64,000 bases of DNA from an uncultured Bifidobacteriaceae bacterium. GTDB lineage: Bacteria; Actinomycetota; Acidimicrobiia; IMCC26256; PALSA-555. The stretch is from NCBI GenBank assembly GCA_964555735.1, contig CAZKTS010000288.1, positions 1,069 through 65,068 on the forward strand, in the 5' to 3' direction. A model generated the notes under the pieces. The model worked only from the letters and a program-made list of their open reading frames with translations, was not told the DNA's origin and did not search any database. Of the stretch, positions 1-64,000 are shown piece after piece (positions within the stretch are counted from its first letter, which is position 1; the number at the start of each line of letters is the position of its first letter). The position numbers and the translations under genes were made by a program.

Positions 1-168
1 CAGCTGGCACTTGGGCTCGGCGCGGTTCGGACGTTCTCGGTCGGCGCGCTGGTGCGCGTGACGGGCGCGCCGCGCACGTTCGACATCTGGGCCAACGACT
101 TCACCGGGCTGGGCGGCATGGCGCCGGCGGCAACGACGCAGGTGTCTGTGCTGCAGGTGGGCGTGTGA
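1..168 (+). CDS. 3' end (55 codons) of a CDS starting upstream of the window; possibly terminase large subunit (position only)
   Basis: Frame 1 is open from nt 1 to TGA 166-168 with G/C-rich third positions. It lies just upstream of the portal gene. The function is a synteny guess. Confidence 0.4.
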   Translation, partial: QLALGLGAVRTFSVGALVRVTGAPRTFDIWANDFTGLGGMAPAATTQVSVLQVGV

Positions 169-446
169 TCGCGCGGTTGCTCGCGGGCGCGGTCGTGCAT
201 GAGGTGCGGACGCGCGCAGCCGCGCTCTGCGTCGTGCTGGCGGAGTGGTGCGCGCCGGAGCCGGAGGCGGCCGCGGCCGAGGAGGACGACGATGAGACGC
301 GCGGGTGGGCGGTGCCGATGCAGCGCCCGCTGACGGCGGAGTCGCGGGCGCTGATGCGACCGCCGCCGCGCGATGACGGGGCGCCGGAGGACGACATCAC
401 GCGAGCGGGCAGTCTTCGGGATAGGGTGAGGGCATGGCAGACGTAA
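165..446 (+). CDS. hypothetical acidic protein (93 aa)
   Basis: The GTG start overlaps the upstream stop (GTGTGA). GC3 is high. The end overlaps the portal start. Confidence 0.5.
   Translation: MIARLLAGAVVHEVRTRAAALCVVLAEWCAPEPEAAAAEEDDDETRGWAVPMQRPLTAESRALMRPPPRDDGAPEDDITRAGSLRDRVRAWQT
422..427 (+). promoter_or_regulatory. class-L box variant TAGGGT, 6 nt before portal ATG 434
   Basis: gggaTAGGGTgagggcATG. Confidence 0.35.
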
Positions 447-2506
447 CCGCGTTGTCGAGCTTCGGGCTCGACACGACCACGCTGGGCGCCGACTTCCCGA
501 CGCTCGGCTTCGATGAGAGCCCGCGCTATCGGCTGCTCGATCGCCGGCAGAGCTACTACTCGTGCACGCAGCACGACGCGAAGACGTACGACTTCGACGG
601 GCGCACGATCGTCAACCCGGGGAACGTGCTCGTCTCGCCGATGATCGCGGAGGCGTCGAACCAGGGGCTAGTGCCGCTGCGCGATCGGCGACCGTCGGCG
701 CCGTATCGTCTGCCGCGAGTGATCGCGGACACCTTCACAAACCTGATCTTCGGTCACCAGCGGTGGCCGACGTTCCGCAGCGAAGACCCCGATACGGAGG
801 AGTTCATCCGCGCGCTGGTCGACGCGCAGGCGCTGCGGACGGTGATGGTGCGGGCGCGCACGCTTGGCGGCTCGACGGGCACGGTCGGGTTGTCGTGGCG
901 CTACTGGAACGGGCGACCGCGGACGCGCGTGCACAACGCGAAGAACCTCTTTGTCCATACGTGGGCCGATCGCGAGATGCTGATCCCGGCGCACGTCAGC
1001 GAGATTTACCGCTTTACGCGGCTGGAATACGACCGCGACACGCGGCGCATGGTCGACCGCCCGTACTGGTATCGGCACGATTGGACGCCGGCGGCGGACG
1101 TCGCGTTCTTCGAGGTGCCGATCGACGACACGGTCAACCCGCAGTGGCAGATCGACCCCGCGCGCAGCTACGTGCACGGCGACGGCGAAGCGCACTTCGT
1201 CTGGATCCAGAACCTCCCGAGCGACGACATCTCGACGATCGACGGCGTGCCGGATTACGAGGGGCTCTATGACACGTTTGATGCGCTCGACGTCCTGTAC
1301 TCGGTGCTCGTGCATGGCACGACGCTGAACCTCGACCCGACGCTGCTGCTGAAGGTCGATCCCGATCTGCTGGAGCGATCGGGCGCGGTGCAGAAGGGCA
1401 GCCGCGCGGCGCTCAACGTGGGGCCCGCGGGCGACGCGCGGTACATGGAGCTGCAGGGCACGGCGGTCACGGCAGGGACGGCGCTCTTCATGAAGATGCG
1501 CGAGTCGGCGTTGGAGGTCGCGCAGTGCATCATTCCCGATCCGAATCAGGTCGGGGCGAGCGGGACGTCGAGCGTGGCGCTGAAGGTCGTCAATGCGCCG
1601 ATGCTGAGCAAGGCGGACGTGATCCGTGAGCAGTACGATCACGGGATGCGGCAGCTGCTGCAGCAGCAGCTGCGAGGCGCGAGGCGGTTGGAGATCGGCG
1701 AGGAGTCGGGGCTCTACCTCGAACTACCAACGCGCGTTGAGGTGCAGCTGCAGGAGGACGACGACGGGATCACGCGAGAGGTCGAGGTGCGCGTCGATCA
1801 GAAGCCCGGCGGGTCGGATGTGGTGGTGACCGAGTGGGGCGACTACTACACGCCGACGGCGACGGACCAGCAGCTGACCAGCGCGACGCTCACGCAGTTG
1901 ACGGCGTCGAAGCTACTCGCGCAGGAGGTGGGCGCCGACCTCGCGGCGCGCGTGATGCGCATCAACGCGCGCGGGAATTGGGCGCAGCTGGAGGTCGAGC
2001 GGCGCGCGGCGGCCGAGCGGCAGCAGTTCGAGCTGGAGACGGGCGGCGCGGTGGAAGAGCCCGACGCGATGCCGGACGGCGCGAGTGGGCGGGGCGTGGC
2101 GGAGCTGCTGAAGGCGACGCGCGGCGCGCTGCCGGCGGCGCTGACGGTCAACGAGCTGCGCGAGCTACTCGGCCTGCCGTCGCGTGGCGAGGACGGCGAC
2201 GTAACGCTGGGCGAAGCGGTCGAGCGGGTGAAGCGGCCGCAGCAGCCGATCGAGCAGGGCATGCCGGTCGACGACGGCGGCGGGTATGGCGCCGAGGACG
2301 ATCGAGCGCAGCCTGGCGATGAGCCCGGGCAGTCGGCGGCCGAGCAGCTGGCGGCGGACATGACGGCGGCGAGCGTGGAGCGGTGCGAGCATGGGTCGGT
2401 GAATCGGTGCCGGCTGTGCGGGATCGAGCGCGAGCGGGGCTTTGACTTGCTGCCCGATGGCCAGCCGGTGTGGCGCGTGGCGTGGCGCGCGATGCGCGAT
2501 GGCTGA
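434..2506 (+). CDS. portal protein (690 aa)
   Basis: Size, and position directly upstream of and coupled to a MuF-like gene (the SPP1 gp6/gp7 arrangement). The C-terminus is Cys-rich (CEHGSVNRCRLCG). Confidence 0.7.
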   Translation: MADVTALSSFGLDTTTLGADFPTLGFDESPRYRLLDRRQSYYSCTQHDAKTYDFDGRTIVNPGNVLVSPMIAEASNQGLVPLRDRRPSAPYRLPRVIADTFTNLIFGHQRWPTFRSEDPDTEEFIRALVDAQALRTVMVRARTLGGSTGTVGLSWRYWNGRPRTRVHNAKNLFVHTWADREMLIPAHVSEIYRFTRLEYDRDTRRMVDRPYWYRHDWTPAADVAFFEVPIDDTVNPQWQIDPARSYVHGDGEAHFVWIQNLPSDDISTIDGVPDYEGLYDTFDALDVLYSVLVHGTTLNLDPTLLLKVDPDLLERSGAVQKGSRAALNVGPAGDARYMELQGTAVTAGTALFMKMRESALEVAQCIIPDPNQVGASGTSSVALKVVNAPMLSKADVIREQYDHGMRQLLQQQLRGARRLEIGEESGLYLELPTRVEVQLQEDDDGITREVEVRVDQKPGGSDVVVTEWGDYYTPTATDQQLTSATLTQLTASKLLAQEVGADLAARVMRINARGNWAQLEVERRAAAERQQFELETGGAVEEPDAMPDGASGRGVAELLKATRGALPAALTVNELRELLGLPSRGEDGDVTLGEAVERVKRPQQPIEQGMPVDDGGGYGAEDDRAQPGDEPGQSAAEQLAADMTAASVERCEHGSVNRCRLCGIERERGFDLLPDGQPVWRVAWRAMRDG

Positions 2507-3551
2507 CTCGGTGGCGGCCGCGCTGCGGGTGAACCGGCAGCAGGCGCGGCAGATCGCGGAGGACGTCGGCGTCAAGGAGGTGCGCCGCATGCTGACGCGC
2601 GCGGCGGACGACTTGCGCAGGCGGCTCGATGCGACGGTTCGCACTGGGGCGGCGACGCCGACGACGATCGAGGCGATGCAGACGACGCTGGCGCAGGTCG
2701 AGGCGGTGACGCGCGGAATCGCGACGGGTGTGGGTGACATCACGCGAGGCGCGGCGCGCGAGGTGGCGCAGGTGGGCGCGTCGCAGGCGTACAAGTTCCT
2801 CCGCGTCTCACAGCGCCGCTTTGGTGGGCAGCCGCTGCCGGTGCGTGAGGCGGCGATGATCAATCGCGCCGTTCGCGGCGCGGATGCGAGCCTGCTGCGG
2901 CGCCTAGCGTTGACCGAGACGCAGCGCGCGCGGCAGGCCGAGCGCGTGACGCCGGAGCCCGCGAGCAAGCCGCCGGCGTTCAGCGTTGACCGTCCAACGA
3001 GCGTGTTGCAGCGATACACGGCCGAGACGATCGGGCACTTCGAGGAGGAGCTGCAGACTGGGCTGGTGACCAAGCAGCCATGGGGCGAGGTGCGCGAGCG
3101 GCTGGTGACCAAGTCGACCTTCCTGCAGAGTGCGCCGGCGCACTGGGCGGAGCGCATCGTGCGGACGGAGACGATGGGCGCCTACAACCGCGCTGGGTGG
3201 GAGGCGACGCGCGAAGCCGATGAGACGCTCGGCGACATGGTCAAGGTGCTGGTGGCGACGATCGACGGGCGCACGGGCTGGGACTCGCTGCAGGTGCACG
3301 GCCAGATCCGGCGCGTCGACGAAGCGTTCGAGTGGGCGGGTGGGCTGTACCAGCACCCGCCGAATCGCCCCAACGATCGGGAGATCGTTGTGCCGCATCG
3401 ACTCGCGTGGCCGCTGCTGCCGGAGTTCGCGCCGCGGTCTGACGCCGAGGTGGTGGCGGCGTGGATTCGAGATCGGCGGCGTGGATCTCCGCCGCCGCGC
3501 CCGCAGCGGTCGACGGTGCCGCTCGATGAATTTGGCGGAAAACGCCGGTGA
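2499..3551 (+). CDS. MuF / SPP1 gp7-like minor head (head morphogenesis) protein
   Basis: ATG 2499 overlaps the portal stop (ATGGCTGA). Motifs VRTETMGAYNRAGWEA ... GRTGWDSLQVHGQ ... HPPNRPNDREIVVP are typical of the Phage_Mu_F domain. Confidence 0.85.
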   Translation: MADSVAAALRVNRQQARQIAEDVGVKEVRRMLTRAADDLRRRLDATVRTGAATPTTIEAMQTTLAQVEAVTRGIATGVGDITRGAAREVAQVGASQAYKFLRVSQRRFGGQPLPVREAAMINRAVRGADASLLRRLALTETQRARQAERVTPEPASKPPAFSVDRPTSVLQRYTAETIGHFEEELQTGLVTKQPWGEVRERLVTKSTFLQSAPAHWAERIVRTETMGAYNRAGWEATREADETLGDMVKVLVATIDGRTGWDSLQVHGQIRRVDEAFEWAGGLYQHPPNRPNDREIVVPHRLAWPLLPEFAPRSDAEVVAAWIRDRRRGSPPPRPQRSTVPLDEFGGKRR

Positions 3552-3585
3552 TCCGTGCAGGATGGACGGGGCGTCGCGCGTGAGA

Positions 3586-3591
3586 TAGCGT
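3586..3591 (+). promoter_or_regulatory. class-L box variant TAGCGT, 7 nt before GTG 3599
   Basis: gagaTAGCGTgtagatcGTG. Confidence 0.4.
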
Positions 3592-3598
3592 GTAGATC

Positions 3599-3862
3599 GT
3601 GTTCAAGCTCCGCCCGACGAAGGACGCGCAACCGCAGCTCGAAAAGCTCGCAGTGCTGGCGCCGACCAAGATCGTCGCGGAGGGCCCCGAGAAGGGGATC
3701 GAGCTGAGTGCATCGCTGCGCGCGCACCGCGTGCCGGACCGTGCGATTCGCGCCGGCGACAAGCCGCGCGATGTGGCGGGGCCGGGCACTCCGGTCTATC
3801 CTGACGCGAACCCATGGCCCGCGCCGGTGGCGCGAGTGCCGTACAAGCTGAAGGGCGCGTGA
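3599..3862 (+). CDS. hypothetical protein (87 aa)
   Basis: The GTG start lies 7 nt after a TAGCGT box. High GC3. The stop overlaps the next ATG (TGATG). Confidence 0.5.
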   Translation: MFKLRPTKDAQPQLEKLAVLAPTKIVAEGPEKGIELSASLRAHRVPDRAIRAGDKPRDVAGPGTPVYPDANPWPAPVARVPYKLKGA

Positions 3863-4236
3863 TGGCGAACGACAACGGATCCACGCCGGGCGACGGGCAG
3901 TCGAGCCCGTTCGGCGACGGGCGCGGTGGCATCGGAGGCAACATGGCCGGCGGCAACGATTTCACGCAGAACCCCACGGGCGGCATCGGCAAGAGCGGCG
4001 GCAACGACTTCGTCGTCAACCCGACCGGCAACGGGCCGAAGGGCAACGCGCAACCGGCGGCGTCGCAGCCGGCGCAGCCGAAGGGCAACCTACCGGACCT
4101 CAACGCGCAGACGCAGGCGCGCACGCTGAGCCCGGTGGACGACGCGACCCCGAGCACTTCGAGCGGGCCGCGCGCGAACCTGCTCGGGGCTGGGACCATC
4201 GGCGACGGGCGCAAGCCCTACACGCTGCGGGGCTGA
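3862..4236 (+). CDS. Gly/Asn-rich head-module protein with internal GGNDF-x2-NPTG repeats
   Basis: Starts MANDNGSTPGDG. Carries two copies of GGNDF(T/V)(Q/V)NPTG. Coupled to the upstream ORF. Confidence 0.55.
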   Translation: MANDNGSTPGDGQSSPFGDGRGGIGGNMAGGNDFTQNPTGGIGKSGGNDFVVNPTGNGPKGNAQPAASQPAQPKGNLPDLNAQTQARTLSPVDDATPSTSSGPRANLLGAGTIGDGRKPYTLRG

Positions 4237-4239
4237 TCG

Positions 4240-4656
4240 ATGGGGCAGCTGACGATCGCGGGGACGCTGCTCGGTGGGCCGGTCCAAGTCGGGGCCGGCT
4301 TCCCGCAAGCGATCTACACGACGCAGCTGGCGCTCTCGCAGACGCCGCGGCCCTTCTCGAAGGGTTCGGGCGTCGTGCAGTCGACGGTCAACACGCCTTC
4401 GCCGAGCTACGAGCCGCTGCAGGGTGTGGGGCCGACCGACCGCGTGCGGTACGGCGACGTTCTCTATCTGCGGTGTGATGGTTCACTAGAGCTGCGCATC
4501 TCGCAGACCGATCCCTTGAACCCGCTCGGGCCGCCGCTCGTGCGGCTGCTCAACGTGCAGGGGCTTCAGATCATGGAGTTCCCGCCGTCGTCGCGACTCG
4601 TCTTGCTTGAGGCGCAGGGGTCGGCGACAGTAGAGTACGCAATCTTCGGATCCTGA
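4240..4656 (+). CDS. hypothetical head-module protein (138 aa)
   Basis: High-GC3 ORF in the operon between MuF and the scaffold. Confidence 0.55.
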   Translation: MGQLTIAGTLLGGPVQVGAGFPQAIYTTQLALSQTPRPFSKGSGVVQSTVNTPSPSYEPLQGVGPTDRVRYGDVLYLRCDGSLELRISQTDPLNPLGPPLVRLLNVQGLQIMEFPPSSRLVLLEAQGSATVEYAIFGS

Positions 4657-4670
4657 CAGGAGCACTGACC

Positions 4671-5348
4671 ATGGCTGAGACTCTCCGATCGACGTTCAAT
4701 CGCGGTTCTCTCTCGACGCTGGCCGACGCACTCCGGCTGATCAAGTTCGGCGACGTGCTCGATTCGCTCGCGGCGACGCTGCGGCGCTCGGGGACGGTCG
4801 CGAGCGCGGGCGTCGATGCGGGCGCGCTGGTCACTGCCGCGCAGCAGGCCGACGTGCCGGCGCTCGGGGTGCTGTCGGCGTACGCGCGATCGGGTGCTGG
4901 CGCCGCCGGGCCGCTCGCGCAGGCGGCCGCCTACCCGCCGGTCGCCGGCGAGGTCGGCGTGGCGCCCAACGGCGCGGTCGTCACGGCGGCCGCGGACGCC
5001 TGGACCTCGGTGGACGTGGTCTACCTGCCCGCGAAGGGCGACGTGGTCGAGGTGACGGTGAGCGTGGTGCCGGGCACCGGCGTCGCGGCGATCCCGCCGT
5101 CGGTCGCGGCCGCTGGGATGGTGATGCTGCTCGATGCGGAGTCGCTCGCGGGCGGCTTCACCGGCGCCGCGGAGGTGCTGGAGCCCGGCGCGGGCGCGCC
5201 GGCGGCCGGGCAGGCGCGGCTGAACCTCGCGCTGACGGGCGTGACGTTCGCGGCGGCCGATGCGGTGACGCAGGCGCGGCTGCGCGTCCTGGTGTGCAGC
5301 GCGCAGGAGCTGAGCGCGCAGCTCGCCGGGCAGTCGACTCTGATCTGA
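4671..5348 (+). CDS. hypothetical head-module protein (225 aa, Ala/Val-rich)
   Basis: An AGGAG RBS lies upstream of ATG 4671. High GC3. Confidence 0.55.
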   Translation: MAETLRSTFNRGSLSTLADALRLIKFGDVLDSLAATLRRSGTVASAGVDAGALVTAAQQADVPALGVLSAYARSGAGAAGPLAQAAAYPPVAGEVGVAPNGAVVTAAADAWTSVDVVYLPAKGDVVEVTVSVVPGTGVAAIPPSVAAAGMVMLLDAESLAGGFTGAAEVLEPGAGAPAAGQARLNLALTGVTFAAADAVTQARLRVLVCSAQELSAQLAGQSTLI

Positions 5349-5383
5349 TCGTGCCGGGGCGGCACGGAGAGGCGTGGGAGAAC

Positions 5384-6142
5384 ATGGCGGACCAGCAGAC
5401 GAACGTGGGTGAAGCCGCCGGCGGGGCGCCGGCGGCGAGTGGGACAGCGGCACCGGCAGCGCCGGCGGCACCGGCAGCGCCGGACGACGCGCAGGGGCGC
5501 GGGGTGCCGGCGGCCAAGATGGTGCTGACGCGGGACCAGCTGACGGAGCGGCTGCAGCGCGCTCGGCGCGCTGCGCTGACGGAGGCGCTCGGCACGGACG
5601 ACGTGGCGGCCGTCAAGGCGAGGCTAAAGCGCGCCGAGGAGCTGGAGAAGAAGGCCGAGGAGCAGCGCCTGGCGCAGCTGAGCGAGATCGATCGAGCGCG
5701 CGAGCTGGCCCGGGCGGCCGAGCGGCGCGAGCGCGAGGCGCGGTCGCAGCTCACGGTCGAGCGCGAGCGCCGGATCACGCAAGAGCAGGACGTCTATGTC
5801 GCGCGGCTTGCGGCGCGACACATCAACCAGCGCTATGTGCCCGAGGCGACGCTGGCGTTTGCGCGCGAGGTGCGGCGCATGCCGGAGAGCGACGCGGCGA
5901 AGCTCGACGAGTCGAGCATCCTGAAGTGGTTCTCGCGATACGCGGCGGACAAGCGCGAGATCGCGGCATCGCCGAAGGCGCGCGAGCAGCGCACGCCAGC
6001 CGGCGCTGCGGCTCCGCCTCCGCGAGCACCCGCCACGGCGGGCGCGCGGCCGCCCGTGCAGTCGTTCGCGCCGTCGGCGCCCAACGCCATGTCACCGCGT
6101 GAGGCGCGCGCGGCGGCGGCGAAGATGGGCTACAAGTGGTGA
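5384..6142 (+). CDS. putative scaffolding protein
   Basis: ATG 5384 is preceded by GGAGAGG. Charged coiled-coil core (KRAEELEKKAEEQRLAQLSEIDRARELARAAERREREAR). Lies directly upstream of the major capsid gene. Confidence 0.6.
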   Translation: MADQQTNVGEAAGGAPAASGTAAPAAPAAPAAPDDAQGRGVPAAKMVLTRDQLTERLQRARRAALTEALGTDDVAAVKARLKRAEELEKKAEEQRLAQLSEIDRARELARAAERREREARSQLTVERERRITQEQDVYVARLAARHINQRYVPEATLAFAREVRRMPESDAAKLDESSILKWFSRYAADKREIAASPKAREQRTPAGAAAPPPRAPATAGARPPVQSFAPSAPNAMSPREARAAAAKMGYKW

Positions 6143-6158
6143 TCATCCGGCGCCGCGC

Positions 6159-6187
6159 TTGACGTAGCGCGCGCCGGCGCAGAGAAT
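6159..6187 (+). promoter_or_regulatory. sigma70-like promoter TTGACG-N17-GAGAAT upstream of the major capsid gene
   Basis: -35 at 6159-6164, a 17-nt spacer, -10 at 6182-6187. The -35 sits in the loop of an imperfect GC hairpin (6147-6177). Confidence 0.4.
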
Positions 6188-6271
6188 CAGTCAACCTAGT
6201 CGCGATACGCACACGCCGGCGGTAACGGGCGGAATCTCACGCGACGCAGAACCTTCACCGGAGATTCCGTC

Positions 6272-7648
6272 ATGGCAATCGCAGTCGCAATCCCTCCCAC
6301 CGTCGCAGACCTGATCCAGAAGGGTCTGATCGAGCGCGCGTTCCACGACGCGCTGGTTCCAAACCTGCAGTACCGCGCTGAGGCGTTCGTCGAGGAGTGG
6401 CCCGAGCACGCCGGCGATCAGCTGGTGATGACCCGCTCGGGGGTGCTGCCGACCATCACGGAGCCGCTGACGCCGGGTGTCGACCCGATCCCGCAGGCGC
6501 CGCTCAACGAGCAGTGGATCGCGAACCTCGTGCGCTTCGCCGGCGCGGATGACGTGTCGACGCCGACCAGCGCGGTCGCGGCGCAGAACCTCTTCCTGCA
6601 GAAGATCGCGGTGCAGGGCGTGCAGTCGGGCATGTCCGTCAACCAGATCGCGCGCAACGCCTACTTCAAGTCGTACCTGAGCGGCCAGACGCTCACGACC
6701 GCGGGGGCGCTCGCGGGTGCGACCACGATCACGGTGGCGGCGATCAACGGCTTCACGACCTCGCTGACGCTGACGCTGAGCGCGCTGCCGCAAAACGTCT
6801 CGCCGGTGACCCCGCAGGCGGTCACGATCGCGGGCGTGGCGAACACGGTGATCGGCGCCTTCCCGGCGGATCCGTCCGATCCCTTCGGGCCCGGGACGCT
6901 GCTGCTCGGGACGCCGCTCGTGGCTCCGATCGCGGCGCGCGCGGTGGTGCTCGCGGACGATCGCCCGCTGGTGCTGCGCGCCGGTGGCGGTGACAGCGTG
7001 GATGCGATCGCGGCGGGCGACATCCTCACGCTGCAGGACCTGATCAACGCGGTGAACCTGCTGCGTCAAAACAGCGTGCAGCCGCACGAGGACGGCTTCT
7101 ATCACGTGCACATCATGCCCGTCGGCAACAGCCAGCTCTTCGCCGACCCGGCGGTGCAGCGGCTCAACACGAGCCTGCCGGAGTTCGCGATCTACAAGGA
7201 GGCGTTCATCGGCACGCTGGCCGGCTTCATGGCGTCGCTGAACACCGAGTCGCCGACCCGGTTCAACAGCGGCCCGCTCACGGCGACCGGCGTGAACGCG
7301 CGCTACGCGCGCGGCATCGGCGGTGAGGTCGTGAACGACGGCGGCATCAACGTCGGGCGCGTGCTCGTGACGGGCCGCGCGGGGCTCTACGAGAAGTGGC
7401 TCCCGGGCACCGCGTACGTGACCGAGGCGGGCATCACGGGCAAGCTCGGCGCGTTCGACGTGATCAACAACGGCGTGCGGCTCAACACCGAGCGGATCGA
7501 TCTGATCTTGCGCGCCCCGATCAACCGGCTGCAGGACCAGGTCGGCATCGCCTGGCAGATCACGACGTCCTTCTCGACGCCGTCCGACAAGAGCAACGGC
7601 GGGCCGCAGCGCTTCAAGCGCGGCGTCATCGTCGAGCACGCCGCGTAA
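6272..7648 (+). CDS. major capsid protein (458 aa)
   Basis: Follows the scaffold gene. It has its own sigma70-like promoter, a leader with GGAG, and a structured region or terminator downstream. The size is typical for a capsid protein. Confidence 0.7.
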   Translation: MAIAVAIPPTVADLIQKGLIERAFHDALVPNLQYRAEAFVEEWPEHAGDQLVMTRSGVLPTITEPLTPGVDPIPQAPLNEQWIANLVRFAGADDVSTPTSAVAAQNLFLQKIAVQGVQSGMSVNQIARNAYFKSYLSGQTLTTAGALAGATTITVAAINGFTTSLTLTLSALPQNVSPVTPQAVTIAGVANTVIGAFPADPSDPFGPGTLLLGTPLVAPIAARAVVLADDRPLVLRAGGGDSVDAIAAGDILTLQDLINAVNLLRQNSVQPHEDGFYHVHIMPVGNSQLFADPAVQRLNTSLPEFAIYKEAFIGTLAGFMASLNTESPTRFNSGPLTATGVNARYARGIGGEVVNDGGINVGRVLVTGRAGLYEKWLPGTAYVTEAGITGKLGAFDVINNGVRLNTERIDLILRAPINRLQDQVGIAWQITTSFSTPSDKSNGGPQRFKRGVIVEHAA

Positions 7649-7657
7649 TCGCGGCGT

Positions 7658-7756
7658 GGAGGCGGGCGGGTCGGAAGTGCCAGCCTTCGCTCCTTCGTGA
7701 GTGGGGCGCCTTCCGCCCGCCCCCTCGCTCTCGGGTGTCTCGCTTGCGAAGGAGCG
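7658..7756 (+). terminator. GC-rich nested stem-loops downstream of the major capsid gene (terminator/attenuator candidate); the outer arm pairs with the next gene's RBS
   Basis: GGCGGGCGG (7661-7669) pairs with CCGCCCGCC (7713-7721). CGCTCCTTCG (7688-7697) pairs with CGAAGGAGCG (7747-7756), which contains the AAGGAG RBS of the gene at 7766. There is no T-tract. Confidence 0.4.
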
Positions 7757-7765
7757 ATCTAATCA

Positions 7766-8515
7766 ATGCCGCTGAAGCGTGGAGCTAGTCGCGAAGCCGT
7801 GGCGTCGAATGTCGCTACGCTGGTGCGCGAGGGCTACCCGCAGAAGCAGGCGGTGGCGATCGCGCTATCTCAGTCGGGCAAGTACGAGGACGACCCGGAG
7901 GCGCAGCGCGACGCCGAGGCGCGCGCGTGGTGGAGCATGCCGCCGCTCTCGCAGTGGGCGAGCGCGCGCGAGCGGTTGCGCGTGGTGCCGGCCGAGCAGA
8001 AGACGGACTATTCGTGTGGGCCGGCGGCGCTGGTGGGCGCGCTGTCGGCGTTCGGCGTGACGGCGACCGAGGATGAGCTGGCGGCGGCGGCCGACACGTC
8101 GGCGGCGGCGGGGACGTCGGCGGCCGGACTGATCGCGGCGGCGGAGGGGTACGGGATCGACGGCCGGTGCGCGGTGGGGATGACGGTCGATGAGCTGGCG
8201 GGGCAGCTGCGCGCGGGGCGGATCGTGGTGGCGTGTGTGCAGGCGCCGCGTGCAGCGCCGGAGGCTCTCGACGCGCTAGGGGTGGACGTGTCGCACTGGG
8301 TGGTGCCGGTGGCGGTGCGAGACGGCCAGGTGGAGCTGATGGACCCGAGCGTGCCGGGGGCGCTGACTGCCATGTCGGTCGACGACTTCGAGGCGGGCTG
8401 GTACGGGTACGATGAGGGTGAGCAGTGGCACGGGTTCGGCGTGGTGCTCTCGGGGCCGACGCCGGCCAGGGCCGAGCTGGCGCTGCCGGTGGCCGTCTAC
8501 GGCCGACCCGGATAG
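7766..8515 (+). CDS. papain-like cysteine peptidase (C39-like) with a conserved N-terminal basic module
   Basis: Candidate Cys/His/Asp triad: TDYSCGPAALVGAL (Cys), DVSHWVVPVAV (His), LMDPS (Asp). The N-terminus reads EGYPQKQAVAIALSQSGK. AAGGAG RBS. Confidence 0.7.
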   Translation: MPLKRGASREAVASNVATLVREGYPQKQAVAIALSQSGKYEDDPEAQRDAEARAWWSMPPLSQWASARERLRVVPAEQKTDYSCGPAALVGALSAFGVTATEDELAAAADTSAAAGTSAAGLIAAAEGYGIDGRCAVGMTVDELAGQLRAGRIVVACVQAPRAAPEALDALGVDVSHWVVPVAVRDGQVELMDPSVPGALTAMSVDDFEAGWYGYDEGEQWHGFGVVLSGPTPARAELALPVAVYGRPG

Positions 8516-8518
8516 GAT
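8513..8518 (+). promoter_or_regulatory. class-L box variant TAGGAT, 7 nt before ATG 8526
   Basis: cggaTAGGATgggggtcATG. Confidence 0.35.
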
Positions 8519-8525
8519 GGGGGTC

Positions 8526-8825
8526 ATGAGGAAGCGGCGAGAGCTGGGCGATGATGAGATGACCCCGCCAACGGCGCCACAAGGCGCGCCTACGGGGGTC
8601 CCGGGGCTGGCCCCTATCGTGGCCCCGCCGGCTGCGGAAGACGCGCCCACGGGGCTCACAGCGGCGCTGCCGCCGATCGAGCGCCGGCGGGTCGAGTCGG
8701 ACGTGCTGGTGGCGGTGAACGGGACGCGGGTGCGGCTGCGGGCGGGCAAGGTGCTCGATTCGAGGTACTACGACCTCGCGGCGATCGAGTCGCAGCCCGG
8801 GGTGCGCCTGACGGCGCTGGAGTGA
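8526..8825 (+). CDS. hypothetical protein (99 aa)
   Basis: ATG 8526 lies 7 nt after a TAGGAT box; the alternative start is ATG 8517. Contains the 14-mer repeat, which encodes PQGAPTGVPG. Confidence 0.5.
   Translation: MRKRRELGDDEMTPPTAPQGAPTGVPGLAPIVAPPAAEDAPTGLTAALPPIERRRVESDVLVAVNGTRVRLRAGKVLDSRYYDLAAIESQPGVRLTALE
8584..8597 (+). repeat. 14-mer core GCGCGCCTACGGGG inside a CDS
   Basis: Exact copy of the core. It encodes ..GAPTG.. in the gene at 8526. Confidence 0.7.
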
Positions 8826-8829
8826 TCCG

Positions 8830-9237
8830 GTGCCGTACTTCACGCGCGAGGAGAAGGCCAGGATTCGGTATCACCTCGGCTACGTGAACGTCACCTCGCA
8901 AGCGACGTTCGCACTCGGGTTGCCGGCGGGGGTGGAGCCGATCTACCTGATCGAAGCGGCGATGGATCGGGTACTGCCGGAGGCGGTGGTCATCGTGCGT
9001 GACCTGATGAGCAAGTGCGACCTCGCCGAAGCGCAGATGGTCGAGAACCAGGAGCTGCTGGCGGTGACGCAGGTGGATGAGATCGGGATCCGGCAAGACG
9101 AGTTTCAGCGGCTGCAGGACCGCTATCTGTACTGGCGGAGCGCGATGGCCAACAATCTGGGCGTGCAGCCGAATCCGTGGGATCGGCGATTCGTGGGCGG
9201 GCATGGGCGATCGATCAACGTGTCGGTGACCGGGTGA
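8830..9237 (+). CDS. hypothetical head-tail joining region protein (135 aa)
   Basis: GTG start after GGAG. High GC3. Confidence 0.5.
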   Translation: MPYFTREEKARIRYHLGYVNVTSQATFALGLPAGVEPIYLIEAAMDRVLPEAVVIVRDLMSKCDLAEAQMVENQELLAVTQVDEIGIRQDEFQRLQDRYLYWRSAMANNLGVQPNPWDRRFVGGHGRSINVSVTG

Positions 9238-9243
9238 CGGGGC

Positions 9244-9253
9244 GTGATAGGCT
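9244..9253 (+). promoter_or_regulatory. class-L box GTGATAGGCT (extended -10-like), 7 nt before ATG 9261
   Basis: gcGTGATAGGCTcgggggcATG. No SD in the gap. Confidence 0.55.
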
Positions 9254-9260
9254 CGGGGGC

Positions 9261-9689
9261 ATGCGCAAGCTGATCGGCGTGCTGATGGTATCCGCGGCGG
9301 TCGCGCTCGCCGGGTGCGGGGCGGCGCTCGACGACGTGGTGCTGCGCGACGTGAAGGTGGCGGCCAACGGCGCGGCGCTGACGCTGGAGGCGACGCTGTC
9401 GGCGGCCGAGCTGCTCTATGAGGCTGAGCAGCGCGCGGCGGTGGACCGGGTGATCGCGGCGGGTGGCGACAAGGCGGCGGCGACTGCGGCGGTCGCTGCG
9501 GTGCGCGAGCGCTGGGCGCCGGTCAAGGTGCTCTTCTCCGATGCGGTGAAGGCGCATGGCGAGGTGGCGGCGCTGCTCGCGCAGGGCGCCTCGGTCGTGC
9601 GCGTGGTCGAGGCTGGGAACGAGTTCGCCGCGAAGCAGCGGCAGATCGTGGACGCGCTGCGCGCGGCTCGCGAGCGGATGGGGAAGTGA
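9261..9689 (+). CDS. lipoprotein (moron-like) inside the structural module
   Basis: The N-terminus MRKLIGVLMVSAAVALAGCG is a signal peptide plus lipobox (LAGC). It has its own GTGATAGGCT box 7 nt upstream. Confidence 0.7.
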   Translation: MRKLIGVLMVSAAVALAGCGAALDDVVLRDVKVAANGAALTLEATLSAAELLYEAEQRAAVDRVIAAGGDKAAATAAVAAVRERWAPVKVLFSDAVKAHGEVAALLAQGASVVRVVEAGNEFAAKQRQIVDALRAARERMGK

Positions 9690-9692
9690 GCC

Positions 9693-9911
9693 ATGGGTGA
9701 CCTTCACAAGCTGATCGAGTTCGTGCGGTTGCTGGTCGGTAAGCATCCCGAGCTGTACGGCCAGGTCCGCGACGTGCTGGTCGAGTTCGAGCGCGTGGGG
9801 CACGCGGACGAGATCCGGGATCTGATCAAGCAGGTTCGTCCCGCGCACTTCGACGAGATCGACGCGCGGGTGGATGCGGCAATCGAGCGCGAGTTCGCGC
9901 GGAAGGGCTGA
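9693..9911 (+). CDS. hypothetical protein (72 aa)
   Basis: High-GC3 ORF in the operon. Confidence 0.5.
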   Translation: MGDLHKLIEFVRLLVGKHPELYGQVRDVLVEFERVGHADEIRDLIKQVRPAHFDEIDARVDAAIEREFARKG

Positions 9912-9916
9912 ACGGC

Positions 9917-10213
9917 ATGGCGCAGATCGTCTTTCTCCGGCAGTACACGTCGACTCAGGCGGGCGGGCTGCCGCTCACGATGCGGCCCGGCGACGTCGTG
10001 AGCGATACGGACATCACGGCGGCCGAGTTCGCGACGCTGCGCACGGCGGCGCTGGCGGTGCTCGCGGCGGCGGACTACGACGTGCCGGCGATGCAGCCGG
10101 AGCTGCAGGCGGCGCAGCTGCAGGCGGTCGCGCAGCGACTCCGCGCGGTGCCGGACGACGCCGTGGCGGTCGACACGATGCAGCCGGGGCTGATTCGCGA
10201 GCTGCAGCCTTGA
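9917..10213 (+). CDS. hypothetical protein (98 aa)
   Basis: High-GC3 ORF in the operon. Confidence 0.5.
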   Translation: MAQIVFLRQYTSTQAGGLPLTMRPGDVVSDTDITAAEFATLRTAALAVLAAADYDVPAMQPELQAAQLQAVAQRLRAVPDDAVAVDTMQPGLIRELQP

Positions 10214-10217
10214 GCCG

Positions 10218-10769
10218 ATGCCGCGCGTTCGCCCGCTCCAACCGTTCCAGGCGAAGCGGTCGCTTGCGAACCGGCTGAGCCCGACGGTCGATCGGCTGCG
10301 GCAGCTCGCGACGAACCTCGGGCTGCGGTCGCGCCGGGTGTTCCTCGTGTGGACGACCTTCGATGGTGGCCAGCGCGGCGAGGGCGATGAGCAGCTGATC
10401 GCGAAGATCGAGCTGTTGCCTACGCCGAAGGTGAGTGAGCTGGTGGGGCAGCAGTTCCTCGGCTACGCGGGCGGCGTGTTGCCGACCGGGTCGTTGCGGA
10501 TCGAGAAGGTCAGCGCCGGCTTCACCGAGGCGCAGCTGATGGGGCGTGAGATCCCGGGCGTGCCGGGGCTGACCACGATCCCGCAGCCGTATGATTTCTT
10601 CTACGAGATGATCGAGGACGGGCGCGACCTGCTGCGACCGATCCCGATGCGGTATCGGATGTTCGGATCGCCCTATCGCAAGGAGGGCTCGGTCAGCTGG
10701 ACGCTGCTCTTGGAGCGCCAGCAGGAGGCGCCCAACGTCAACGAGCGGCTGCCGTTCGCGCCGACATGA
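10218..10769 (+). CDS. hypothetical head-tail joining protein (183 aa)
   Basis: Position only. Coupled (ATGA) to the next gene. Confidence 0.5.
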   Translation: MPRVRPLQPFQAKRSLANRLSPTVDRLRQLATNLGLRSRRVFLVWTTFDGGQRGEGDEQLIAKIELLPTPKVSELVGQQFLGYAGGVLPTGSLRIEKVSAGFTEAQLMGREIPGVPGLTTIPQPYDFFYEMIEDGRDLLRPIPMRYRMFGSPYRKEGSVSWTLLLERQQEAPNVNERLPFAPT

Positions 10770-11269
10770 CGCGCGTGATCGAGCTGAAGCAGGCGCCCGA
10801 CTTCTTCGGGCGGGTGCTCGCCGGCGAGATGAAGCAGGCGGCGCTGCGCGGGCTCTACTCGGCGGCAGTGCGGTCGGTGCAGCTGCTGCAGACGCAGGAG
10901 ATCCAGCGGGCATCACCCGCGCCGGTCGACCGCGACGTGTATCGCGCGGGGTGGCGCGCGGAGAAGCTGATCGACGGCGCGGCGGTGGTCAATTCGGTCC
11001 CGTGGGCCGCGATGATCGAATATGGCGTGCCCGGTCGGAACGTCACGATCGGCAGGCAAGCGGTGCTCGCGTTGGCGGAGTGGGCGAGGCGCCGACTAGG
11101 CGTGTCGAGCGACAAGGCGCTATCGACGGCGTGGGCGATTCTGATCGCTGGGAAGCGGCGAGGGCTTTTCCGGCGCGGCGAGGGGCTTCGGATCTTGGAG
11201 ACGTACGCGCGCGAGCGCATGCCGCAGACGATCCGTGAGGAGATCGCGCGGGCGCTCGATGCGATGTAG
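10766..11269 (+). CDS. HK97 gp10-like tail-completion/neck protein
   Basis: SPAPVDRDVYRAGWRA ... NSVPWAAMIEYG resembles the HK97-gp10 family pattern (aPvdtG.lr ... YA..vE.G). Confidence 0.55.
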   Translation: MTRVIELKQAPDFFGRVLAGEMKQAALRGLYSAAVRSVQLLQTQEIQRASPAPVDRDVYRAGWRAEKLIDGAAVVNSVPWAAMIEYGVPGRNVTIGRQAVLALAEWARRRLGVSSDKALSTAWAILIAGKRRGLFRRGEGLRILETYARERMPQTIREEIARALDAM

Positions 11270-11272
11270 GCT
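11267..11272 (+). promoter_or_regulatory. class-L box TAGGCT, 7 nt before ATG 11280
   Basis: gatgTAGGCTcgggtgaATG. Confidence 0.45.
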
Positions 11273-11279
11273 CGGGTGA

Positions 11280-12224
11280 ATGTCCAGCCCGAAGCCGCCG
11301 CCAGGGCCGCCGCCAGGGCTGTCGCCTGAGACGGTCGGCGATGTGATCGGGGCGCCGCCTCCGCTATCGGCGCTCGAACTACCCGCGCTCGATGCGCGCT
11401 GGCGCGGGATCGATGTGTTCTGCCGGTGGCTCGCGTCGCTGGTGTATCGGCGGTCGGCGGGGCCGAGTCGGCCGGCCGAGTCGTTCACGTTGGCCTATGG
11501 CCACGACGTCAAGCTGCCGTCGATCTTCGCGGAGATGCCGGACAACGTGACCGACCTGCCGATCCCGTGCATCGGCGCGCTGCCGGGGCGCGGGTCGTAC
11601 GTGACGCGGTCATCGCTGGGGGGCGTGGAGCCCGAGGTCGATCCGGCACAGACGGGCTCGCCGCAGGCGGCGGTGGTGGTGCCGTACGACTACACCGAGC
11701 AAGTGACGTTCGAGGTCTGGGGCTCGAAGCTGGCCGAGCGAATGGCGCTGATCGCGGCGATCGAGATCGCCATGTCGATCTACGAGGGCTCTTCCGATCT
11801 GCGGCTGGTGGTGCCGGACTACTACGGGCTAGTCGCGAGTTACACGCTGCGCGATGCAGAGCGGCTCGACGGGATCGAGTCGATGCGCGGGCGCCGGCTC
11901 GCACACTTTTATGTCGACATGGTCGTTCCGGTGGCGTTCGGGATCGACGTGCGCGAGTTGAACGTCTTTGTCGGTGGCGGCGCGACGGGTGGCGCGGCGA
12001 TCGCGGCGGCGACGACGATTGCGGCGCCGTGGCAACAGGGGCTGCCGGTGGGTGCGGCGGTGGACGGGATCGTGATCGACGGGTCGGTGCCGGGTGTGGC
12101 CGAGGTGGAGATGGAGACGCACGCGGCCGACGGGCGGCCGGTGTATTCGCTCGATCCGTATCTGTACCCGCAGCCGCCGAGCTACCCGCGGCCGGGGTCG
12201 TTTGGCCGCGGGCGGCGCCGATAA
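11280..12224 (+). CDS. hypothetical structural protein (314 aa)
   Basis: ATG lies 7 nt after a TAGGCT box. Immediately upstream of the sheath gene. Confidence 0.55.
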   Translation: MSSPKPPPGPPPGLSPETVGDVIGAPPPLSALELPALDARWRGIDVFCRWLASLVYRRSAGPSRPAESFTLAYGHDVKLPSIFAEMPDNVTDLPIPCIGALPGRGSYVTRSSLGGVEPEVDPAQTGSPQAAVVVPYDYTEQVTFEVWGSKLAERMALIAAIEIAMSIYEGSSDLRLVVPDYYGLVASYTLRDAERLDGIESMRGRRLAHFYVDMVVPVAFGIDVRELNVFVGGGATGGAAIAAATTIAAPWQQGLPVGAAVDGIVIDGSVPGVAEVEMETHAADGRPVYSLDPYLYPQPPSYPRPGSFGRGRRR

Positions 12225-12256
12225 TGCCGGGGATGGACGGCTCTACGGGCGGAGGA

Positions 12257-12262
12257 TAGGCT
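12257..12262 (+). promoter_or_regulatory. class-L box TAGGCT, 6 nt before sheath ATG 12269
   Basis: gaggaTAGGCTagcgccATG. Confidence 0.5.
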
Positions 12263-12268
12263 AGCGCC

Positions 12269-14764
12269 ATGTCCGTCTTCCTCCGCAGGTTCACGTTCGA
12301 TCCGGGGACTGAGGTGTTGCTGGAGATCGAGGCTGTCAACATCCTCGATCTGGAGCCGGTGTCGGCGGTGTCCGGCGTGGGCACTGGAACGGCGTGCGTC
12401 GTCGGTGAGTTCGAGGATGGCCCGTTCGCGACCGTGACCGAGGTGGCGAGCACTCCCGATCTGACGAACACGTTCGGCGGGTTCGGGTACAGCTACGCGG
12501 GGGTCGGCGGAAACAACCCGTGCGCGCGCAAGCGGTTCGCGGACGCGGCGGTGGTGCCGGAGTTCTGGAACGGCAACGGCCTGGTGGCGCTGAACGGCAA
12601 GCGGTTCTCGCGGCTGCTGGTGGCGCGCGTCGACACGAGCGTCGGCGAGGTGCAGTTCTCGCGACTCGCGTACCTACTCGGCGGCAAGCTGTTCTCGTAC
12701 GCGCTGACGTCGGGTGACACGGTGGTCGGCGATCGCGGCGCGGGCATCGGCGCCTTCACGGCGACGTTCACGGGGACGGTCGCGGCGCTGGTGAGCGGCG
12801 TGGGCGTCTACCCGACGCTCTTCGTCGGCGGCGAGACGATCACGATCGCCCGCGACAGCGAGCCGGCGGTGGTGGTGGTGTTCCAGGCGGCCGATCAGCT
12901 GCAGTCGCAGGTGATCAGCCGCATCAACGCGGCGCTCGGGTACGCGGCCGCGGTCGACTCAGGCGGCGGCGTGACGACGCTGTCCGGCCGCGTGGGCGGC
13001 ACGGGTGGGTCGATCGCGATCACGGCGGCCACGCCGGCGGTGCTCGCGGCTACGGGCTTCGTGGTCGGCGCTGCGAGCGGTGGCGGCAACGTGTCGAACA
13101 TCCTGCAGGTCACGCCGCAGGAGATCGACACGATCGTCAACGCGGCGAGCGCGGGCGCGGTGCGGGTGCGGCTGCTCGACAGTGGCCAGCTGCGCATGGA
13201 GAACGTGCAGACGCCGGTGACGGGCGTGCTGCGGATCACGGCTGGCGCGGCGCTGACGTCGTTGGGGTTCTCGGTGACGCAGGCGGCGGCGTACCAGGAC
13301 GCGCCGCAGGAGCTGGAGATCGTGTCCATCGACCCGGCGGTGGCGGTGGCCACCGGCTTCGCGATCGGCTCGGCGCCGGTGCTGTCGAGCGTGGCGGGTG
13401 TGTACCCGAGCGGCTTCGTGGGCGGCGAGCAGATGGTGGTGCAGGTGGCGGGGCAGCCGCCGCTGACGATCGAGTTCGACGCGGCGGATCAGACGCAGGC
13501 GCAGGTGCTGGCGCGCATCAACCTGGCGCTCGGGTACACGGCGGCGGTGGCTCAGACGGCGACGCGGTCGAGCTTGGCGGGCCCGGGCACGCTGTCGACG
13601 GTGGTGCCGGCGGGGACGCTGGTGCAGACGCCGGCGGGCGTGCAGTGGGTGTCGATGCAGACGCTGGCGGTCACGGCGGAGCTGCTCGACGCGCTCACGG
13701 TCAAGGTTCGGCCGGCCAACGACGTGGGAACGACCGTGGCGGCGGTGGCGGGCGCGGTGACGGTGCTCGGGCGCCCGGTGCAGACGGCGGCGTTCTCGAC
13801 GATCAACCCGCTGGCGCTGACGGCGGCGCTGACGGAGGCGCAGCTCGACGCGCGGTATCTGACCGCGCTCGATTCGACGCTGGCCAGCGCGACGGTGGCG
13901 GCGGAGATCAACCTGCTCTGGGCGGCGCGGCAGAGCAACGCGATCCGGGGGGCGCTGCGGCAGAACGTGGTCGATGCGTCGCAGGGCGGCCTGCTCGGCC
14001 GGTCGTGCGTGATCCGGCCGCCGCTCAGCACCACGACGCGCGCGCAGGCGAAGTCGAACGCGGCGCAGCCCGGGGTCGGGGCGTACCGGCTCGATCGGGT
14101 GTGGTACGCATTCCCGGGCGTGCAGTCGTTCATGCCGGCGATCGCGCAGCGCGGGCTGTCCGGCGGCGAGGGGTTCACCGCCGACGGTGTGATCGACGTC
14201 GGCGCGGACGGCTTCCTCGTGTCGGTGTGCTCGCAGCTGCCGCCCGAGGAGAACCCGGGGCAGCTGACGCCGTACGCGGCGGGGGCGATCGGGATCGAGC
14301 GCGGCAACCCCGACGTCCAGACCATGACGATCAACGACTACAAGGCGTTTCGCGCGTCGGGCATCGCGGCGCCGCGGCTCGACAGCGGCGTGATGATCTT
14401 CCAGTCGGGTGTGACGTCGGTGAACCCGCTCCTGCAGCCGAGCTTGCGCAACATCGCGCGCCGCCGCATGGCCGACTTCATCCAGGATTCGCTCGGCGTG
14501 CGGCTCAAGCGGTTCGGCAAGCAGCTCAACACGCGCTCGCGGCGGACGCAGATCGTCGGTGAGATCCGGGCCTTCATGCTGGAGCTGCAGAACTCGCAGC
14601 GCGTGGCCGGGTTCGCGGTCGACCTCAATTCTGGCAACACGCCGCAGACGCTGGCGCTCGGGATCTTCCGGATCCTGCTCAACGTGCGGACGTGGTCGAG
14701 CCTGGACGCGATCGTGCTGGCGACGCGCATCGGCGAAGCCGTCGAGATCGAAGCTGCGGCGTGA
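12269..14764 (+). CDS. contractile tail sheath protein (831 aa) with duplicated insertion domains
   Basis: Synteny is sheath-tube-chaperone(PRF)-tape measure. The C-terminal region (INDYKAFRASGIAAPRLDSGVMIFQSGVTSV ... RNIARRRMADFIQDSL ... GIFRILLNVRTWSSLDAIVL) looks like a sheath C-terminal domain. Confidence 0.75.
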   Translation: MSVFLRRFTFDPGTEVLLEIEAVNILDLEPVSAVSGVGTGTACVVGEFEDGPFATVTEVASTPDLTNTFGGFGYSYAGVGGNNPCARKRFADAAVVPEFWNGNGLVALNGKRFSRLLVARVDTSVGEVQFSRLAYLLGGKLFSYALTSGDTVVGDRGAGIGAFTATFTGTVAALVSGVGVYPTLFVGGETITIARDSEPAVVVVFQAADQLQSQVISRINAALGYAAAVDSGGGVTTLSGRVGGTGGSIAITAATPAVLAATGFVVGAASGGGNVSNILQVTPQEIDTIVNAASAGAVRVRLLDSGQLRMENVQTPVTGVLRITAGAALTSLGFSVTQAAAYQDAPQELEIVSIDPAVAVATGFAIGSAPVLSSVAGVYPSGFVGGEQMVVQVAGQPPLTIEFDAADQTQAQVLARINLALGYTAAVAQTATRSSLAGPGTLSTVVPAGTLVQTPAGVQWVSMQTLAVTAELLDALTVKVRPANDVGTTVAAVAGAVTVLGRPVQTAAFSTINPLALTAALTEAQLDARYLTALDSTLASATVAAEINLLWAARQSNAIRGALRQNVVDASQGGLLGRSCVIRPPLSTTTRAQAKSNAAQPGVGAYRLDRVWYAFPGVQSFMPAIAQRGLSGGEGFTADGVIDVGADGFLVSVCSQLPPEENPGQLTPYAAGAIGIERGNPDVQTMTINDYKAFRASGIAAPRLDSGVMIFQSGVTSVNPLLQPSLRNIARRRMADFIQDSLGVRLKRFGKQLNTRSRRTQIVGEIRAFMLELQNSQRVAGFAVDLNSGNTPQTLALGIFRILLNVRTWSSLDAIVLATRIGEAVEIEAAA

Positions 14765-14775
14765 AGGAGTGAAGC

Positions 14776-15228
14776 ATGGCATCCAATGATCTGAGGCTAC
14801 GCGGGCAAGAGGTCGAGCTGCGCATGTTCGCGGACAGCGTGCTGGAGGACTCCATCTCGCTCGTGTCGTCATTCGACGAAACCTTCAAGCTGGAGAAGAA
14901 GGAAGACGGGTTCCTCGGCGAAGTGACGAACCGCTACGACGACATCTTCAACGGCATCGACGGCAAGCTCGACGTGCAGGTCAACACTGCAGCCTGGATG
15001 CCGTTCCAGCAGGCGATCAAGGCGCGCGCGCAGCGCCGCACGCCGGCGGTGCGGTTCAACCTCGTGCGGACCGACTTCTACGCCAACGGCGAGACGGCGA
15101 TCGTGACCTACGCGGACGTCAAGTTCGGGCCGATGCCGACGTCGGTGGCCGGGCGCGGTGAGTTCGTGAAGGTGTCGATCGACTTCTCGTGCAGCGACCG
15201 CACCGAGCAGATCACGACCGCGCTCTAA
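14776..15228 (+). CDS. tail tube protein (150 aa)
   Basis: AAGGAG RBS. Size and position between the sheath and the chaperone. Confidence 0.65.
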   Translation: MASNDLRLRGQEVELRMFADSVLEDSISLVSSFDETFKLEKKEDGFLGEVTNRYDDIFNGIDGKLDVQVNTAAWMPFQQAIKARAQRRTPAVRFNLVRTDFYANGETAIVTYADVKFGPMPTSVAGRGEFVKVSIDFSCSDRTEQITTAL

Positions 15229-15270
15229 CGCGCGGTGTGGGGCGAGTAGACAAGAGAGCGAGGCGAGGCG

Positions 15271-15795
15271 ATGGGCGATTCACGCAAGGTGGTGGGCTAT
15301 GATGAGGCGGGCGCGGCGTTGATGGACGCCGAGCCGGTGGCGGCAGAAGCGCCGACGGCGAATTTGCCGGAGGCGTCAACGGACGAGTTGCCGACGTGGG
15401 CCGTGGTCCCGTCGGGGCTGAAGCCGCCGCGGGGGCGCAACGTGCTCTTCCTGCGGATCCCGGCCGACTTCACCGACACGCCGTACAAGGGCGAGCGGCA
15501 GTGCACGATCTGGACGCTGAGCGACGGCGACGAGAAGATGGCGCTGCGCCGGTGCCAGGGCGACCCGAACCGCGCCGCATCGGAGTACACGCGCCAGATG
15601 CTGCGCGCGGTCGATGGCGTGGTGTCGGCGTGGGACAAGCCGGCGGGGCCCGGGTCGGTCGACGAGTTCTGGCGCGAGATCGGGGCGAAGGGGCGCAACA
15701 TGCTGATGCGCGTCTACACGCAGCTCCACCTCCCGACGGACGCGGAGATGGCCAATTTTTTCGAGCACTGCGTCGCTGTCAGAACGGCGAGCTGA
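15271..15795 (+). CDS. tail assembly chaperone (short, G-like product)
   Basis: Lies directly upstream of the tape measure gene. Contains the slippery heptamer T_TTT_TTC near its 3' end. Confidence 0.7.
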   Translation: MGDSRKVVGYDEAGAALMDAEPVAAEAPTANLPEASTDELPTWAVVPSGLKPPRGRNVLFLRIPADFTDTPYKGERQCTIWTLSDGDEKMALRRCQGDPNRAASEYTRQMLRAVDGVVSAWDKPAGPGSVDEFWREIGAKGRNMLMRVYTQLHLPTDAEMANFFEHCVAVRTAS

Positions 15796-16121
15796 GAGAT
15801 CCCGACTTCGGCGGGCCGGAATTGCTCGATGAGGTGGTCGGCCTGCGGGCGCCGTCGGCGCTCGGCGACGCACTCTTTCCGGCGATGTTGAGCTTTGCGG
15901 CGGACGCCGGCGAGCTACAGCGGGCGCGCGTGCGGCGGCTGGTGTTCTTGGCCCGCTTCGGGCGGCAACCGCTGCTCGGGTGGGACGACGTCGAATCGAG
16001 CGAGATCCGGCTCTACGTGGACGTCCTGGTAGAGCTGCTACGGGAGGAGTCGGAGTCGGCGCAGGCGCAGGCGAAGCGGATGCAGGCGCAGGCGCGGCAA
16101 TCGGACGACGACTCGGCGTGA
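15271..16121 (+). CDS. tail assembly chaperone, -1 frameshift fusion product (GT-like)
   Basis: The -1 frame is open from the slippery site (15756-15762) to TGA 16119-16121 with high GC3. It reads ...ANFF|RALRRCQNGELRDPDFGG... and ends 13 nt before the tape measure start. Confidence 0.65.
15756..15762 (+). other. -1 programmed ribosomal frameshift slippery heptamer T_TTT_TTC
   Basis: aaT TTT TTC in the zero frame fits the X_XXY_YYZ pattern. A T6 run is conspicuous in ~70% GC DNA. Its position matches the conserved G/GT frameshift of tailed phages. Confidence 0.7.
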
Positions 16122-16127
16122 TACGCT
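16118..16127 (+). promoter_or_regulatory. class-L box GTGATACGCT, 7 nt before tape-measure GTG 16135
   Basis: gcGTGATACGCTctgaggcGTG. Its TGA is also the stop codon of the frameshift product. Confidence 0.5.
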
Positions 16128-16134
16128 CTGAGGC

Positions 16135-18156
16135 GTGGCGAAGACCGAGACTGAGGTCAAAGCAAAGCTCACGCTGACGGATGGGGCGTCGGCCACGCTG
16201 GCGAAGCTCAAGGGCGGGTTCCAGGGGCTGAACGCGGTGGTCGACAACACCGCGCGGGGGGTGTTCGATTTCGGCAAGCAGGTCGCGGCAGTGGCGATCG
16301 GCGTGAACCTCGGCAGCATCCTCGGCTCGATCCGAGACATCGGGACGTCCGCGTTCGCGGCTGCGAGCGCGGGGCAGCTGCAGATGCGCGAGCTGGGCAA
16401 GGCGATGGCGGGGCTCGCGTCGGCGAAGGGCGCCGGGATGGGTGACTTCGTGCGCGCGGCCGAGTCGGTCTATGACCGGCTCTCGGCGGTGGCGCGACAG
16501 GGGATGGTGGCGCGCGATGAGCTGGTGTCGGCGTTCTCTGAGACGGCCAAGAGCACGACGTTGACCAGCTCGGCGCTCACGAAGCTGATCGCTGACGTGG
16601 CGGGCGCGAGTCGCGCGTTGCCGGCGCCGATTGCGCAGGTGGTGCAGGGCTTCGAGCAGTTCCGAAAGAACGTGATCAGTTCGGACAACCCGCTGGTCAC
16701 GATGATCAAGCAAGCCAACCTGATGCGCGGGCACACCGAGCAGATCACGCTGCGCCTGCAGGCGATGGGGCGGCATCGCGCGCTGACGTTGGCGGGGCAG
16801 GCGTTGCGCGTGATGCAAGAGCGGGCGAAGGCGCTGCCGCCGACGCTGGACGACATGACGCAGCAGCTGGACGACATGCGCACGGACGTCCTGCGCACGG
16901 CCGGGACGCCGATGTTGCAGGCGTTGATGCCGGCGTTCTCGCGGTTGCAGAAGCTGATCGCGGCGCACCGCGAGGAGATCGTGAGGTACGCGCGCGCGGT
17001 GGGGCAGCACGTAGGCCAGTGGATCGTGGCTGCGGCGCAGAAGATCGCCGAGGGCTTCCGCTACATCGACACGCACTCGGCGGAGATCAAGCAGTCGATC
17101 ATGACGGCGTTCTCATACGCGAAGAGCGTGTGGGAGTTCATCATGCGTCACAAGCTCGCGATCGGCGGCGCGATGGTGGCGAGCCGTGTGGCGCCGGCGG
17201 CCGCGTCGGCCGGGTCGGCGGTTGCTGGTGCCGCGGGCGGTCTGATCTCGCTGGCGCGCACGGGGATCCCGGCGCTCGGGATTGCAGCGAGCAGTGCGGC
17301 GACGGGCGTGGCGGGCGCGACGCTGGCGCTAGGGTCGTTCGTGGCGGCGGTGGGATCGGTCGCTGCGGCGGTGATGCAGTACACGCAGCTCCTTGAGGAG
17401 ACGTCTGGAACTGGGCTCACGGGGGCGCTGGGTGGTGGGTCTGAGGACGCGGCGAACGCGGAGGCGCGCAAGAAGGCGATCGAGGCATACGCGAGCAGCT
17501 TTCAGCCGGCGGACGACGCGACCAGGCGCGCGTTCGAGGCGTGGGGCGCGACGGTCAAGGCGAACGCGGAGCACCTCGGCATGACTGCCGAGAGCGCGCG
17601 GGCGTTCGTAGCCTCGGCGGCGGCGAGCCATGACGCGCTGGTGAAGGCGACGGACGGCATGCGGCGCGCGGCGGAGCAGGCGCGTGCGATTCCCGACGCG
17701 ACGGCGGCGACGGTCGGTGCAGTTGCGGCGCAGGAGCTGGAGGTCGCGAAGGCGTTCGCGGCGAGCTACAACGCCGCAGCGAAGTCGGGCAACACCGCGG
17801 CGCTGAATGCGTCGGTGTCGATTCTCGCGGGCTCGAAGGGGCTGCAGGCTGCGATTCTGAAGGCGGGGTCGTTGGCGGGGTTGTCGCTGGATCAGCTGGC
17901 CGATCAGCTCGGGCTGAAGTTGGGCGAGTTCGGCGACAAGTTGCGTGAGCAGGCTGGGATCGATGCTGAGAAGAACGCGCAGGGCGAGAAGGGCGCGGTG
18001 CCGCTGAACGTGTTCAACGGCGGCCAGACGTTCAACATCAAGCAGGACTTCCGCGATCAAGACCCGGACCGGATCGCGGTGGTGTTCGAGCGCGACATCG
18101 CGCGCGCCGCGCAGAACCGCCTGCAGGCGCGCAGCGCGCTCCCGTTCGGCGGATGA
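16135..18156 (+). CDS. tail tape measure protein (673 aa)
   Basis: Ala-rich, predicted helical, long ORF right after the frameshifting chaperone. The GTG start lies 7 nt after a GTGATACGCT box. Confidence 0.8.
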   Translation: MAKTETEVKAKLTLTDGASATLAKLKGGFQGLNAVVDNTARGVFDFGKQVAAVAIGVNLGSILGSIRDIGTSAFAAASAGQLQMRELGKAMAGLASAKGAGMGDFVRAAESVYDRLSAVARQGMVARDELVSAFSETAKSTTLTSSALTKLIADVAGASRALPAPIAQVVQGFEQFRKNVISSDNPLVTMIKQANLMRGHTEQITLRLQAMGRHRALTLAGQALRVMQERAKALPPTLDDMTQQLDDMRTDVLRTAGTPMLQALMPAFSRLQKLIAAHREEIVRYARAVGQHVGQWIVAAAQKIAEGFRYIDTHSAEIKQSIMTAFSYAKSVWEFIMRHKLAIGGAMVASRVAPAAASAGSAVAGAAGGLISLARTGIPALGIAASSAATGVAGATLALGSFVAAVGSVAAAVMQYTQLLEETSGTGLTGALGGGSEDAANAEARKKAIEAYASSFQPADDATRRAFEAWGATVKANAEHLGMTAESARAFVASAAASHDALVKATDGMRRAAEQARAIPDATAATVGAVAAQELEVAKAFAASYNAAAKSGNTAALNASVSILAGSKGLQAAILKAGSLAGLSLDQLADQLGLKLGEFGDKLREQAGIDAEKNAQGEKGAVPLNVFNGGQTFNIKQDFRDQDPDRIAVVFERDIARAAQNRLQARSALPFGG

Positions 18157-18362
18157 CCATCGCCGATGCGCCCGAGCTGCTGTGGTCGCTACGGTACGAC
18201 GCCGATCACGATGTGATGATGGTGGCCTATCACCACGACCCGACGGCGCCCGAGCACTGCCCATGGTGCGCCGGGGGGCGGTGCGTGCAGGAGGTGCGGT
18301 GGTGGCCGCGCCATGGGGCGGTGTGGCTGTGGATCCACGGCGCGGCCGGCGCCCTGAGCTAA
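18153..18362 (+). CDS. hypothetical small protein (69 aa; CPWC...C motif)
   Basis: ATGA overlap with the tape measure stop. Confidence 0.45.
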   Translation: MTIADAPELLWSLRYDADHDVMMVAYHHDPTAPEHCPWCAGGRCVQEVRWWPRHGAVWLWIHGAAGALS

Positions 18363-18480
18363 GGCGCCTAATCGCCGCCCTACGGCGCCCGGAGCCGCCA
18401 GGGCACCCTAGCCCCCATCCGGGGCCGCCGGACGCGCCCACGGGGCGATTAGGCGCCCTGGCGGGTTGCGCGGCGGTGGT
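18362..18480 (+). repeat. composite intergenic repeat, copy A
   Basis: Contains GGCGCCTAATCGCC (18363-18376) and its exact inverse GGCGATTAGGCGCC (18444-18457), the 17-mer GGGCACCCTAGCCCCCA (18401-18417) and a CCCTACGGCGCC variant of the core. Confidence 0.75.
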
Positions 18481-18489
18481 CGGCGCAGA

Positions 18490-18495
18490 TAGGCT
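18490..18495 (+). promoter_or_regulatory. class-L box TAGGCT with a 21-nt leader and AGGAGA RBS before ATG 18517
   Basis: cagaTAGGCTaggggtcAGGAGActgagccgATG. Confidence 0.45.
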
Positions 18496-18516
18496 AGGGG
18501 TCAGGAGACTGAGCCG

Positions 18517-18909
18517 ATGCGAAAGATTCTGATCGCGATGCCCGAAGAGCTTCCGCCCGAGCTGGCGACCGACCCGGACGTGCTGGTGGTCAGCCCGGAG
18601 ATGATCCCGCCCGAGGTGATGGCGATGCTCGACGAGGCGACCAACGGCGCGCTGAGCGGATCGGGGGCGCTGGAGGCGTGGGCGGGCGAGGAGGAGCGCG
18701 AGCACGGCATGGCCGGGCTCGACGACGACGGCGCCGAGGAGTCGGCGCAGCGCGGCGGCAAGGGCGACGACGAGGACGAGGAGAAGTCGGCCGAGGGCGA
18801 CGACGAGGACGAGGAGAGCGAGAAGAAATCGGCCGAGGGCCGTCGCTCGGCGCGGCAGGCGGTTCGCCGCTCGCCGCTGCAGATCTGGGCGCGGCGCTCG
18901 CTTGGCTGA
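18517..18909 (+). CDS. highly acidic protein (130 aa)
   Basis: AGGAGA RBS at 18503-18508. Contains D/E runs (GDDEDEEKSAEGDDEDEESEKK). Confidence 0.6.
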   Translation: MRKILIAMPEELPPELATDPDVLVVSPEMIPPEVMAMLDEATNGALSGSGALEAWAGEEEREHGMAGLDDDGAEESAQRGGKGDDEDEEKSAEGDDEDEESEKKSAEGRRSARQAVRRSPLQIWARRSLG

Positions 18910-18936
18910 CGCGCGCGCCCGTGAACCGGGGGGCGC

Positions 18937-20271
18937 GTGTCGAGTGAAGTCTCCATCCGCGAGCTGACCGGCGCGCGTCGCGAGCTACGGCTGCGCGGCG
19001 CCGGTCTGCCGTTGAGGGGCCAGGCCGACTGGGGCAGCCATCAGCGGGTGGTGACGACGTGGCCGGCGGGCAACGGGGCGCGAGCGACGCAGCACGTCCT
19101 TGGGCCGATCGAGGCGCCAACCAAGCTGACCGGCGAGTGGAACACGACGCGGCTGCTATCGCAGCCGTGCGGGTTCGTGGACGGTGACGGGCCGGAGCGC
19201 AAAGTGGTCATCGCGCACGACCTCGCGCTCTTGCTCGAAGACATCGTGCGCAGCGGGTCGCTGTTGCGCGTGACGTGGATCACGCAGCTGAACGACGTAT
19301 CCGGGCCGCGTGAGGTGCTGCGCGAGGGGCGCGCGCTCGACTTCTCGATCCAGCCGGACACGATCGACGACATCGTCTGGTCCGTCTCGTTCGAGTGGGT
19401 GAGCCGCGGCGACCGGCAGCAGCGCGCGGTGAGCTTCGAGACGAACGAAGCGGAGTCGGCGCTCTTCGACATCAACCAGGCGGCCTTCTCGGTCGCGGAT
19501 GCGTTGGAGGGCGCGAAGCTGGCCACGGCGAACCGCCTGATCCCGAAGGGGGCGCAGCCGCTGACGATCGGGCAGTTCGAGCAGCTCGCCAACGCACCCT
19601 CGACGGTGTTTCGCAGCTTCGCGCAGGCCGCGAATCTGATCGGCAACCGCGCCAAGCGCATCGGCGATCTGGTGCAGTCGGTGAGGACGGCGCCTTACGA
19701 GGTGTTGACCCAAGCGCTCGACGTGGCGCGCAACGCGCAGGCGGTCGCGAATCAGTTTGTGGACGCGATGACGTCGACTCCGCCCGAGGAGATGACGTTC
19801 AACACGAGCCTGAGCAGCGTGACGCGCGCGGCGAGCTACTTCGGCGACGGGACGAAGCAGGCGCAATACATGGCGCGGCAGTCGACGGCGGCGCAGCAGC
19901 GGCTGCGCGCGCAGCAGCAGGCGGCGCTTGCTGGTGGTGAGCAAGGCAAGGCGTCTTCGCCGCTGCAGACTGGCCCGGGCAAGGGCGACTTGCAGTTCTA
20001 TCTGACGCGGCCTGGTGACACGCTGATCGGGCTCGCGCTGAAGTTCTACGGCACCGAAGCCGGGGCGATCGACATCGCGACGGCGAACGCGCTGCGCTTG
20101 ACGACGGCGGTGGTACCGCCGCGGATGACGCTGCTGATCCCGCCGCTGTCGACCACTAGCGCGGCGCAGACGGCGCCGAGCAATCTGCCGTTCAGCGTGG
20201 CGCCGGCGACGAACCCGGCGATCGATGGACAGGTGTCGCCGGTGGTGCAGCAGCCGGGGCTCTTCCCGTGA
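18937..20271 (+). CDS. tail/baseplate protein with C-terminal LysM domain (Mu gp43 / P2 gpX-like position)
   Basis: The C-terminus YLTRPGDTLIGLALKFYGTEAGAIDIATANALRL..MTLLIPP matches the LysM consensus. Sits between the tape measure and the hub. Confidence 0.65.
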   Translation: MSSEVSIRELTGARRELRLRGAGLPLRGQADWGSHQRVVTTWPAGNGARATQHVLGPIEAPTKLTGEWNTTRLLSQPCGFVDGDGPERKVVIAHDLALLLEDIVRSGSLLRVTWITQLNDVSGPREVLREGRALDFSIQPDTIDDIVWSVSFEWVSRGDRQQRAVSFETNEAESALFDINQAAFSVADALEGAKLATANRLIPKGAQPLTIGQFEQLANAPSTVFRSFAQAANLIGNRAKRIGDLVQSVRTAPYEVLTQALDVARNAQAVANQFVDAMTSTPPEEMTFNTSLSSVTRAASYFGDGTKQAQYMARQSTAAQQRLRAQQQAALAGGEQGKASSPLQTGPGKGDLQFYLTRPGDTLIGLALKFYGTEAGAIDIATANALRLTTAVVPPRMTLLIPPLSTTSAAQTAPSNLPFSVAPATNPAIDGQVSPVVQQPGLFP

Positions 20272-22034
20272 TCGACGAATACCCCGAGCAGGGGTACTAC
20301 CCTGGCGCGCTCGTACGACTTGCGATCCGGTTCGACGACCCGAAGCGCAAGCGGTTCAATCGCCAGTTTCCGCGCTATCCGGCCACGGCGCTCAAGCGCA
20401 AGATCCCGCGCGTGCTCGACATCGTGCAGGACGGCGCCGATCTGGTGCTCGTACCGCGCGGCTCGAAGGACTTGGCGGTGTCGCCGCAACGGCAGGCGGT
20501 GAGCGATGACCAGCTGACACAGGTGATCGACGGCGTGATCCCGCTGAATGCGACGCTGTCGCTGAACGGCCTGCGGACGGCGAGCACGCTGTCGCTTGAG
20601 ATCCCGTATGCCGATCTGCCGGTAGAGCCGCGCATGGTGCGCGGCGTCGGCGTGGAGTTCTACCTCGGGACGCTGACGGCCGAGGAGTTCCGGCGCGGCA
20701 TCAGTGGCGGCCTGCGCGCGGGTACGAACGGGCAATTTGTGCCGCTCAATTCGATCCCATATGACTACGTCGACGGCTTCGGCCGGAAGCGGACAAATCT
20801 ACGCTTCGAGGGCTGGGTCGATGCGTGGGAGGCGTCGTGGAGCAGCGACGGGCAGCCCACGGTCAAGCTGGAGTGTCGCGACAACACGACGCTCTTGATC
20901 GATACGGAAGCGCCGCAGCAGCTGACGATCGATCCCAAGCTGCCGGTCACCCGCGCGTTTGCGGACTACCTTGCGGCGTTCCCGCAGTTCTTCGGGCTGC
21001 GCGTGCGCTACTACCCCGACGGGGCCGAGGTGCCGATCTATCGCAAGGCGCTGCAAAAGAGCGCGTTTAACCCGCGCCTGGGGCCGATGGCGACCGGCGA
21101 GAAGATGAGCATCTGGGACTACTTCACCGATGTTGCCGGAGCGATCGGCCACACGGTGCGATTCGACGGGCGCGCGATCATCGTGCAGCGACCTCGCACG
21201 TACTACGGCGGGCAGTACCCGCCGCGCCCCGACGATCCGTTCCAGGGGCGGCTCTTGCCAAGCGGCCGCGCGCTGCCGTTTCGGCTGTTCGTGTACGGGC
21301 GAAACATCCTCGACTATTCGGTCAAGCGAAACTTCACGACGGCGGGCCCGACGACGATCGAAGTGCGGTGCTACTCGAACACGAAGAAGCGAACGCTGGT
21401 CGTCCGCTACCCGCTGAAGAAGGACCGACTGGAGCGCGGCCTACCTGGGAGTTTGCTACCCGATGAGAAGCTCGTGGTGTTTCGCCTGAGCGGCATCGGC
21501 GATGACAAGACCTTGAAGATCGTCGCGCAGCAGATTTACGAGCAGCTGGGGCGCAACGAGCTGGAGGTCATGATTCATACGAAGAACCTCGGCTCGTTCG
21601 GCGGCAGCACCCTCGACCCCGACCTACTCGATTGCAAGCCTGGCGACACGGTGCAGCTGGAGATCAGCGACGATCCGACCACGGCCGAGGGCAACACGAC
21701 CAGCGCGATCGAGCGCGAGGGGACGGTGGCGACGCGCGCGGCGGCATTCGTGCGCGAGCTGGGCTACAGCGACGACTTCGCCCGGGCGTACGGGCGTGCG
21801 AAAGAGGCGGCGCGGCACCAGCAATCGTTTTACCGCGTGAAGCGCATGGAGTATCGGTGGTCGATGGATCAAGGGATCGATGTGGTCGTGACCGGGATCA
21901 ACTACCTGGAGGTCCGTGGCGATGAGCTGCCGGAGGGTGAGGTGCAGCTGAGCGCGGAGGATGTGCGGGCGCAGCAGGCGCAGCGCGCGAGAGAGTTCCC
22001 GATCGCGTCGCACGGGCGCCGGCTGGGTGGGTGA
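20268..22034 (+). CDS. baseplate hub protein (P2 gpD / Mu gp44-like)
   Basis: Synteny, plus a FEGWVDAWEASWSSDGQPTVKLECRDNTTLL-type motif common in gpD-like hub proteins. Confidence 0.55.
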   Translation: MIDEYPEQGYYPGALVRLAIRFDDPKRKRFNRQFPRYPATALKRKIPRVLDIVQDGADLVLVPRGSKDLAVSPQRQAVSDDQLTQVIDGVIPLNATLSLNGLRTASTLSLEIPYADLPVEPRMVRGVGVEFYLGTLTAEEFRRGISGGLRAGTNGQFVPLNSIPYDYVDGFGRKRTNLRFEGWVDAWEASWSSDGQPTVKLECRDNTTLLIDTEAPQQLTIDPKLPVTRAFADYLAAFPQFFGLRVRYYPDGAEVPIYRKALQKSAFNPRLGPMATGEKMSIWDYFTDVAGAIGHTVRFDGRAIIVQRPRTYYGGQYPPRPDDPFQGRLLPSGRALPFRLFVYGRNILDYSVKRNFTTAGPTTIEVRCYSNTKKRTLVVRYPLKKDRLERGLPGSLLPDEKLVVFRLSGIGDDKTLKIVAQQIYEQLGRNELEVMIHTKNLGSFGGSTLDPDLLDCKPGDTVQLEISDDPTTAEGNTTSAIEREGTVATRAAAFVRELGYSDDFARAYGRAKEAARHQQSFYRVKRMEYRWSMDQGIDVVVTGINYLEVRGDELPEGEVQLSAEDVRAQQAQRAREFPIASHGRRLGG

Positions 22035-23095
22035 TGGCTGGGCGCAGCACTGACCAGAGCACGATGGCGCAGGCGTTCGCCGGGCCCGGGATGGACACTC
22101 GGATCTGGGCGTCGTGGGCGACGGTGGACGCGCCCGATGAGACGGGCGAGCAGGCGGTGGTCTTCGACCAGGAGGACGGCCAAATCTATGTGGCGTGCAC
22201 GCTGCAGCCGTCGATGATCCCGGTCAATGCGCGGGTGGGGATGCTGTTCGCGGGTGCAGGTGAGGCGGCGTGGTTTCCGCTGCTCGCGGGCGACGAAGTG
22301 TTCGTGATCTTGCCCGAGGGCGACCCGCGCGCGGGTGCGCTGATCGTGAGCCGCGCAAACAACGCCTACGATCCGTTTCCGTTCGACTCGGTCGCGGGCG
22401 TGGATCCGACGATGAATAGCCTGGCGGTGCTGCGCACGCGCCCGGCGGTCACGATCGAGAGTGGCGCGACGGTGATGCTGCGCAGCGCGGCGGCCGGCGC
22501 GTTCTTTCGGCTGGACGCGAAGGGTGGCATCACATCGCGCGATGGGTCGACGGGTGTGCTGCAGCAGAGCGCGGATCTGTGGGGCTATCAGTCGGGGCCT
22601 GGCGATGCGTTCCACCAGTTCGATCTGAATGCGCAGCGGTACAGCTGGCAGATCGGCTCGGCCAACGCGACCTTCTGCGGCGATGGCGCCGACGTCGCGA
22701 CGCAGGGCCGCTCGATCGTGAAGCTGCCGGGGCCGTGCACGCTGGCGATGGGCGGGCTCGATCAAAACAACGCGGTGGAGCACGCGGCGAGCACGGAGTC
22801 GGTGGTCAATCTGCTGGTGCAGGTGCTGGCGCTAGTGGGCGCCAACATCGCGGTGGCCAACCCGGGGCCGCTGACGGGCGCGGCGCTGGCACCGCTGCTC
22901 AACGCGCTGACCACGCCGACGGTGCAGGCGGCGATCGTGGCGGCGATTCAGGCGGCGGCGGTGCAACCGCAGGCGTCGAGCATCGCGGCGGCGCTGTTCG
23001 CGGCGCTGGCGACGCCGACGGCGAAGCCCGCGGGCGTGCCGGGGTTCGGGCAGCTGCAGCCGGGGCTAGGTTCGCAGGGGCTGGTGATCGGGTAG
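22031..23095 (+). CDS. baseplate central spike (gpV/gp45, VgrG-like OB-fold)
   Basis: AGAGEAAWFPLLAGDEVFVILPEGDPRAGALIV matches the gpV/gp5 OB-fold signature (GDEV.V.f..GD...p.i.g). Confidence 0.7.
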   Translation: MMAGRSTDQSTMAQAFAGPGMDTRIWASWATVDAPDETGEQAVVFDQEDGQIYVACTLQPSMIPVNARVGMLFAGAGEAAWFPLLAGDEVFVILPEGDPRAGALIVSRANNAYDPFPFDSVAGVDPTMNSLAVLRTRPAVTIESGATVMLRSAAAGAFFRLDAKGGITSRDGSTGVLQQSADLWGYQSGPGDAFHQFDLNAQRYSWQIGSANATFCGDGADVATQGRSIVKLPGPCTLAMGGLDQNNAVEHAASTESVVNLLVQVLALVGANIAVANPGPLTGAALAPLLNALTTPTVQAAIVAAIQAAAVQPQASSIAAALFAALATPTAKPAGVPGFGQLQPGLGSQGLVIG

Positions 23096-23098
23096 GCT
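23093..23098 (+). promoter_or_regulatory. class-L box TAGGCT abutting ATG 23099 and 6 nt before ATG 23105 (amidase)
   Basis: cgggTAGGCTATGgcgATGgccATG. Confidence 0.45.
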
Positions 23099-24439
23099 AT
23101 GGCGATGGCCATGGCGAGTGCGCGAGAGTTGGCGGCGGCGTGTCAGGCGGTGCCGTGCACGGCGGTTCCTGTGCGGCTCGCGGACGGGCGCGTGGTGGAG
23201 TTCTGGGCGATGAACGACGCGGCCAAGGTCGCGGGCGTGCGGGCGATGGTATCGGCCAACCTCGCGCAGCAGGCGGCCGACCTGTGCGGGATGATGTTGC
23301 CGACGGCGCGCATGGTCGATCTGATCGTGGACGCGGCCACGATGCTGGTGGACCCGATGCCGATGCCGATCAGCGCGACGCCGGAGGCGGCGGTCACTCA
23401 TTCGCGCCGAGTGGATACGGCGGTCGGCGCGGCGCGCGGGCTCCTGAGCAACGTGGGCAAGTGGTGGGTGATCGATAACAAGCTGTCGATCGCGCACGGC
23501 CGGGCGATGAACTACGGGTGGCACGTCCGCGCGAACCCTTGGCGCGGGATCGCGACTCACCCGGCGGTCAGCGGGTCATGGCGTGTGATCCAGCCGGCGG
23601 CGACGGCGCACAACGGCCTGCACTACGACTACTCGCAGACGCTGCGGCTGGTGCGGCGCGAGTGCACGCTGGACGGAGAGCCGGCGGACCTCGCGCAGCT
23701 GCTGGCGGATCCGACCTGCGCGGCGGCGCTCACGACGTGCGGCCCGATGGTGATCACGCGCCAGCCGGGGGTGGAGCCTCCCGGGGTGGTGGTGCTGCCC
23801 GAGGTGGTGATCACGGCGAGCCCGCCGAAGCCGGTGGCGCCGAAGCCGATGGTGGCGGCGGTGGCGGCCGCGCGGGCGGCGATGGGCGACTTCGAGGACA
23901 TCCGCTTCGTGCCGACGCGGCAGCGCACGGCGGCGCAGCGCCGGCCGGACCAGATCCGGTGGATCGTGCTGCACACGGCCGAGACGGGCGAGGTGCCCAA
24001 CGCGGCGGAGAACCTCGCGGCGTGGGTGGCGGGGCCGCAGGCGCCGCAAGCGAGCTGGCACTTTGCGGTCGACTGCGACTCGATCGTGCAGAGCGTGCGG
24101 CTGTGTGATGTGGCGTGGCACGCGCCGGGCGCGAACCGAGATGGCATCGGGATCGAGCAGGCGGGGCGCGCAGCGCAGGGCGGCGTGCAGTGGGAGGACG
24201 ACTACTCGACGCGGATGCTGGAGCGCACGGCGCAGCTGGTGGCGCGGCTGTGCCGGCTGACGGGGATCCCGGTGGTGCGGCTCGGGCCTAGCGATCTGGT
24301 GCGTGCGGGGACGCGCGGGGTGTGCGGGCATCACGACGTGACGCTGGCGTTCATGAAGTCGACGCACACCGATCCGGGCGCGGCGTATCCGTGGGATCGA
24401 GTGCTCGGGCGGGTGCGTGATCTGCTGGCGGGTGGGTGA
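23099..24439 (+). CDS. N-acetylmuramoyl-L-alanine amidase (Amidase_2/AmpD-PGRP type) with a ~250-aa N-terminal domain of unknown function
   Basis: The C-terminal domain reads IRWIVLHTAETG ... WHFAVD ... AWHAPGANRDGIGIEQAG ... VCGHHDV..KSTHTDPG. The start could be ATG 23099, 23105 or 23111. Confidence 0.85.
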   Translation: MAMAMASARELAAACQAVPCTAVPVRLADGRVVEFWAMNDAAKVAGVRAMVSANLAQQAADLCGMMLPTARMVDLIVDAATMLVDPMPMPISATPEAAVTHSRRVDTAVGAARGLLSNVGKWWVIDNKLSIAHGRAMNYGWHVRANPWRGIATHPAVSGSWRVIQPAATAHNGLHYDYSQTLRLVRRECTLDGEPADLAQLLADPTCAAALTTCGPMVITRQPGVEPPGVVVLPEVVITASPPKPVAPKPMVAAVAAARAAMGDFEDIRFVPTRQRTAAQRRPDQIRWIVLHTAETGEVPNAAENLAAWVAGPQAPQASWHFAVDCDSIVQSVRLCDVAWHAPGANRDGIGIEQAGRAAQGGVQWEDDYSTRMLERTAQLVARLCRLTGIPVVRLGPSDLVRAGTRGVCGHHDVTLAFMKSTHTDPGAAYPWDRVLGRVRDLLAGG

Positions 24440-24744
24440 TGGCCGGAGTACCGCCGCCGCCCGATCTGCCACCGCCCGCGCCTGGCAGCTCGCCACTAGT
24501 CAGCGCGGAGGCGTCGTTCCCGCCATCGCCGAGCGCCGCGGACATCTGCGGCTTCAAGATCCCGCCGATCTTCGTGTTCAACATCTCGATCAACATTCCG
24601 TTTCCGTCGTTCGCGCTGCCGAACTTCCAATTTGCGCTGTCGCTGAAGTGCGACTTGAACGACCCGATCGGCGCCGAGGTGAGTTTCGGGGGCGGGCGGT
24701 CGCCGACGGGTGACACGATGGACCCGATCGAGCAGGACTTCTAA
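24436..24744 (+). CDS. hypothetical Pro-rich / beta-rich small baseplate-module protein (102 aa)
   Basis: Coupled (GTGATG) to the amidase gene. Locally lower GC. Confidence 0.45.
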   Translation: MMAGVPPPPDLPPPAPGSSPLVSAEASFPPSPSAADICGFKIPPIFVFNISINIPFPSFALPNFQFALSLKCDLNDPIGAEVSFGGGRSPTGDTMDPIEQDF

Positions 24745-24868
24745 GCGCCTCGCTGCCGCGCCTTTGGGCCCCGGGCACCCTAGCCCCCACGGGGCGCCCA
24801 AAAGCGCGCCTACGGGGCGCCCACGCGGGCTCCCGGGGTGCTCCGGGGCCGTGGGGTCACTGGGGCCC
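24745..24868 (+). repeat. composite intergenic repeat, copy B
   Basis: Contains the identical 17-mer GGGCACCCTAGCCCCCA (24773-24789), AAAGCGCGCCTACGGGG (24801-24817), and ACGGGGCGCCCA twice (24789-24800 and 24812-24823). Confidence 0.75.
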
Positions 24869-24878
24869 GTGATAGGCT
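24869..24878 (+). promoter_or_regulatory. class-L box GTGATAGGCT, 7 nt before GTG 24886
   Basis: ccGTGATAGGCTcctcggcGTG. Confidence 0.55.
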
Positions 24879-24885
24879 CCTCGGC

Positions 24886-25677
24886 GTGGCCGTCTCCATC
24901 CTGATCAACCAGCCTGGTAGTGGGGCGCCGCCGGGCGTGGCCGGCCAGGCGCGCGAAGACCTCACGACTGGATTCCCGGTGCAGCTGACGGCGATGGGCG
25001 GGCCGTTTGCGGCCTACCAGTGGTCGATCGTCGACAAGCCGGTGGACATCGTGGCCGGGGTGCAGAGTGCGGCGGTGCTGAGCGCCCCGGCGGCGGCGGT
25101 GACGTTGTATCTGCCGGCGGATCTGGAGGGCACGTCGCTGGTGCAGGTGGTGGTCGATTCGGGGTCGGGGCTCGGGGCGCTACCGGACGACATCGCACGG
25201 ATCACGTTCTACTGCGGGCCCGGGCTCAATGCGTTGAACCCGGATCCGACGCGGCTGCCACGCCGTCGGATGGCATTCCGCGAGCAGACCGAGCACAACG
25301 TACCGGACGCGATTTTCCCGCTCGGGAACCCGCGCGGGTGGGCCGAGGAGTGGGAGCGGTGGTTCGCGGTGATCCAGGCGGCGGGCGCGACGTCATCGCA
25401 GGCGATGGGGCGCGTCGTGCTGCCGGCGGGTGGCCCGGCGTCGCTGCTGTCGAGCTATCAAGTGGCGGGCGTCAATCGCGTCGCGGTGGGGACCGTCGAC
25501 GTGACGTTCCCGGTGCCGCTGCCGAGCGCGAGTTACGCGGTGCTGCACGCGGCTCGCGGGGTGGACGGGCAGCTGTACGTCGACACGGAGACCGTGAACG
25601 GCTTTCGCATCTATCGGGCCGACTCGGCGGGCACGCTGATCGACGCCGACTTTTCGTTCTCTGTGGTGCTGGCGTGA
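24886..25677 (+). CDS. hypothetical baseplate-module protein (263 aa)
   Basis: The GTG start lies 7 nt after a GTGATAGGCT box. High GC3. Confidence 0.5.
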   Translation: MAVSILINQPGSGAPPGVAGQAREDLTTGFPVQLTAMGGPFAAYQWSIVDKPVDIVAGVQSAAVLSAPAAAVTLYLPADLEGTSLVQVVVDSGSGLGALPDDIARITFYCGPGLNALNPDPTRLPRRRMAFREQTEHNVPDAIFPLGNPRGWAEEWERWFAVIQAAGATSSQAMGRVVLPAGGPASLLSSYQVAGVNRVAVGTVDVTFPVPLPSASYAVLHAARGVDGQLYVDTETVNGFRIYRADSAGTLIDADFSFSVVLA

Positions 25678-26582
25678 GTGGGTGGGGCTCGGGCTACTGG
25701 GGCGCCGGGCCATGGGGCGCGGGTGGCATCGACGCGCTGCGCATGCTCGGCGCTGAGGCGGTGCGCGAGAACGTGGTCCGCGTGACGTTCAACGCTGCGC
25801 CGCTGTTCGATCGGCTGCTCGGGCCCAACGATGCTAGCGACCCGAAGCGGTTTCAGATCGTGGCGGACGTCTTGACGATCGGGCGCGACGGCGAGCCCGC
25901 GCGGCCGGTGTTGCCGGTGCTGGTTGAGGTGGCGCCGATCGAGCTGTCGTTCGGCGCGGTGCTCGATGTGACGACGGACCGGCCGCTCTCACCCTGGCCG
26001 ACGTACTACCGGATTTCGGCGACGCAGCTCGTGGTGGCGGCGACGGGCGGGCTACTCGACCCGGCGGCGAGCAGCCGCGAGTTCCAAGGGCTGTATCGGG
26101 AGCTGCGCGTGCCGACGACGGCGATCGCGACGCCGAGTCAGGACGTGGCGAGCCCGGCGGCCGGGTTCGACGTCGTGCCGGGGCTGCCGGCGCTGACGCC
26201 GAGTGATGAGGAGCTGCAGCTCGGGACGTACGTGCCGGGCGATGATGGCGACTACGCAACCGACTCGGGGATCGCACAGCTGCGCAAGCGGATCTTCCGG
26301 CGGTTTGTGACGGCGCCTGGTGCGTTCGCGCACTTGCCGGGATACGGGCTCGGGGTCCGGTCGTACGGCAAGCGGCTGGGGACGGCGGCGGTGCGTCAGC
26401 AGCTGGTCGCCACGGCGATGGCGCAGCTGCGCGAAGAGCCGGACGTGGTCGCGGTGAAGGTGCGCGCTGAGACGGACGCGCGAAACCCGAGCATCACGCG
26501 GTTCTTTGTCGACGTGAAAGCGGCGGCCGCGCCCGACTGGGTGACGTTCGACTACTCGTTTGGAGGGACTGGAAATGGCTGA
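25674..26582 (+). CDS. baseplate wedge protein with C-terminal gp25/GPW-like domain
   Basis: GTGA overlap. The C-terminus RKRIFRRFVTAPGAFAHLPGYGLGVRSY ... LREEPDVVAVKVRAE ... ITRFFVDV resembles GPW/gp25. Lies directly upstream of the J-like gene. Confidence 0.55.
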   Translation: MSGWGSGYWGAGPWGAGGIDALRMLGAEAVRENVVRVTFNAAPLFDRLLGPNDASDPKRFQIVADVLTIGRDGEPARPVLPVLVEVAPIELSFGAVLDVTTDRPLSPWPTYYRISATQLVVAATGGLLDPAASSREFQGLYRELRVPTTAIATPSQDVASPAAGFDVVPGLPALTPSDEELQLGTYVPGDDGDYATDSGIAQLRKRIFRRFVTAPGAFAHLPGYGLGVRSYGKRLGTAAVRQQLVATAMAQLREEPDVVAVKVRAETDARNPSITRFFVDVKAAAAPDWVTFDYSFGGTGNG

Positions 26583-27699
26583 CTTCCCGACGCGGCTGGA
26601 CTTGTACGCGATCGGCCGCGACTACGTCACGCAGCGGGCGCGCAAGATCGATCCGGTCCAGGTCGACATCTCCGGCAGCGACATCAATCTCTATGTGGGG
26701 ATCGCGAGCTACGTGGGCAGCGCGGTGGTGCTCGCGCTCGTGCAATCGATCAATTCGCTGCTCTTGAACGGCGCCTACCGCGAAGACCTCGATCGGTACG
26801 CGCTCGATCGCTACTCGAACCAGGTGCCGCGCAAGGGCGCCGCGGCAGCGCGCGGCTTCGTGACGATCGCACGGCCGACGGCGGCGGCCGGTGCTGGATC
26901 GATCCCGCTCGGGACGCGGCTGCTGACGCTCTCGGGCGTGGAGTACACTACGGTCGCGGACGTCAGCATGGGGGGCGCACAGCTCACGCTGACGAATGTG
27001 CCGGTCCGCGCCGCGCAGGCGGGCAAGTCGAGCCAGACGGGCGCAAACACGATCCGACTCTTCGGCGACCTCGGCGCGCTGTGGGACCAGACGCTGACGG
27101 TGACCAACCCCGAGCGCACGGCGAACGGCGAGGACGCCGAGGAGGACGACGTCTACCGCGAGCGGATCCGTGCCTACTGGGGCGCGGCGCAGCGCGGGAC
27201 GCTCGCGGCGATCGAGTTCGGCGCGCGCAAGGTGCCTGGCATCACGAGCGCGCTGGCCGAGGAGGTGATCGATCCGACCGATCCCAACAAGCCCGCGCGC
27301 GTGGTGAATCTCTACATCGCCGACTCATCCGGCGTGGCGTCGGCGGCGATCGCGGCGGAGGTGCTGGCCGAGCTGCGCGAGTGGCGCGCTGGGGGGATCG
27401 CGGTGATCGTCAACACCAGCGTTCCGGTGATCGTCGACGTGCAGCTGCATCTGACGTTCGCGGCCGCGGTCGACACGACGTCCTTGACGGGGACGATTCG
27501 CGCGGCCGTCGCGGACTACATCAACAACCTGGGCGTGGGGCAGACGCTCTATCGCGCGGCGATTTACTCGGTGCTGCAGCGCTACACGCAGAACGGGCTG
27601 ATCGTAAACACGGCCAGCGTGGTGAGCCCGGCGGGCGACGTCGTGCCGGAGATCGGGCAGGCGTTGCGCACGCGATATGAAAACGTGGTGGTGGTCTGA
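26575..27699 (+). CDS. baseplate J-like protein (P2 gpJ / Mu gp47)
   Basis: SGSDINLYVGIASYVGSAVV ... REDLDRYALDRY..VPRKGAAAARGFVTI is a Baseplate_J-type pattern. ATGGCTGA overlap. Confidence 0.75.
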   Translation: MADFPTRLDLYAIGRDYVTQRARKIDPVQVDISGSDINLYVGIASYVGSAVVLALVQSINSLLLNGAYREDLDRYALDRYSNQVPRKGAAAARGFVTIARPTAAAGAGSIPLGTRLLTLSGVEYTTVADVSMGGAQLTLTNVPVRAAQAGKSSQTGANTIRLFGDLGALWDQTLTVTNPERTANGEDAEEDDVYRERIRAYWGAAQRGTLAAIEFGARKVPGITSALAEEVIDPTDPNKPARVVNLYIADSSGVASAAIAAEVLAELREWRAGGIAVIVNTSVPVIVDVQLHLTFAAAVDTTSLTGTIRAAVADYINNLGVGQTLYRAAIYSVLQRYTQNGLIVNTASVVSPAGDVVPEIGQALRTRYENVVVV

Positions 27700-29552
27700 T
27701 GCCGGCGCGCGGCGCGTTGACGCGCGACGAGCTGTTCCAGGTGTTGCGGTCGGTCGTCGACCCTGAGTACATCGAGCCCTTCCTGCTGCGCGGGTACGAT
27801 TCGGGGCTCGAATCGCTGGAGATGCTCTGCGAGGTGCTCGCGCGTGTATCGCAGTCGATCGACCGCTCGACGCAGCGGCTCTACATCGAGCCATGGAGCG
27901 GACAATCGGATGGGCCGGCGGTGGGCGCGGCGCTGGCTCGGATCACGCTGCGGCTGCAGCGATCGGCGCGCTTGAATTTCCCGCTCACGATCACGGCGGG
28001 CGAAGTGATCTTCGAGGAGATCGCAACGGAGGCGGGGGCGACGGGTGGCGTGCCGGTCGCGACGGGGCGCCGGTACACGATCGAGCACGACGTGACGTTC
28101 TTGCCCGGCGAGCCGGGGCCGATCGACGTGCCGGCGATCGCGCTGCGCCCGGGGTACACCGCGGGGCGCGTGCTGCCGGGGACGGTGACGGGCATCCTGC
28201 AGCCTGGGGCGGGGCTCTCGAATGCGGGCGCGAGCGTGGTGCAATCGCCGCCGGCGTCGCTGCTCGTGCTGGCGCCGCAGCCGGACGTCATCGCGCCGCA
28301 GCAAGTCGGGCAGATCGTGGAGCTGGTCGGCGGCGCGAGCGCGGGGCAGCAGCGGCGCGTGAGTGCATACGAGCGGGCGACGCTGGGCGCCGGCGGTAGC
28401 GTGCAGCTGGCGCCGGAGGTGGTCGTGCGCGCGGTGGCGACGGCGCCGGTCGGGACGTTCGAGCCGGGCGAGACGGTGCGCCAGGTCGACACGGCGCTAC
28501 CGGCGCCGGGGGTCATCGCCTCGGGCGTCGTTCTGGCCGCCACGTCACCCGCAGCCGGGCCGCCGTGGTGGCTGGTGGTGCTGCAGCAGACCGGCGCCTT
28601 CCAGCCGACGGCGGGCACGGTGGGGCCGCTGACGGGCGTGCTGTCCGGCGCCACGTTCGCGCTCGAAGACATCTCGCAGGGGCCGACCCTGGCGAGTGAG
28701 GTGCGGTCGGCGGTGTGGCGCGTGCTGACGTGGGGTGATGACCTCGGGCTGACGGTCACGAACGTCGGCGAGGGGTTGCCAGGCGAGCTGGCGACGCTCG
28801 ATGAGCTGGGGGCGGAGCGCGGCGTGTACCGGGCGCCGGGCGAGACTGACGAGAGCTACCGCGAGCGGGTCTATCACCCGGCGGACGTGGTCAGCCCGGA
28901 TGCACTGCTGCGCACGGCGAACCGCATCCTGGCGCCGATCGGCCTGCAGGCGTGCTTGCGCGAGGTGGGGCAAGCGAAGTTCCGCGGGCTGTTCGCCGAC
29001 GGCGACCCGCTGAGCACCGATCGAGCGGTGGCGTTCGCGTATGACATGGACGGCGTCCGATTCACGGGGCCGCAGGTGGGATTCTTCATCGAGGGCGAGG
29101 TGGTCACGCAGCAAGCGGGGCCGGGTGCGCCGATCGCTCGCGGGCGCGCGAGCGTGGTCCCGGCGGGCGTGCTGGTGGGCGTCTCGCGAGTTGAAGGGCA
29201 GTTCGTGCCTGGCTTCAACGCAGTCGGGTCGGTGAGTGGCGCGCTGGTGGTGGTGGCCAGCGCGGTGGGCGGGCCGAGCCCGCTCGACCGCTGGCGGGTG
29301 GTGCTCGATTACGAGCGATTCCGCGCGTACTTCGAGATCGGTGTGCCGCGGGTGCAGCTCGGCGACTTCGGCGTGCCGTTCGATCAGCACCCGCACAACG
29401 CATTCGACGCGGCGCCCTATCTGGCCGGGTTCGACGGGTTCCCGGTGACGGGCGCGGTGTTGATGCGGTCGATCTGGCAGGCGATCGACCGCGCGCGCGC
29501 GGGCGGTGTCGGGTTCGACCTGTACGTGGAGACGACGGGCTGTCTCGGGTGA
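27699..29552 (+). CDS. baseplate/fibre-adaptor protein (617 aa), function by position only
   Basis: Coupled to the J-like gene and precedes the fibre genes. Confidence 0.4.
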   Translation: MPARGALTRDELFQVLRSVVDPEYIEPFLLRGYDSGLESLEMLCEVLARVSQSIDRSTQRLYIEPWSGQSDGPAVGAALARITLRLQRSARLNFPLTITAGEVIFEEIATEAGATGGVPVATGRRYTIEHDVTFLPGEPGPIDVPAIALRPGYTAGRVLPGTVTGILQPGAGLSNAGASVVQSPPASLLVLAPQPDVIAPQQVGQIVELVGGASAGQQRRVSAYERATLGAGGSVQLAPEVVVRAVATAPVGTFEPGETVRQVDTALPAPGVIASGVVLAATSPAAGPPWWLVVLQQTGAFQPTAGTVGPLTGVLSGATFALEDISQGPTLASEVRSAVWRVLTWGDDLGLTVTNVGEGLPGELATLDELGAERGVYRAPGETDESYRERVYHPADVVSPDALLRTANRILAPIGLQACLREVGQAKFRGLFADGDPLSTDRAVAFAYDMDGVRFTGPQVGFFIEGEVVTQQAGPGAPIARGRASVVPAGVLVGVSRVEGQFVPGFNAVGSVSGALVVVASAVGGPSPLDRWRVVLDYERFRAYFEIGVPRVQLGDFGVPFDQHPHNAFDAAPYLAGFDGFPVTGAVLMRSIWQAIDRARAGGVGFDLYVETTGCLG

Positions 29553-29558
29553 TAGGCT
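29549..29558 (+). promoter_or_regulatory. class-L box GTGATAGGCT, 6 nt before ATG 29565 (fibre A)
   Basis: ggGTGATAGGCTcggccgATG. Its TGA is the stop codon of the upstream gene. Confidence 0.55.
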
Positions 29559-29564
29559 CGGCCG

Positions 29565-30470
29565 ATGGCACGGTTTGGGCTGCTGAATACGGTCACGGTG
29601 ACGCCGGGCGTGACGCTGGCGCCCGGTGCGGTGGTTGATGACCCCAAGCTGGTGCAGGCGGCGAGCGCGGCGGGTGGCGTGCTCGTGTCGGTCGACACGC
29701 CTACGGGCGCTGACGCGGTCGAGGTCGCGCGGCGATTCGCCGATCGCGGCGATAGCCTCGGCGGCAGCATGGCCGGGATCGGGCGCCTGGCGGTGGCCGG
29801 CGGTGGCGGTGGTGGTGGCATCTTCAGCCTGGCGCGTGTCGACTGCTCGGTGAACGCGGCCTACGTCGAGGCGCCGTACAGCGCGAGCCCGGTGCTGCAC
29901 ACTCGCGCGGGCGGCAACGCGGTCGGCGGCTACAACGGCACCGGGGTCGGCAACAAGTGCATCCTCGGATTTGCGGCGGGCGTGGGCACGGCGATCGGCG
30001 CATGGACGGGGCTGCGGTGGACGTGGCTGGACTTGGCGCCGGCGACGCCGGGTATCGGGTGCTACTCGAACCAGATCGTCAATCTGGGCGGTGGGACGAT
30101 CAAGGTGTTCGTGGTCGACCCGGGCGCCAACCCGGCGCTGAATAACGGCGTGACGGTGATCAACGGCGATGGGAGTCGAACCACGACGTTCGATCCGGCC
30201 GTGCACTTCGTGACGGTGGTGAATGACGTGGTGGGCGTGGTGCCGGCGGTGGACCTCGGCGGCAGCTGGACGGCGCGCAGCTACCGCGTGAGCGACATCC
30301 TGGCGGTCTACCCGGGGGCGGTGTTCGCGAACGTGGCCAGCGGAGACGGTGGGATGCCGGCGACGCCGGTGGCGACTCCGCCCGTGCTGATCGTGACCGG
30401 CGACAGCACAAATAACCGGGTGCGCGCGTTCCGCCTGTCGGCGGTCGAGTTCAACGGCGCGGCGGTGTGA
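29565..30470 (+). CDS. tail fibre/spike A (301 aa): shared N-terminal module + poly-Gly linker + distinct C-terminal domain
   Basis: About 85 N-terminal residues are paralogous to the protein at 33631, followed by a GGGGGGG linker. ATG lies 6 nt after GTGATAGGCT. Confidence 0.55.
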   Translation: MARFGLLNTVTVTPGVTLAPGAVVDDPKLVQAASAAGGVLVSVDTPTGADAVEVARRFADRGDSLGGSMAGIGRLAVAGGGGGGGIFSLARVDCSVNAAYVEAPYSASPVLHTRAGGNAVGGYNGTGVGNKCILGFAAGVGTAIGAWTGLRWTWLDLAPATPGIGCYSNQIVNLGGGTIKVFVVDPGANPALNNGVTVINGDGSRTTTFDPAVHFVTVVNDVVGVVPAVDLGGSWTARSYRVSDILAVYPGAVFANVASGDGGMPATPVATPPVLIVTGDSTNNRVRAFRLSAVEFNGAAV

Positions 30471-30477
30471 TCGGCGT

Positions 30478-30487
30478 GTGATAGGCT
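30478..30487 (+). promoter_or_regulatory. class-L box GTGATAGGCT, 7 nt before ATG 30495
   Basis: gtGTGATAGGCTcggtcgcATG. Confidence 0.55.
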
Positions 30488-30494
30488 CGGTCGC

Positions 30495-32120
30495 ATGTCA
30501 TCCGGTGGCAAGCGGCTGGTCCTGAATTTCGAGGAGCGCATCATCTCGCCCGATGCGAATCGGGCGCAGGCGTTCCAGTCGGCGCAGATCGCGGAAAGTG
30601 CGCGGCAGCTGTTCTCGCCATCAGAGAACGTCGACGTCTTCTCAGCGCAGCCGACGCCGGCGACGGTGACGGCTCCGGCTGGTGGTGCGGTGCTCAACGG
30701 GCTGATGGTCGTAGCACCGCTCGGGTCGCTGGAGCTGGCGGTGACCTCGGGCATGGCGCTCCTGATCGATCCCGACGGGCAGCCGGGCTCGACGGTGTTG
30801 ACGCCGGCCAACCCGGACGACTCGATCGGCAAGCTGTGCTACGACGCCGTCGGCGTGCTCGCGGGCAGCGGCGTGCTCGTGTTCATCCCGAATGGCTCGG
30901 GGCTCGTGCGCGTCGACGTGGTCGAGATCCAGCGCGACCCGGGGGCGGTGCTGGAGATCGACAATCGCGACATCTTCAACCCCGGGACCGGGCTCTTCAC
31001 GCCGGCGACGGTCGACAAGGTCGCGGCGGACGGGGTCGTGTACCGGATCCGTGCGGGTGTGCCCGGCGGTGGCGTGCCGGCGTCGGTGCTCGGGTGGATG
31101 CCGATCGCGGTGGTCAGCGTGCCAAGCGGTGCGGCCAATTTCGACGCCTGCACGCTGTACGACGTGCGACCGCTCGTGAGTGACCGAGGGCCCGGGTCGG
31201 GCGCGCTGCTTGGTGGGCCGCTGACGTCGCGGACGCGCGTGGGCGACTTCTACGTCGATCCGACGACTACGCCGGGCGCGCTGATCATGAGCGGCTGGGT
31301 CGATGGGCTCGCGCAAGGTGCGCGCGCGGGCGGCGTCTTCGGCGGGTTCAACCTGCGCGATGTGGCGAACCAAGAGCCTGGGTTCGCAGTCGTGGCGAGT
31401 ACGCTGGTCGCGGTGTGGCTGCTGTTTCCCGGCGGCCTGCCGCGGTGGGTGCGGTACTCGACGGTCGCCTCGCCGCCGTTCGGCGGCCGCGTGCCCAACG
31501 GGCCGCGCGGGATCATGGTGCTCTCTTCGACGCTGCCGCTCTCCACGGCGCCGCTGCCGAGCGCGCCGGTCAACCCGCCGCCTGCGAGTGGGCTGGTCGG
31601 GTCGCTGACATCGGAGGCGCTGCTGGTCGGCGTGCTCGCCAATTCGTCGACGCCGGGGGTCGCCGGGTGCGTGGCGAAGTGCGTGGACGGGCGCACGACG
31701 TTCGGGCAGGCGCCGGGCGTGGGGATCCCGGTGCTGCTGCCGGTAGTCACGCCGGCGGCGTTCTCGGCGGCAGTGGCGCTGCAGTACGGGCTGACGGTGC
31801 CAGCGGGGGTCCGCGCGGTGCTGCTGAACGCGACGTGCGACATGACTGGAGTACCCGCGACGCCGTTCAACTACCAGCCGAGCATGGGCAGTCAGCGCTT
31901 CCCAGTCGGGAACGAGATTTTCGTCGGCGAGGCGAACACTATCGCGGCGCAGACCGACGGCGCCGGCGTCGTACAGCTCGGCCAGACGCGGTGGGTCGAT
32001 CTGATGGTCGACCGCTCGAACATCCAGCCCGTGCTTCAGGTCGCCAACGTAAACTGGCTGCAGGCGGCCGGCGTCATCAAGAGCGCCGATGCCGCGGCGG
32101 TGCTCGGGTGGGAAGTGTGA
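30495..32120 (+). CDS. tail fibre-module structural protein (541 aa)
   Basis: Position only. ATG lies 7 nt after GTGATAGGCT. Confidence 0.45.
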   Translation: MSSGGKRLVLNFEERIISPDANRAQAFQSAQIAESARQLFSPSENVDVFSAQPTPATVTAPAGGAVLNGLMVVAPLGSLELAVTSGMALLIDPDGQPGSTVLTPANPDDSIGKLCYDAVGVLAGSGVLVFIPNGSGLVRVDVVEIQRDPGAVLEIDNRDIFNPGTGLFTPATVDKVAADGVVYRIRAGVPGGGVPASVLGWMPIAVVSVPSGAANFDACTLYDVRPLVSDRGPGSGALLGGPLTSRTRVGDFYVDPTTTPGALIMSGWVDGLAQGARAGGVFGGFNLRDVANQEPGFAVVASTLVAVWLLFPGGLPRWVRYSTVASPPFGGRVPNGPRGIMVLSSTLPLSTAPLPSAPVNPPPASGLVGSLTSEALLVGVLANSSTPGVAGCVAKCVDGRTTFGQAPGVGIPVLLPVVTPAAFSAAVALQYGLTVPAGVRAVLLNATCDMTGVPATPFNYQPSMGSQRFPVGNEIFVGEANTIAAQTDGAGVVQLGQTRWVDLMVDRSNIQPVLQVANVNWLQAAGVIKSADAAAVLGWEV

Positions 32121-32503
32121 CCACGCCGAGCGATGCGCTGCTCGCGGCGCGCGATCTGTCGCGCATCGCGCTTGCATCGGCCACGACCTTGCAAGACCCG
32201 GTGTCTCGCACCCTGGACGACTTGGCGCGCCGCGCAGGCACGACCCGCGCGCTGGTGGCGACCGCGTGCGGCGTCGACCCTCTGCTGTTCGAGCGCGTCG
32301 ATCAGGGGCGGCAGCCGATGCCGCTATCGGTGGTGGTGTCGATCGCGTCGTTGCTGCGGATCCCGATGTGGATGGCGCGCGCGGCGTGCCGGTCGTGGAC
32401 CGACCAGATCGACGCGCGGCTGCGCAACCCGAAGCCGCCGCGCCCCATTCTCGGGGATTCGTTGCCGGCGGTGTCCATCGTGGCGACGGTGCCGCAGCCT
32501 TGA
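32117..32503 (+). CDS. XRE-family helix-turn-helix protein (128 aa)
   Basis: GTGA overlap. RTLDDLARRAGTTRALVATACGVDPLLFERVDQGRQPMPLSVVVSIASLLRIP fits the Cro/C1-type HTH pattern. Confidence 0.6.
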   Translation: MTTPSDALLAARDLSRIALASATTLQDPVSRTLDDLARRAGTTRALVATACGVDPLLFERVDQGRQPMPLSVVVSIASLLRIPMWMARAACRSWTDQIDARLRNPKPPRPILGDSLPAVSIVATVPQP

Positions 32504-32513
32504 CGGGACCACG

Positions 32514-32840
32514 ATGGAGGCGCGCGCTGTAGAGCTGCTCGGGTCGCTGGGGTTGCCAGGGCTGGTCATCGGCGGCCTGTGGCTGTACGCGCGGCAGCTG
32601 CACCTCCGCAACGAGCAGATCATGGATCTGCGGCTGCGTGAGGCGCAGGACTATGCCTCGGTGCTGCGGGCTATCGACGAGACGCGCGTGCGTGAGGAGC
32701 GCGAGCGTGGAGATCGGATCTTGGCGGTGCAGCGCGAGGTGCACGCCACGATCAAGCAGCTGACGATGTTGGTGGAGCGCGAAGAGCGCCGCGACGATCG
32801 CCTAGACCGCCGCGGGTCATGGAGACAGGACGATGAATAA
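32514..32840 (+). CDS. N-terminal TM + charged coiled-coil protein (holin/BhlA-like or i-spanin-like architecture)
   Basis: LLGSLGLPGLVIGGLWLYA is a TM segment, followed by REAQDY...REERERGDRILAVQREVHATIKQL. Confidence 0.5.
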   Translation: MEARAVELLGSLGLPGLVIGGLWLYARQLHLRNEQIMDLRLREAQDYASVLRAIDETRVREERERGDRILAVQREVHATIKQLTMLVEREERRDDRLDRRGSWRQDDE

Positions 32841-33030
32841 CCAACGCACGATCGCGGACGTGGCGCGTGAGATGGAGATCGAAGAGGAGTCGGCGCGGCT
32901 CGAAGCGCGCGCGCGTGCACTGGTGGCGCGTGCCGCGGCGCTCCTCGACGGGCAGGCGCGGCGTCAATCCGGCCAGCATCGGCTCGATCTACCGCCGGAA
33001 ATGATGGCGCTTCGCAAGCCATCGGCCTGA
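32833..33030 (+). CDS. hypothetical small helical protein (65 aa)
   Basis: Overlaps the upstream stop. High GC3. Confidence 0.4.
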   Translation: MNNQRTIADVAREMEIEEESARLEARARALVARAAALLDGQARRQSGQHRLDLPPEMMALRKPSA

Positions 33031-33040
33031 GTGATAGCGT
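33031..33040 (+). promoter_or_regulatory. class-L box GTGATAGCGT, 8 nt before ATG 33049
   Basis: gaGTGATAGCGTttcgggccATG. Confidence 0.5.
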
Positions 33041-33048
33041 TTCGGGCC

Positions 33049-33282
33049 ATGGCAAGTGTGTTCATGGCTCTCGCGCAGTCGCGCAAGGCGTGGGTGGTGC
33101 TGGCCGCGGTGGTCGGCGTGATCGTGATGAATGTCACGGGGCGCGTGCCGGGCGAACGCGCGCTGGACTTCATCAAGTGGATCGTGATGACGTGGCTCGG
33201 CGCGCAGGCGGCCGAGGACGCCGCGGGCAAGCTGCTCGTTCCACCCAAGAGTGGCGGCGATGAGACTGGCGGTGTCGAGTGA
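33049..33282 (+). CDS. two-TM small membrane protein (class II holin-like)
   Basis: ATG 33049 lies 8 nt after GTGATAGCGT. Hydrophobic segments AWVVLAAVVGVIVMNV and FIKWIVMTWLGAQAA, with a charged C-terminus. Confidence 0.5.
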   Translation: MASVFMALAQSRKAWVVLAAVVGVIVMNVTGRVPGERALDFIKWIVMTWLGAQAAEDAAGKLLVPPKSGGDETGGVE

Positions 33283-33626
33283 GCCGCGCGATTCACATCG
33301 TGACGGCGGGCGGCGCGGTTCTGCCGGTCGACACGTCGCCAGTGTCGGTCGAGCCGCCGCGTGAGCGCGTGTTCCCGTTCGTGCGGTCGCCGACGGGTGC
33401 CGATGCGCTCTGGCTGGGTGCGATCGGCGGGTCGTGCACCGTGGAGCTGTGGGCCAAGGACGGCGCGGACTGGTTCGCGGCGACTGCGGTGCCGGTGGTC
33501 GTGCCGGCGAACCGGCTCGCGCTCGGGTTCGCCGGGCTGATCGTGCCGCAGGAGCTGCTGTACTTCGTCCAGATCACGGCGAACGCGGGAGCCACGCAGC
33601 TCCGCGTCGGAACGATCTACAGGTGA
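33279..33626 (+). CDS. hypothetical protein (115 aa)
   Basis: GTGA overlap. High GC3. Confidence 0.5.
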   Translation: MSRAIHIVTAGGAVLPVDTSPVSVEPPRERVFPFVRSPTGADALWLGAIGGSCTVELWAKDGADWFAATAVPVVVPANRLALGFAGLIVPQELLYFVQITANAGATQLRVGTIYR

Positions 33627-33630
33627 CCCC

Positions 33631-36351
33631 ATGTTGCTCGCGCTGCTGAATCAGGTTTCGATTTCGGGCACGACGCTCACGCCTGGCAGCGTGATCGATG
33701 ACGTCGCCGACCCGCAGCTTGCGGGGGCGGTGCTCGAAGCGGGCGGCATCCTGGTCAACCTGGGGACGCTCCAAGGGGCTCGCGCGGCGGACCTCGCGCA
33801 GCGCTTCGCGCGGCGTGGCGACACGACCGGCGCGGCGATCGCGGGCATCGGCGCGATGCTCGGCGCAGGAGGAGGCGGTGGCGGCGGTGGCGCGTGCGCG
33901 TCGACGTACTCGGTCCCGAGCGATGACTACCCGACGATCGAGGCGGCGCTGGCTGCGGCCAACGGCGCGGCCGGGCCTGCGCAGCCGATCACGGTGATGG
34001 TGTGCCCGGGGACGTACGTGGTGACGTCGACGCTCGACATCACGAACCCCTACGTGGACGTCACGGCTGAGAGCGAGGTCAGCGCGTTCGTGCTCGCGGC
34101 GCCGGGCGTCTCGCCGCTACTGCGCGTGAGTGCGCCGCCCGCGCTCGATGCGGTGCGCGTGCGCGGGCTCGTGCTGATGCGCTCGGATGCGGGCGTGATG
34201 CTCGACCTGACATCGCAGCAGAGCGTCTTCGTGGCCGACTGCGTGTTTCTGCGCACGGCGGCGTCTCCGGGCATCGTCTGCGTGCAGCAGTCGGCGTCGA
34301 CGTTCACGGTCCTGGAGCGGTGCTTCGTGGGGATCGATAGCGGCGGCCTGCCGTCGGGCTCGGCGTTCGTGGTGACGGATGGCCAGCTGACGCTGTCGGA
34401 CTGTCAGATCCAGGACGCGCTCGGATCGAGCGTGACGGGGCCCGGGTCGGCCGTGACGCTGAGCCGGTGCCTGATGCAGTCGGCGGCGACGGCGCAGGCG
34501 CTGCTGGTCACGGGCGGCGCGCGCTTGGACGCGAAGAGCCTGCAGCTGTTCGCGCCGAGTGCGGCGGCCGGCGTGGTGCTGAACGGCGCAGCGACGGGCG
34601 ACCTGGAGAGCTGCTCGATCAACGGCGACGCGCCCGCCGCTGCTGGTGTGCGCGCGCTGGGCTCGGCGTCCGTGCGCGTGCGCCTGAGCCAGATCCGGGC
34701 TGACGTCGGTGTCTACGGGGGCGGCGCGGTCGTGGAGCTGGAGTCGGTGCAGTACGCGACGACGACGGCGCTGCCTGGCGTGATGCTGACGGCCTCGGCG
34801 GGCGTGGCGCGTGCGCTGAATTGTGTCTGCTACCCGCCGCACATCCCGCTGGTGCAGTCAGCGGGTGTACCGTGCGCGATGCTCTGGGGCGAGCTGGCGA
34901 TGCAGAATGCGCTGATCGCGACGCCGCTGGATGTGCGCTGGGTCACGAGCGCGACGGCGGAGCTGGAGGTGCAGCACCTCAACGGGTCGTGGGCGAGCTT
35001 CGCGATCCGGTCGCCATACACGCCGACAAGCCCGAGCGACCCCAACGGGGCCGTGGGTGCGATCAATTGGGGCGACTCGACCACCCATCCGCCGCTGCTG
35101 AGCGTGCGATCGAGCACTGGCTGGGCCAGCGTGCCGATGGGCGGGGTAGCTGACCTCGCGAGCGTGACGGCGCTACCGGGGGCGTTGCGCCCTGGCGCCT
35201 CGGTGTGGTGCGCGGAGGTGCGCGCGTCATTCGTGCTGACTGACTTTGCGGCACCGCTCGCGGTCAACGGGGTCACGGTGCTGGCGACGGCGCTGGGCGG
35301 CAATACGCGCTGGGAGCGCGTGCAGGGTGGGCCGCAGTCGGATCTGGCGCTGTACGGCGACGGGCGAGACGGTGTCGCCACGATCAGCGCGCCGGTCACG
35401 CTGACGCGCGACATGTTCTACGCCGATCTGACCCTGACCCCGGGTGCCGCCATCACGACGGCGGGATTCGCGATCTACGTGGCCGGGGTGCTGGACCTCA
35501 GCACCGCCCCAGCCGGGGCGATCGCGCGCAGTGGCGCCAACGGCGCCAACGGCGCCACGGTGGGCACCGGAGGCGGCGCAGGCGCGGCTTTGGCCGCGGT
35601 GGCCACGGGGGGCTCTGGCGCGGGCACCGCGGGCGGTGCGGGCGGCGTAGCGGCCGGCGTGCAGGCTACGGCGCCGACGGCGCAGAACCCGGGCAACGGC
35701 GGCGTCGGCGGGCTCGGCGCGGCCGGCGGCTCGGGCTCGGGTGGCGCCGGCGGCGCGGCCCGCGCTGGCGCGGCGGTCACTGCGTACCCGCGGGGCGTGC
35801 TGACCACGCAGCTCACGCGAGGCGCGGCGATCATTCAGGGCGGCGCCGGCGGTGCCGGCGGTGGTGGCGGCGGCGGCGATGCGACCTCGGGCGGCGGCGG
35901 TGGCGGTGGTGCGAGCGGCGGCGGCGTGGTGCTGGTGTGCGCGCGCACGATCCAGAGAGGCGGCGGCACGGCGGCGGGTGCGATCCGGGCGCTGGGTGGC
36001 ACCGCAGGCAACGGCGGCTCGGCGACGGCGGGCAATCGCGGCGGCGGCGGTGGTGGTGGTGGTGGCGGCGGTGGGTGGGTGATGGTGATCTATGATCAGC
36101 TCATCGGTGCGGCCGCGCCGAATGCGGTGGCGTGCAACGGCGGCAACGGCGGCACGGGCGGCAACGGCTTCGGCACTGGTATCGGCGGCACGGGCGGCAC
36201 GGGCGGCGCCGGTGGGCGCGTGACGCTCATGTCGCCGCTGGTGGGCACGATCGCCGATTCGGTCGGTGGTGCTGGGTCGGCCGGCAGCGCGGGCGCTGGT
36301 ACGGTGGGCGGCGCGGGTGGTGGCGGTGCAGCCTTCGCGGTGACGCTATGA
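33631..36351 (+). CDS. tail spike/fibre B (906 aa): shared N-terminal module, beta-helix-like middle, extreme glycine-rich C-terminal region
   Basis: The N-terminus is paralogous to 29565. Residues ~100-400 show ~25-30 aa periodic V/L/C repeats like a parallel beta-helix. The last ~270 aa carry poly-Gly runs (G7, G7, G12) separated by short segments. Confidence 0.7.
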   Translation: MLLALLNQVSISGTTLTPGSVIDDVADPQLAGAVLEAGGILVNLGTLQGARAADLAQRFARRGDTTGAAIAGIGAMLGAGGGGGGGGACASTYSVPSDDYPTIEAALAAANGAAGPAQPITVMVCPGTYVVTSTLDITNPYVDVTAESEVSAFVLAAPGVSPLLRVSAPPALDAVRVRGLVLMRSDAGVMLDLTSQQSVFVADCVFLRTAASPGIVCVQQSASTFTVLERCFVGIDSGGLPSGSAFVVTDGQLTLSDCQIQDALGSSVTGPGSAVTLSRCLMQSAATAQALLVTGGARLDAKSLQLFAPSAAAGVVLNGAATGDLESCSINGDAPAAAGVRALGSASVRVRLSQIRADVGVYGGGAVVELESVQYATTTALPGVMLTASAGVARALNCVCYPPHIPLVQSAGVPCAMLWGELAMQNALIATPLDVRWVTSATAELEVQHLNGSWASFAIRSPYTPTSPSDPNGAVGAINWGDSTTHPPLLSVRSSTGWASVPMGGVADLASVTALPGALRPGASVWCAEVRASFVLTDFAAPLAVNGVTVLATALGGNTRWERVQGGPQSDLALYGDGRDGVATISAPVTLTRDMFYADLTLTPGAAITTAGFAIYVAGVLDLSTAPAGAIARSGANGANGATVGTGGGAGAALAAVATGGSGAGTAGGAGGVAAGVQATAPTAQNPGNGGVGGLGAAGGSGSGGAGGAARAGAAVTAYPRGVLTTQLTRGAAIIQGGAGGAGGGGGGGDATSGGGGGGGASGGGVVLVCARTIQRGGGTAAGAIRALGGTAGNGGSATAGNRGGGGGGGGGGGGWVMVIYDQLIGAAAPNAVACNGGNGGTGGNGFGTGIGGTGGTGGAGGRVTLMSPLVGTIADSVGGAGSAGSAGAGTVGGAGGGGAAFAVTL

Positions 36352-36521
36352 GCGGCGACGTGAGCGTGAGCTACGTCTACGTCCCGGCCCTGCCGAGTGA
36401 TCTGCCGCCGCTGCGCGTGGCCGAGGGGAAGATCGTAGTCGATACGGCGATCGCGTTGACGCCGGCGGAGCTGATCGTGCTCGACGCGCACTTCGCGGCG
36501 CGCGGATACCGGAGGGAGTGA
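36348..36521 (+). CDS. small protein (57 aa), paralog 1 of a tandem pair
   Basis: ATGA overlap with the fibre stop. The C-terminus reads ...IALTPAELIVLDAHFAARGYRRE. Confidence 0.5.
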   Translation: MSGDVSVSYVYVPALPSDLPPLRVAEGKIVVDTAIALTPAELIVLDAHFAARGYRRE

Positions 36522-36522
36522 G

Positions 36523-36693
36523 ATGTGGTCCTACGGCTACACGTTCAAGGTGCCTGAGATGCTCGGGCTGCCGCCCGAGCTGCAGCCGACGCAGGGCAAC
36601 GAGGTCGTCTTCACGTCGAGCGTCGAGCTGACGCCTGAGCAGAAGTCGGCGCTCGATGCGTTCATGATCGGCAAGGGTTACGATCCCGAGTGA
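36523..36693 (+). CDS. small protein (56 aa, not in the ORF track), paralog 2 of a tandem pair
   Basis: My own translation gives MWSYGYTFKVPEMLGLPPELQPTQGNEVVFTSSVELTPEQKSALDAFMIGKGYDPE. It shares the V.LTP.E...LDA....GY..E tail with 36348. Confidence 0.5.
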   Translation: MWSYGYTFKVPEMLGLPPELQPTQGNEVVFTSSVELTPEQKSALDAFMIGKGYDPE

Positions 36694-36709
36694 CGCCGGT
36701 GTGTGCGGT

Positions 36710-36719
36710 GCGCTATTCG
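36710..36719 (+). promoter_or_regulatory. class-E box GCGCTATTCG, 7 nt before ATG 36727
   Basis: gtGCGCTATTCGtgagtgcATG. Confidence 0.45.
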
Positions 36720-36726
36720 TGAGTGC

Positions 36727-36987
36727 ATGCGCGTCTCTCTGGTCGATGTGCTGGAGGCGGTGCGAGCGGAGTTCGCGCGCGGTCATCACCCGCGGGCGCT
36801 CGTGCGGCTGGGTGATGGGTGGATCGAGTGCTGGACGCTGACGGTGGCGCCTGAGCGGGCCGCCGGCCTGCGGCGTCACCTCGGGTCGCGCTGCCGGTGG
36901 CCGGCGGCGGGGATGCCCGAGGTGCCCGGGTACACGCCGATCGCGCTGATCCACGGCGATCTGCTGATTCTCGCCCGCCAACCTTGA
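36727..36987 (+). CDS. hypothetical protein (86 aa)
   Basis: ATG 36727 lies 7 nt after a GCGCTATTCG box. Confidence 0.45.
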   Translation: MRVSLVDVLEAVRAEFARGHHPRALVRLGDGWIECWTLTVAPERAAGLRRHLGSRCRWPAAGMPEVPGYTPIALIHGDLLILARQP

Positions 36988-37012
36988 CAGCCCTATGCAC
37001 CGGGCATATACC
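36984..37012 (+). promoter_or_regulatory. canonical sigma70-type promoter TTGACA-N17-TATACC upstream of the UvrD-like helicase operon
   Basis: Perfect -35 TTGACA at 36984-36989, a 17-nt spacer, TATACC at 37007-37012, ~38 nt before ATG 37050. Confidence 0.6.
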
Positions 37013-37049
37013 TGGGGCGCGGCTGAGATGGCGGCCGCGGAGGCACCCC

Positions 37050-38561
37050 ATGATCAACACGTTCCTGGCTCACAGTGATTCGGCGGATGAGGCGGCACCG
37101 GCGTCGGCGCCGGTGAAGGCGGCGCGCGAGTGGTCGCCATACCAGGCGGCTGTGTTCGCGGACGTCGAGAGCGGCGAGGGCAACACGATCGTCTCGGCGC
37201 GCGCCGGAAGCGGCAAGACGTCGACGATCGTGGAGGCGCTGCGCTACTTGCCGCCCGGCAGCAAGGCGCTGCTGGTCGCCTTCAACAAGAATATCGCGCA
37301 GGAGCTGTCCACGCGCGCGCCCAAGGGTGTCGACGTGATGACGCTGCACAGCTACGGGCTGCGCGCCGTCAAGGCGCGCAACCGCGCCGCGGAGATCGAC
37401 AGCGACAAGTCGCGCAACATCGCACGCGAGCTGTACGGCGATGATGCGAAGTTCTTCGGGGCGGCCTTGCCCAAGGCGGTCGGGCTCGCGAAGAACTTGC
37501 TCCTCTCGACGGCGGAGGAGATCGACGCGGTGCTCGACGGGTACGGGGTCGACATTCCGGGGCCGGCGACGGCGGCGGCGCGGGCGAAGTTCGTGGCCGC
37601 GGTGGTCGCGGTGGTCGAGGCGAGCAAGCGCGACCTCGACACGATCGACTTCGACGACATGATCTGGCTGCCGGTGGTCCTGCGCTTGCCGACGCCGCGA
37701 TACGCGCGGGTCTTTGTGGACGAAACGCAAGACCTCAACCCCTGCCAGATCGAGCTGGTGCTCGGGTCGGTGGCGACCGGCGGCCGCGTGACGGCGGTGG
37801 GCGATGACCGGCAGGCGATCTACGGCTTCCGCGGCGCCGACCGCAACGCGATGGAGCGCGTCCGCGCCGCACTCGGCGCGAAGGTGCTGCCGCTGTCCAT
37901 CACGTATCGCTGCGCGACGGCGATCGTGAAGGTGGCGCAGGCGATCGTGCCCGACCTGGAGGCGGCGCCGGGTGCGGCGGAGGGTAGCGTGGCAGAGCTG
38001 CCGTGGGCGCAGGCGTCGCAGCGGCTGGAGGCGGGCGACATGGTGATCTCGCGCACGAACGCGCCGCTGGTGCGGGAGCTGCTGCGCGCGGTGCGCGCGG
38101 GGCGCCGGGCGACGATGCTCGGGCGCGACTTCGGCCAGGCGTTGACCGGGCTGATTCGCAAGAGCAAGGCGGCGACGATCGCGCAGCTCGACGCCTACAT
38201 CGACCAGTGGGAGGCGCGCGAGGTGGCGCGGCTGGACGCGAAGGGGCGCGACACGGGCGCGGTGCGCGATCGCGCCGACACGCTGCGCGCGCTGGCCGAG
38301 GGGGCGACCTCGCCCGAGCAGGTGATCTCGACGATCGAGAGGTACTTCGCCGAGAACGCGGCGAAGGACGCGGTCGTGTTCTCCTCGACTCACAAGGCGA
38401 AGGGCTTGGAGGCGCACCGGGTGGTGCTCTTCGCCGACACGTACCGGCCGGGTCGCTCGGTCGAGGAGGATAACCTCTGGTATGTCGCGGTGACGCGCGC
38501 CAAGGTGGAGCTGGTGCTGGCGTACGGCGCCGGGCAGGACGACGAGCAGGGGGCGGCGTGA
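37050..38561 (+). CDS. UvrD/PcrA/Rep-family SF1 helicase (503 aa)
   Basis: Motifs ARAGSGKTST (I), VFVDETQDLNP (II), VGDDRQAIYGFRGA (III), ITYRC (IV), STHKAKGLEAHRVVLF (V), YVAVTRAKVELVL (VI). A canonical promoter lies upstream. Confidence 0.9.
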   Translation: MINTFLAHSDSADEAAPASAPVKAAREWSPYQAAVFADVESGEGNTIVSARAGSGKTSTIVEALRYLPPGSKALLVAFNKNIAQELSTRAPKGVDVMTLHSYGLRAVKARNRAAEIDSDKSRNIARELYGDDAKFFGAALPKAVGLAKNLLLSTAEEIDAVLDGYGVDIPGPATAAARAKFVAAVVAVVEASKRDLDTIDFDDMIWLPVVLRLPTPRYARVFVDETQDLNPCQIELVLGSVATGGRVTAVGDDRQAIYGFRGADRNAMERVRAALGAKVLPLSITYRCATAIVKVAQAIVPDLEAAPGAAEGSVAELPWAQASQRLEAGDMVISRTNAPLVRELLRAVRAGRRATMLGRDFGQALTGLIRKSKAATIAQLDAYIDQWEAREVARLDAKGRDTGAVRDRADTLRALAEGATSPEQVISTIERYFAENAAKDAVVFSSTHKAKGLEAHRVVLFADTYRPGRSVEEDNLWYVAVTRAKVELVLAYGAGQDDEQGAA

Positions 38562-39154
38562 TGCCGCCCCGGGTCCGCACTCGCAAGGGGTCGCATCCGG
38601 TCGGGGAGATGATCTGGTCGTACGGGTCGAATCTCTACACGCCGCAGGCGCTGAGCCGGTGCCCGAGCGCGGTGCGGGTGGGTCCGGCGGCGCTGCACGA
38701 CCACGCGATCGAGTTCGTCGGGTACTCGGCGGGCTGGGGCGGCGGGGTCGCGACGGTGATCCCGGCGCACGGGTCGCAGGTCGACGGCGAGCTGATGATC
38801 GTGCGGGAGAGCGATCTGGCGCGGCTCGATGCGTACGAGGGGGCGCCGGACGTCTACCAGCGGATCAAGGTGGAGGTGGTGGCGACCGCGACCGACGGCG
38901 CGCCGTACCGCGTGCCGTGCTGGACGTATCGGCACACTCGCGGGGTGAGTGCGCGGCGCGACCCGAGCGCGGCCTACATCGCGCGCATCGCGGCGGGATA
39001 CGGGCGACTCGGCTTCGATCTGACGCCGGTGATCGCGGCGATGGGCCGCGCGAATGCTGCGCGGTGGACACAGACTCAGCTGACGTGGGAGCGAGAGCAT
39101 GCGACAAATCGAGATCCGAATCCTGGCCCTGGACCCGGCCGCCGTAGTCGGTGA
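38558..39154 (+). CDS. gamma-glutamylcyclotransferase (GGCT/AIG2-like fold) with ~65-aa C-terminal extension
   Basis: WSYGSNL...RCPSA ... WGGGVATVIP ... VDGELM ... LARLDAYEG ... YQRIKVEV ... PCWTY is collinear with the human GGCT pattern (YGSNL, PSA, WHGGIATI, LDEQEG catalytic Glu). Start is GTG 38558, ATG 38561 or ATG 38609. Confidence 0.85.
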   Translation: MMPPRVRTRKGSHPVGEMIWSYGSNLYTPQALSRCPSAVRVGPAALHDHAIEFVGYSAGWGGGVATVIPAHGSQVDGELMIVRESDLARLDAYEGAPDVYQRIKVEVVATATDGAPYRVPCWTYRHTRGVSARRDPSAAYIARIAAGYGRLGFDLTPVIAAMGRANAARWTQTQLTWEREHATNRDPNPGPGPGRRSR

Positions 39155-39398
39155 GGTGCGCGAGCTGGCGCTAGTGCGCGGCTGGCAGTGGGGCGGCGCG
39201 CGAGACAATCCGATCGGCGCGACGGCGGGCACGGTGGCGCCGGAGACGGCCGACCAGATCCGTGCGCTGCGGGCGCAGGGGCTCTCGATCGGGGCCATCG
39301 TGGCGACGCTGAATGAGCAGGGCGTGACGGGCCCGCGCGGCGGGCGGTGGTGGCCGCGGACGGTACACCTCGCGCTGCGGCGGCTGGGGCTCTCGTGA
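39099..39398 (+). CDS. small DNA-binding protein resembling the 'Recombinase' wHTH domain of serine recombinases (no catalytic domain)
   Basis: IRALRAQGLSIGAIVATLNEQGVTGPRGGRWWPRTVHLALRR matches the i..l...G.s...Ia..Ln..g..t.rGg.W....V..il pattern. The alternative start is GTG 39156. Confidence 0.55.
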   Translation: MRQIEIRILALDPAAVVGEVRELALVRGWQWGGARDNPIGATAGTVAPETADQIRALRAQGLSIGAIVATLNEQGVTGPRGGRWWPRTVHLALRRLGLS

Positions 39399-40393
39399 CT
39401 CGCGTGGTGACGGGCGGCCCGGAGCTGCGCGCGGCGCTGCAATCGACCACGGCGGAGGCGCTGGCGCTCGAATCTGAGCCGATCGCTGAGGTGCAGCGGT
39501 GCGTGGCCGACGTCATGCGCCTGCTGGCCGACGTGCCAATCGCGCCCGAGGTGCCATCGGCGGCGGTCGTGCAAGCGGTCATCGACTGGCTGTGGGAGCG
39601 GCGGGTGGTCGTGCGCGCGCCGACGGGCGCGACGCTGGCGGCGGCGGCGATCGTGGCCGAGTCGCGGGACATCCAGCTGCGATGGCACTGGGGCGTCCGG
39701 TGGGTGGCGGCGGCGTATCCGACGGTCGACCTCGCCACGCCGCAGTTCGTCGCGGCGCTGCTGTGCTCGGGGCACGACCCCGAGCAGGAGCTGCGAGCGC
39801 CGTGGCCGGCGTTCCTGCTGCGCATACCGCCCGGGACGGGCCTGCCGGCTGAGCTGATCATGGTGGCGCGCGTGACCGACCCGGACGAAGGGCTGGCGAT
39901 CGTGGCGCTCGGCCGGAGCTATTCGTGGTGGCAGCGCGTGACGGTGGCGCAGCTGTGCGCGCCGGACTTCGCGCTCGACCAGCCCGACACGGCGACGGAG
40001 GTGCCGATGGATGCGGCCGACGTGCGGGTGCAGACCGCGCTGCGTGCGCTGGTGCGCAGCGTGCTCGCGTGGGTGGCCGACCCGGAGCGGGTGCAGGCGG
40101 CGCGTGTGGGGCCATCGAGCCCGAAGGCTGAGCGGGCGCGCGCGGCTGCGCGTCGTGGTCTTCCGCTCGATCGGTACGTGCTGACGGCTCCGATCCGAAT
40201 CGATGCGCGCCCGGTGGTAGCGGCGTACCTCGCCGGCGAGAGGGCGCGGCCTGGTGTGCGGTCGCTCGTGCGCGGGTTCTGGCGGCGGCAGGCGTGCGGT
40301 GCTGGGCGCGTGGATCGGGTGTGGCGGTGGATCGAGCCGCACTGGCGCGGCGGCGAAGACCTCCCGATCGCGGTGCGGGTGCATCGGCCGTGA
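39395..40393 (+). CDS. hypothetical protein (332 aa)
   Basis: GTGA overlap. High GC3. No motif recognised. Confidence 0.55.
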   Translation: MTRVVTGGPELRAALQSTTAEALALESEPIAEVQRCVADVMRLLADVPIAPEVPSAAVVQAVIDWLWERRVVVRAPTGATLAAAAIVAESRDIQLRWHWGVRWVAAAYPTVDLATPQFVAALLCSGHDPEQELRAPWPAFLLRIPPGTGLPAELIMVARVTDPDEGLAIVALGRSYSWWQRVTVAQLCAPDFALDQPDTATEVPMDAADVRVQTALRALVRSVLAWVADPERVQAARVGPSSPKAERARAAARRGLPLDRYVLTAPIRIDARPVVAAYLAGERARPGVRSLVRGFWRRQACGAGRVDRVWRWIEPHWRGGEDLPIAVRVHRP

Positions 40394-40566
40394 GGCGGGC
40401 GCGGCACCCGACGATCGAGCCGATGACGGTCCAGATCCGTACCCGGGCCGAGGTCGGCGACAACGACCGCACGGTCGAGCTGCTCACACGCCTGGCGAGG
40501 AGCCGAGGGTGGGAGCTGACCGTCACGCGGCGGCACCCGCGCCGGGCGCCCCGCCAGCCCGCCTAA
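40390..40566 (+). CDS. hypothetical small protein (58 aa)
   Basis: GTGA overlap (alternative start ATG 40423). High GC3. Last ORF before the non-coding region. Confidence 0.35.
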   Translation: MRRARHPTIEPMTVQIRTRAEVGDNDRTVELLTRLARSRGWELTVTRRHPRRAPRQPA

Positions 40567-40790
40567 TCGCCGCGCTGGCGCGCCTTCGAGTGGTCGCCCA
40601 CCCCTGACCCGCCCGCCCGGGCAAAGCGCGCCTACGGGGCTCCTACGGGCCCCGGGCGCCAATGGGCCTAATCGCCTCGCTGGCGCGTCGGGCGAGGCTG
40701 GGGCACCTAGCACCCGTCCGGCGCCCAAAAGCGCGCCTACGGGGCGCCTGTGCGGCCCGGCGGGCGGTCTTGGCCCTGGGGCGAGGGGAA
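40558..40790 (+). repeat. composite intergenic repeat, copy C (double)
   Basis: Contains CCTAATCGCC.CGCTGGCGCG twice (~40563 and ~40667), AAAGCGCGCCTACGGGG twice (40623-40639 and 40728-40744) and GGGCACCTAGCACCCG (40701-40716). Confidence 0.75.
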
Positions 40791-40793
40791 GTG

Positions 40794-40864
40794 CCGCCCG
40801 CGTACCCGTCGGTCGTGCGGTCGAGGGGATGGGCGCTCCGACATCGGGCCGGGTACGCGGGCGG
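40794..40864. repeat. 14-bp perfect inverted repeat (CCGCCCGCGTACCC / GGGTACGCGGGCGG), 43-nt spacer
   Basis: Arms at 40794-40807 and 40851-40864. Confidence 0.75.
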
Positions 40865-40947
40865 CGAGGTGCAGCCTACCACGGGCGGCCGCGCTCGATC
40901 GGGGTCGGGGCTTGGCCGGTCCTTGCCGGTCTTCGACAAGCCTCGGC

Positions 40948-40969
40948 GAGCGCATGTCCGCATGCGCTC
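40948..40969. repeat. 9-bp stem / 4-nt loop hairpin GAGCGCATG-tccg-CATGCGCTC
   Basis: Perfect palindrome arms. Confidence 0.75.
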
Positions 40970-41070
40970 GCGCGCGCCGCCCGGCGGGCGGCGCAATCGC
41001 GTCACGGCCGGCGCGGATCGGCCTACGGCCGATAAGCCTCTTCGATGATTCCCTGAGGAGAATCTCTGAC

Positions 41071-41128
41071 GCGCACGGGCGCGCTTGCGCGCACGTACGC
41101 ATGTACCCGCGTGGGCGCGCCCGTGCGC
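41071..41128. repeat. 14-bp perfect inverted repeat (GCGCACGGGCGCGC / GCGCGCCCGTGCGC), 30-nt spacer
   Basis: Arms at 41071-41084 and 41115-41128, followed by (CGCACA)n-like repeats. Confidence 0.75.
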
Positions 41129-41154
41129 ACACGCACACGCACGCGCGGGCGCGC

Positions 41155-41183
41155 GAGGCGGCGGCACCGGCGGCGCTCGGGGC
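41155..41183 (+). repeat. 29-bp perfect direct repeat, copy 1
   Basis: GAGGCGGCGGCACCGGCGGCGCTCGGGGC. Confidence 0.8.
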
Positions 41184-41190
41184 GGCCGCG

Positions 41191-41210
41191 GTGTCTACCC
41201 GAGTAGACAC
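41191..41210. repeat. 8-bp stem / 4-nt loop palindrome GTGTCTAC-ccga-GTAGACAC
   Basis: Perfect arms. Unusually A/T-containing for this DNA. Confidence 0.75.
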
Positions 41211-41344
41211 CGATCGGCGGGGCTGGGGGGAACTGGTGCAACGTGGCGGGATCGCGAGGCGAATCGGCATCGCCGCTCGACGCGCATGCACTAGCCTCGC
41301 GGTGTATGCGGTATGTGAGTGAGCCGAACTAGCGGCCCGCGCTA

Positions 41345-41373
41345 GAGGCGGCGGCACCGGCGGCGCTCGGGGC
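41345..41373 (+). repeat. 29-bp perfect direct repeat, copy 2
   Basis: Identical 29-mer 190 bp downstream of copy 1, and 34 nt before the class-E box at 41407. Confidence 0.8.
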
Positions 41374-41406
41374 TGGGGCTGAATTAGCGGGGCCGGCCGC
41401 AGTGGC

Positions 41407-41416
41407 GCGCTATTCG
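41407..41416 (+). promoter_or_regulatory. class-E box GCGCTATTCG, 7 nt before ATG 41424 (SF2 helicase)
   Basis: ggcGCGCTATTCGgggtgggATG. Confidence 0.5.
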
Positions 41417-41423
41417 GGGTGGG

Positions 41424-42890
41424 ATGGCTGTGCGGGTGCGTGCGACGCTGGAGCTAGCCCTGGCTGACGTGCCGGCGGAGCTGGTGGACGCGCTGCGCGC
41501 GGAGTTCACGGTCGCGAACCCGGTTCGCGCGAAGCTGGAGGCGATGGGGCGGCGCAACCGTGCGATGGCGTGGCGCGCGGCGAAGACGCCGGCTGAGCTG
41601 CGGTTCTGGCGCGAGGCGGGGGGTGTGCTGCATCTACCGCGGGGCGCGGTGTCGCGAGTGCGGCGGGTGGCGGAGGCGCACGGGGTGCGGCTGACGTGGC
41701 GCGATGAGCGGGAGGCGGGCGGGGACTTCTACGCGCGTGCGATCGCGCATCGCCCGGCGAGTCGCGAGGCGGATGGTGGGGCGCTGCGGTGGTATCAGAC
41801 CGAGGCGATTGCGCGGGCGATGGATCGGCAGTGCGGGATCATTCGCGCGCCGACGGGGTCGGGCAAGACGACGATCGCGCTGGGGCTGGTGGCGGCGGTT
41901 CGGGTGCCTACGCTGGTCGTGGTGTGGTCGGGCGCGCTATTCGACCAGTGGGTGCAGCGACTGCGCGATGAGTTGGGGCTGCGCGCCGATGAGATTGGGC
42001 GATACGGTGCGGGGCATGATCAGGTGCGGCCGGTGACGGTGGCGATGCAACAGAAGCTCTGGCGCGGCATGTCGCGGGACTTCGTCGCGCGGTGGGGGAT
42101 GGTGGTGATCGATGAGGTGCAGCGCGCGCCGGCGCGCACGTTCGCCGAGGTGGTGGGCCAGATCCCGGCGAAGTACCGGATCGGGATCAGCGCAGACGAG
42201 ACGCGACCCGATGGGCTGGAGGCGGTGACGTACGACGTGTTCGGGCCGCTGGTGTACGAGGTGTCGCGCGATGACTTGATCGCGGACGGCAGCGTGCGCG
42301 ACGTGGAGATCCGGGTGGTGCCGACGGAGTTTCGCGCGGACTGGTATCGCGATCAGCTAGCGCGGCGGCAGATCCCAGACATCAAGCGGTTGCTCGATGA
42401 GATGGAGGCGGACGACGCGCGCAACGAGCTAGTGGCCGAGGTGATGCAGGGCGAGGTGCGCGAGGGCCGGCAGGTGGCGATGGTGGCGTCGCGGGTCGCG
42501 ATCTGTCGGCGGGTAGATGCGGCGTTGGCGGCGCGGCGGGTGGGGTCGGGCGTGGCGGTGGGCGAGGACGGCGCTGCGGCGGGCGAGGCGATCGCGCGGT
42601 TGAAGTCGGGCGAGCTGCGCGCGTTGTGCGCGAGCATCCAGCTATTCGGAACGGGCGTGGACGTGCCGGCGTTGTCGCGCGGCGTGCTGGCGACTCCGAT
42701 CGGGTCGAATCGCCAGCTGTTCGGCCAGGTGCGCGGGCGGCTGTCGCGACCTGGTGAGCCGGCGGTGCTCTATGTGCTGTGGGATCGACACGTCTACAGC
42801 GCGAACATGCTGCGGCGGCTGGAGGCGTGGAATCGGCGCGTGTTGGTGCGCGTCGGTGGTGGCTGGGTCGATGCGAGTGAGGTGGAGTAA
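41424..42890 (+). CDS. SF2 DEAD/DEAH-box (DExH) helicase, type III restriction Res-like/XPB-like
   Basis: WYQTEAI (Q), RAPTGSGKTT (I), VIDEVQRAP (II), SADETR (III), GTGVDVP (V), QVRGRLSR (VI). Confidence 0.85.
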   Translation: MAVRVRATLELALADVPAELVDALRAEFTVANPVRAKLEAMGRRNRAMAWRAAKTPAELRFWREAGGVLHLPRGAVSRVRRVAEAHGVRLTWRDEREAGGDFYARAIAHRPASREADGGALRWYQTEAIARAMDRQCGIIRAPTGSGKTTIALGLVAAVRVPTLVVVWSGALFDQWVQRLRDELGLRADEIGRYGAGHDQVRPVTVAMQQKLWRGMSRDFVARWGMVVIDEVQRAPARTFAEVVGQIPAKYRIGISADETRPDGLEAVTYDVFGPLVYEVSRDDLIADGSVRDVEIRVVPTEFRADWYRDQLARRQIPDIKRLLDEMEADDARNELVAEVMQGEVREGRQVAMVASRVAICRRVDAALAARRVGSGVAVGEDGAAAGEAIARLKSGELRALCASIQLFGTGVDVPALSRGVLATPIGSNRQLFGQVRGRLSRPGEPAVLYVLWDRHVYSANMLRRLEAWNRRVLVRVGGGWVDASEVE

Positions 42891-43138
42891 TGGCGAAGGT
42901 CCGTGTGGTGGTGACGCGAGGTGAAGAGGTTTACGCGCCGGTGAGTTATCACTCTTTCCGAGTGGGGCCGCTCTCGGTGACGTTCGAGTGCGAGTCGGAC
43001 ATGGTCGGTCCGATGGCGGAGGAGTGGACGGAGGCGCTTCGCCGGCTGAGCGACACGGTCTATGCCGATGAGCTGCGGCTGCATCTGGAGCGGGTGAAGA
43101 CTGCAGCGGCGGCGGCGCGTGCGAGCCAGCGCGCATGA
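42890..43138 (+). CDS. hypothetical protein (82 aa)
   Basis: TAATG overlap with the helicase stop. High GC3. Confidence 0.5.
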   Translation: MAKVRVVVTRGEEVYAPVSYHSFRVGPLSVTFECESDMVGPMAEEWTEALRRLSDTVYADELRLHLERVKTAAAAARASQRA

Positions 43139-43626
43139 GTCGGCGGCTGAGGTACGCCGAGCACGAGGCGGCGGCGGCCAAGCTGGCGGCGATGGTGACG
43201 GCGCGGCCGGCGGCCAAGCGGCGCGTGATCACACGGGCGCGCGCGGCGCAGGACTTGGAGCGCGCGATCGAGGCTCGCGACTATGCGAGCCTGCGGCCGA
43301 CGCATCTGGTCGCGTTGTGGGCGCGGTGCCATGGGCAGGTGTACGGGGTCGCGCCGGCGGAGCTGGACGCGGCCTCGTGGCGAGGCGCGGCGTTTGCGGC
43401 GGCGCGGCTGGTCAGGGGTGAGTTCGGCGGGTCGATGGAGGCGGCGGTGGAGTTCCTGCGGTGGACGTGGCGGCGGGAGCAGTGGCGCGAGGACAAGGCG
43501 CGCGAGGAGCGCAACGCGCGGGTGGGGCGCATCGGCTGGCGGCTGCAGTTCGTGGCGCGTCACTTGCTGACGGACTATCGGCTCGACCGGGCGCGGCGCC
43601 GGTTGCCGATCGGGGCGAAGCCGTGA
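43135..43626 (+). CDS. hypothetical protein (163 aa)
   Basis: ATGA overlap. High GC3. Confidence 0.55.
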   Translation: MSRRLRYAEHEAAAAKLAAMVTARPAAKRRVITRARAAQDLERAIEARDYASLRPTHLVALWARCHGQVYGVAPAELDAASWRGAAFAAARLVRGEFGGSMEAAVEFLRWTWRREQWREDKAREERNARVGRIGWRLQFVARHLLTDYRLDRARRRLPIGAKP

Positions 43627-43817
43627 GTCGCAAGGACCGAGTGATGTTGGCGGCGTGGGTGTCACCCGAGGTGCGCGAGGTCGCGCGGGTGGAAGCCGCG
43701 GCGGCGTGTATGGAGTTCTCGCGGTGGGTCGAGTGGGCGGTGAGGCGCGCATTCGCTGAGGAGGTTTCGCGGCAGGTGTTGCGGGATGACGCGGAGAAGG
43801 ACGCGGCGGGTCGATGA
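43623..43817 (+). CDS. ribbon-helix-helix (CopG/Arc-like) protein (64 aa)
   Basis: GTGA overlap. KDRVMLAAWVSPEVREVARVEAAAACMEFSRWVEWAVRRAF shows a beta-alpha-alpha pattern. Confidence 0.55.
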   Translation: MSRKDRVMLAAWVSPEVREVARVEAAAACMEFSRWVEWAVRRAFAEEVSRQVLRDDAEKDAAGR

Positions 43818-43848
43818 CGTGCAAGGAGTGCCACGGGTGCCGACTGGT
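43744..43848 (+). repeat. direct repeat copy 1 (~105 bp) flanking the DUF2829 gene
   Basis: 62 nt (43744-43805) are identical to 44177-44238. The next ~43 nt differ at about 6 positions. Confidence 0.85.
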
Positions 43849-43894
43849 GACGTGCAAGTTCTCACAGACAGAGGAGAGGGTTAATCATGGCTGA
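43814..43894 (+). pseudogene. truncated 5' copy (26 codons) of the zinc-ribbon gene at 44247
   Basis: MTCKECHGCRLV then diverges, compared with MMCKECHGCRLVGWSG at 44247. It lies in copy 1 of the ~105-bp direct repeat. Confidence 0.5.
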
Positions 43895-44162
43895 TTTCTC
43901 ATGGGCGTTGGCGGAGCTGAGGGCAGGGCGGCTGGTAGCTCGGGAGGGGTGGAACGGGAAGGGCCAGTGGCTCGCGCTCCCGAGGGCGTATCCGCGCGGC
44001 ATTCCGATCGACAAGAACACGGCTGAGGCGACGGGGATCCCCGAGGGGACGGTCTGCAGGTTCTTGCCGTACATCATCGTGCGGACGGTCGATGGGGCTT
44101 TCGTGCCGTGGCAGGCGTCGCAGACGGACGTGATGGCTGAGGACTGGGCGGCGCCCCCATGA
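43887..44162 (+). CDS. DUF2829-family protein (Tad2-like candidate anti-Thoeris nucleotide sponge)
   Basis: FSWALAELRAGRLVAREGWNGKGQWL ... LPYIIVRTVDGAFVPWQASQTDVMAEDW matches the DUF2829 hallmarks (A...lk.Gk.v.R.gW.gkg ... pW..SqtDllAeDW). GGAGAGG RBS. GC is lower than in the neighbours. Confidence 0.85.
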   Translation: MADFSWALAELRAGRLVAREGWNGKGQWLALPRAYPRGIPIDKNTAEATGIPEGTVCRFLPYIIVRTVDGAFVPWQASQTDVMAEDWAAPP

Positions 44163-44176
44163 GGCGCGTTCCGCCC

Positions 44177-44281
44177 GGCGCGCATTCGCTGAGGAGGTTT
44201 CGCGGCAGGTGTTGCGGGATGACGCGGAGAAGGACGCGCGCGGCCGATGATGTGTAAGGAGTGCCACGGGTGCCGACTGGT
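44177..44281 (+). repeat. direct repeat copy 2 (~105 bp) flanking the DUF2829 gene
   Basis: Duplicate of the RHH gene's 3' end plus the zinc-ribbon gene's 5' end. Confidence 0.85.
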
Positions 44282-44747
44282 CGGCTGGAGCGGGGCGGGG
44301 CCGCACTTCTGCCGCGCGTGCTCGCGAGAGGTGACGCTGCTCGAAGCGTTCGAGGTCATCACGGCGGCATGGCGTGAGCAGCGCTCTCGTGCCGAGCGAG
44401 CCGAGCACGCGAGGGATGAGGCGGCAGCGTGGCTGCTGACGATCGCGGAGATGACCAGCGACTACATGAAGGCGGTCGTGCTCGCGAAGCAGGCGCTGCG
44501 CGGGCGCTCGCCGAGTGCGCGGCTGCTTGCGCGGGTACAGGCCGGGGATGCTCTTTCTCACAGCCCGGAGGACGAGAGACTCGTGGCCGCCCGGGTAGCC
44601 GAGGTCATGGGTGGCGAGAAGCCAAGGCCGCTCAATAGTCGTGCGTGGGAGGAGCGAGCCGTGCGGGCCGAGGCTCGGTGTGCCGAGTATGAAGCTCGGC
44701 TGCAGCAGGTGCATGATGCGATTGAGCGACTCAGGGGTGACTCGTGA
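44247..44747 (+). CDS. zinc-ribbon + coiled-coil protein (166 aa)
   Basis: CKECHGC...FCRAC at the N-terminus, with a helical charged remainder. Confidence 0.55.
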   Translation: MMCKECHGCRLVGWSGAGPHFCRACSREVTLLEAFEVITAAWREQRSRAERAEHARDEAAAWLLTIAEMTSDYMKAVVLAKQALRGRSPSARLLARVQAGDALSHSPEDERLVAARVAEVMGGEKPRPLNSRAWEERAVRAEARCAEYEARLQQVHDAIERLRGDS

Positions 44748-45046
44748 GAGTGAAACCCACTGACCCAAGGTGGACCGTGAGCGGGATTGGCGTCTTGACG
44801 CCGCGTCAGGCGCTGGAGATTGGGCTTGCGCGCGACGAGCACAATTGCAGGACGTGGACCCGCGCGAGTGGCGTTGCTCAGCTGTCGCATATCGTGACGG
44901 ACTGTGCCGTGCGAGTCGTGCAGGTCCAGCGATTCCGCGCCTCTGGGTCCGCGACACGCGGCGATCGCGTGATGATGGGGCGGGCACTGCGCACTCTCAA
45001 TGTCGCGGTCGATCTGTGGACCGAGTCGACGGGGCGGACGCCATGA
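44744..45046 (+). CDS. hypothetical protein (100 aa)
   Basis: GTGA overlap. Somewhat lower GC3. Confidence 0.4.
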   Translation: MRVKPTDPRWTVSGIGVLTPRQALEIGLARDEHNCRTWTRASGVAQLSHIVTDCAVRVVQVQRFRASGSATRGDRVMMGRALRTLNVAVDLWTESTGRTP

Positions 45047-45279
45047 GCGTGACGCTGCGGACGTTGCGGGTAGAGCGCCCGGACTGGGCGTGGACGGCCG
45101 AGCGCGCGGGGATGGGGTGGCGATATGTTGGAGCACGCGGAGGGCGGCAGGTGGTGGTTTTCGCGTGTGCGCGGCTGATCGGCGAGGATGAGTTTGCGAC
45201 GGAGTGGCGTGTGGATGATGGAGCCATCTCGCGGTCTTATGTGTCGTGGTGGCTGGAGTGCGAGGCGCGGTCGGCATGA
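45043..45279 (+). CDS. hypothetical protein (78 aa)
   Basis: ATGA overlaps at both ends. Confidence 0.5.
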   Translation: MSVTLRTLRVERPDWAWTAERAGMGWRYVGARGGRQVVVFACARLIGEDEFATEWRVDDGAISRSYVSWWLECEARSA

Positions 45280-46748
45280 TGCGGCGGCGCGTGGGGTCTG
45301 GTGAGCGGGCGGCGCCTGCGGCGGTGCAGATCCCGCACGACGTCGTCAACGAGCAGGCGGTGCTGGTCGCGGCGTTGGCGGACGCCGATGTTCGGCGCAA
45401 GCTGACGCTGCAGATCAAGCCGGACGAGTTTGTGGTCCGCGAGCACGGTGTCTTGTGGATCGCGCTCGGCGAGGTGGCGAAGCGCCGGCTGGAGCCGGAC
45501 CTCGCGACGCTGCAGCAGCTGACGGGTGATGAGAAGTCGGCGCGGTATGCGATCGAGCTGGCGGGCGCGTTGGGTGCGCCGGCGAACCTTGACCATCATG
45601 TCACGGCGATGCGGTGGGATCGCGCGCGCGTTGAGGCGTCGACGGGGCCGCTGGCGCAGCTGATCGAGCTATTGCGCGACCCGCAGACGGAGCCGGCGCG
45701 GGTGCAATCGGTGGCTGGGCAGCTGGCGGAGGTGTTTCGGCGCGGTGCGGCGCATGAGCTACTGCGCGACCCGCAGGCGTTGTCGGCGGCGACACGGGCG
45801 GAGCGGGCGAGGCGCCGCGAGCGGGCGGTGTACCCGTACGGGATCGATGGGCTCGACTACACGGAGGACGGGGCGGTGCGAGTGATGCCCGGGTGTGCGC
45901 CGGGCAAGGTGACGGTGGTGACGGGCGTTCCGGGTTCGGGCAAGACCACGGTGGCGGCGCAGATGGCGCTAGGGCAGCTGCGTGCTGGGCGGACGGTGCT
46001 CTATGGCGCGTGGGAGATCGGGGCCGAGGCGGCGCTGGAGATGCTGGCGACGCTGTCGGTTGGGCAGTCGCGCTCGAAGGTTCTGGCGGCTGGGATCACG
46101 GCGGAGGAAGAGCGCGAGATCGAAGCCGAGGAGGAGCGGCTGCAGGCCGATCGCCGGCTGTATTTCGTGGGGCGCCCGAAGCGGGTGGTGGGGTCGCACA
46201 CGGCGCGCGGAGTGAGTGCGCACAACCTGCGAGCGTTGGAGGCGGTGCACGCGGCGATCGTGGAGACGGGTGCGGAGGTTTTCGTGGCCGACTTGTGGAA
46301 GCGCATGCTGACGGAGACGCGGCCCGAGGACGAAGAGGCGGCGTTCGAGGTGCAGCAGGACGTGTGTCAGCAGACGGGGTGCCACGGGCTGCTGCTGCAG
46401 CAACAGCGATTCAAGGACATCGAGTCGCGGCCCGACAAGCGGCCGACGCGCGAGGGGATCAAGGGATCGGGCACGTATGTCGAGGTCGCGGATGTGATCG
46501 TCGGCGTGCACCGCCCGGCGCTGTGGAAGAATATCGCGGACGACACGCTGGAGCTGATCTTGCTGAAGCAGCGATGGGGCGGGCGGGCGACGGCGATCGA
46601 GTTCGATTGGCACGGCGACACGGCGTCACTCGCGAACCCGCGCGAAGTACCGCTCGACGATGGCGTGCGAGGGCATGACGACGCGGACGACTTTCTGGCG
46701 CCGCGGGTGGGCAGCCCGAAGCGCGCGCGCAAGGGTGCGGGGCGGTAG
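45276..46748 (+). CDS. dnaB: DnaB-family replicative helicase
   Basis: The N-terminus PHDVVNEQAVLVAALAD is a DnaB_N-type pattern. Walker A is TGVPGSGKTT. RecA-like core (VFVADLW, LLLQQQRF, REGIKGSGTYVEVADVIVGVHRP). Confidence 0.85.
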   Translation: MMRRRVGSGERAAPAAVQIPHDVVNEQAVLVAALADADVRRKLTLQIKPDEFVVREHGVLWIALGEVAKRRLEPDLATLQQLTGDEKSARYAIELAGALGAPANLDHHVTAMRWDRARVEASTGPLAQLIELLRDPQTEPARVQSVAGQLAEVFRRGAAHELLRDPQALSAATRAERARRRERAVYPYGIDGLDYTEDGAVRVMPGCAPGKVTVVTGVPGSGKTTVAAQMALGQLRAGRTVLYGAWEIGAEAALEMLATLSVGQSRSKVLAAGITAEEEREIEAEEERLQADRRLYFVGRPKRVVGSHTARGVSAHNLRALEAVHAAIVETGAEVFVADLWKRMLTETRPEDEEAAFEVQQDVCQQTGCHGLLLQQQRFKDIESRPDKRPTREGIKGSGTYVEVADVIVGVHRPALWKNIADDTLELILLKQRWGGRATAIEFDWHGDTASLANPREVPLDDGVRGHDDADDFLAPRVGSPKRARKGAGR

Positions 46749-47674
46749 TGGTCGTCGATGTACCGCGGCTGTTGGAGGCGCTGGGCATCGCGCAGGGCAA
46801 GGCGCGCAACGCGCGCGAGGTGTGGTGCTTGTGTCCGGCGCACGTCGATCGGTCGCCGAGCTGGTCGATCGACCTGAAGGACGGCAAGCACTTCTGCTTT
46901 GCGTGCTCGTTCGGGGGCGGCCCGCTCGATCTGGTGATGCACGCGCGGAAGCTGACGCGCGGCGAGGCGGCGCAGTGGGTCCGCGATTCGGGCCTGGCGC
47001 TCGATTCGGCGACGCTGCCGGAGACGCGCGTGGTGTTGCGGGTGGGCTCGCTCGATCGGTTCGTGATGCCCGCCGAGGTGCAGATGGCCGAGCCGTGGCC
47101 GGCGGAGGCGCAGGCGTACGCTGAGCGGCGCGGCATCACCCGCGAGCAGATCGAGCGGTGGGGGATCGGGTACGCGGCGACGGGTCGCTTGGCCAAGCGG
47201 CTGGTGATCCCGATCGTCGATTGGCTGGGGCGGCTGTCGGGCTACACGGCGCGGACGTGGTCCACCTCGCCGGTGCGCTACTTGACCCCGAGCGAGGCTG
47301 AGCACCCGCGGCGGGAGGTGCTGTTCGGTGAGCGGCACTGGTTCGCGATCGGCGCGGAGGTCGTGGTGGTGACGGAGGGGGCGATCGATGCGTTGGCGGT
47401 CGAGCGCGCGTGTGAGGGGCGCTTCGCGGTGGCGGCGCTGAGCGGTGCGAGCAATTCGCGATCGAGGCTGGTGCAGGCGAAGCTGGCGCGATTTGGCTGC
47501 GTGGTGCTGGCGACCGATGTGGATTCGGCGGGAGACGCCGCGGCGGCCGGGTTGCGGGTGGCGCTCGCGCGGCACACTCACGTCGTCCGGCTGCGATACC
47601 CGGCGGGCGTTGACGCGGCTGGTATGGATCGGGCAGGCTTGGCAGAGTTGATCGTGGACGCGGTGAGCCGATGA
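46748..47674 (+). CDS. dnaG: DnaG-type DNA primase (CHC2 zinc finger + TOPRIM)
   Basis: CLCPAHVDRSPSWSIDLKDGKHFCFAC is a CHC2 finger. VVVTEGAIDALAV ... LATDVDSAGD is TOPRIM. Confidence 0.85.
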   Translation: MVVDVPRLLEALGIAQGKARNAREVWCLCPAHVDRSPSWSIDLKDGKHFCFACSFGGGPLDLVMHARKLTRGEAAQWVRDSGLALDSATLPETRVVLRVGSLDRFVMPAEVQMAEPWPAEAQAYAERRGITREQIERWGIGYAATGRLAKRLVIPIVDWLGRLSGYTARTWSTSPVRYLTPSEAEHPRREVLFGERHWFAIGAEVVVVTEGAIDALAVERACEGRFAVAALSGASNSRSRLVQAKLARFGCVVLATDVDSAGDAAAAGLRVALARHTHVVRLRYPAGVDAAGMDRAGLAELIVDAVSR

Positions 47675-47979
47675 ATCGCACGGGATCGAGATCGACGTGG
47701 CTGCGCAAGCTGCGAGCGCGCGGCGTGTCGATCGCGCCGTTCGTGCTGGCGGCGGTGTGGCGCGCGGATGGGCGGGTTGAGGCGGCGGCGGCGCTGCTCG
47801 GGATCACGTCGCGCAATCTCCGCCAGCACTTGTGGCGAGAGGCGCTGTGGGGCGAGGTGCATGCGGCGCGTGCGGCTGCGGCCGCGGCGCGGCGGGTGTA
47901 CTTGCCGGCGTCGATGGCGCAGGCGGCGCGTGAGGCGCTGCGCGCGCCGCTGGGAGCGCGGCGTGTATCGGACATGTGA
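47671..47979 (+). CDS. Fis-type HTH protein (102 aa)
   Basis: DGRVEAAAALLGITSRNLRQHL matches the gn...AA..LGisr.tL.rkl pattern. Confidence 0.55.
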   Translation: MNRTGSRSTWLRKLRARGVSIAPFVLAAVWRADGRVEAAAALLGITSRNLRQHLWREALWGEVHAARAAAAAARRVYLPASMAQAAREALRAPLGARRVSDM

Positions 47980-48178
47980 GCTGGGTCTAGAGGTGCGGCT
48001 GAAGCCGCAGCACGCGGCGCGGCGCATCCGTCGGGCGCTGGGCGTGTCGGCGAACCGGGCCGAGGCGGCGCGGCGCCTCGGCTGCGGCGTGCGGTCGCTG
48101 GTGCGGTGGATCGCGATACTCCGGGCGGAAGGGTTCGAGGTGGAGCATGGATCAGGCGACGTTGATGTTGGCGGTTGA
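47963..48178 (+). CDS. second Fis-type HTH protein (~71 aa)
   Basis: ANRAEAARRLGCGVRSLVRWI. GTG start at 47963 or 47993. Tandem to 47671. Confidence 0.45.
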   Translation: MYRTCELGLEVRLKPQHAARRIRRALGVSANRAEAARRLGCGVRSLVRWIAILRAEGFEVEHGSGDVDVGG

Positions 48179-48431
48179 GGCGATCTTCGATCAGCTGAAG
48201 GCGCTGCATCGCGCGGCGAAGCGGGGCGATGAGTCGGCCGAGTACGTGATGGGGCGCCACGATGATCTCGGGGCGGCGCTGCTCACGCTGATCAGCGCGA
48301 TGCCGGACGCGGGCGCGGCGGCGGTGCAGCGCGCACGGTTGCAGCGCGCGCTCGACTACGGGGCCGCGCAGTACCACGATCGCGTGGCAGCCGCGCGGAT
48401 CGAGCAGCCGCGACTGCGGCGGCGCGAATAG
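48147..48431 (+). CDS. hypothetical protein (94 aa)
   Basis: High-GC3 helical ORF. Confidence 0.5.
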   Translation: MDQATLMLAVEAIFDQLKALHRAAKRGDESAEYVMGRHDDLGAALLTLISAMPDAGAAAVQRARLQRALDYGAAQYHDRVAAARIEQPRLRRRE

Positions 48432-48452
48432 ACTTGAGGCGCGCCAAGGTTG

Positions 48453-48462
48453 GCGCTATTAG
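48453..48462 (+). promoter_or_regulatory. class-E box variant GCGCTATTAG with a 40-nt leader and AAGGAG before ATG 48503
   Basis: ttgGCGCTATTAGgtctgc...AAGGAGtcgagcATG. Confidence 0.4.
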
Positions 48463-48502
48463 GTCTGCACGCGCCACGAACCGGCGCGCAAAGGAGTCGA
48501 GC

Positions 48503-48934
48503 ATGGAAAACACGCGGACGCTGCTGAAGGCGGCGCACAAGGAGCTGGCGGGGCTGATGGGTGGGCGCGCGCGCATGGCGCGGCGCGAGCGGCTGCGGGT
48601 GGCGCTGGAGGCGGGCGTCATGGTGCGGACGCGCAAGGGTGCCGAGGTGGCGATCGCGCTGTCGCCGATCGACAGCGTGATCCACGCGATCGAGCTGATC
48701 AAGCTCGGCGAGGCGGTGCCGGCCGCGGCGGTGCAGCGGCTGCGGGCGGCCTTCGGCGCGGCGCCCGGGCGGCCGCAGGTGGCCGAGGCCGTGCGGCGGG
48801 CGATGGACGGCGCGGGCGTCGCGGCGGCCGCGCGGGATGCGTTCCTGCAGGCGATCGATCTGGACGTGGAGACGGCCGAGTCTCCGCTGGCGGCGGGGCT
48901 GGACGCGGCGCGGCGCCGGCGGGGGCGCGCGTGA
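48503..48934 (+). CDS. hypothetical protein (143 aa)
   Basis: AAGGAG RBS at 48491-48496. A GCGCTATTAG box lies 40 nt upstream. Confidence 0.5.
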   Translation: MENTRTLLKAAHKELAGLMGGRARMARRERLRVALEAGVMVRTRKGAEVAIALSPIDSVIHAIELIKLGEAVPAAAVQRLRAAFGAAPGRPQVAEAVRRAMDGAGVAAAARDAFLQAIDLDVETAESPLAAGLDAARRRRGRA

Positions 48935-49434
48935 CCTCGTCGGAGGTCGCGCGGGTGGCGCGGGCGATTCACCGGGCCTGGCGGTTGCCGGCCGCGGTGG
49001 AGGTCGAGGACATCGAGCAGGAGCTGCGCCTGCAGTACGTGCTCGGCGGCCGCGCGTACGACGCGAGCCGCGGAGTGCCGCGGGAGGCGTTCTGCTGGTG
49101 GTACGCACGGCGGCAGGCCGAGCGGTGGTGTCACACGCAGCGCTCGGCGCTGCGGCGCTCGGGGCGCGCCCCGAGCCGGCTGCCGGTCCTGCTGGACGAC
49201 GCGATCGATCCCGGGGTCGAGCCGTGCGCCGAGCGGGTGGCCGAGCTGGCCAGCGCGGTGAGGCGGGCGCGCCGCCTCTGCCGCTCGGCGGTGGACGCCA
49301 GGGCGCTGGAGGCGCTGGAGGCGTCAGCGCTCGACACGTCGGCGGCGGTGGAGTCGCTGGCGGGCGAGCTGACGCGCCGCCAGGCTCGCGCGGCCATGGG
49401 GCGCGTGACGCGCGCGCTGAGGGCGGCCGCGTGA
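48931..49434 (+). CDS. ECF-like sigma factor candidate (regions 2 and 4)
   Basis: EDIEQELRLQYVLGGRAYD....PREAFCWWYARRQAERW is region-2-like (eDl.Qe..l.......yd.....f..Wl..ia.n). The C-terminus ..AVESLAGELTRRQARAAMGRVTRALRAAA is region-4-like. GTGA overlap. Confidence 0.5.
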   Translation: MTSSEVARVARAIHRAWRLPAAVEVEDIEQELRLQYVLGGRAYDASRGVPREAFCWWYARRQAERWCHTQRSALRRSGRAPSRLPVLLDDAIDPGVEPCAERVAELASAVRRARRLCRSAVDARALEALEASALDTSAAVESLAGELTRRQARAAMGRVTRALRAAA

Positions 49435-50444
49435 AGCACCGGGTCGATCTGACCAAGGCACGCCAGGAGTGCGTGGTGGCGGCGCTGAAGCGCCACGGGC
49501 TGGCCCCTCCGGGGGCTGGCTCGTGGGCGCTCGCGCGGCAGGTGTCGACGCTGGTGGCCTACTATCGCGCGCACACACCGCGCGCGCGCATCGCGGACTG
49601 CGAGACGTGCGGGGGCGAGAGCGACAGCGGCGAAGCGGCGTGCCCGTACTGCGGCGACGCGGACGGCGAAGCGTCGGCCGAGGTGGAGGCGGTGGAGCCG
49701 GTGGCGCCGGTGGTGGGCGGCCTGCAGGTCGTACCCGCGGCCGGGTCGATGGTGGCGGCGGCGGAGCCGCCGAGCGGGTCGACGGAGCGTGACCTCGATC
49801 GGGCCGTGGCGAAGGTGCTCCGGCTGCGCCGCGACGCGGCGAGCAGCATCTGGGAGCTGGCGGTTGCGGTGCGGGAGGTGAGCGAGTCGTCGATCTGGAA
49901 GCTGCGGCGCGATGAGACGGGCGCGCCGAAGTGGACCAGCTGGGGGCGGTTCGCCGTGGAGGAGCTGGGCGTGTCGCCGGCCTACAGCTACCAGCTGATC
50001 GAGGTGGCCAAGACCTTCACGCGGGCGGAGGTCGACGAAGTCGGGATCAAGAAGCTGATCGTCTCGCTGCGCGTCTCTCACCACGACCGCGGCGACATCT
50101 TGGCGGCGGCTCGCGCGGGTGAGTCGGTGTCCGAGCTGGAGGCGCGCGTGGAGACGGTGCTCGATGGCGGCGAGGCGGGTGGTGACGATGGCGGCGCTGG
50201 CGGTGGCGGCGAGGCGGGTGCGACGCCGCGGCCGCGTCTCGCGCGTGGCGTCACGGCAGCCATGCTGATGCGACGGGTCACGATCCCGCTGTACCGCCCT
50301 GGGTCCATGGCGCGGGCTCGCCGGCTGGCCGACACGCCGCGCGGTGAGGAGCGGCTGGTCAACGGCGTCAAGCAGGTATTTGTGGTTGACGTCGACTCCG
50401 ACGGCGGGCTGGTGCTGATCGTGGAGCGGCTCCGCGAGACATGA
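49431..50444 (+). CDS. DNA-binding protein: zinc ribbon + ParB/KorB-like HTH region
   Basis: CETCGG...CPYCGD, followed by IWELAVAVREV...WTSWGRFAVEELGVSPAYSYQLIEVAKTF...ESVSELEARVE. Confidence 0.4.
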   Translation: MKHRVDLTKARQECVVAALKRHGLAPPGAGSWALARQVSTLVAYYRAHTPRARIADCETCGGESDSGEAACPYCGDADGEASAEVEAVEPVAPVVGGLQVVPAAGSMVAAAEPPSGSTERDLDRAVAKVLRLRRDAASSIWELAVAVREVSESSIWKLRRDETGAPKWTSWGRFAVEELGVSPAYSYQLIEVAKTFTRAEVDEVGIKKLIVSLRVSHHDRGDILAAARAGESVSELEARVETVLDGGEAGGDDGGAGGGGEAGATPRPRLARGVTAAMLMRRVTIPLYRPGSMARARRLADTPRGEERLVNGVKQVFVVDVDSDGGLVLIVERLRET

Positions 50445-52981
50445 TCGAGGCGCTCAACGCCTGGTCAGAGCATGACGGGCGGGTGTACTACGCCGCGCGC
50501 GATGCGGACGGCCGGGTACGAGTGCACGACGCGGGGCGGGTCGTGTACTCGTACCTCCGCGGTGACAGTGACCCTGAGCTGATTCGCGAGATCGAGCGGT
50601 CGCGGGTGCTGCGTGCGGTGGAGCGCGCAGGCGACTGGTGGCGCCTGCACTGGTCCGCGCCGTGGGCGCGCGATGCGGCGTGCGGGCCTGACGGGTGGTT
50701 CGCGTCGAAGCGAGTGCCGACGTTCGAGGCTGATCTGCCGGCGGTGCGGCAGTGGGCGATCGAGCGCGACGTGCAGGTGCAGCGGCCGCGCCTCTGCTAT
50801 TTCGACATCGAGACGGACGCGCGCGCTGGGATCGCCAACAAGGAGCGCATGCGCATCCTGTGCTGGACGGTGCAGAGCGCCGACGGTGAGCGCGTGCAGA
50901 GCGGCATGCTGGAGGCTGACACGGATGCGGCGGAGCGCGACTTGCTGCGCGCGTTGTGGCGCGAGTTCGATCGGTACGATCAGGTCGCGGCGTGGTACGG
51001 CGACGGCTTCGACTTCCCGGTGGTGTTTGCGCGCAGTAAGCGCGCGGGTATCTCGGTCGACGCGCGGCGGTGGCTGTGGCTGGACCACCTTGAGGTGTTC
51101 CGCCGGATGAATATCTCGTCGTCTGAGAGTGGCGAGGAGAAGCAGTCGCTGGCGCTGCAGGCGATTGCGATGGCGGTGCTCGGTGAGGGCAAGCTGCCGG
51201 GGTTCGGGTACGCCGAGATTTACCGCGCGTGGGCGGCGGGCGGCGATGACCGCGATCGGCTGCTCGCGTACAACGTGCGCGACGTCGACTTGATGCGGCG
51301 GGTTGAGGACCGGACGGGTTACATCGAACTGCTCTTCACGCTGTGCGCGACCACGGGCGTCTTCCCTGATACTCGCGGGATCCGGCCGATGCCGCAGGTC
51401 GAGACGTACGTGCAGCGGCTGGCCAACGCGCGCGGCGACCGCCTGCCGACGCAGTATCGGGGTGGGGATGAGAGCAAGTATCGCGGCGCGTATGTGATGG
51501 AGCCGCGGCGTACGGGGCTGATCCGTGACCGCGTGCACGTCTGCGACTTCGGCTCGATGTATCCGAGCATTGTGCAGACCTGGAATATCTCGCCGGAGAT
51601 GATCGTGGAGAAGCCGCCCGAGCCGGTGTTCCCCGCGTATCTGTCGCACCTTGCGGCTGAGTGGAAGCCGCCGCCGCGGCCGGCTGAGTACGCCGAGGCG
51701 CCGAAGACGCGCGTGTGGTTCCGCCAGGCGGAGCGCGGGCTGCTACCGCGCGCGCTCGATGCGCTGGGCGCGCTGCGTGCGCAGTGGCAGGCGCGCAAGG
51801 CGGAGCTGCCGCCTAACACGCCGGAGTGGCGTGACGCGGACGCGCGAGCGACCGCGTACAAGATCAACGCCAACAGTTTTCCGGGTGTGATCGGCGCGTC
51901 GGTGTCGCGGCTCTATTCGCGCGAGGCGGCCGAGAGCGTGAGCACAACGGGGGCGTGGCTGCTGGAGCAGGTCGACCGTGCGGCGCGCGAGCACGCCGGG
52001 CTCGATCCGTTCTACGGCGACACGGATTCCAGCATGGTCGCTGGCTGTAGTGATGAGACTTTCGCGGCGTTCGTCGCGTGGTGCAACGGCGATCTGCTGC
52101 CGCGGTTGGCGCGCGAGCAAGGTTGCGCGGGCGCGTGCACGCTGAAGCTGGCGTACGAAAAGGCGTTCGAGCGGATGCTCTTGCTGAGCGCGAAGCGGTA
52201 CATCGCGCGGCTGGCGCACTACAAGGGGCAGGCGCCGACGGCGGCGACGAAGCCGGAGATCAAGGGGATCGAATACAAGCGCGGCGACTCGCTGCGCCTC
52301 ACGCGGCAGATGCAGGCGATCGTGATCGACCTCATGATGGGCGGCGGGCTGGTGCGACCGCGCCAGGAGCGGTGCGAAGACGCTGAGGAGACGTATGTGG
52401 CGCTAGTCGAGGCGTGGCGCGACCTCGTGCTGACGGGCCCGCTGGAGCTGGCCGACGTGGTGCGGTCGCAGCGGCTGACGCAGCCGCTGAAGGCGTACGC
52501 GGGCAAGGTCAAGCTCGATGGGACCGAGAGCGGCGGCATGCCGCATGTCCGGGTGGCGCGGGTGCTGGCTGAGCGCGGTGAGGCGATCGGGGTCGGGGCG
52601 CGCGTGGAGTACGTGGTGGTCGATGGCTCGGTGAGCCCGGCGGAGGTGATCCCGGCGTCGGACTGGACCGGCGAGTGCGACCGCTTCGCGCTGTGGGAGT
52701 CGGCGGTCTGGCCGCCGACCCGGCGATTGCTGGAGTCGGCGTTTCCGGCGGGCCCGTGGGCGCGGTACGACCGGGTCCGGCCGAGCAAGCGCCGGCCGGC
52801 GGCGCACGCCGACAAGCTGCCGCTGTTCGAGGCGCCCACGCGCCGCGCCAAGGCGCCGGCGCGCCCGGCCGCCCCAATGCCCCAGGCGGCGCCCGAAAGC
52901 GCGCCTACGGGGCTCCCAGGCGGCCAGATCGGGCTCTTCGGGGCGGCGACCGCTGCTCGGCGCGGCAGGAGGCGCGGGTGA
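50441..52981 (+). CDS. family B DNA polymerase with 3'-5' exonuclease domain and C-terminal clamp-binding-like motif
   Basis: Exo I YFDIETD, Exo II LAYNVRDVDL, motif A CDFGSMYPSIV, motif B KINANSFPGV, motif C YGDTDS. The C-terminal QIGLF lies at nt 52925-52939. Confidence 0.95.
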   Translation: MIEALNAWSEHDGRVYYAARDADGRVRVHDAGRVVYSYLRGDSDPELIREIERSRVLRAVERAGDWWRLHWSAPWARDAACGPDGWFASKRVPTFEADLPAVRQWAIERDVQVQRPRLCYFDIETDARAGIANKERMRILCWTVQSADGERVQSGMLEADTDAAERDLLRALWREFDRYDQVAAWYGDGFDFPVVFARSKRAGISVDARRWLWLDHLEVFRRMNISSSESGEEKQSLALQAIAMAVLGEGKLPGFGYAEIYRAWAAGGDDRDRLLAYNVRDVDLMRRVEDRTGYIELLFTLCATTGVFPDTRGIRPMPQVETYVQRLANARGDRLPTQYRGGDESKYRGAYVMEPRRTGLIRDRVHVCDFGSMYPSIVQTWNISPEMIVEKPPEPVFPAYLSHLAAEWKPPPRPAEYAEAPKTRVWFRQAERGLLPRALDALGALRAQWQARKAELPPNTPEWRDADARATAYKINANSFPGVIGASVSRLYSREAAESVSTTGAWLLEQVDRAAREHAGLDPFYGDTDSSMVAGCSDETFAAFVAWCNGDLLPRLAREQGCAGACTLKLAYEKAFERMLLLSAKRYIARLAHYKGQAPTAATKPEIKGIEYKRGDSLRLTRQMQAIVIDLMMGGGLVRPRQERCEDAEETYVALVEAWRDLVLTGPLELADVVRSQRLTQPLKAYAGKVKLDGTESGGMPHVRVARVLAERGEAIGVGARVEYVVVDGSVSPAEVIPASDWTGECDRFALWESAVWPPTRRLLESAFPAGPWARYDRVRPSKRRPAAHADKLPLFEAPTRRAKAPARPAAPMPQAAPESAPTGLPGGQIGLFGAATAARRGRRRG
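52899..52912 (+). repeat. 14-mer core GCGCGCCTACGGGG inside the DNA polymerase 3' end
   Basis: Exact copy. The flanks (GAAAGCGCGCCTACGGGGCTCC) match the first core of copy C. It encodes PESAPTGLPG just before QIGLF. Confidence 0.7.
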
Positions 52982-53001
52982 GTGTCCGCGGCGCGCGGGT
53001 C

Positions 53002-53011
53002 GCGCTATTGG
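53002..53011 (+). promoter_or_regulatory. class-E box GCGCTATTGG, 7 nt before ATG 53019
   Basis: tcGCGCTATTGGgggtggcATG. Confidence 0.5.
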
Positions 53012-53018
53012 GGGTGGC

Positions 53019-53732
53019 ATGGTGAGGCGACGGCGTGCGGCCGAGGTGACCGGGTCACCCGCGGCGGGTGGTGGGGTGGACGTGGGGGCGCTCGATCCGT
53101 TGGCGGCGTACGTGGCGAGCTGGTCAGAGCCGCATCGACCGCCGGCGGGGCCCGGCGAGGCGGAGCTGGTCGCGCGAGCCGAGCCGAGCAGGCCAGAGCC
53201 GAGCAGGCCAGAGCCGCCCGCGGCCGAGGAGCGCGTCAGCCGGTTTCTGGCGGCGGGGCCGGTGCACGGGCGCGGGTACGATCGGATCGTGGAGCGCGTG
53301 TTCGATCTGCCGGATCCCGACGATGAGTATCGCGCGCTGGAGGCGGCGCTGGTGGTGGGCGACCGCGAGCACGATTCGCTGGCGGCGGCGCTCGACCGGG
53401 CCGAGGACAACGCGCGCCGAGCGCATCGGCTCTATGTCGCGGCGAAGCTCGACCGCGATCGGTATGAGGCGGACGCCGAGGTGGTGACGGCGGCGCTGCG
53501 CGAGCAGGCGACCGACGTGCTGCAACAGCAGAAGGCGGCGGGGCTCCGCTCGAAGGCGATCACGGACGCGGACGTGCTGGCGCAGTGCGCGGCGATGCAC
53601 CCGGATGAGTGGCGCGACATTGTCGACCGCCGCTCGCGGGCGCGGCTGACGGTCGAACATCTCGAACGGCTCGCCGACCTGTGGGTGAGCCGTTGCAGGT
53701 CGTTGACGGCGCTGCTGTCGGCGAGGCGTTGA
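53019..53732 (+). CDS. hypothetical coiled-coil protein (237 aa) with EPSRP tandem repeat
   Basis: ATG lies 7 nt after a GCGCTATTGG box. Helical C-terminal half. Confidence 0.55.
   Translation: MVRRRRAAEVTGSPAAGGGVDVGALDPLAAYVASWSEPHRPPAGPGEAELVARAEPSRPEPSRPEPPAAEERVSRFLAAGPVHGRGYDRIVERVFDLPDPDDEYRALEAALVVGDREHDSLAAALDRAEDNARRAHRLYVAAKLDRDRYEADAEVVTAALREQATDVLQQQKAAGLRSKAITDADVLAQCAAMHPDEWRDIVDRRSRARLTVEHLERLADLWVSRCRSLTALLSARR
53181..53216 (+). repeat. 15-bp tandem repeat (GAGCCGAGCAGGCCA x2.4) encoding EPSRP-EPSRP-EP
   Basis: Units at 53181-53195 and 53196-53210, with a partial third unit. Confidence 0.8.
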
Positions 53733-53760
53733 GTAACCAGTACGGACATGGAGGATTGAT

Positions 53761-55026
53761 ATGCCGCAGCTGTCGTTGGATGAGTTCGTCAGCCACAAGT
53801 CGAACGAGCGAGGCGCGAGTGCTTCGCGCAAGTCGCTGATCTGGAAGAAGCGCGCGCCGATTCCGCCGGCGAAGCTGCCGGGGCTCACGGCGTGGCTGCA
53901 CACGCAGGCCAGCATCGAGGCGGTCTGGCGGCACCCGTGGGCGCGCCTGGTGGAGCGCGAGCGCGACGGAGAGCAGACGCGCGAGGTGTGGAGCGACGAG
54001 TTCGTCTGCCACGAGTCGGAGGCGGTGCTGCGCCGGCAGTACCGGCGCGGCGATGATGGCAAGCGGGTCGCGCCGCCGGAGGTGTGCCCGCTGTGCCGCG
54101 TGATCGACTACGTGCACGGGCAGGTCACGGACGGGGCGCTCGACTGGACCGATCCGGTGTTCGTGTTCGACGCGGACGAACCGCGCGTGTTCACCGCGGG
54201 CGGGATCTGCAACATGTTCGGGCGCGACCTCACGGCCGAACAGAAGCGCGAGCTGCGCGCGGCGAAGATCAACCTGCGCGAAGCGTTCAAGCAGAACGTG
54301 ATCGCCAAGTGCAGCTACATCTTCACCGTGGTCGATCACGATCGGCCGGAGGACGGCGTGCAGGTGTGCGTCGAGCCGACGTCGCTCGGCGACTCGGTCA
54401 AGGGCGTGATCCGTATGCAGATGGAGGGCGCTGAGGATGAGCGGCAGGGCAACCCGCTGATCAACCCGTACGCGATCCGGTGGGAGTACGACGAGAACGA
54501 GCCCGAGTTCGGCAAGAAGTATCGGGCCTTCGCGTACCCGCGAGCGCGGCTGACGGATGAGGTCCGCGCGCTGATCGTCGACTCGCCGGCGCCGTCGCTG
54601 GCGGCGTGGACCACGCCGGGCGATGTGGACCGGCTCCGGCTGTCGATGGAGGCGGCCGCGAAGATCGATCTGCCGTTCGATCGGCTGTTCGGCGGCGGCA
54701 AGCGCGCGGTGTCGGCGCAGGTGCCGCGCGAGCGTGCCGCGCAGAAGGCGCCTGTGAAGGCGCGCGTGCTCGATGAGGTCGCGGAGAGCCCGCCGAAGCC
54801 GGCGGGTCGGCGGCGGGCGCAGGCGCCGACTCTGATCCCGTGCGAGGCGTGCGGCAAGCCGATGGACGAGCGGGCGACCAAGTGCCCGCACTGCGGCGAG
54901 GAGTACGCATTCGACGACGAACCGGCGGCCAAGCCTGCGGCTGCCGCGCCGGCGAAGGCGGTGAAGGCGCCGGTGCTGCTGGATGATCTGGCCGCCGACG
55001 ATGACGACTCGCTGCCGTGGGGCTGA
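53761..55026 (+). CDS. putative ssDNA-binding protein (zinc-containing, acidic C-terminal tip)
   Basis: GGAGGA RBS. Sits between the polymerase and the RecA-like gene. Has a C-H...CPLC cluster, a C-terminal zinc ribbon CEACG..CPHCG, and the tail DDLAADDDDSLPWG, which resembles an SSB/gp32/gp2.5 acidic tip. Confidence 0.4.
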   Translation: MPQLSLDEFVSHKSNERGASASRKSLIWKKRAPIPPAKLPGLTAWLHTQASIEAVWRHPWARLVERERDGEQTREVWSDEFVCHESEAVLRRQYRRGDDGKRVAPPEVCPLCRVIDYVHGQVTDGALDWTDPVFVFDADEPRVFTAGGICNMFGRDLTAEQKRELRAAKINLREAFKQNVIAKCSYIFTVVDHDRPEDGVQVCVEPTSLGDSVKGVIRMQMEGAEDERQGNPLINPYAIRWEYDENEPEFGKKYRAFAYPRARLTDEVRALIVDSPAPSLAAWTTPGDVDRLRLSMEAAAKIDLPFDRLFGGGKRAVSAQVPRERAAQKAPVKARVLDEVAESPPKPAGRRRAQAPTLIPCEACGKPMDERATKCPHCGEEYAFDDEPAAKPAAAAPAKAVKAPVLLDDLAADDDDSLPWG

Positions 55027-55028
55027 GC

Positions 55029-56216
55029 ATGGCGGCGAAGCGCAAGGTGGAGGCGGCGCCCGCGGGGGCGCCGCCTAGCCCTGGTGACACGCGCGATCGA
55101 CTGGCGGCGATGGCGTCGGTCGCGGCGAAGTTCTCGGCGTTCAAGCCGGCGGCGCAGGTGCTAACGCGCGTGCGTGCGGTGCCGACCGACTTCATCCAGC
55201 TCGACTACGCGACGCGTTGCGGCGGCTGGCCGATCGAGCGGTTCTGCACGTTGCACGGACCGAGCAACGAAGGCAAGACGCTCACGAGTCACGGGCTCGG
55301 GCTCTCGTTTCTGAGCCGCGGGCATTACTACGCATTCGTCGACGCCGAGTTCACCACGCCGGCGGACTGGCTGCGCCGCATGATGGGCGCGGTTGCTGAC
55401 CATCCGGGGTTCGTCGCACTGCGGCCTGATTCGTTCGAGTCGACGGTCGATGAGGTGCGCAAGTTCTGTCTCGCGATCAAGGCGGCGCGCGAGAAGGGCG
55501 ACCTACAGACGGACACTAGCGCGCTGATCGTGGTCGACAGCGTGCGGAAGCTGGTTCCGCGCGAGCTGATCAAGCGAGTCGAGAAGGACGGGACCAAGCA
55601 CGGCGTCGACGGGTACAGCGGGCGCGCGGCGCAGTTTCGCGCGGCGCTCATGTCGCAGTGGCTGGATGAACTGGTGCCGCTGCTCTATCACTCGGGGACG
55701 TCGATGATCGCGATCGCGCGCGAGGCGGACGATCCCGACGCGAGCGCGATGGAGCGCAAGTTCGGCAGCGACTGGAAGGTGCAGGGCGCCAAGGCGCTCG
55801 TGTACGACGCGAGCCTGGTGGCGCGCATCACTCGCGGCTGGCTGCGCGAGAAGGACGAGACGGGCGAAGCGGGCGAGGAGGGCGAGCGGAGCGACGTGAT
55901 CGGCGAGCGGCACCGCGTGCGGCTGTGGAAGACCAAGGTGGGCACGAAAGAGGGCGCGGCCACAGACGCATTCATTCACACGTCGAACGGCGCTACGGCG
56001 CCGGAGGGGTTCGACTTCGCGATGGATTCGCTGCGGCTGGCGGAGAAGCTGGAGGTAGTCGAGAAGGCGGGCGCGTGGATCTCATGGGGGCGCCACAAGT
56101 GGCAGGGGCGGCGCAAGGCGTTGCAGGCGCTGCGCGAGAAGCCGGCGCTGCGCCTGGAGCTGAACGAAGCGCTGCGCGAGCGGTTCACGGCCGAGCCCGA
56201 CAAGGTGGAGCCGTGA
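55029..56216 (+). CDS. RecA-family recombinase (UvsX/Sak4-like)
   Basis: GGWPIERFCTLHGPSNEGKT (Walker A), YAFVDAEF, SALIVVDSVRKLVP (Walker B region). Confidence 0.75.
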   Translation: MAAKRKVEAAPAGAPPSPGDTRDRLAAMASVAAKFSAFKPAAQVLTRVRAVPTDFIQLDYATRCGGWPIERFCTLHGPSNEGKTLTSHGLGLSFLSRGHYYAFVDAEFTTPADWLRRMMGAVADHPGFVALRPDSFESTVDEVRKFCLAIKAAREKGDLQTDTSALIVVDSVRKLVPRELIKRVEKDGTKHGVDGYSGRAAQFRAALMSQWLDELVPLLYHSGTSMIAIAREADDPDASAMERKFGSDWKVQGAKALVYDASLVARITRGWLREKDETGEAGEEGERSDVIGERHRVRLWKTKVGTKEGAATDAFIHTSNGATAPEGFDFAMDSLRLAEKLEVVEKAGAWISWGRHKWQGRRKALQALREKPALRLELNEALRERFTAEPDKVEP

Positions 56217-57247
56217 TCATATCGAGCGACTGGCACCTCGACGCGGTGACGTGCGGGGTCGAGCGGTTCGCGGAGATCGCGGCGCAGGTTGACGGGTTAG
56301 CGCGGCGCGCGATCGAGGCGGGCGAGCCGTTCGCGTTCTTGGGCGACCTGTGTGATCCCGACTCGGCGAGCGCGAGCCGGTGTATCGCGTACGCGGTTGG
56401 CGTCGCGTCGCGGCTCAAGGCGGCCGGGGTGCCGAGTGTATGGGTCGCGGGGAATCACGACGTGGTCGAGGATGGGCGCGGGCACTCGGTGCTGGAGGCG
56501 CTGGCGTCGCTCGGCGACCCGCTGGTGATGGTAGCCGAGAAGCCGGAGCAGTTCGTGATCGAGGGGCTAGCGGTGCGCGCGCTGCCGTACACGGCGCGGG
56601 TGGGCGCTTACGACGCGGCGGCGGTGGTGCGCGCGCTCGACGTCGTCGAGCGGCCGCTGGAGCCGTTGGCGGTGCTCGGGCACTTGATGGTCCCGGGCGC
56701 GCTGATGCGCGAGGAGTCGCACGAGATGGCGCGCGGGCGTGAGCAGACGTGGACGGGCGCCGAGTGCGGCGATGCGTGGCCGCGATTCAACGGGCACTAT
56801 CACTGCCAGCAGCAGTGCGGCCCGATCTGGATCCCGGGCTCCCTCGCGACGTTGTCATTCGGCGAGGCGCCTGGAGTACCGCGCGCGCTGCGGTTGAGTG
56901 GTGGCGCGGTGACGTCGCTGGCGTTGCCGGTGCCGCCGGTCGAGATGGTGACGGTCGCGACGGCGGAGGAGTTCGACGCGGTGCATGAGCGATTGCGCCG
57001 CGTAATCGGGCGGGCGTTCGTCCGGGTGCGCGGGGATGAGGCGCTGCTGGAGCGTGTGAGGTCGGCGCCGACGTGTGCGGGCGCGAAGCTCGATCGGGTG
57101 GCGCGCGCGGCGCGCAAGCCCGAGGCGCAGCGCGCGGCGCAGCGCATGACGCCGCGGATGGCGGTCGAGCAGGAGCTGCAGCGGCGGGTCGACCGGGGCG
57201 AGGTCGAGCCGGTGGTTGCTGGGCTACTCGACCGCGGGGGGCTCTGA
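56213..57247 (+). CDS. sbcD: SbcD/Mre11-type metallophosphoesterase nuclease
   Basis: SSDWHLD, FLGDLCD and VAGNHD calcineurin-like motifs. GTGA overlap. Followed by the SbcC-like ATPase. Confidence 0.85.
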   Translation: MIISSDWHLDAVTCGVERFAEIAAQVDGLARRAIEAGEPFAFLGDLCDPDSASASRCIAYAVGVASRLKAAGVPSVWVAGNHDVVEDGRGHSVLEALASLGDPLVMVAEKPEQFVIEGLAVRALPYTARVGAYDAAAVVRALDVVERPLEPLAVLGHLMVPGALMREESHEMARGREQTWTGAECGDAWPRFNGHYHCQQQCGPIWIPGSLATLSFGEAPGVPRALRLSGGAVTSLALPVPPVEMVTVATAEEFDAVHERLRRVIGRAFVRVRGDEALLERVRSAPTCAGAKLDRVARAARKPEAQRAAQRMTPRMAVEQELQRRVDRGEVEPVVAGLLDRGGL

Positions 57248-59109
57248 TGCGCGTCGCGCGGCTGGAGCTGCAGAACTGGGCCCGGTTCGCCGGGCGGGTG
57301 GTGGTCGAGTGCCCGCCCGGCGTGACGGCGGTGGTGGCGCGGTACGTCGACGATCGAGCGCGCTCGAACTGGGGCGGCAAGAGCGTGCTGCTGGAGGCGA
57401 TTCGGTTCGCGCTGTTCGGGGTGCACCGCTGGCGGCGGGACGACGAGTGGATCACGGCGGGCGCTGGCAGTGGGTCGGTCGGGCTGGAGCTGACGGGCGG
57501 CATGGGCATTCGTCGCGCCAGGAGCCGCGGGTCGGCGACTTCGATCGCGGTGGTGAGTGAGGGTGCAGAACGGTCCGGCGCGCGCGCGGCGGCTGCCCTG
57601 CAGGCCGCGCTCGGGCTCGATGGCGACTATTTCTCGACGTGCTGGATTGGGCAGAAGCAGGCGGCGCGGCTGGTGGTCGCGCGGCCGGCTGAGCGGTTCG
57701 CGCTGGTGGCGCAGTGGGCGGGGATCGAGGCGCTGCGCAAGTGCGAGGAGTCGGCGCGGGACATGGGGCGCGCGGTGGCGGCCGAGGTGGCGGGGCTGTC
57801 CGCGCAGCTGCAGGCGCAGCGCGCGCTGGTGGTCGAGTGCGACTGGAGCGCCGAGCTGGCGTATGCGCGAGCCGCGGCACGGGTGGCGCGCGAGAAGCTG
57901 CACGCTTACGAGCTGCACACTGAGGCGGCGAAGCCGCGCAAGGCGATGGCGCGCGCGGCGGCTGACATGCAGGCCGAGCTGGCTGGGCTGAAGCGCGAGT
58001 ACGATCAGATCGGGGTGGTGGCGGAGCCGGATTCGCGGGCGTGGGAGGCGGCGACCCTCGGGCTGCGCGAGGTGGACGCGCAGCTGGCGCGGCTGGCGGC
58101 GATTCGATCGGGCGGGTTTGATGGGGCGTGTCCGGTGGTGCCGGGGCTGGAGTGCCCGGCGCGTAAGGTGGTGGACGCGGCGGCGCGGGATCGGACGGAG
58201 GCGCGGGCGGAGCTGGGCGCGCGGCAGGCGATGCTGCGCGAAGCGGAGCGCGTGGAGGGGCTGGCGGTGAGCACGGCGCGGCGTGCGGTGGCGCGGCGTG
58301 CGGCGCTGGTGCAGGCGCGGGATGCGATCGTGCCGCGGCTGCGTGCGATGCTGGCCGAGATGCCCGCGCCGCCGGTCGAGGAGTACGTCACGGGCGCCGG
58401 CGGCGAGTTGGCGGCCGCGGCTGAGCGGGCGACGCGCGAGGAGGCGCGGCTGCGTGCGGCGCGCGAGGCGTCCGATCGGGCGGCGGCGAGGGCGGCCGAG
58501 CTGGAGGCTGAGCTGGTCGCGGTGAAGGCGCGGCTGGCGGCGGTGCAAGGCGCGGCGCAGGTGGTGGGGCGGCAGGGCGCGCAGCGGGTGCTGGCGCAGC
58601 GCGCGCTGGAGGCGATCGAGCACGGGGCGAACGTGCTGCTGGGCGAGTCGGGGATCGATCTGTCGGTGTCGCTGAGCTGGTCGCGCGATGCGAGTGACCA
58701 GCTGGCGCCGGTGTGCGCGTGCGGATATCAGTACAGCGGGCAGCGCGAGAAGCGGTGTCCTGAGTGCCGCGAGCCTCGCGGCCCGAAGCAGATCGACGCG
58801 CTCGACGTCGAGCTGAGCGACCGCAGCGGTGCGGCAGAGGACTTGGCGGGCATCGCGCTGCAGCTTGGGGCGGCGGCATGGCTGCGGGAGGAGCACGCGA
58901 TCCCGTGGTCGGTGGCGGTGATCGATGAGCCGTTCGGCGCGCTCGATGAGCGCAATCGGCGGCAGTTCTCTGCGCACCTCGCGAGCATGCTGGCGAGCCG
59001 CTATGGCATCGAGCAGGCGTTCGTGATCGCGCATTCGTCCGACGTAGTCGACGCGCTGCCGAACCGGATTCAGATCGTGGCGGATGCGACGAGGTCGTGG
59101 GTGGAGTAG
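57247..59109 (+). CDS. sbcC: SbcC/Rad50-type SMC-like ATPase
   Basis: N-terminal P-loop region NWGGKSVLLEAIRFALFG. Long coiled coils with a central Cys hook-like CPVVPGLECP. C-terminal VIDEPFGALD. Also an extra CPEC zinc element. Confidence 0.85.
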   Translation: MRVARLELQNWARFAGRVVVECPPGVTAVVARYVDDRARSNWGGKSVLLEAIRFALFGVHRWRRDDEWITAGAGSGSVGLELTGGMGIRRARSRGSATSIAVVSEGAERSGARAAAALQAALGLDGDYFSTCWIGQKQAARLVVARPAERFALVAQWAGIEALRKCEESARDMGRAVAAEVAGLSAQLQAQRALVVECDWSAELAYARAAARVAREKLHAYELHTEAAKPRKAMARAAADMQAELAGLKREYDQIGVVAEPDSRAWEAATLGLREVDAQLARLAAIRSGGFDGACPVVPGLECPARKVVDAAARDRTEARAELGARQAMLREAERVEGLAVSTARRAVARRAALVQARDAIVPRLRAMLAEMPAPPVEEYVTGAGGELAAAAERATREEARLRAAREASDRAAARAAELEAELVAVKARLAAVQGAAQVVGRQGAQRVLAQRALEAIEHGANVLLGESGIDLSVSLSWSRDASDQLAPVCACGYQYSGQREKRCPECREPRGPKQIDALDVELSDRSGAAEDLAGIALQLGAAAWLREEHAIPWSVAVIDEPFGALDERNRRQFSAHLASMLASRYGIEQAFVIAHSSDVVDALPNRIQIVADATRSWVE

Positions 59110-59591
59110 TGGTCGACTCGCGCGAGAAGGGGGCGCGAGCGGAGCGCGAGGTGGCGGCGCTGCTGGTGGGGTGGTGGTGCCGGCGGGAGCCCGGGACGCG
59201 GTTCGTGCGCTCGCCTGGGTCTGGCGGGTGGGCGACGGCGGACGTACGCGCCGAGTTCCGCGCGAGCGGGGATCTGATGACGACGGCGGCGGAGTTTCCG
59301 TGGTCGGTCGAGGTGAAGCGCCGCGAGCGGTTCGTGCTGTCGCGGGTGGCGGAGGGGCGGCAGAGCCCGGTGTGGCGGTGGTGGTGGCAGGCGTGCGGCG
59401 CCGCGCATGAGGCGTGCGTGCGGCCGATGCTGTGGCTGCGCGCGTCGCGTGCGCCGTGGGTGGTCGTGCTGAGCGATTCGGAGCCGATCGATCGCGCGCT
59501 GGGTGGGCGGTATCGTCGCGTCCAGTGGCAGCGCGTGGTCATGGTGGACGCGGAGGCGTTGCTGCAGAGTGACCCGGGGCACTGGATTTGA
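59097..59591 (+). CDS. PD-(D/E)xK nuclease, Hjc/Holliday-junction-resolvase-like
   Basis: KGARAEREVAALL...GSGG...GDLM...WSVEVKRRE fits the KG...ER ... D ... E.K pattern. Confidence 0.5.
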   Translation: MGGVVVDSREKGARAEREVAALLVGWWCRREPGTRFVRSPGSGGWATADVRAEFRASGDLMTTAAEFPWSVEVKRRERFVLSRVAEGRQSPVWRWWWQACGAAHEACVRPMLWLRASRAPWVVVLSDSEPIDRALGGRYRRVQWQRVVMVDAEALLQSDPGHWI

Positions 59592-60052
59592 CGGAGATTG
59601 ACGCGGAGTGCACACTGCCGGGCGTGGCGACGTCTACGCCGACCCTCGCGGATGCTCGCGCGGCCTACGCGGCCGCGCAGGTCGAGCTGCGCACGGTGGC
59701 CGCGGATGGCGCGGTGGGGCCTGAGTTCGAGGCGGCCGCGCGGCGGGTGATGGCGGCGGCGACGGCGGTAGCGCAGGCGCAGCACCGCGAGGCGCGGAGC
59801 ACGGCGCAGGTGGGCACTTGGCGGCCGCCGAATGCGGCGCACGTTCTCGGGACGTGGGAGCCGCGGCTCTTCGATCCCGAGACGGGCTTGCCCGAGCCGC
59901 AGCGGGTGATGTGCATCTGCGAGTGGCCAGACTGCGGCGGGGTGTGGACGACGGAGTGCTCTAGCGGGCTGGTGCGTGAGCACGTCCAGCGTTTCGCGCT
60001 GGTGCACTTGCACCGCGACGTCTTCGCGCCGCCCGTCCGCGCTACTCGGTAG
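59588..60052 (+). CDS. hypothetical protein (154 aa)
   Basis: TTG start overlapping the upstream stop. High GC3. Confidence 0.4.
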   Translation: MTEIDAECTLPGVATSTPTLADARAAYAAAQVELRTVAADGAVGPEFEAAARRVMAAATAVAQAQHREARSTAQVGTWRPPNAAHVLGTWEPRLFDPETGLPEPQRVMCICEWPDCGGVWTTECSSGLVREHVQRFALVHLHRDVFAPPVRATR

Positions 60053-60054
60053 GT

Positions 60055-60237
60055 ATGGGCTACCTGAATGCGGAAGATCGGGTGCGTTTGCTCGATGCGT
60101 TGAACCGGGTGGAGCTGTGGGCCCGGCTGCGGACGGTCGTGGTGGGCGATGAGCGGCTCGCGCGATGGGTCGCGCGGGGGCTGGCCGAAGCCGAGGTCGA
60201 TCTGCTGCACCTAGCGCGAGAGGTGGCCCGTGAGTAG
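60055..60237 (+). CDS. hypothetical protein (60 aa)
   Basis: ATG lies 2 nt after the upstream stop. Confidence 0.4.
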   Translation: MGYLNAEDRVRLLDALNRVELWARLRTVVVGDERLARWVARGLAEAEVDLLHLAREVARE

Positions 60238-60248
60238 ACTCGGGCGGG

Positions 60249-60803
60249 ATGCCGACTGCGTCGCCGAATCGACTTGCCGCGCGGACGACGGATCCGGCGA
60301 ACCGCAGGGCCGCCTATTCGGTCGACGACCGGCGGCGGCAGCTTGCGGGGATCGAGCGGCTGCTGATCGCGGGCGTGTCGGTGTCGCGAGTCGAGCATGC
60401 GATGCGCGAGGAGTTCGGCATGCCGCCGAGCGCGACGAAGCGCGCGATCGATGCGGTGCGCCGGCGGTGGACCGAGGAGGAGCGCGAGAACCGTGCGCAC
60501 TTCAAGGCGATGGCGCAGCGCCGGATCTATGGGCACATAGCCGAGGCGCGCAAGGCGGCGAATTTCGCGAGCGTGGCGCAGCTGGAGCGGCTGCTTGCGG
60601 AGATCCAGGGGACACGCGAGCCGGAGGCGCTGCAGATCAGCGTCGACGCGACGGTCAGCGAGGCGGCGTTGTCTGTGATCTCCGGGCTTACGCGCGAGCG
60701 CATCGAGGCGCTGGTGGCCGAGCAGCGGCGCCTGCGGCAGCTGGCGCCGGCGCCGCCGGTGGCGGCGATGCCGGTAGTCGAGACGTCGGGGGTGGAGCGG
60801 TGA
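60249..60803 (+). CDS. hypothetical helical protein (184 aa)
   Basis: High-GC3 ORF. No confident motif. Confidence 0.5.
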   Translation: MPTASPNRLAARTTDPANRRAAYSVDDRRRQLAGIERLLIAGVSVSRVEHAMREEFGMPPSATKRAIDAVRRRWTEEERENRAHFKAMAQRRIYGHIAEARKAANFASVAQLERLLAEIQGTREPEALQISVDATVSEAALSVISGLTRERIEALVAEQRRLRQLAPAPPVAAMPVVETSGVER

Positions 60804-61045
60804 AGCCCGCGCGGGTCGTGGACCTGGAGGCGCGGCGGCAGGCGCTGGTCGAGCGCGAGCGCGGGTCGCAGATCGAGCGCACGGAGGCGGTGCTGCGGCG
60901 GGTGATCGCGCTGATCGAGACGGCGGGGCTGTCGCCGATCGAGCGGGTGGCGGTGTGTGATGCGGCGGTGCAGATCGTGGGCGAGGGGTGCACGCGGGCG
61001 CAGCTGATCGCGTCGTCGGTGCTGGCCGAGGAGATTTTCGGGTGA
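60800..61045 (+). CDS. hypothetical protein (81 aa)
   Basis: GTGA overlap. Confidence 0.45.
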   Translation: MKPARVVDLEARRQALVERERGSQIERTEAVLRRVIALIETAGLSPIERVAVCDAAVQIVGEGCTRAQLIASSVLAEEIFG

Positions 61046-61626
61046 GTGACGCGGCGGTGCTTGCGGCGGCGCTGTTGGCGCTGCCGGTCGCGTGGTATCC
61101 GCCGGGGCGCGAGCCGGAGACGGAGGCGCAGCGCGTCGCGCGGTACGGTGTGATCGCGGATGCGATCGACCATGCGAGCCGGCGGGCGACGACGTGTGAG
61201 GGTGCCGGGTGCGCGCCGCTGTGGCCGTGGCCGCGGGATGAGCTGGTGGCGGTGCTGGCGGCTCAGGGCTGGTGGGAGACGCGCTATGCGCACCACGTCC
61301 ACGCTGGGCGGTGCCGGCGGCACGAGTGCGACACGCGCAACGGGCGCGCGCGGGCGGTGAGCCCGTGGCAGATCCAGATGACGGCGCTCGTACCGCGCGC
61401 GGAGTGGTCGACGCTCACGGGAACGGGGTTCGAGCCGACCGAGCGCGCGGCCTACGCGGCGGCGAAGGTGCTGGCGTCGTCTCGCGCGCGATGCGCGAAG
61501 TCTGAGGCGTGGGCGGCGCCCACGATCGCGATGTACGCGACGGGGGCGCGATGCCGGTGGCGGGGCGCTCGGGTGCGAGCGGCGACGGTGGGGCGGCTGC
61601 TGGTGGCGCTGCGCGCTACTCGGTGA
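61042..61626 (+). CDS. secreted lytic-transglycosylase-like protein (SLT-like)
   Basis: N-terminal hydrophobic signal AAVLAAALLALPVAW. GWWETRY (candidate catalytic Glu) and GRARAVSPWQIQ (compare A.GlmQi). Confidence 0.4.
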   Translation: MSDAAVLAAALLALPVAWYPPGREPETEAQRVARYGVIADAIDHASRRATTCEGAGCAPLWPWPRDELVAVLAAQGWWETRYAHHVHAGRCRRHECDTRNGRARAVSPWQIQMTALVPRAEWSTLTGTGFEPTERAAYAAAKVLASSRARCAKSEAWAAPTIAMYATGARCRWRGARVRAATVGRLLVALRATR

Positions 61627-61654
61627 GGGCGCCGAGGCGCGACTGGAGGCGGAC

Positions 61655-61855
61655 GTGGACAACGAACCGATCGTGTTAGCGCTGAGTGCGACCGAGGTGG
61701 CGGAGGCGGTCTGGCGGTACGCGGCGGCGCGAGACAAGCTGTCGGCCGAGGTGCTCTCGGGGCGCGTGACGGCGGTGTCGTTCAGCGCTGGTGGTCGCAC
61801 GCTGACGGAGTATCCGGTGGTCGCGGTTGCGTTCTTGCCGGGGCGCGGCGCGTGA
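61655..61855 (+). CDS. hypothetical protein (66 aa)
   Basis: GTG start. High GC3. Confidence 0.4.
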   Translation: MDNEPIVLALSATEVAEAVWRYAAARDKLSAEVLSGRVTAVSFSAGGRTLTEYPVVAVAFLPGRGA

Positions 61856-62460
61856 GCGACGCGGCTGGACAGGCGTTCTTTCTGGTGGCGTTCATCGCGC
61901 TGCTGGTGGCGGTGGCTGTGATCGTCGTGCGGCGGCGCGGGTTGCCGGGTGAGCCGATCGGGGCGCCGGTGGAGCGCGAGGAGCCGCGGCCTGACCCGGA
62001 GATCGGGTCGGCGACGACGGCGATCGGGGTGGTGACTGCTGAGGCTGGGTGGTGCGTGGTGTGCGGCGTGGCTCGGGCGAGTGAGTGCTGGCCGGGGTTC
62101 GGCGAGTCGTCGATCGACGCGGCGTGGACGACGCTGGGGCACCGCCAGCTGCAGCAGAGCGGGGCGCTCTACACGGTGCGCGACGTGGGGCGCGAGTCGC
62201 TGTGTGCGACGCACAAGCGGGTCGCGGTGCGCACGCTGGAGGCGAAGCTCGGCGAGGTGGTGAGGCGGCGTGGCGAGTTCAACGCGCTGGTCGAGCGCGA
62301 GCTGGCCGAGTGCGAGACGACGCTACTCGCCACGATGCAGCTGGACCAGCGGCGCACGGTCGACGCGATGCGCGCGGTTGCGGCCGCGGTCGATCGCCCG
62401 GCGCCGCAGCTGTCGCGCGGGACGATGACGCTGATCACGACGCGCTCTGAGGAGGAGTAA
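61852..62460 (+). CDS. membrane-anchored protein (202 aa)
   Basis: N-terminal TM segment FFLVAFIALLVAVAVIVV. GTGA overlap. Confidence 0.5.
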   Translation: MSDAAGQAFFLVAFIALLVAVAVIVVRRRGLPGEPIGAPVEREEPRPDPEIGSATTAIGVVTAEAGWCVVCGVARASECWPGFGESSIDAAWTTLGHRQLQQSGALYTVRDVGRESLCATHKRVAVRTLEAKLGEVVRRRGEFNALVERELAECETTLLATMQLDQRRTVDAMRAVAAAVDRPAPQLSRGTMTLITTRSEEE

Positions 62461-62690
62461 TGCTGTGTGAGCACGGGCATGGGGTCGCGTGTGGCGCGTG
62501 CGCGGCGGCGCTGGAGGCGGCGGTGGGCGCGAAGCGCGCGCTCGCCGCGATGCGGCGGGCCGCGTTCTGGCTGGAGGAGCTGGAGCGCCACGACACGCTG
62601 TCGATGGACGCCGCGGGCGACCGCGCGAGGCTGGCGAGCTACCTAGCGATCGCGGTCGTTCGGGCGCGTGCTCGGGAGATGGGGCGGTGA
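62460..62690 (+). CDS. hypothetical protein (76 aa)
   Basis: TAATG overlap. CEHGHGVACGAC N-terminus. Confidence 0.45.
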   Translation: MLCEHGHGVACGACAAALEAAVGAKRALAAMRRAAFWLEELERHDTLSMDAAGDRARLASYLAIAVVRARAREMGR

Positions 62691-62860
62691 AGGAGAGGCG
62701 GCATGTGTGCTCTGAGTGCGGCAAGCTGGCACCGGCAGCGCAGCTGGTGCCCAAGCGGGACGCGGGGAACCGGCGGCACTGGTTTCATCCTGCGTGCTGG
62801 GCGCAGCTCTGCGCGTGGATGAGCGGCGGGCTTCGCCCAGTGCGCGAATCGCTGCGGTGA
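62687..62860 (+). CDS. small Cys/His protein (57 aa)
   Basis: GTGA overlap. HVCSECG...HPAC. Confidence 0.4.
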   Translation: MKERRHVCSECGKLAPAAQLVPKRDAGNRRHWFHPACWAQLCAWMSGGLRPVRESLR

Positions 62861-63276
62861 TGGGAGCGCCGCGCGTGGTGCGCTCGGTGGAGATCGCGAG
62901 AGCGGTCAAGGCTGAGCCGCGCGAGCCGCGGCACTTGCCGCTGACGCGGGGCGAGTGCGAGCAGAGTGCGCGGCCGTGTCCCTACGTGAGCTGTCGACAG
63001 CACTTGTTTGCGGACGTCACGATCGGCGGGGCGATTCGCCCGAATTTCGACGTCGACATCTTGGAGCTGGAGCGGCTGCCCGAGACGTGCGCGCTCGACG
63101 TCGCGGCGAGGGGCGCGCACGGGTTGGACGCGATCGCGGCGGTGATGAATCTGACCAGCGAGCGGGTGCGGCAGATCGAGCTGAGCGGGCTCGGCCAGGT
63201 GCGGCGGGTCGCGCTCGCGCTCGATCTGGCATTCGAGGTGGGGCCGCCGTCGTACTGGGACGCGGGCGACGGATGA
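62860..63276 (+). CDS. sigma-70 region-4-like HTH DNA-binding protein
   Basis: CPYVSCRQHLF ... ETCALDVAARGAHGLDAIAAVMNLTSERVRQIELSGLGQVRR matches the common phage 'sigma factor-like HTH' pattern (sCaLDva..g..tleeig..lg.TrERvRQIE..al.KlR). Confidence 0.8.
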   Translation: MGAPRVVRSVEIARAVKAEPREPRHLPLTRGECEQSARPCPYVSCRQHLFADVTIGGAIRPNFDVDILELERLPETCALDVAARGAHGLDAIAAVMNLTSERVRQIELSGLGQVRRVALALDLAFEVGPPSYWDAGDG

Positions 63277-63377
63277 CCGGCGCGCGGGTAGTGGCGGTCG
63301 CCCTGGGGCGCCTGGGCGGGCTCAAGGGCGGCAAGGCTCGGGCTGCGAGCCCGCTGGTCGCGATAGTGGCGGTTTGA
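63273..63377 (+). CDS. short KGG-motif peptide (34 aa), possibly truncated
   Basis: ATGA overlap. GRLGGLKGGKARAAS resembles the start of small GG.KGGkARA..LS..eR..IA..AA..RW proteins, but the usual C-terminal half is missing. Confidence 0.3.
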   Translation: MTGARVVAVALGRLGGLKGGKARAASPLVAIVAV

Positions 63378-63381
63378 AGGA

Positions 63382-63597
63382 CTACATCGACAATGTCCCG
63401 TTAAAAACCAGCGCGTTAGACCTGGGCGCGAACTTCGTGGAGTTTCGCTCCAACGGGAGCGGCTTCAGAATCGGCATCTTCGGCGTTGGCTCCACCGACT
63501 TGCGCGCCGCGGCCTGGGCCGCGCTCAGCAATTCCGCCGTCAGGCGCGCTTGCCGCTGCAGTGCCTCTTGAACCTCCCGCGTCGTTGACGGTCGCAT
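63382..63597 (-). CDS. hypothetical protein (71 aa); the only plausible minus-strand gene
   Basis: ATG 63597 is preceded by a perfect AAGGAG 6 nt upstream (on the minus strand). GC is lower than its surroundings. It competes with a + strand ORF (63374..63571) that shares the same wobble positions. Confidence 0.4.
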   Translation of the reverse strand: MRPSTTREVQEALQRQARLTAELLSAAQAAARKSVEPTPKMPILKPLPLERNSTKFAPRSNALVFNGTLSM

Positions 63598-63612
63598 GAG
63601 CTACTCCTTGCC

Positions 63613-63627
63613 GGGTCAAACTGACCC
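63613..63627. promoter_or_regulatory. palindrome GGGTCA-aac-TGACCC in the divergent intergenic region (operator candidate)
   Basis: 6-bp perfect arms with a 3-nt spacer, lying between the minus-strand ATG 63597 and the class-E box at 63641. Confidence 0.4.
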
Positions 63628-63640
63628 ACTACCGGCGCGC

Positions 63641-63650
63641 GCGCTATTGG
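63641..63650 (+). promoter_or_regulatory. class-E box GCGCTATTGG, 6 nt before ATG 63657
   Basis: gcGCGCTATTGGgtaggcATG. Confidence 0.5.
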
Positions 63651-63656
63651 GTAGGC

Positions 63657-64000
63657 ATGGACACAGGCCGACGGCATCGGGTGCGCTGGCAGCCGGAGGG
63701 CGCGGCGGTCGAGCTGAGGGGGCCGGGAATCCGATCGGTCATCGGCGAGGCGATGGCGCGCCGCGGGATTGCGCGGCGATATGCCGCGCTGCGGGAGCGG
63801 TGGCCAGGGTTGAAGCCGCGGGTTTACGTGGCATTCGCGCCGGTCGATCTGCGGGTGGTCTGCGGCGTGCCTGGGGGTGAGATGCCCGTGCAGTCGCTGG
63901 TGGTGGCCGGGTGCGAACCGAGCTGGGTGGACGGCGAGATCCGGGCCGAGGACCATGCGCGGCTGGTGGATGCGCTGGAGGTGGTGATCGCTAGGATGTT
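63657..64000 (+). CDS. hypothetical protein, 5' part (runs off the window)
   Basis: My own translation gives MDTGRRHRVRWQPEGAAVELRGPGIRSVIGEAMARRGIARRYAALRERWPGL..., open to nt 64000 with high GC3. ATG lies 6 nt after a GCGCTATTGG box. Confidence 0.55.
   Translation, partial: MDTGRRHRVRWQPEGAAVELRGPGIRSVIGEAMARRGIARRYAALRERWPGLKPRVYVAFAPVDLRVVCGVPGGEMPVQSLVVAGCEPSWVDGEIRAEDHARLVDALEVVIARM

Follow-up and report, generated by a model that had tools for sequence, protein, structure and literature searches.

A new high-GC tailed phage was found to carry a compact cassette of five tightly packed, overlapping plus-strand genes (37050-40566), one of which encodes a distant relative of the anti-CRISPR protein AcrVA2. 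We consider it reasonably probable that this is a mosaic, coupled accessory cassette with an AcrVA2/FinQ-family counter-defence or inter-element conflict factor. The phage is uncultured and myovirus-like, with a genome of ~83 kb and 71% GC, and the cassette is flanked by tail-fibre genes on one side and a replication module on the other. The features considered here, located in the window (the whole 64,000-nt stretch of DNA that was analysed), are as follows.

36984-37012, plus strand: candidate sigma70-type promoter, TTGACA-N17-TATACC, by hexamer match
37050-38561, plus strand: SF1 UvrD/Rep/PcrA-like DNA helicase, 503 aa (Pfam UvrD-helicase, E 3.2e-24, and UvrD_C)
38561 (or 38609)-39154, plus strand: gamma-glutamylcyclotransferase (GGCT)-fold enzyme, 197 aa, or 181 aa from 38609 (Pfam GGACT, E 1e-13)
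39099-39398, plus strand: putative DNA-binding HTH protein, 99 aa (Pfam Recombinase, PF07508, E 4e-5, residues 51-94)
39395-40393, plus strand: divergent AcrVA2/FinQ-superfamily protein, 332 aa (homologues with PF26125; AlphaFold/Foldseek match)
40423 or 40390-40566, plus strand: small ORF, 47 aa (ATG start) or 58 aa (GTG start), with a coding-like GC3 of 0.92
40552-40760, plus strand: composite repeat of two tandem ~105-nt copies (direct repeats D1 and D4)
40567-41423, no strand: region of 857 nt without coding signal (no frame with coding-like GC3)

The gene content and coupling of the cassette were directly observed. An overlap of 1 nt joins the helicase and GGCT genes, one of 56 nt the GGCT and HTH genes, and one of 4 nt the HTH and 332-aa genes; the small ORF either overlaps the 332-aa gene by 4 nt from its GTG start or follows it after a 29-nt gap from its ATG start. 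The five genes are translationally coupled, and Logan contigs of this phage, gene-called independently, also show the first four. The preliminary description, made from the letters of the window, had placed five coupled genes behind a promoter and assigned three of them to UvrD-like, GGCT and Recombinase-domain families; the coupling is borne out by the overlaps and gene calls, and the assignments by their Pfam matches.

The 332-aa protein had been described as lacking any recognisable motif, which proved incorrect. No match was found in the local Pfam copy or among precomputed Pfam matches, nor was a close relative found in the genome collection; HMMER assigned the protein to a family that counts at least 1,729 cluster representatives and whose C-terminal motif, roughly LVRGHW(K/R)xQ...EPYWRG, is conserved. 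Its closest homologue, P0006 (47% identity, E 5.6e-45), carries the AcrVA2-like family PF26125, as does the homologue P0144, and PF26125 is present on all 120 of the 120 listed relatives of an AcrVA2-annotated Shewanella phage protein, among them a Moraxella bovoculi protein whose numbering is that of the published AcrVA2. Remote-homology and structure prediction, which the preliminary description had proposed for both this gene and the HTH gene, returned AcrVA2 as the top match of the former and a three-helix HTH for the latter. The AlphaFold model of the 332-aa protein (pLDDT 82) matched AcrVA2 (7ci2_A/7ci1) over its full length as the top Foldseek PDB hits (E 2.9e-4 to 5e-3, probability 0.99-1.0), the next PDB match having an E of 0.36, so that no structure other than AcrVA2 matches significantly; the TM-score is 0.40-0.42, with ~12% identity in the structural alignment. 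Moreover, hhalign against a true AcrVA2 profile (E 0.0042, probability 8%, 220 collinear columns) places the RGHW of the family on the RGHW of AcrVA2, and the invariant W103 of the family falls within one residue of AcrVA2 W79. The protein thus resembles AcrVA2 (Moraxella bovoculi prophage; 7CI1/7CI2) and its plasmid homologue FinQ in length (~320-350 aa), and AcrVA2 in two sequence features, a Trp conserved in the N-terminal half and an RGHW...YW motif in the C-terminal part. Unlike AcrVA2, its family has no conserved counterpart of the HxR residues H286 and R288, and F295 replaces the family's near-invariant His, which aligns with AcrVA2 H291. The N-terminal region is unrelated to that of AcrVA2, and this same region differs most even between AcrVA2 and FinQ. 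Judged by these profiles and the predicted fold, the 332-aa protein is a distant relative of AcrVA2, and the link is remote.

AcrVA2 has been reported to destroy its target mRNA in a translation-dependent manner and to lose its down-regulation entirely upon the H291A change; its orthologues, ~1,800 of them, are carried by mobile elements, in most cases without Cas12a (Marino et al., bioRxiv 10.1101/2022.11.29.518452). By analogy with AcrVA2, we infer that the most likely partner of the 332-aa protein is one specific protein of the host or of a rival element, perhaps bound as a nascent chain. The 332-aa protein would block the production or function of this target and thereby act as a counter-defence or inter-element conflict factor. 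Cas12a itself is an unlikely target.

The conservation pattern was observed directly by surveying the neighbourhoods of ~170 loci encoding relatives of the 332-aa protein. Linkage of GGCT, HTH and AcrVA2-like genes is kept in only one related phage, L037 (57% portal identity), where the order is GGACT, GGACT (46% identity), AcrVA2-like (47%) and HTH (42%), and where both the order and the genome position of the trio differ from those in the window. No GGCT or HTH homologue was found next to the 332-aa relatives at the other loci, and three other loci have a UvrD-like helicase gene at a distance of no more than ~3 kb. The five genes are therefore not a conserved module, contrary to the functional unit that the preliminary description had envisaged. 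The only two phages with a linked trio are relatives of each other, so common descent could account for its staying together. Like AcrVA2 and FinQ, the relatives are carried by mobile elements, where they mostly stand alone and their surroundings vary. In line with an anti-defence setting, DNA methyltransferase genes adjoin homologues in L015 and L040, and Hachiman, Shedu and AbiEii genes adjoin bacterial homologues.

The cassette GGCT appears, from its sequence, to be active as an enzyme. Its conserved core begins at the Met codon at 38609, the longer form starting from the ATG at 38561, and it matches phrog_2520 (E 1.5e-18) and aligns with human GGCT 2pn7 (E 4.5e-9), both the YGSNL motif and the LDxxEG Glu being kept. 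It thus shares the fold family, YGSNL and the catalytic-position Glu with human GGCT/C7orf24 and phrog_2520, and differs from them in an additional C-terminal tail of ~50 aa for which no match was found. The 99-aa protein, which also matches HTH_62 in Pfam, scores 24.2 bits against PF07508 (curated cut-off 21.1), and has no family match beyond this generic recombinase-type HTH. In its AlphaFold model, residues 45-99 form three helices (pLDDT 83-94), a C-terminal HTH resembling the start of the serine-recombinase 'Recombinase' domain; an N-terminal domain precedes it, and the catalytic domain is lacking. Its homologue in L037 lies at 9047-9376 (E 3e-16). The small ORF, gene-called on one Logan contig only and without a BLASTP match, is probably paralogous to the N-terminal domain of the 99-aa protein, as suggested by Smith-Waterman shuffle tests against that protein (p=0.012) and its L037 homologue (p=0.001).

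The trio might form a true three-part unit, in which the HTH protein is an Aca-like autorepressor acting at a palindrome in the promoter and GGCT aids the effector. Such a unit would account for a linkage that outlasts changes in gene order and genome position between the window and L037, for the overlapping genes and for the intact GGCT catalytic motifs, and a 5-bp palindrome, TATGC-N5-GCATA (36994-37008), does lie within the promoter spacer. However, the trio is seen in two instances only, both in related phages, with no such partners at the other ~170 loci, and the HTH protein matches nothing more specific than a recombinase-type HTH. The palindrome, unique in the window, is not significant: such a palindrome occurs in 34% of shuffles, no significant operator repeat was found, and inspection by eye of the gap ahead of the L037 trio showed nothing similar. 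We regard this explanation as unlikely.

The cassette helicase is an ordinary phage SF1 enzyme of DNA replication, recombination or repair. It matches phrog_1967 'DNA helicase' (E 3.7e-85), Rep, UvrD and PcrA fit it best among solved structures, and the motifs GSGKT, DETQD, GDDRQAIYGFRGA and VAVTRAK are present in the translation. Homologues with 32-38% identity over 91-95% of the length are found in many cultured phages (e.g., Pseudomonas phage NP1 gp71 and Sphingomonas phage MMDA13 gp83), and share a compact size of ~500 aa and a complete SF1 motif set; unlike in the cassette, they are flanked by RusA, ribonucleotide reductase or lysis genes rather than by GGCT or AcrVA2-like genes. Beyond the small ORF, the 857-nt region separates the cassette from the replication module of SF2 helicase, DnaB, primase and polymerase genes, and it agrees with the 0.86-kb non-coding region at which the preliminary description had ended the operon; no genes were called in it on four contigs, and its sole Rfam match (E 0.86, far under the gathering score) is not credible. 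It holds repeats and palindromes, including a 35-nt repeat at 41149 and 41339 and a palindrome with 21-nt arms (41071-41128). The tandem composite repeat begins where the small ORF ends, at its stop codon, and may mark the end of a transcription unit; its 25-nt core, GCGCCCAAAAGCGCGCCTACGGGGC, recurs at 24794 and 52889, and CCTACGG occurs in 10 copies, all on the plus strand, versus 3.9 expected.

This position, between a helicase gene and a repeat-rich region preceding replication genes, would also fit a cassette that is part of a replication/recombination module, with the 332-aa protein as a replication accessory or initiator acting on the adjacent repeats and its AcrVA2 likeness functionally uninformative. 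Members of the family do adjoin primase, DnaB or SF2-helicase genes in L020, L021 and L034 and UvrD-type helicases in L015, L127 and L028, but others lie beside lysis genes, methyltransferases and bacterial defence genes, and the gene order is the same in L021, where a large non-coding region is missing. Neither a DNA-binding nor an NTPase domain was detected in the 332-aa protein or its family, and its Pfam family and only solved structural match are those of AcrVA2, which makes a replication role quite improbable.

The candidate promoter consists of TTGACA (36984-36989), a 17-nt spacer and TATACC (37007-37012), read directly from the sequence, in the 62-nt gap ahead of the helicase ATG at 37050, which has a GGAGG 7 nt upstream; TTGACA contains the TGA that ends the upstream ORF (36703-36987). 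The preliminary description had called it the best host-type promoter in the window, and by a simple hexamer count on both strands it is indeed the single best match (10/12, with four runners-up at 9/12) to the sigma70 consensus, which may not be that of the host; however, 27% of 60 windows simulated with a Markov model at equal composition contain a match of at least 10/12. The TTGACA hexamer is depleted in the window (2 copies versus 7.5 expected), and the copy at 36984 is the only one on the coding strand in 64 kb. The site was missed by the automated promoter scan of the window because its -10 element lacks the conserved final T at position 6, and no similar promoter was found upstream of the related UvrD gene in L015 or GGACT gene in L037. 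The promoter is thus statistically uncompelling on its own and unproven, and the claim that it drives the first genes expressed is not supported. As an internal promoter of the cassette, the site is plausible on its sequence; read-through from the upstream late genes is also possible, and a window scan found no terminator between them and the cassette.

Anti-CRISPR operons with their own strong early promoter embedded in late regions have reportedly been described by Stanley et al. in 2019 in Pseudomonas Mu-like phages. One dedicated host-takeover operon, whose five cooperating products are expressed first from the sole near-consensus host promoter, would match this precedent, the best hexamer match and lone coding-strand TTGACA, the tight coupling and the AcrVA2-like gene, but it is quite improbable, given that the five genes are not co-conserved, that the helicase family occurs in cultured phages in ordinary replication/recombination settings with no GGCT nearby, that the -10 element and simulated matches weaken the promoter, and that the 857-nt region upstream of the replication genes would be at least as likely a site for an early promoter.

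In the mosaic reading, the cassette would comprise the helicase first, then the lineage-conserved trio of GGCT, HTH and AcrVA2/FinQ-family genes, and the small paralogue last. As for regulation and expression timing, we infer that the HTH protein may control the cassette in the way that Aca repressors control anti-CRISPR operons. Like acr-aca operons, in which an HTH autorepressor accompanies the anti-CRISPR genes behind a strong early promoter, the cassette borders a late block and has a promoter-like site, a small overlapping HTH gene and a gene of an Acr family. Unlike them, it has a recombinase-type HTH and a promoter 2 kb upstream, ahead of the helicase gene. The counter-defence function that the preliminary description had guessed at gains support because the 332-aa protein is AcrVA2-like, and a Tad2-like gene (43887-44162) is located 3.5 kb downstream of the cassette; a counter-defence role of the cassette in this phage is therefore plausible.

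The cassette comprises five genes on the + strand and is preceded by a promoter-like sequence:

36984-37012, + strand: promoter candidate read from the sequence, with the -35 hexamer TTGACA at 36984-36989, a 17-nt spacer and the -10 hexamer TATACC at 37007-37012
37050-38561, + strand: UvrD-like helicase
38561-39154, + strand: gamma-glutamylcyclotransferase (GGCT)
39099-39398, + strand: 99-aa protein with a helix-turn-helix (HTH) part
39395-40393, + strand: 332-aa AcrVA2-like protein
ending at 40566, + strand: small ORF of 47 or 58 aa, depending on the start chosen

The helicase and GGCT genes overlap by 1 nt and the next two junctions by 56 and 4 nt, while the last is either a 4-nt overlap from a GTG start or a 29-nt gap from an ATG start. 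Such tight packing is consistent with transcription as one unit and with translational coupling. The promoter-like sequence and the five genes are present as the preliminary description gave them, and so is the ~0.86-kb non-coding region behind them, where no frame keeps a coding signal from after 40566 to 41424. What the locus offers is a mosaic cassette in which a known family has a new and divergent member.

The 332-aa protein, for which no recognisable motif had been reported, in fact belongs to a large family with a C-terminal motif and has an AcrVA2-like predicted fold. A word-indexed homologue search returned only the protein itself, and neither tblastn against phages and plasmids nor pattern scanning across IMG/VR and the GTDB genomes returned a match; tblastn with P0129, another family member, gave no plasmid match and, among phages, only weak matches to those of Propionibacterium, so that FinQ was not recovered. 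HMMER, run exhaustively against 1.84 billion cluster representatives, recovered 1,729 relatives at E<=1e-3, 717 of them at E<=1e-10, mostly ~300 aa long and aligning over residues 90-331. In an alignment of 80 family members, W103 is invariant (80/80) and the C-terminal motif reads roughly LVRGHW(K/R)xQxxGxG...EPYWRGxExxPI. The AlphaFold model built on this alignment reached a pLDDT of 82 and a pTM of 0.82, and its top, and only significant, Foldseek matches among solved structures were the AcrVA2 chains 7ci2_A, 7ci1_B and 7ci1_A (E 2.9e-4 to 4.9e-3, probability 0.99-1.0), followed by a match at E 0.36. The AcrVA2 alignments run over the full length (342-354 columns) with TM-scores of only 0.38-0.43.

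The Pfam family PF26125 (AcrVA2-like), which marks the AcrVA2 of Moraxella as well as each of the 120 relatives listed for the AcrVA2 of a Shewanella phage, is carried by the nearest homologue P0006 (47% identity) and by P0144, and weakly by P0007; the 332-aa protein itself has no precomputed Pfam match. Profile-profile comparison (hhalign) with a 34-sequence AcrVA2 alignment was weak (E 0.0042, probability 8%) and is collinear over 220 columns, placing RGHW on RGHW. AcrVA2 was not reached by PDB sequence searches with the protein, its profile or its C-terminal consensus. On this evidence, the 332-aa protein likely belongs to a remote branch of the AcrVA2/FinQ superfamily. The bacterial genomes carrying its relatives are mostly Myxococcota and Acidobacteriota, a bias that fits the GC content of the window as a host hint and proves nothing. 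In six Myxococcota contigs (L067, L068, L071, L072, L075 and L076), ORFs of ~770-1,100 aa carry the AcrVA2-like domain at their C-terminus; they may be fusions or, the DNA being rich in GC, ORFs that extend too far.

AcrVA2 attaches to the N-terminal polypeptide of Cas12a and brings about the translation-dependent loss of its mRNA, an activity for which W79, D89, H286, R288 and H291 are important; AcrVA2 is the only bacterial protein known to recognise a nascent polypeptide and trigger mRNA loss, and its ~1,800 relatives occur mostly where Cas12a is absent (Marino et al., bioRxiv 10.1101/2022.11.29.518452). The counterpart of W79 is kept, as W103 of the 332-aa protein lies within one residue of it in the hhalign register. 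In the same register, the HxR motif of AcrVA2 (H286 and R288), which is needed for mRNA down-regulation, falls on Ser and Val at positions 290 and 292, where the family as a whole keeps neither His nor Arg. The His of RGHW (H291 of AcrVA2) is also replaced, by F295. In the family alignment (A1, n=80), position 295 is His in 75 sequences and Phe in five, with no other residue. The nearest neighbours of the five Phe forms carry His, so the change from His to Phe has occurred at least four independent times. The occurrence of only these two residues and the repeated change suggest that position 295 needs an aromatic ring and not an acid-base catalyst. Given this residue pattern, including F295, it cannot be taken for granted that the 332-aa protein shares the precise mechanism of AcrVA2.

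The five genes had been read as one operon for host takeover or counter-defence. They are not a conserved unit in the ~170 loci surveyed (26 from IMG/VR, 32 from GTDB genomes, 80 from metagenomes and several from exact-protein look-ups). The AcrVA2-like gene supports the counter-defence flavour that had been proposed; a conserved five-gene module is not borne out. Among these loci, GGCT and 99-aa-protein homologues accompany a family member solely in L037 and its fragment L038. L037 is a related phage, the portal and the following gene each being 57% identical. The order in L037 is GGACT (the Pfam name of the GGCT family), GGACT, AcrVA2-like, HTH; 7-deazaguanine synthesis genes precede this group and the portal region follows it, whereas the trio of the window lies between tail fibre and replication genes. 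As both order and genome place differ, the trio has stayed together through rearrangement, within one lineage only. The helicase homologues of cultured phages have no GGCT nearby.

Other family members have varied neighbours. A UvrD-type helicase lies within ~3 kb of a family member at loci L015 and L127 and directly downstream of one at L028; elsewhere a primase or DnaB, lysis genes and methyltransferases are found, and in bacterial genomes the neighbours include Hachiman, Shedu and AbiEii. Such variety would be expected of an accessory gene that mobile elements carry on its own, the pattern also reported for relatives of AcrVA2.

Just upstream of its GGACT and AcrVA2-like genes, L037 carries ParB_N, two PTPS (QueD-like) proteins, GTP cyclohydrolase I, DUF5591 and QueC (434-6042), which looks like a gene set for 7-deazaguanine DNA modification; none of these families was matched by the 24 scanned window proteins (mostly at 42.9-63.3 kb).

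The identities proposed for the remaining large genes were borne out by Pfam. GGCT matches PF06094 with 52.3 bits against a cut-off of 22.8, and its alignment to human GGCT conserves YGSNL and the Glu of LDxxEG, the catalytic residue E98; with these residues in place, the phage protein is probably active. A literature search found nothing linking phage GGCT with anti-defence.

In the 99-aa protein, residues 51-94 correspond to the start of the Recombinase domain of serine recombinases above the Pfam cut-off, these 44 residues matching positions 7-50 of the 102-position model. A single-sequence AlphaFold model gives the HTH part as a confident three-helix bundle and leaves the N-terminal 45 residues uncertain. 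Sequence and Foldseek searches of the PDB gave no significant match. We take it, from its domain content, as a DNA-binding protein or fragment. A small terminase was considered because the homologue in L037 is found two genes ahead of a 536-aa gene that has no annotation and precedes the portal; in the window the gene is away from the packaging genes, and this was rejected as the main reading. It is not a serine recombinase, since the Recombinase domain is partial, Pfam finds no resolvase catalytic domain and the protein has only 99 aa. In acr-aca operons, an HTH repressor of the Aca family binds inverted repeats at the acr promoter; here the only palindrome is one of 5 bp in the promoter spacer (36994-37008), unique in the window and not significant.

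The helicase matches PF00580 with 86.5 bits, and PF13361 and PF13538 above their cut-offs. Motifs I to VI are all readable in its translation, which identifies it by sequence as a complete SF1 (SF1A) enzyme of the UvrD family. Cultured phages commonly carry homologues (32-38% identity), sited near genes for replication, recombination or lysis, and the helicase is ordinary. A defence role was rejected, as PADLOC gave only generic GajB-type matches that reflect the UvrD family; nor is it an orthologue of UvrD, Rep or PcrA, the best NCBIfam equivalog score being 96.7 bits (Rep) against a cut-off of 951.

The promoter candidate is likewise ordinary. Its -35 hexamer agrees at 6/6 positions and its -10 hexamer at 4/6; T is absent from position 6, and for this reason the scan's filter rejects the site; the sigma70 pattern sought is TTGACA, a spacer of 16-18 nt and TAnnnT (A second, T sixth). 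With 10/12 hexamer positions it is still the best sigma70 match anywhere in the window, as had been claimed, and a match of >=10/12 arises in 27% of composition-matched simulated windows. In its favour, the hexamer spacing is optimal, the 62-nt gap before the helicase gene is wider than those among the small genes just upstream, and a start near 37019 would give a leader of ~30 nt containing GGAGG. Against it, the TTGACA hexamer shares bases with the stop codon that ends the preceding ORF, no terminator was found between the cassette and the upstream late genes, and the homologous genes of L015 and L037 have no comparable promoter in front of them. On balance, the chance that 36984-37012 is a working promoter falls a little under one half, and the proposal that the earliest-expressed genes depend on it is even less likely, and unproven. 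Also in the promoter's favour, TTGACA is rare in the window (2 copies against 7.5 expected), the promoter copy being the only one on the coding strand; this scarcity may reflect avoidance of stray -35 hexamers; all 100 shuffles held >=2 copies. A 186-aa protein (62716-63276, + strand) with homologues in L021 and L023 has a weak match to Sigma70 region 4 (E 4e-4, under the curated cut-off) and could be a transcription factor of the phage, in which case it would matter for the question which promoters the phage uses.

The small ORF has a GC3 of 0.92, like the real genes of the window. BLASTP returned nothing for it, and shuffle tests point to similarity with the first 35 residues of the 99-aa protein (p=0.012) and of its L037 homologue (p=0.001). 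A composite repeat of ~105 nt in two tandem copies starts at its stop codon, with related elements elsewhere:

24794-24818, 40721-40745 and 52889-52913, + strand: 25-nt repeat core GCGCCCAAAAGCGCGCCTACGGGGC (exact at 24794, one mismatch at 52889)
near 8574 (~8.57 kb) and 40616, + strand: degenerate core copies
18366, 18402 (~18.37 kb), 24774, 40561 and 40666, + strand: companion motifs GGCACCCTAGCCCCCA and GCCTAATCGCCGC

All of these repeats are on the + strand, most of them directly behind the end of a gene; they could be markers of transcription-unit ends, phage-specific terminators or regulatory elements. RNA folding z-scores were significant neither for the repeats nor for the promoter region, and Rfam and tRNA scans gave no credible match (a single Rfam match at E 0.86), the repeat family not being in Rfam. 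Between the genes ending at 18362 and starting at 18517, a perfect inverted repeat with 14-bp arms GGCGCCTAATCGCC and GGCGATTAGGCGCC and a 65-nt interior occupies 18363-18455. The rest of the 857-nt region behind the cassette holds further repeats and palindromes and could be the site of a replication origin or of replication-gene promoters. Five further stretches of ~0.85-1.1 kb contain no ORF passing the GC3-based coding filter (25678-26559, 32121-33030, 44163-45245, 49435-50440 and 60804-61654); the gap may not be unique, and these stretches could equally hold atypical genes.

The window has a GC content of 71%, and its coding-like ORFs lie essentially all on the + strand. PHROG matches give the order portal, major head protein, tail sheath, Gly-rich 906-aa protein, cassette region, SF2 helicase, DnaB, primase and family-A polymerase. 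The source is a myovirus-like phage without a close cultured relative: megablast of 36500-41500 against cultured phages found no close DNA relative, and the portal shares only 28% identity with Ralstonia phage portals. The same phage is also present on an 83,345-bp NCBI contig and in several Logan read-set assemblies; these are 100% identical across the non-coding region and are uninformative on conservation there. A 91-aa protein 3.5 kb downstream of the cassette (43887-44162, + strand) matches the Pfam family of Tad2-like proteins (Thoeris anti-defence 2) at E 2.6e-22 and is a candidate second anti-defence gene.

It would be a bold reading, and we hold it improbable, that the trio and the small N-terminal-domain paralogue form an undescribed counter-defence unit, in which the Phe-bearing AcrVA2-like member would bind a non-CRISPR host target and have no other activity, while GGCT or the HTH protein would add a second activity or regulation. 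If that were true, the recurrent change from His to Phe would imply a stacking, and not a catalytic, role of this residue across the AcrVA2 superfamily.

The 332-aa family represents a very divergent AcrVA2 branch, mainly from environmental phages and from Myxococcota and Acidobacteriota genomes, and bears on what AcrVA2 relatives target where there is no Cas12a. The locus adds a natural substitution at a residue functionally important in AcrVA2, as well as two conserved neighbours, the GGCT enzyme and the HTH protein, as possible guides for experiments.

Follow-up and report, generated by a model that had tools for sequence, protein, structure and literature searches.

Among described repeats, the stoperators of Cluster A mycobacteriophages provide a precedent for asymmetric sites that halt elongation and are locked to the direction of transcription (PMC9283540). 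Stoperators are bare 13-mers present in more than 20 copies per genome; they are bound by a monomeric immunity repressor and also serve as operators at the early promoter (PMC9283540). The REPs of bacteria occur in hundreds of copies per chromosome and in both orientations, have covarying stems, and are linked to RAYT transposases (PMC3733652, PMC2817692). The ESAS of Cluster K phages is a 17-bp imperfect inverted repeat located immediately 5' of another repeat, the SAS (PMC3203893). The PeSL cassettes of T4-like phages combine an early promoter with a stem-loop and flank indels between close relatives; they have been proposed as both regulators and recombination points (PMC2839356, PMC4122927).

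Dispersed repeats with a locked orientation offer one of the few ways into the organization of transcription in uncultivated phages. The repeat described here most likely marks the boundaries of transcription units and represents a local version of repeat types described previously in both phages and bacteria. The same DNA element is found in coding and non-coding contexts and in two frames, including the linker before a polymerase clamp-binding motif. This dual life bears on the way in which repeats seed protein termini.

A co-oriented family of gene-end cassettes

The window, the whole stretch of 64,000 nucleotides analysed here, is part of an uncultivated tailed phage with an overall GC content of 71%. 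It harbors a lineage-specific repeat family in which a gene-end cassette of ~105 nt, built of three modules, recurs at least ten times in the same orientation. An earlier note on this DNA had reported five occurrences of the 14-mer GCGCGCCTACGGGG, all on the + strand, together with modules shared among three intergenic copies (A, B and C). The five occurrences were confirmed (E1, B, C1, C2 and D in Table 1), with an expected number of 0.00 and no exact match in any of 100 dinucleotide-preserving shuffles. Each shared module was also found again: CCTAATCGCC at 18367, 40562 and 40667, the longer CCTAATCGCC.CGCTGGCGCG at 40562 and 40667, GGGCACCCTAGCCCCCA at 18401 and 24773, and CCCAAAAGCGCGCC at 24797 and 40724. 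A unit HMM recovered all three copies, with C as two units (C1 and C2), and additionally unit D.

The family is larger than first described. Across 75 kb of the 83,345-nt phage contig it numbers seven full units and three to four partial ones, every one of them on the + strand. It includes the variant cores ACGCGCCCACGGGG (8641 and 18432), and an HMM search located further copies just beyond the edges of the window. A weight-matrix scan of the 75 kb returned ten + strand sites of at least 18.7 bits, and no other + strand site of at least 10 bits.

The left module of the unit is GCGCC-TAA-TCGCC-GCGCTGGCGCGCC, the middle module is the C-rich GGGCACCCTAGCCCCC, and the core module is the asymmetric, almost invariant 18-nt AAAGCGCGCCYACGGGGC. 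Every copy contains a CTAC or CCAC tag in the core (GTAG or GTGG on the opposite strand), such that the opposite strand reads CCCC-GTAG/GTGG-GCGCGC. Pairwise identity among the units is only 53-67%, with the 18-nt core nearly unchanged. The majority fraction is 0.96 in core columns 81-90 versus 0.50-0.84 in the remaining ten-column blocks within the units, a difference inflated to some extent by discovery of the family through an exact 14-mer. Copies A and M1-M3, which were found without the exact 14-mer, retain 12-13 of the 14 core positions.

Table 1. Positions of repeat copies and of an adjoining inverted repeat
Feature	Position	Strand	Core and match
Partial copy E1	8571..8604	+	core 8584-8597; exact 14-mer; HMM E=9e-4
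Partial copy E2	8612..8661	+	core ACGCGCCCACGGGG 8641-8654, 57 nt past E1, same gene; HMM E=1.7e-3; 26.4 bits
Full unit A	18360..18471	+	core 18432-18445; HMM E=2e-20
Full unit B	24734..24845	+	core 24804-24817; HMM E=3e-23
Full unit C1	40556..40661	+	core 40626-40639; HMM E=8e-20
Full unit C2	40660..40772	+	core 40731-40744; HMM E=1e-25
Perfect 16-bp inverted repeat	40793..40865	no strand	41-nt loop; directly after C2
Full unit D, translated	52829..52940	+	core 52899-52912; HMM E=2e-19
Copy Z	L221 1-14		beside consensus promoter

The non-coding units are closely associated with the ends of genes. Gene 18153-18362 ends in a TAA stop codon, and unit A begins there or 9 nt later; a second TAA in frame lies inside the CCTAATCGCC module of the unit. 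The left-module TAA is itself the stop codon of gene 24436-24744 in unit B (24742-24744) and of the small gene 40390-40566 in unit C1 (40564-40566). In both units the left module is also an inverted, degenerate core: at 24746-24765 in B it scores 6.1 bits, above the 99th percentile of the background, and at 40568-40587 in C1 it matches at 15 of 19 positions and scores 10.7 bits. Unit C2 follows C1 head-to-tail with a 105-nt period and opens an 857-nt non-coding region upstream of an SF2 helicase gene (41424).

Some units are accompanied by longer inverted repeats. Unit A is enclosed by a perfect 14-bp inverted repeat, GGCGCCTAATCGCC at 18363-18376 and GGCGATTAGGCGCC at 18444-18457. The inverted repeat that follows C2 is the sole perfect one of at least 16 bp among the 25 longest listed for the window. 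Its loop region (40809-40857) is at the same time the right arm of an imperfect inverted repeat of ~41 nt, with 40438-40478 as the other arm, that brackets C1 and C2.

Gene context, translated copies and relatives

The orientation of the copies is the direction of transcription; the + strand carries all ten sites and essentially all genes. The units are located at module junctions: methyltransferase|packaging, tape measure|baseplate, lysis|baseplate, accessory module|replication, and polB|recombination. A promoter-like box lies 27-90 nt downstream of the repeat at four of the seven loci. Copy Z ends 27 nt before a consensus leaderless promoter, TTGACA-N16-TATACT, and does not overlap its -35 hexamer. 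Boxes of the GATAGGCT type are located 43-54 nt downstream of A and B. The box that follows A is TTGCGC-N18-TAGGCT (GATAGGCT at 18488), succeeded by an ATG at 18517, and that following B is at 24871. The fourth box is GCGCTATTGG (53002-53011), which belongs to gene 53019 and is 89 nt downstream of D. At least seven GATAGGCT boxes are found in the phage, 6-8 nt before start codons, and repeat units stand beside only two of them. The next start codon lies 23-680 nt from the core; for the C copies, the next gene is ~680 nt away. The gene that follows the methyltransferase copies is translationally coupled by an ATGA overlap and has no promoter box.

Of the five exact 14-mers, two are within genes rather than between them: the one at 8584, in probable gene 8517-8825, and the one at 52899, in the region encoding the C-terminal tail of polB. 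Translated copies contribute to the disordered tails of two enzymes, DNA polymerase B and a DNA methyltransferase, and to the linker at the N-terminus of a 102-aa protein; two different reading frames are used. The core is read as APTG in polB and the 102-aa protein and as KRAHGAP in the methyltransferase tail. E1 reads GAPTG and E2 reads DAPTG in the disordered N-terminal linker of the 8517-8825 product, whose homologues all have a variable Pro/Ala-rich N-terminal region. Unit D encodes a linker in the C-terminal tail of polB (50441-52981), ...APESAPTGLPGGQIGLFG..., just before a clamp-binding-like QIGLF motif. The polB copy is not an insertion relative to homologues, since tails of similar length are found across the clade, and the same is true of the copy in the 102-aa protein. 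The methyltransferase has ~90 extra C-terminal residues built of two units, which read RGRKRAHGAPS twice; its homologues stop at approximately query residue 457-465 of 554. The APTG frame is open through all non-coding units, and its relation to the upstream gene is -1 in A and +1 in B and C1. Because A, B and C do not share one frame relation, frameshifting and read-through were rejected as means of coding.

The earlier note had looked to related phages for conservation at syntenic sites. Such conservation was found in the polB tail only. A P0127-type phage, with a polymerase of 55% identity, retains the polB-tail core at the equivalent position (23 of 25 nt). Both nucleotide differences are synonymous, so protein-level constraint is possible there. 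The polB tails of the two phages share an identical APESAPTG, and the P0128 tail contains APQGAPAPTG. The dispersed family, on the other hand, was not found in eight related loci (L010, L012, L225, L226, L228, L229, L238 and L239). Weak unit-like matches, suggestive by position only, were seen upstream of the helicase in L226 (E=7.8), in L225 (E=1.3, opposite strand) and, by eye, in L010.

All 12 Logan contigs of the phage are 100% identical to the window, revealing no strain variation, and the nearest relatives beyond them are 50-58% identical at the protein level. INPHARED gave no megablast match for near-identical phages, and the portal protein matched only at 24-28% identity. An IMG/VR search for P0127-type phage returned distant polymerases only. 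In IMG/VR the 14-mer has at least 120 single matches, mostly coding for RAYG. Two other IMG/VR matches were judged to be chance: the only one to the 17-mer, in a coding region, and the only one to a degenerate 18-mer, in an unrelated small secreted ORF (L240) reading GQSAPTGLP. The latter was so judged because approximately 1-9 such matches are expected by our own estimate. The phage-type 21-mer had a single match in JGI metagenomes, unrelated and of low GC.

It was envisaged in the earlier note that the motif might be a ubiquitous REP-like element of the host genome, which was not borne out outright, as a REP-like form was found only in low-GC Poribacteria genomes, implausible hosts. The 17-mer AAAGCGCGCCTACGGGG has ~36 exact matches, on both strands, in 31 DNA stretches from at least five Candidatus Poribacteria MAGs. 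In these MAGs it makes up the right arm and tag of a REP-like hairpin, GCGCGCTT-ac-AAAGCGCGC-CTAC-GGGG. The AAA is located in the stem in Poribacteria and in the loop in the phage, and the left arms differ. The Poribacteria genomes that carry the 17-mer have a GC content of 40-57%. Among the 185,579 species representatives in GTDB, no high-GC genome had more than one match to the motif.

Possible roles of the core

We tentatively favor the view that the repeat provides a recognition site, specific in sequence and fixed in orientation, which is carried on a duplicated gene-end cassette and acts at transcription-unit boundaries. Three options were offered in the earlier note: a regulator-binding array, a terminator/antiterminator RNA module, and a miniature mobile element. 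The binding array appears to fit best, because an asymmetric core is conserved against drifting flanks, the copies have one orientation, and four of the seven loci lie 27-90 nt before boxes. A protein of the phage or the host may recognize the core through its primary sequence, either on DNA or, possibly, in the transcript; candidates include the 58-aa product of gene 40390-40566, beside the double copy, and the two ParB_N proteins. Given its asymmetry and its constant alignment with transcription, the core probably works at the 3' ends of transcription units. Bound in this way, it could stop, pause or insulate read-through before the next promoter, as the mycobacteriophage stoperator does. 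The cassette would have spread to several module junctions through duplication or recombination. Copies that fell within an ORF terminus, or became one, whether 3' or 5', would simply be translated as a disordered Pro/Ala/Gly-rich linker. Several observations fit this boundary role poorly: the distances to the boxes vary (27-90 nt), ~680 nt separate the C copies from the next gene, an ATGA-coupled gene without a promoter box follows the methyltransferase copies, and stoperators are bare 13-bp sites rather than 105-nt cassettes. If the boundary role is correct, the core offers a concrete site with which to find the regulator.

It is possible, though unlikely, that the repeat functions instead as a transcribed 3'-UTR structure, either a REP-like hairpin or a long stem-loop, that brings about termination without a U-tract or protects or processes mRNA 3' ends. 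The units are on the sense strand and begin at or 9 nt after stop codons, and the opposite-strand core recalls the arrangement of tag and GC-rich stem in GTAG-tagged REPs (PMC3733652). A 5-bp GGCGC/GCGCC stem can be drawn in B, C2, D, E1 and M2, and partially in E2. An inverted, degenerate core makes up the left module of B, C1 and C2, such that the unit ends are pairable at 14-15 of 19 positions, with two changes giving G:U wobble. The perfect 14-bp repeat gives A a closing stem of its own, and a perfect 16-bp hairpin follows C2. Canonical terminators are absent from the genome: no terminator-like site was found in 38000-43000, and elsewhere their counts equal the shuffle expectation, with none at a unit.

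Despite these features, the terminator/antiterminator module of the earlier note is unsupported. Folding energies are those of dinucleotide shuffles (z-scores of -1.9 to +0.6). In the candidate hairpin 70.5% of cells are paired versus a shuffle mean of 71.9%; all departures break pairs, and no pair is altered on both sides, leaving zero compensatory pairs. The 3' arm, which is the core, is unchanging, whereas the putative 5' partner decays and is lost, along with the 5-bp stem, in A, C1, M1 and M3 even though the core is intact. Rfam 15 yielded no match at the gathering score and, at E<=5, three weak, unrelated matches, none at a unit; no unit has a U-tract. An origin of the repeat from a tRNA or an Rfam family was also considered and rejected, as no match was found.

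Another reading that we regard as unlikely is that of a selfish or neutral repeat, either a REPIN-, MITE- or RPE-like miniature mobile element or a recombination linker cassette, with no regulatory role. In its favor, the expansion is lineage-specific, the dispersed family being absent from the eight relatives, and the ~90-residue extension of the methyltransferase is two units. The use of two translation frames and the location of units at module junctions are also as would be expected. REPs can insert in replication and repair genes and supply stop codons (PMC3733652), and PeSL cassettes mediate shuffling in T4-like phages (PMC2839356, PMC4122927). Of the mobile element proposed in the earlier note, the translated copies and the lineage-specific methyltransferase tail are consistent with such an origin, but the hallmarks of transposition were not found. 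The units share no terminal inverted repeats; the 14-bp one is in A only, and those of B and C differ in sequence. No target-site duplications were seen around the units. No transposase, RAYT or Y1_Tnp was found among the Pfam matches of the subset of genes checked. The single orientation throughout is at odds with REPs and MITEs, which occur in both, and the polB and 102-aa-protein copies are not insertions. Moreover, a neutral repeat of ~60% identity is not expected to retain an intact 18-nt core. If the repeat is only a duplicated junction cassette, it is an instance of ordinary phage mosaicism.

Less likely again is a more ambitious form of the boundary role, in which the repeat would be a phage REP/REPIN-like element with a dedicated reader, used for genome-wide punctuation or silencing of unidirectional transcription. 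The element would be old, built into the clamp-binding tail of the polymerase, and would serve as both coding sequence and cis-site in at least two lineages. Such punctuation would constitute a stoperator-type system outside Cluster A mycobacteriophages.

It seems quite improbable that the core is a promoter for a phage sigma-like factor, for which gene 48931-49434 is the candidate. An 18-nt conserved core that is asymmetric, oriented with transcription and upstream of genes would suit a promoter. The homologue of the 48931-49434 product in a relative scores weakly as Sigma70_r2, and in relatives a sigma-like gene is located two genes before polB, with 51% identity to the product over 79 residues. 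However, the core lacks a two-block -35/-10 layout at 16-18 nt spacing, and other boxes (GATAGGCT, GCGCTATTSG, TTGACA/TATACT) already stand between the core and the start codons. The distance to the start codon of 23-680 nt is difficult to reconcile with a promoter, and Pfam gave no sigma-domain confirmation for the window's own protein.

There is very little to recommend the converse proposal that selection acts on a peptide motif, (E/Q)SAPTG, functional in disordered tails, and that the non-coding copies are decayed duplicates of the 3' end of polB. The identical APESAPTG encoded with synonymous changes in P0127, the APQGAPAPTG of P0128 and the open APTG frame in all non-coding units are in accord with it. 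Yet open frames are expected by chance at 75-80% GC, the methyltransferase tail uses another frame (RGRKRAHGAPS, twice), no start codon opens the APTG frame in the C units, and the units do not keep one constant frame relative to the upstream gene (-1 in A, +1 in B and C1). Decayed duplicates would also lose the core along with the flanks.

A host-chromosome REP element acquired by the phage is barely credible: the 17-mer is repeated in Candidatus Poribacteria as a hairpin arm and tag, but those genomes are of 40-57% GC versus 71% for the phage, the AAA placement and left arm differ, no high-GC representative has more than one match, and the JGI 21-mer match is unrelated. Three further candidates were rejected: a diversity-generating retroelement (no reverse transcriptase was found, and the differences among copies are not limited to adenines), a CRISPR-repeat mimic (no resemblance was seen), and attP arm sites (only a fragmentary recombinase-domain ORF is nearby).

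Comparison with known repeat systems

Considered as a site that may mark transcription-unit boundaries, the repeat shares features with each of several described systems. Like GTAG-tagged REPs and REPINs (PMC3733652, PMC2817692), it has an opposite-strand GTAG/GTGG tag, beside what may be a GC-rich stem. Its units are a few nucleotides from the 3' ends of ORFs and may provide the stop codon, as in B and C1, and translated copies are found inside replication genes (here polB), as well as in a DNA methyltransferase. Three units have an inverted, degenerate core ~40 nt away, reminiscent of a head-to-head dimer, and the same 17-mer is an arm of the REP-like repeat in Poribacteria. Unlike REPs, the ~10 phage copies are all on one strand, the stem is absent from four of them and does not covary, and no RAYT was seen in the genes checked.

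The SAS and ESAS of Cluster K (PMC3203893) are likewise phage-specific, orientation-locked intergenic repeats of unknown function. The phage GATAGGCT box resembles the SAS, GGGATAGGAGCCC, and two units are upstream of such boxes, as the ESAS is upstream of the SAS. However, the units are 105 nt long rather than a simple inverted repeat, are 43-54 nt from the boxes, and stand beside two of at least seven. A similar comparison can be made with the PeSL cassettes of T4-like phages (PMC2839356, PMC4122927), which are also small composite intergenic repeats at the borders of variable blocks in a myovirus genome. Unlike in PeSLs, the promoter-like boxes are downstream of the unit, not inside it, and a stem-loop is unsupported.

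The Rickettsia palindromic elements described by Ogata et al. in 2000 are said to be palindromic and inserted at internal surface loops, whereas the translated copies here are confined to terminal disordered linkers, and those in polB and the 102-aa protein are not insertions. The resemblance to these elements is that repeat DNA is tolerated and translated within ORFs (PMC3733652), the methyltransferase tail being a lineage-specific extension of two units.

The stoperators of Cluster A phages (L5, Bxb1, TipsytheTRex; PMC9283540) differ from the phage repeat in that its core is within a diverged 105-nt cassette, present in only ~10 copies in 75 kb and in part translated. The copy next to a consensus promoter (Z) does not overlap that promoter. 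Nevertheless, both are short, asymmetric, multi-copy sites in short intergenic spaces and at gene ends. In both, orientation strictly follows transcription, and it is the primary sequence that is kept rather than symmetry (PMC9283540). If the core does block read-through or signal a boundary, the stoperator principle would extend to an unrelated, high-GC, myovirus-like lineage represented only in metagenomes.

The repeat family and its placement

The window has a GC content of ~71% and a GC skew that is positive throughout, and essentially all of its genes lie on the + strand. Their products include a portal, a major head protein, a tail sheath, UvrD-type, SF2 and DnaB-like helicases, a primase and a family-B DNA polymerase (PolB); the sequence is therefore that of a contractile-tailed phage. 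Many Logan assemblies (runs SRR130765xx) and one 83,345-nt NCBI contig contain the identical sequence. No near relative was found among the GenBank phages searched, and a search of 5.8 billion proteins gave helicase and polymerase homologues no closer than 50-58% identity. Adding two flanking Logan contigs gives 75.4 kb in all, from -9566 to 65786 in window coordinates.

The exact 14-mer GCGCGCCTACGGGG occurs five times, always on the + strand, with no match in dinucleotide-preserving shuffles (0/100), which bears out the earlier claim that it is far more frequent than chance allows; the further modules ascribed to the intergenic copies A, B and C were all recovered in place. Five units, 53-67% identical in pairwise comparison, served to train an HMM of the ~105-nt cassette, which picks up seven full units in the 75.4 kb, together with partial and truncated copies (table). 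Ten + strand sites score 18.7-30.8 bits against a weight matrix of the core, and every other + strand site stays below 10 bits; the minus strand holds five weak sites (10.7-15.5 bits) versus ~1.2 expected per strand.

Alignment of the seven units reveals three conserved modules: a left module (gcgcCtAa.CGCC.CgCT...GCGcC), a C-rich middle module (CC.agccCcc) and the core (aaagCGcGCC.ACGGGGCgccta). Core columns 81-90 have a majority fraction of 0.96, versus 0.50-0.84 in the other within-unit 10-column blocks; the 18-nt core is constrained as primary sequence. The left module of B, C1 and C2 is a degenerate inverted core (6.1, 10.7 and 2.0 bits; background 99th percentile 3.7), and unit A is instead enclosed by a perfect 14-bp inverted repeat.

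The cassette family is real, lineage-expanded, orientation-locked and located at gene ends. In B and C1 the upstream gene stops at the left-module TAA; in A this TAA is a second in-frame stop, 9 nt past the first. Unit D lies within polB and encodes the linker ...APESAPTGLPGG directly ahead of QIGLFG; tails throughout this polymerase clade end in this clamp-binding-like motif. The last ~90 residues of an N6/N4 DNA methyltransferase are made of two units, with the core read in another frame (RGRKRAHGAPS, twice), and the end of the ORF overlaps the next gene by ATGA. Homologous methyltransferases stop at ~457-465 of the 554 query residues, and the tail is therefore a lineage-specific extension. 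A 102-aa protein contains E1 and E2 in its N-terminal linker, which is rich in Pro and Ala; the linkers of its homologues are all variable and of similar length. Disordered coding termini tolerate the cassette.

The clade's family-B polymerases (P0122-P0160; window 52940-52981) end in disordered tails of ~50-70 aa, whose clamp-binding-like motif Q-x-G/A-L-F is QIGLF in the window and QLGLF or QGALF in relatives.

Positions of the repeat copies, boxes and related elements (window coordinates unless a locus is named)
Feature	Position	Remark
Exact 14-mer	8584, 24804, 40626, 40731, 52899	+ strand
Full unit A	18360-18471	HMM
Full unit B	24734-24845	HMM
Full unit C1	40556-40661	HMM
Full unit C2	40660-40772	HMM
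Full unit D	52829-52940	HMM
Two full units outside the training set	L221 (flanking contig) 5262-5484	HMM, E ~1e-6
Partial copies E1 and E2	8571-8661	HMM
Copy Z, truncated	end of Logan contig	HMM
GATAGGCT box	9246, 12255, 18488, 24871, 29551, 30480	6-8 nt before ATG of late (structural) genes
Degenerate GATAGGCT forms	before 434, 8517, 23099	
GCGC[TC]ATT[CG]G box	36709-36718, 41406-41415, ~48460, 53002-53011; L238 ~1235-1255; L239 ~7098-7117	
Perfect 16-bp inverted repeat	40793-40808 / 40850-40865	
Cluster of GC-alternating inverted repeats	41070-41154	
35-nt direct repeat	41149-41183 / 41339-41373	
Palindrome GGTGTCTAC-CCGA-GTAGACACC	41190-41211	
CCCCCCCTACCCCCCC	L226 9741, 9878; L228 318; L238 1054; L239 6938; L010 9461	related phages
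Palindrome CCGCAACACGT(G/A)TTGCGG	L002 1339, 4015, 8630, 12051, 15839, 17475; L003 2225, 6368, 7644, 10220	distant phages
Poribacteria hairpin	L014, L017, L023-L026, L028, L031-L033, L035-L037, L039, L045, L048, L053, L056-L059, L061, L062, L064, L065, L071, L073, L075, L078, L085, L090	

Related phages

The dispersed family was not found in the relatives examined (L010, L012, L225, L226, L228, L229, L238, L239 and the more distant L002-L004). The related lineage carrying polymerase P0127 (polB 55% identical) has APESAPTG in its polymerase tail, and the DNA there, GCGCCCGAAAGCGCCCCCACGGGGC, matches copy D at 23/25 nt. Both mismatches are synonymous third positions, and both also occur in the non-coding copy Z; another relative has GTCGAAAGCGCGGCAGCGGGGC at the same position of the tail. 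Of the conservation at syntenic sites in related phages raised by the earlier note, one instance is thus shown at the sequence level, the polB tail.

CCCCCCCTACCCCCCC occurs, in full or shortened (L010 and the second copy in L226), upstream of the helicase in five relatives (L010, L226, L228, L238, L239); it is often followed by (C)AATGG and lies in non-coding DNA, except in L010, where it lies inside a called gene. CCCCCCCTACCCCCCC aligns with the unit's middle module GGGCACCCTAGCCCCC and in L226 is followed by GAAAGCGCGCC...GGGCGCC; the window has 0 matches to it with up to 1 mismatch allowed. These helicase-upstream matches are suggestive as a positional hint, not significant (E=1.3-13).

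The distant L002 and L003 (polB ~41% identical) have a different dispersed element, an 18-bp perfect palindrome followed by -10-like TAnnnT-like boxes near start codons, with one copy in frame after the polB tail. An Acb2/Tad1-hairpin gene (anti-CBASS/anti-Thoeris sponge) lies directly upstream of the P0127-type polB (L227 193-513). In an unrelated viral contig (IMGVR_UViG_3300018073_000234; L240 10648-10665), GGGCAAAGCGCGCCCACGGGGCTCC falls in a small signal-peptide ORF (GQSAPTGLP); it was judged a chance match, though its flanks resemble C1.

Proposed function of the core and candidate control elements nearby

Most likely the core would act at unit boundaries on RNA polymerase that is elongating or terminating, because the core is asymmetric, co-oriented with transcription and located at gene ends ahead of promoter-like boxes. 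Stoperators act on RNA polymerase in this manner (PMC9283540). We tentatively favour a stoperator-like protein recognition site, on DNA or on the transcript.

The units could instead encode a non-canonical 3' RNA hairpin, serving as terminator or stabiliser. Long inverted repeats of differing sequence enclose or follow cores, as around A and, as a perfect 16-bp repeat, after C2, and C1 and C2 are bracketed by an imperfect ~41-nt inverted repeat; a structural role for these, statistically unsupported, is possible. The folded RNA of each copy is no more stable than its own dinucleotide shuffles (z -1.9 to +0.6). For the most plausible hairpin, with an outer CCCC/GGGG and an inner GGCGC/GCGCC helix, 70.5% of cells in eleven aligned copies are paired versus a shuffle mean of 71.9%; no pair has changed on both sides, all departures are broken pairs on the 5' side, and the core is unchanging. 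With no excess folding and no paired change, what is conserved is primary sequence, not fold. The units have no Rfam match at gathering score or E <=5, and no tRNA genes were found. Hairpins with U-tracts do not exceed shuffle expectation anywhere in the window, and the family was rejected as an intrinsic terminator on this ground. These results speak against the terminator/antiterminator RNA module proposed earlier, and a 3' hairpin appears unlikely. About equally unlikely is a selfish or neutral junction cassette.

The recognition-site reading draws on the boxes near the units. GATAGGCT boxes lie 43 nt (A) and 54 nt (B) downstream of the unit, and a GCGCTATTGG box 89 nt downstream of D; no box follows the E copies or those in the methyltransferase. 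The earlier placement of intergenic copies just upstream of boxes holds for A and B; C1 and C2 stand at the start of the 857 nt of non-coding DNA that precede the SF2 helicase gene. In sequence the GATAGGCT box resembles the start-associated GGGATAGGAGCCC of Cluster K mycobacteriophages, and it might act as a signal in translation or as the -10 element of leaderless mRNAs. A further box, GCGC[TC]ATT[CG]G, stands 7-10 nt before ATGs of early and replication genes, and related phages have it before the helicase ATG (as GCGCCATTGTGGGGGTATG and GCGCCATTGGAGGGGCATG). Past copy Z, TTGACA-N16-TATACT starts after 27 nt and is followed 6 nt later by an ATG; judged by sequence, it is a consensus promoter for leaderless mRNA. 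The core itself, lying ahead of such boxes, is improbable as a promoter for a phage sigma-like protein.

The consensus sigma-70 promoter (L221 41-77) is ~9.5 kb upstream of the window start, and its position 6 nt before an ATG would imply that its transcripts are leaderless and that such transcripts are common in the host. A 167-aa protein (48931-49434) is 51% identical to its L229 counterpart over 79 residues. Counterparts with a Sigma70_r2 match lie two genes before polB (L225 16367-16942, L226 18005-18553, L229 8467-9051); the window's protein has no Pfam match of its own and is possibly a phage sigma factor. The rest of the large non-coding region (40793-41423) is densely structured and may serve the replication module as its origin or to control it. 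A 99-aa ORF (39099-39398) lies a short way upstream of the C units, beside a 332-aa ORF (39395-40393); it matches HTH_62 and a fragment of the serine-recombinase 'Recombinase' domain (PF07508, E=4e-5), and may be a remnant or split recombinase. A 105-nt direct repeat (43744-43848 / 44177-44281; 94% identical) brackets a Tad2-like anti-Thoeris gene (43887-44162; PF11195, E=2.6e-22), and together they resemble an anti-defence cassette that has been duplicated or is mobile; the first copy of the repeat contains position 43773, the shared end of five Logan contigs.

Peptide motifs, REPs and other known systems

The translated copies might suggest a peptide motif with decayed copies, but unit DNA is untranslated in four units and elsewhere translated in two frames, which argues against a protein-level family and makes this reading very improbable.

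A host REP borrowed by the phage is the least credible reading. Across 185,579 species, each represented by a single genome, a scan with AAAGCGCGCCTACGGGG returned 84 loci, and no high-GC genome had more than one match. Approximately 36 matches, on both strands, fall in 31 stretches from at least five Candidatus Poribacteria MAGs (40-57% GC), where the 17-mer is the right arm and tag of a hairpin, GCGCGCTT-ac-AAAGCGCGC-CTAC-GGGG, sometimes in tandem or inverted pairs; the exact 17-mer is common to the phage core. This layout matches that of GTAG-tagged REPs (PMC3733652). The phage has AAA in the loop and a different left arm, so the hairpins are not homologous, and Poribacteria are implausible hosts because their GC content differs from that of the phage. 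We take the match as a sign of REP-like core composition (tag plus GC stem), not of origin. In JGI metagenomes the phage-type 21-mer is absent but for one unrelated match. Among the species scanned, the motif does not look like the ubiquitous host REP-like element considered in the earlier note, being repeated only in low-GC Poribacteria.

Among known systems, the stoperator array would be nearest in working and the GTAG-REP dimer is nearest in looks, and the family cannot be assigned to either class. REPs are defined by a covarying stem, whereas the phage units have no double-sided pair changes, and REPs occur in high copy number and both orientations, unlike the ten + strand sites found here. 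REPs are also linked to RAYT transposases, and none was seen among the phage genes whose Pfam families were checked. A stoperator is bound by a repressor and doubles as an operator overlapping a promoter; copy Z, the one copy beside a consensus promoter, does not overlap it. The family is neither an ESAS of Cluster K mycobacteriophages (PMC3203893) nor a MITE, and is only partly like PeSL cassettes (PMC4122927). It is placed among the dispersed cis-repeats of phage genomes, a kind already known.
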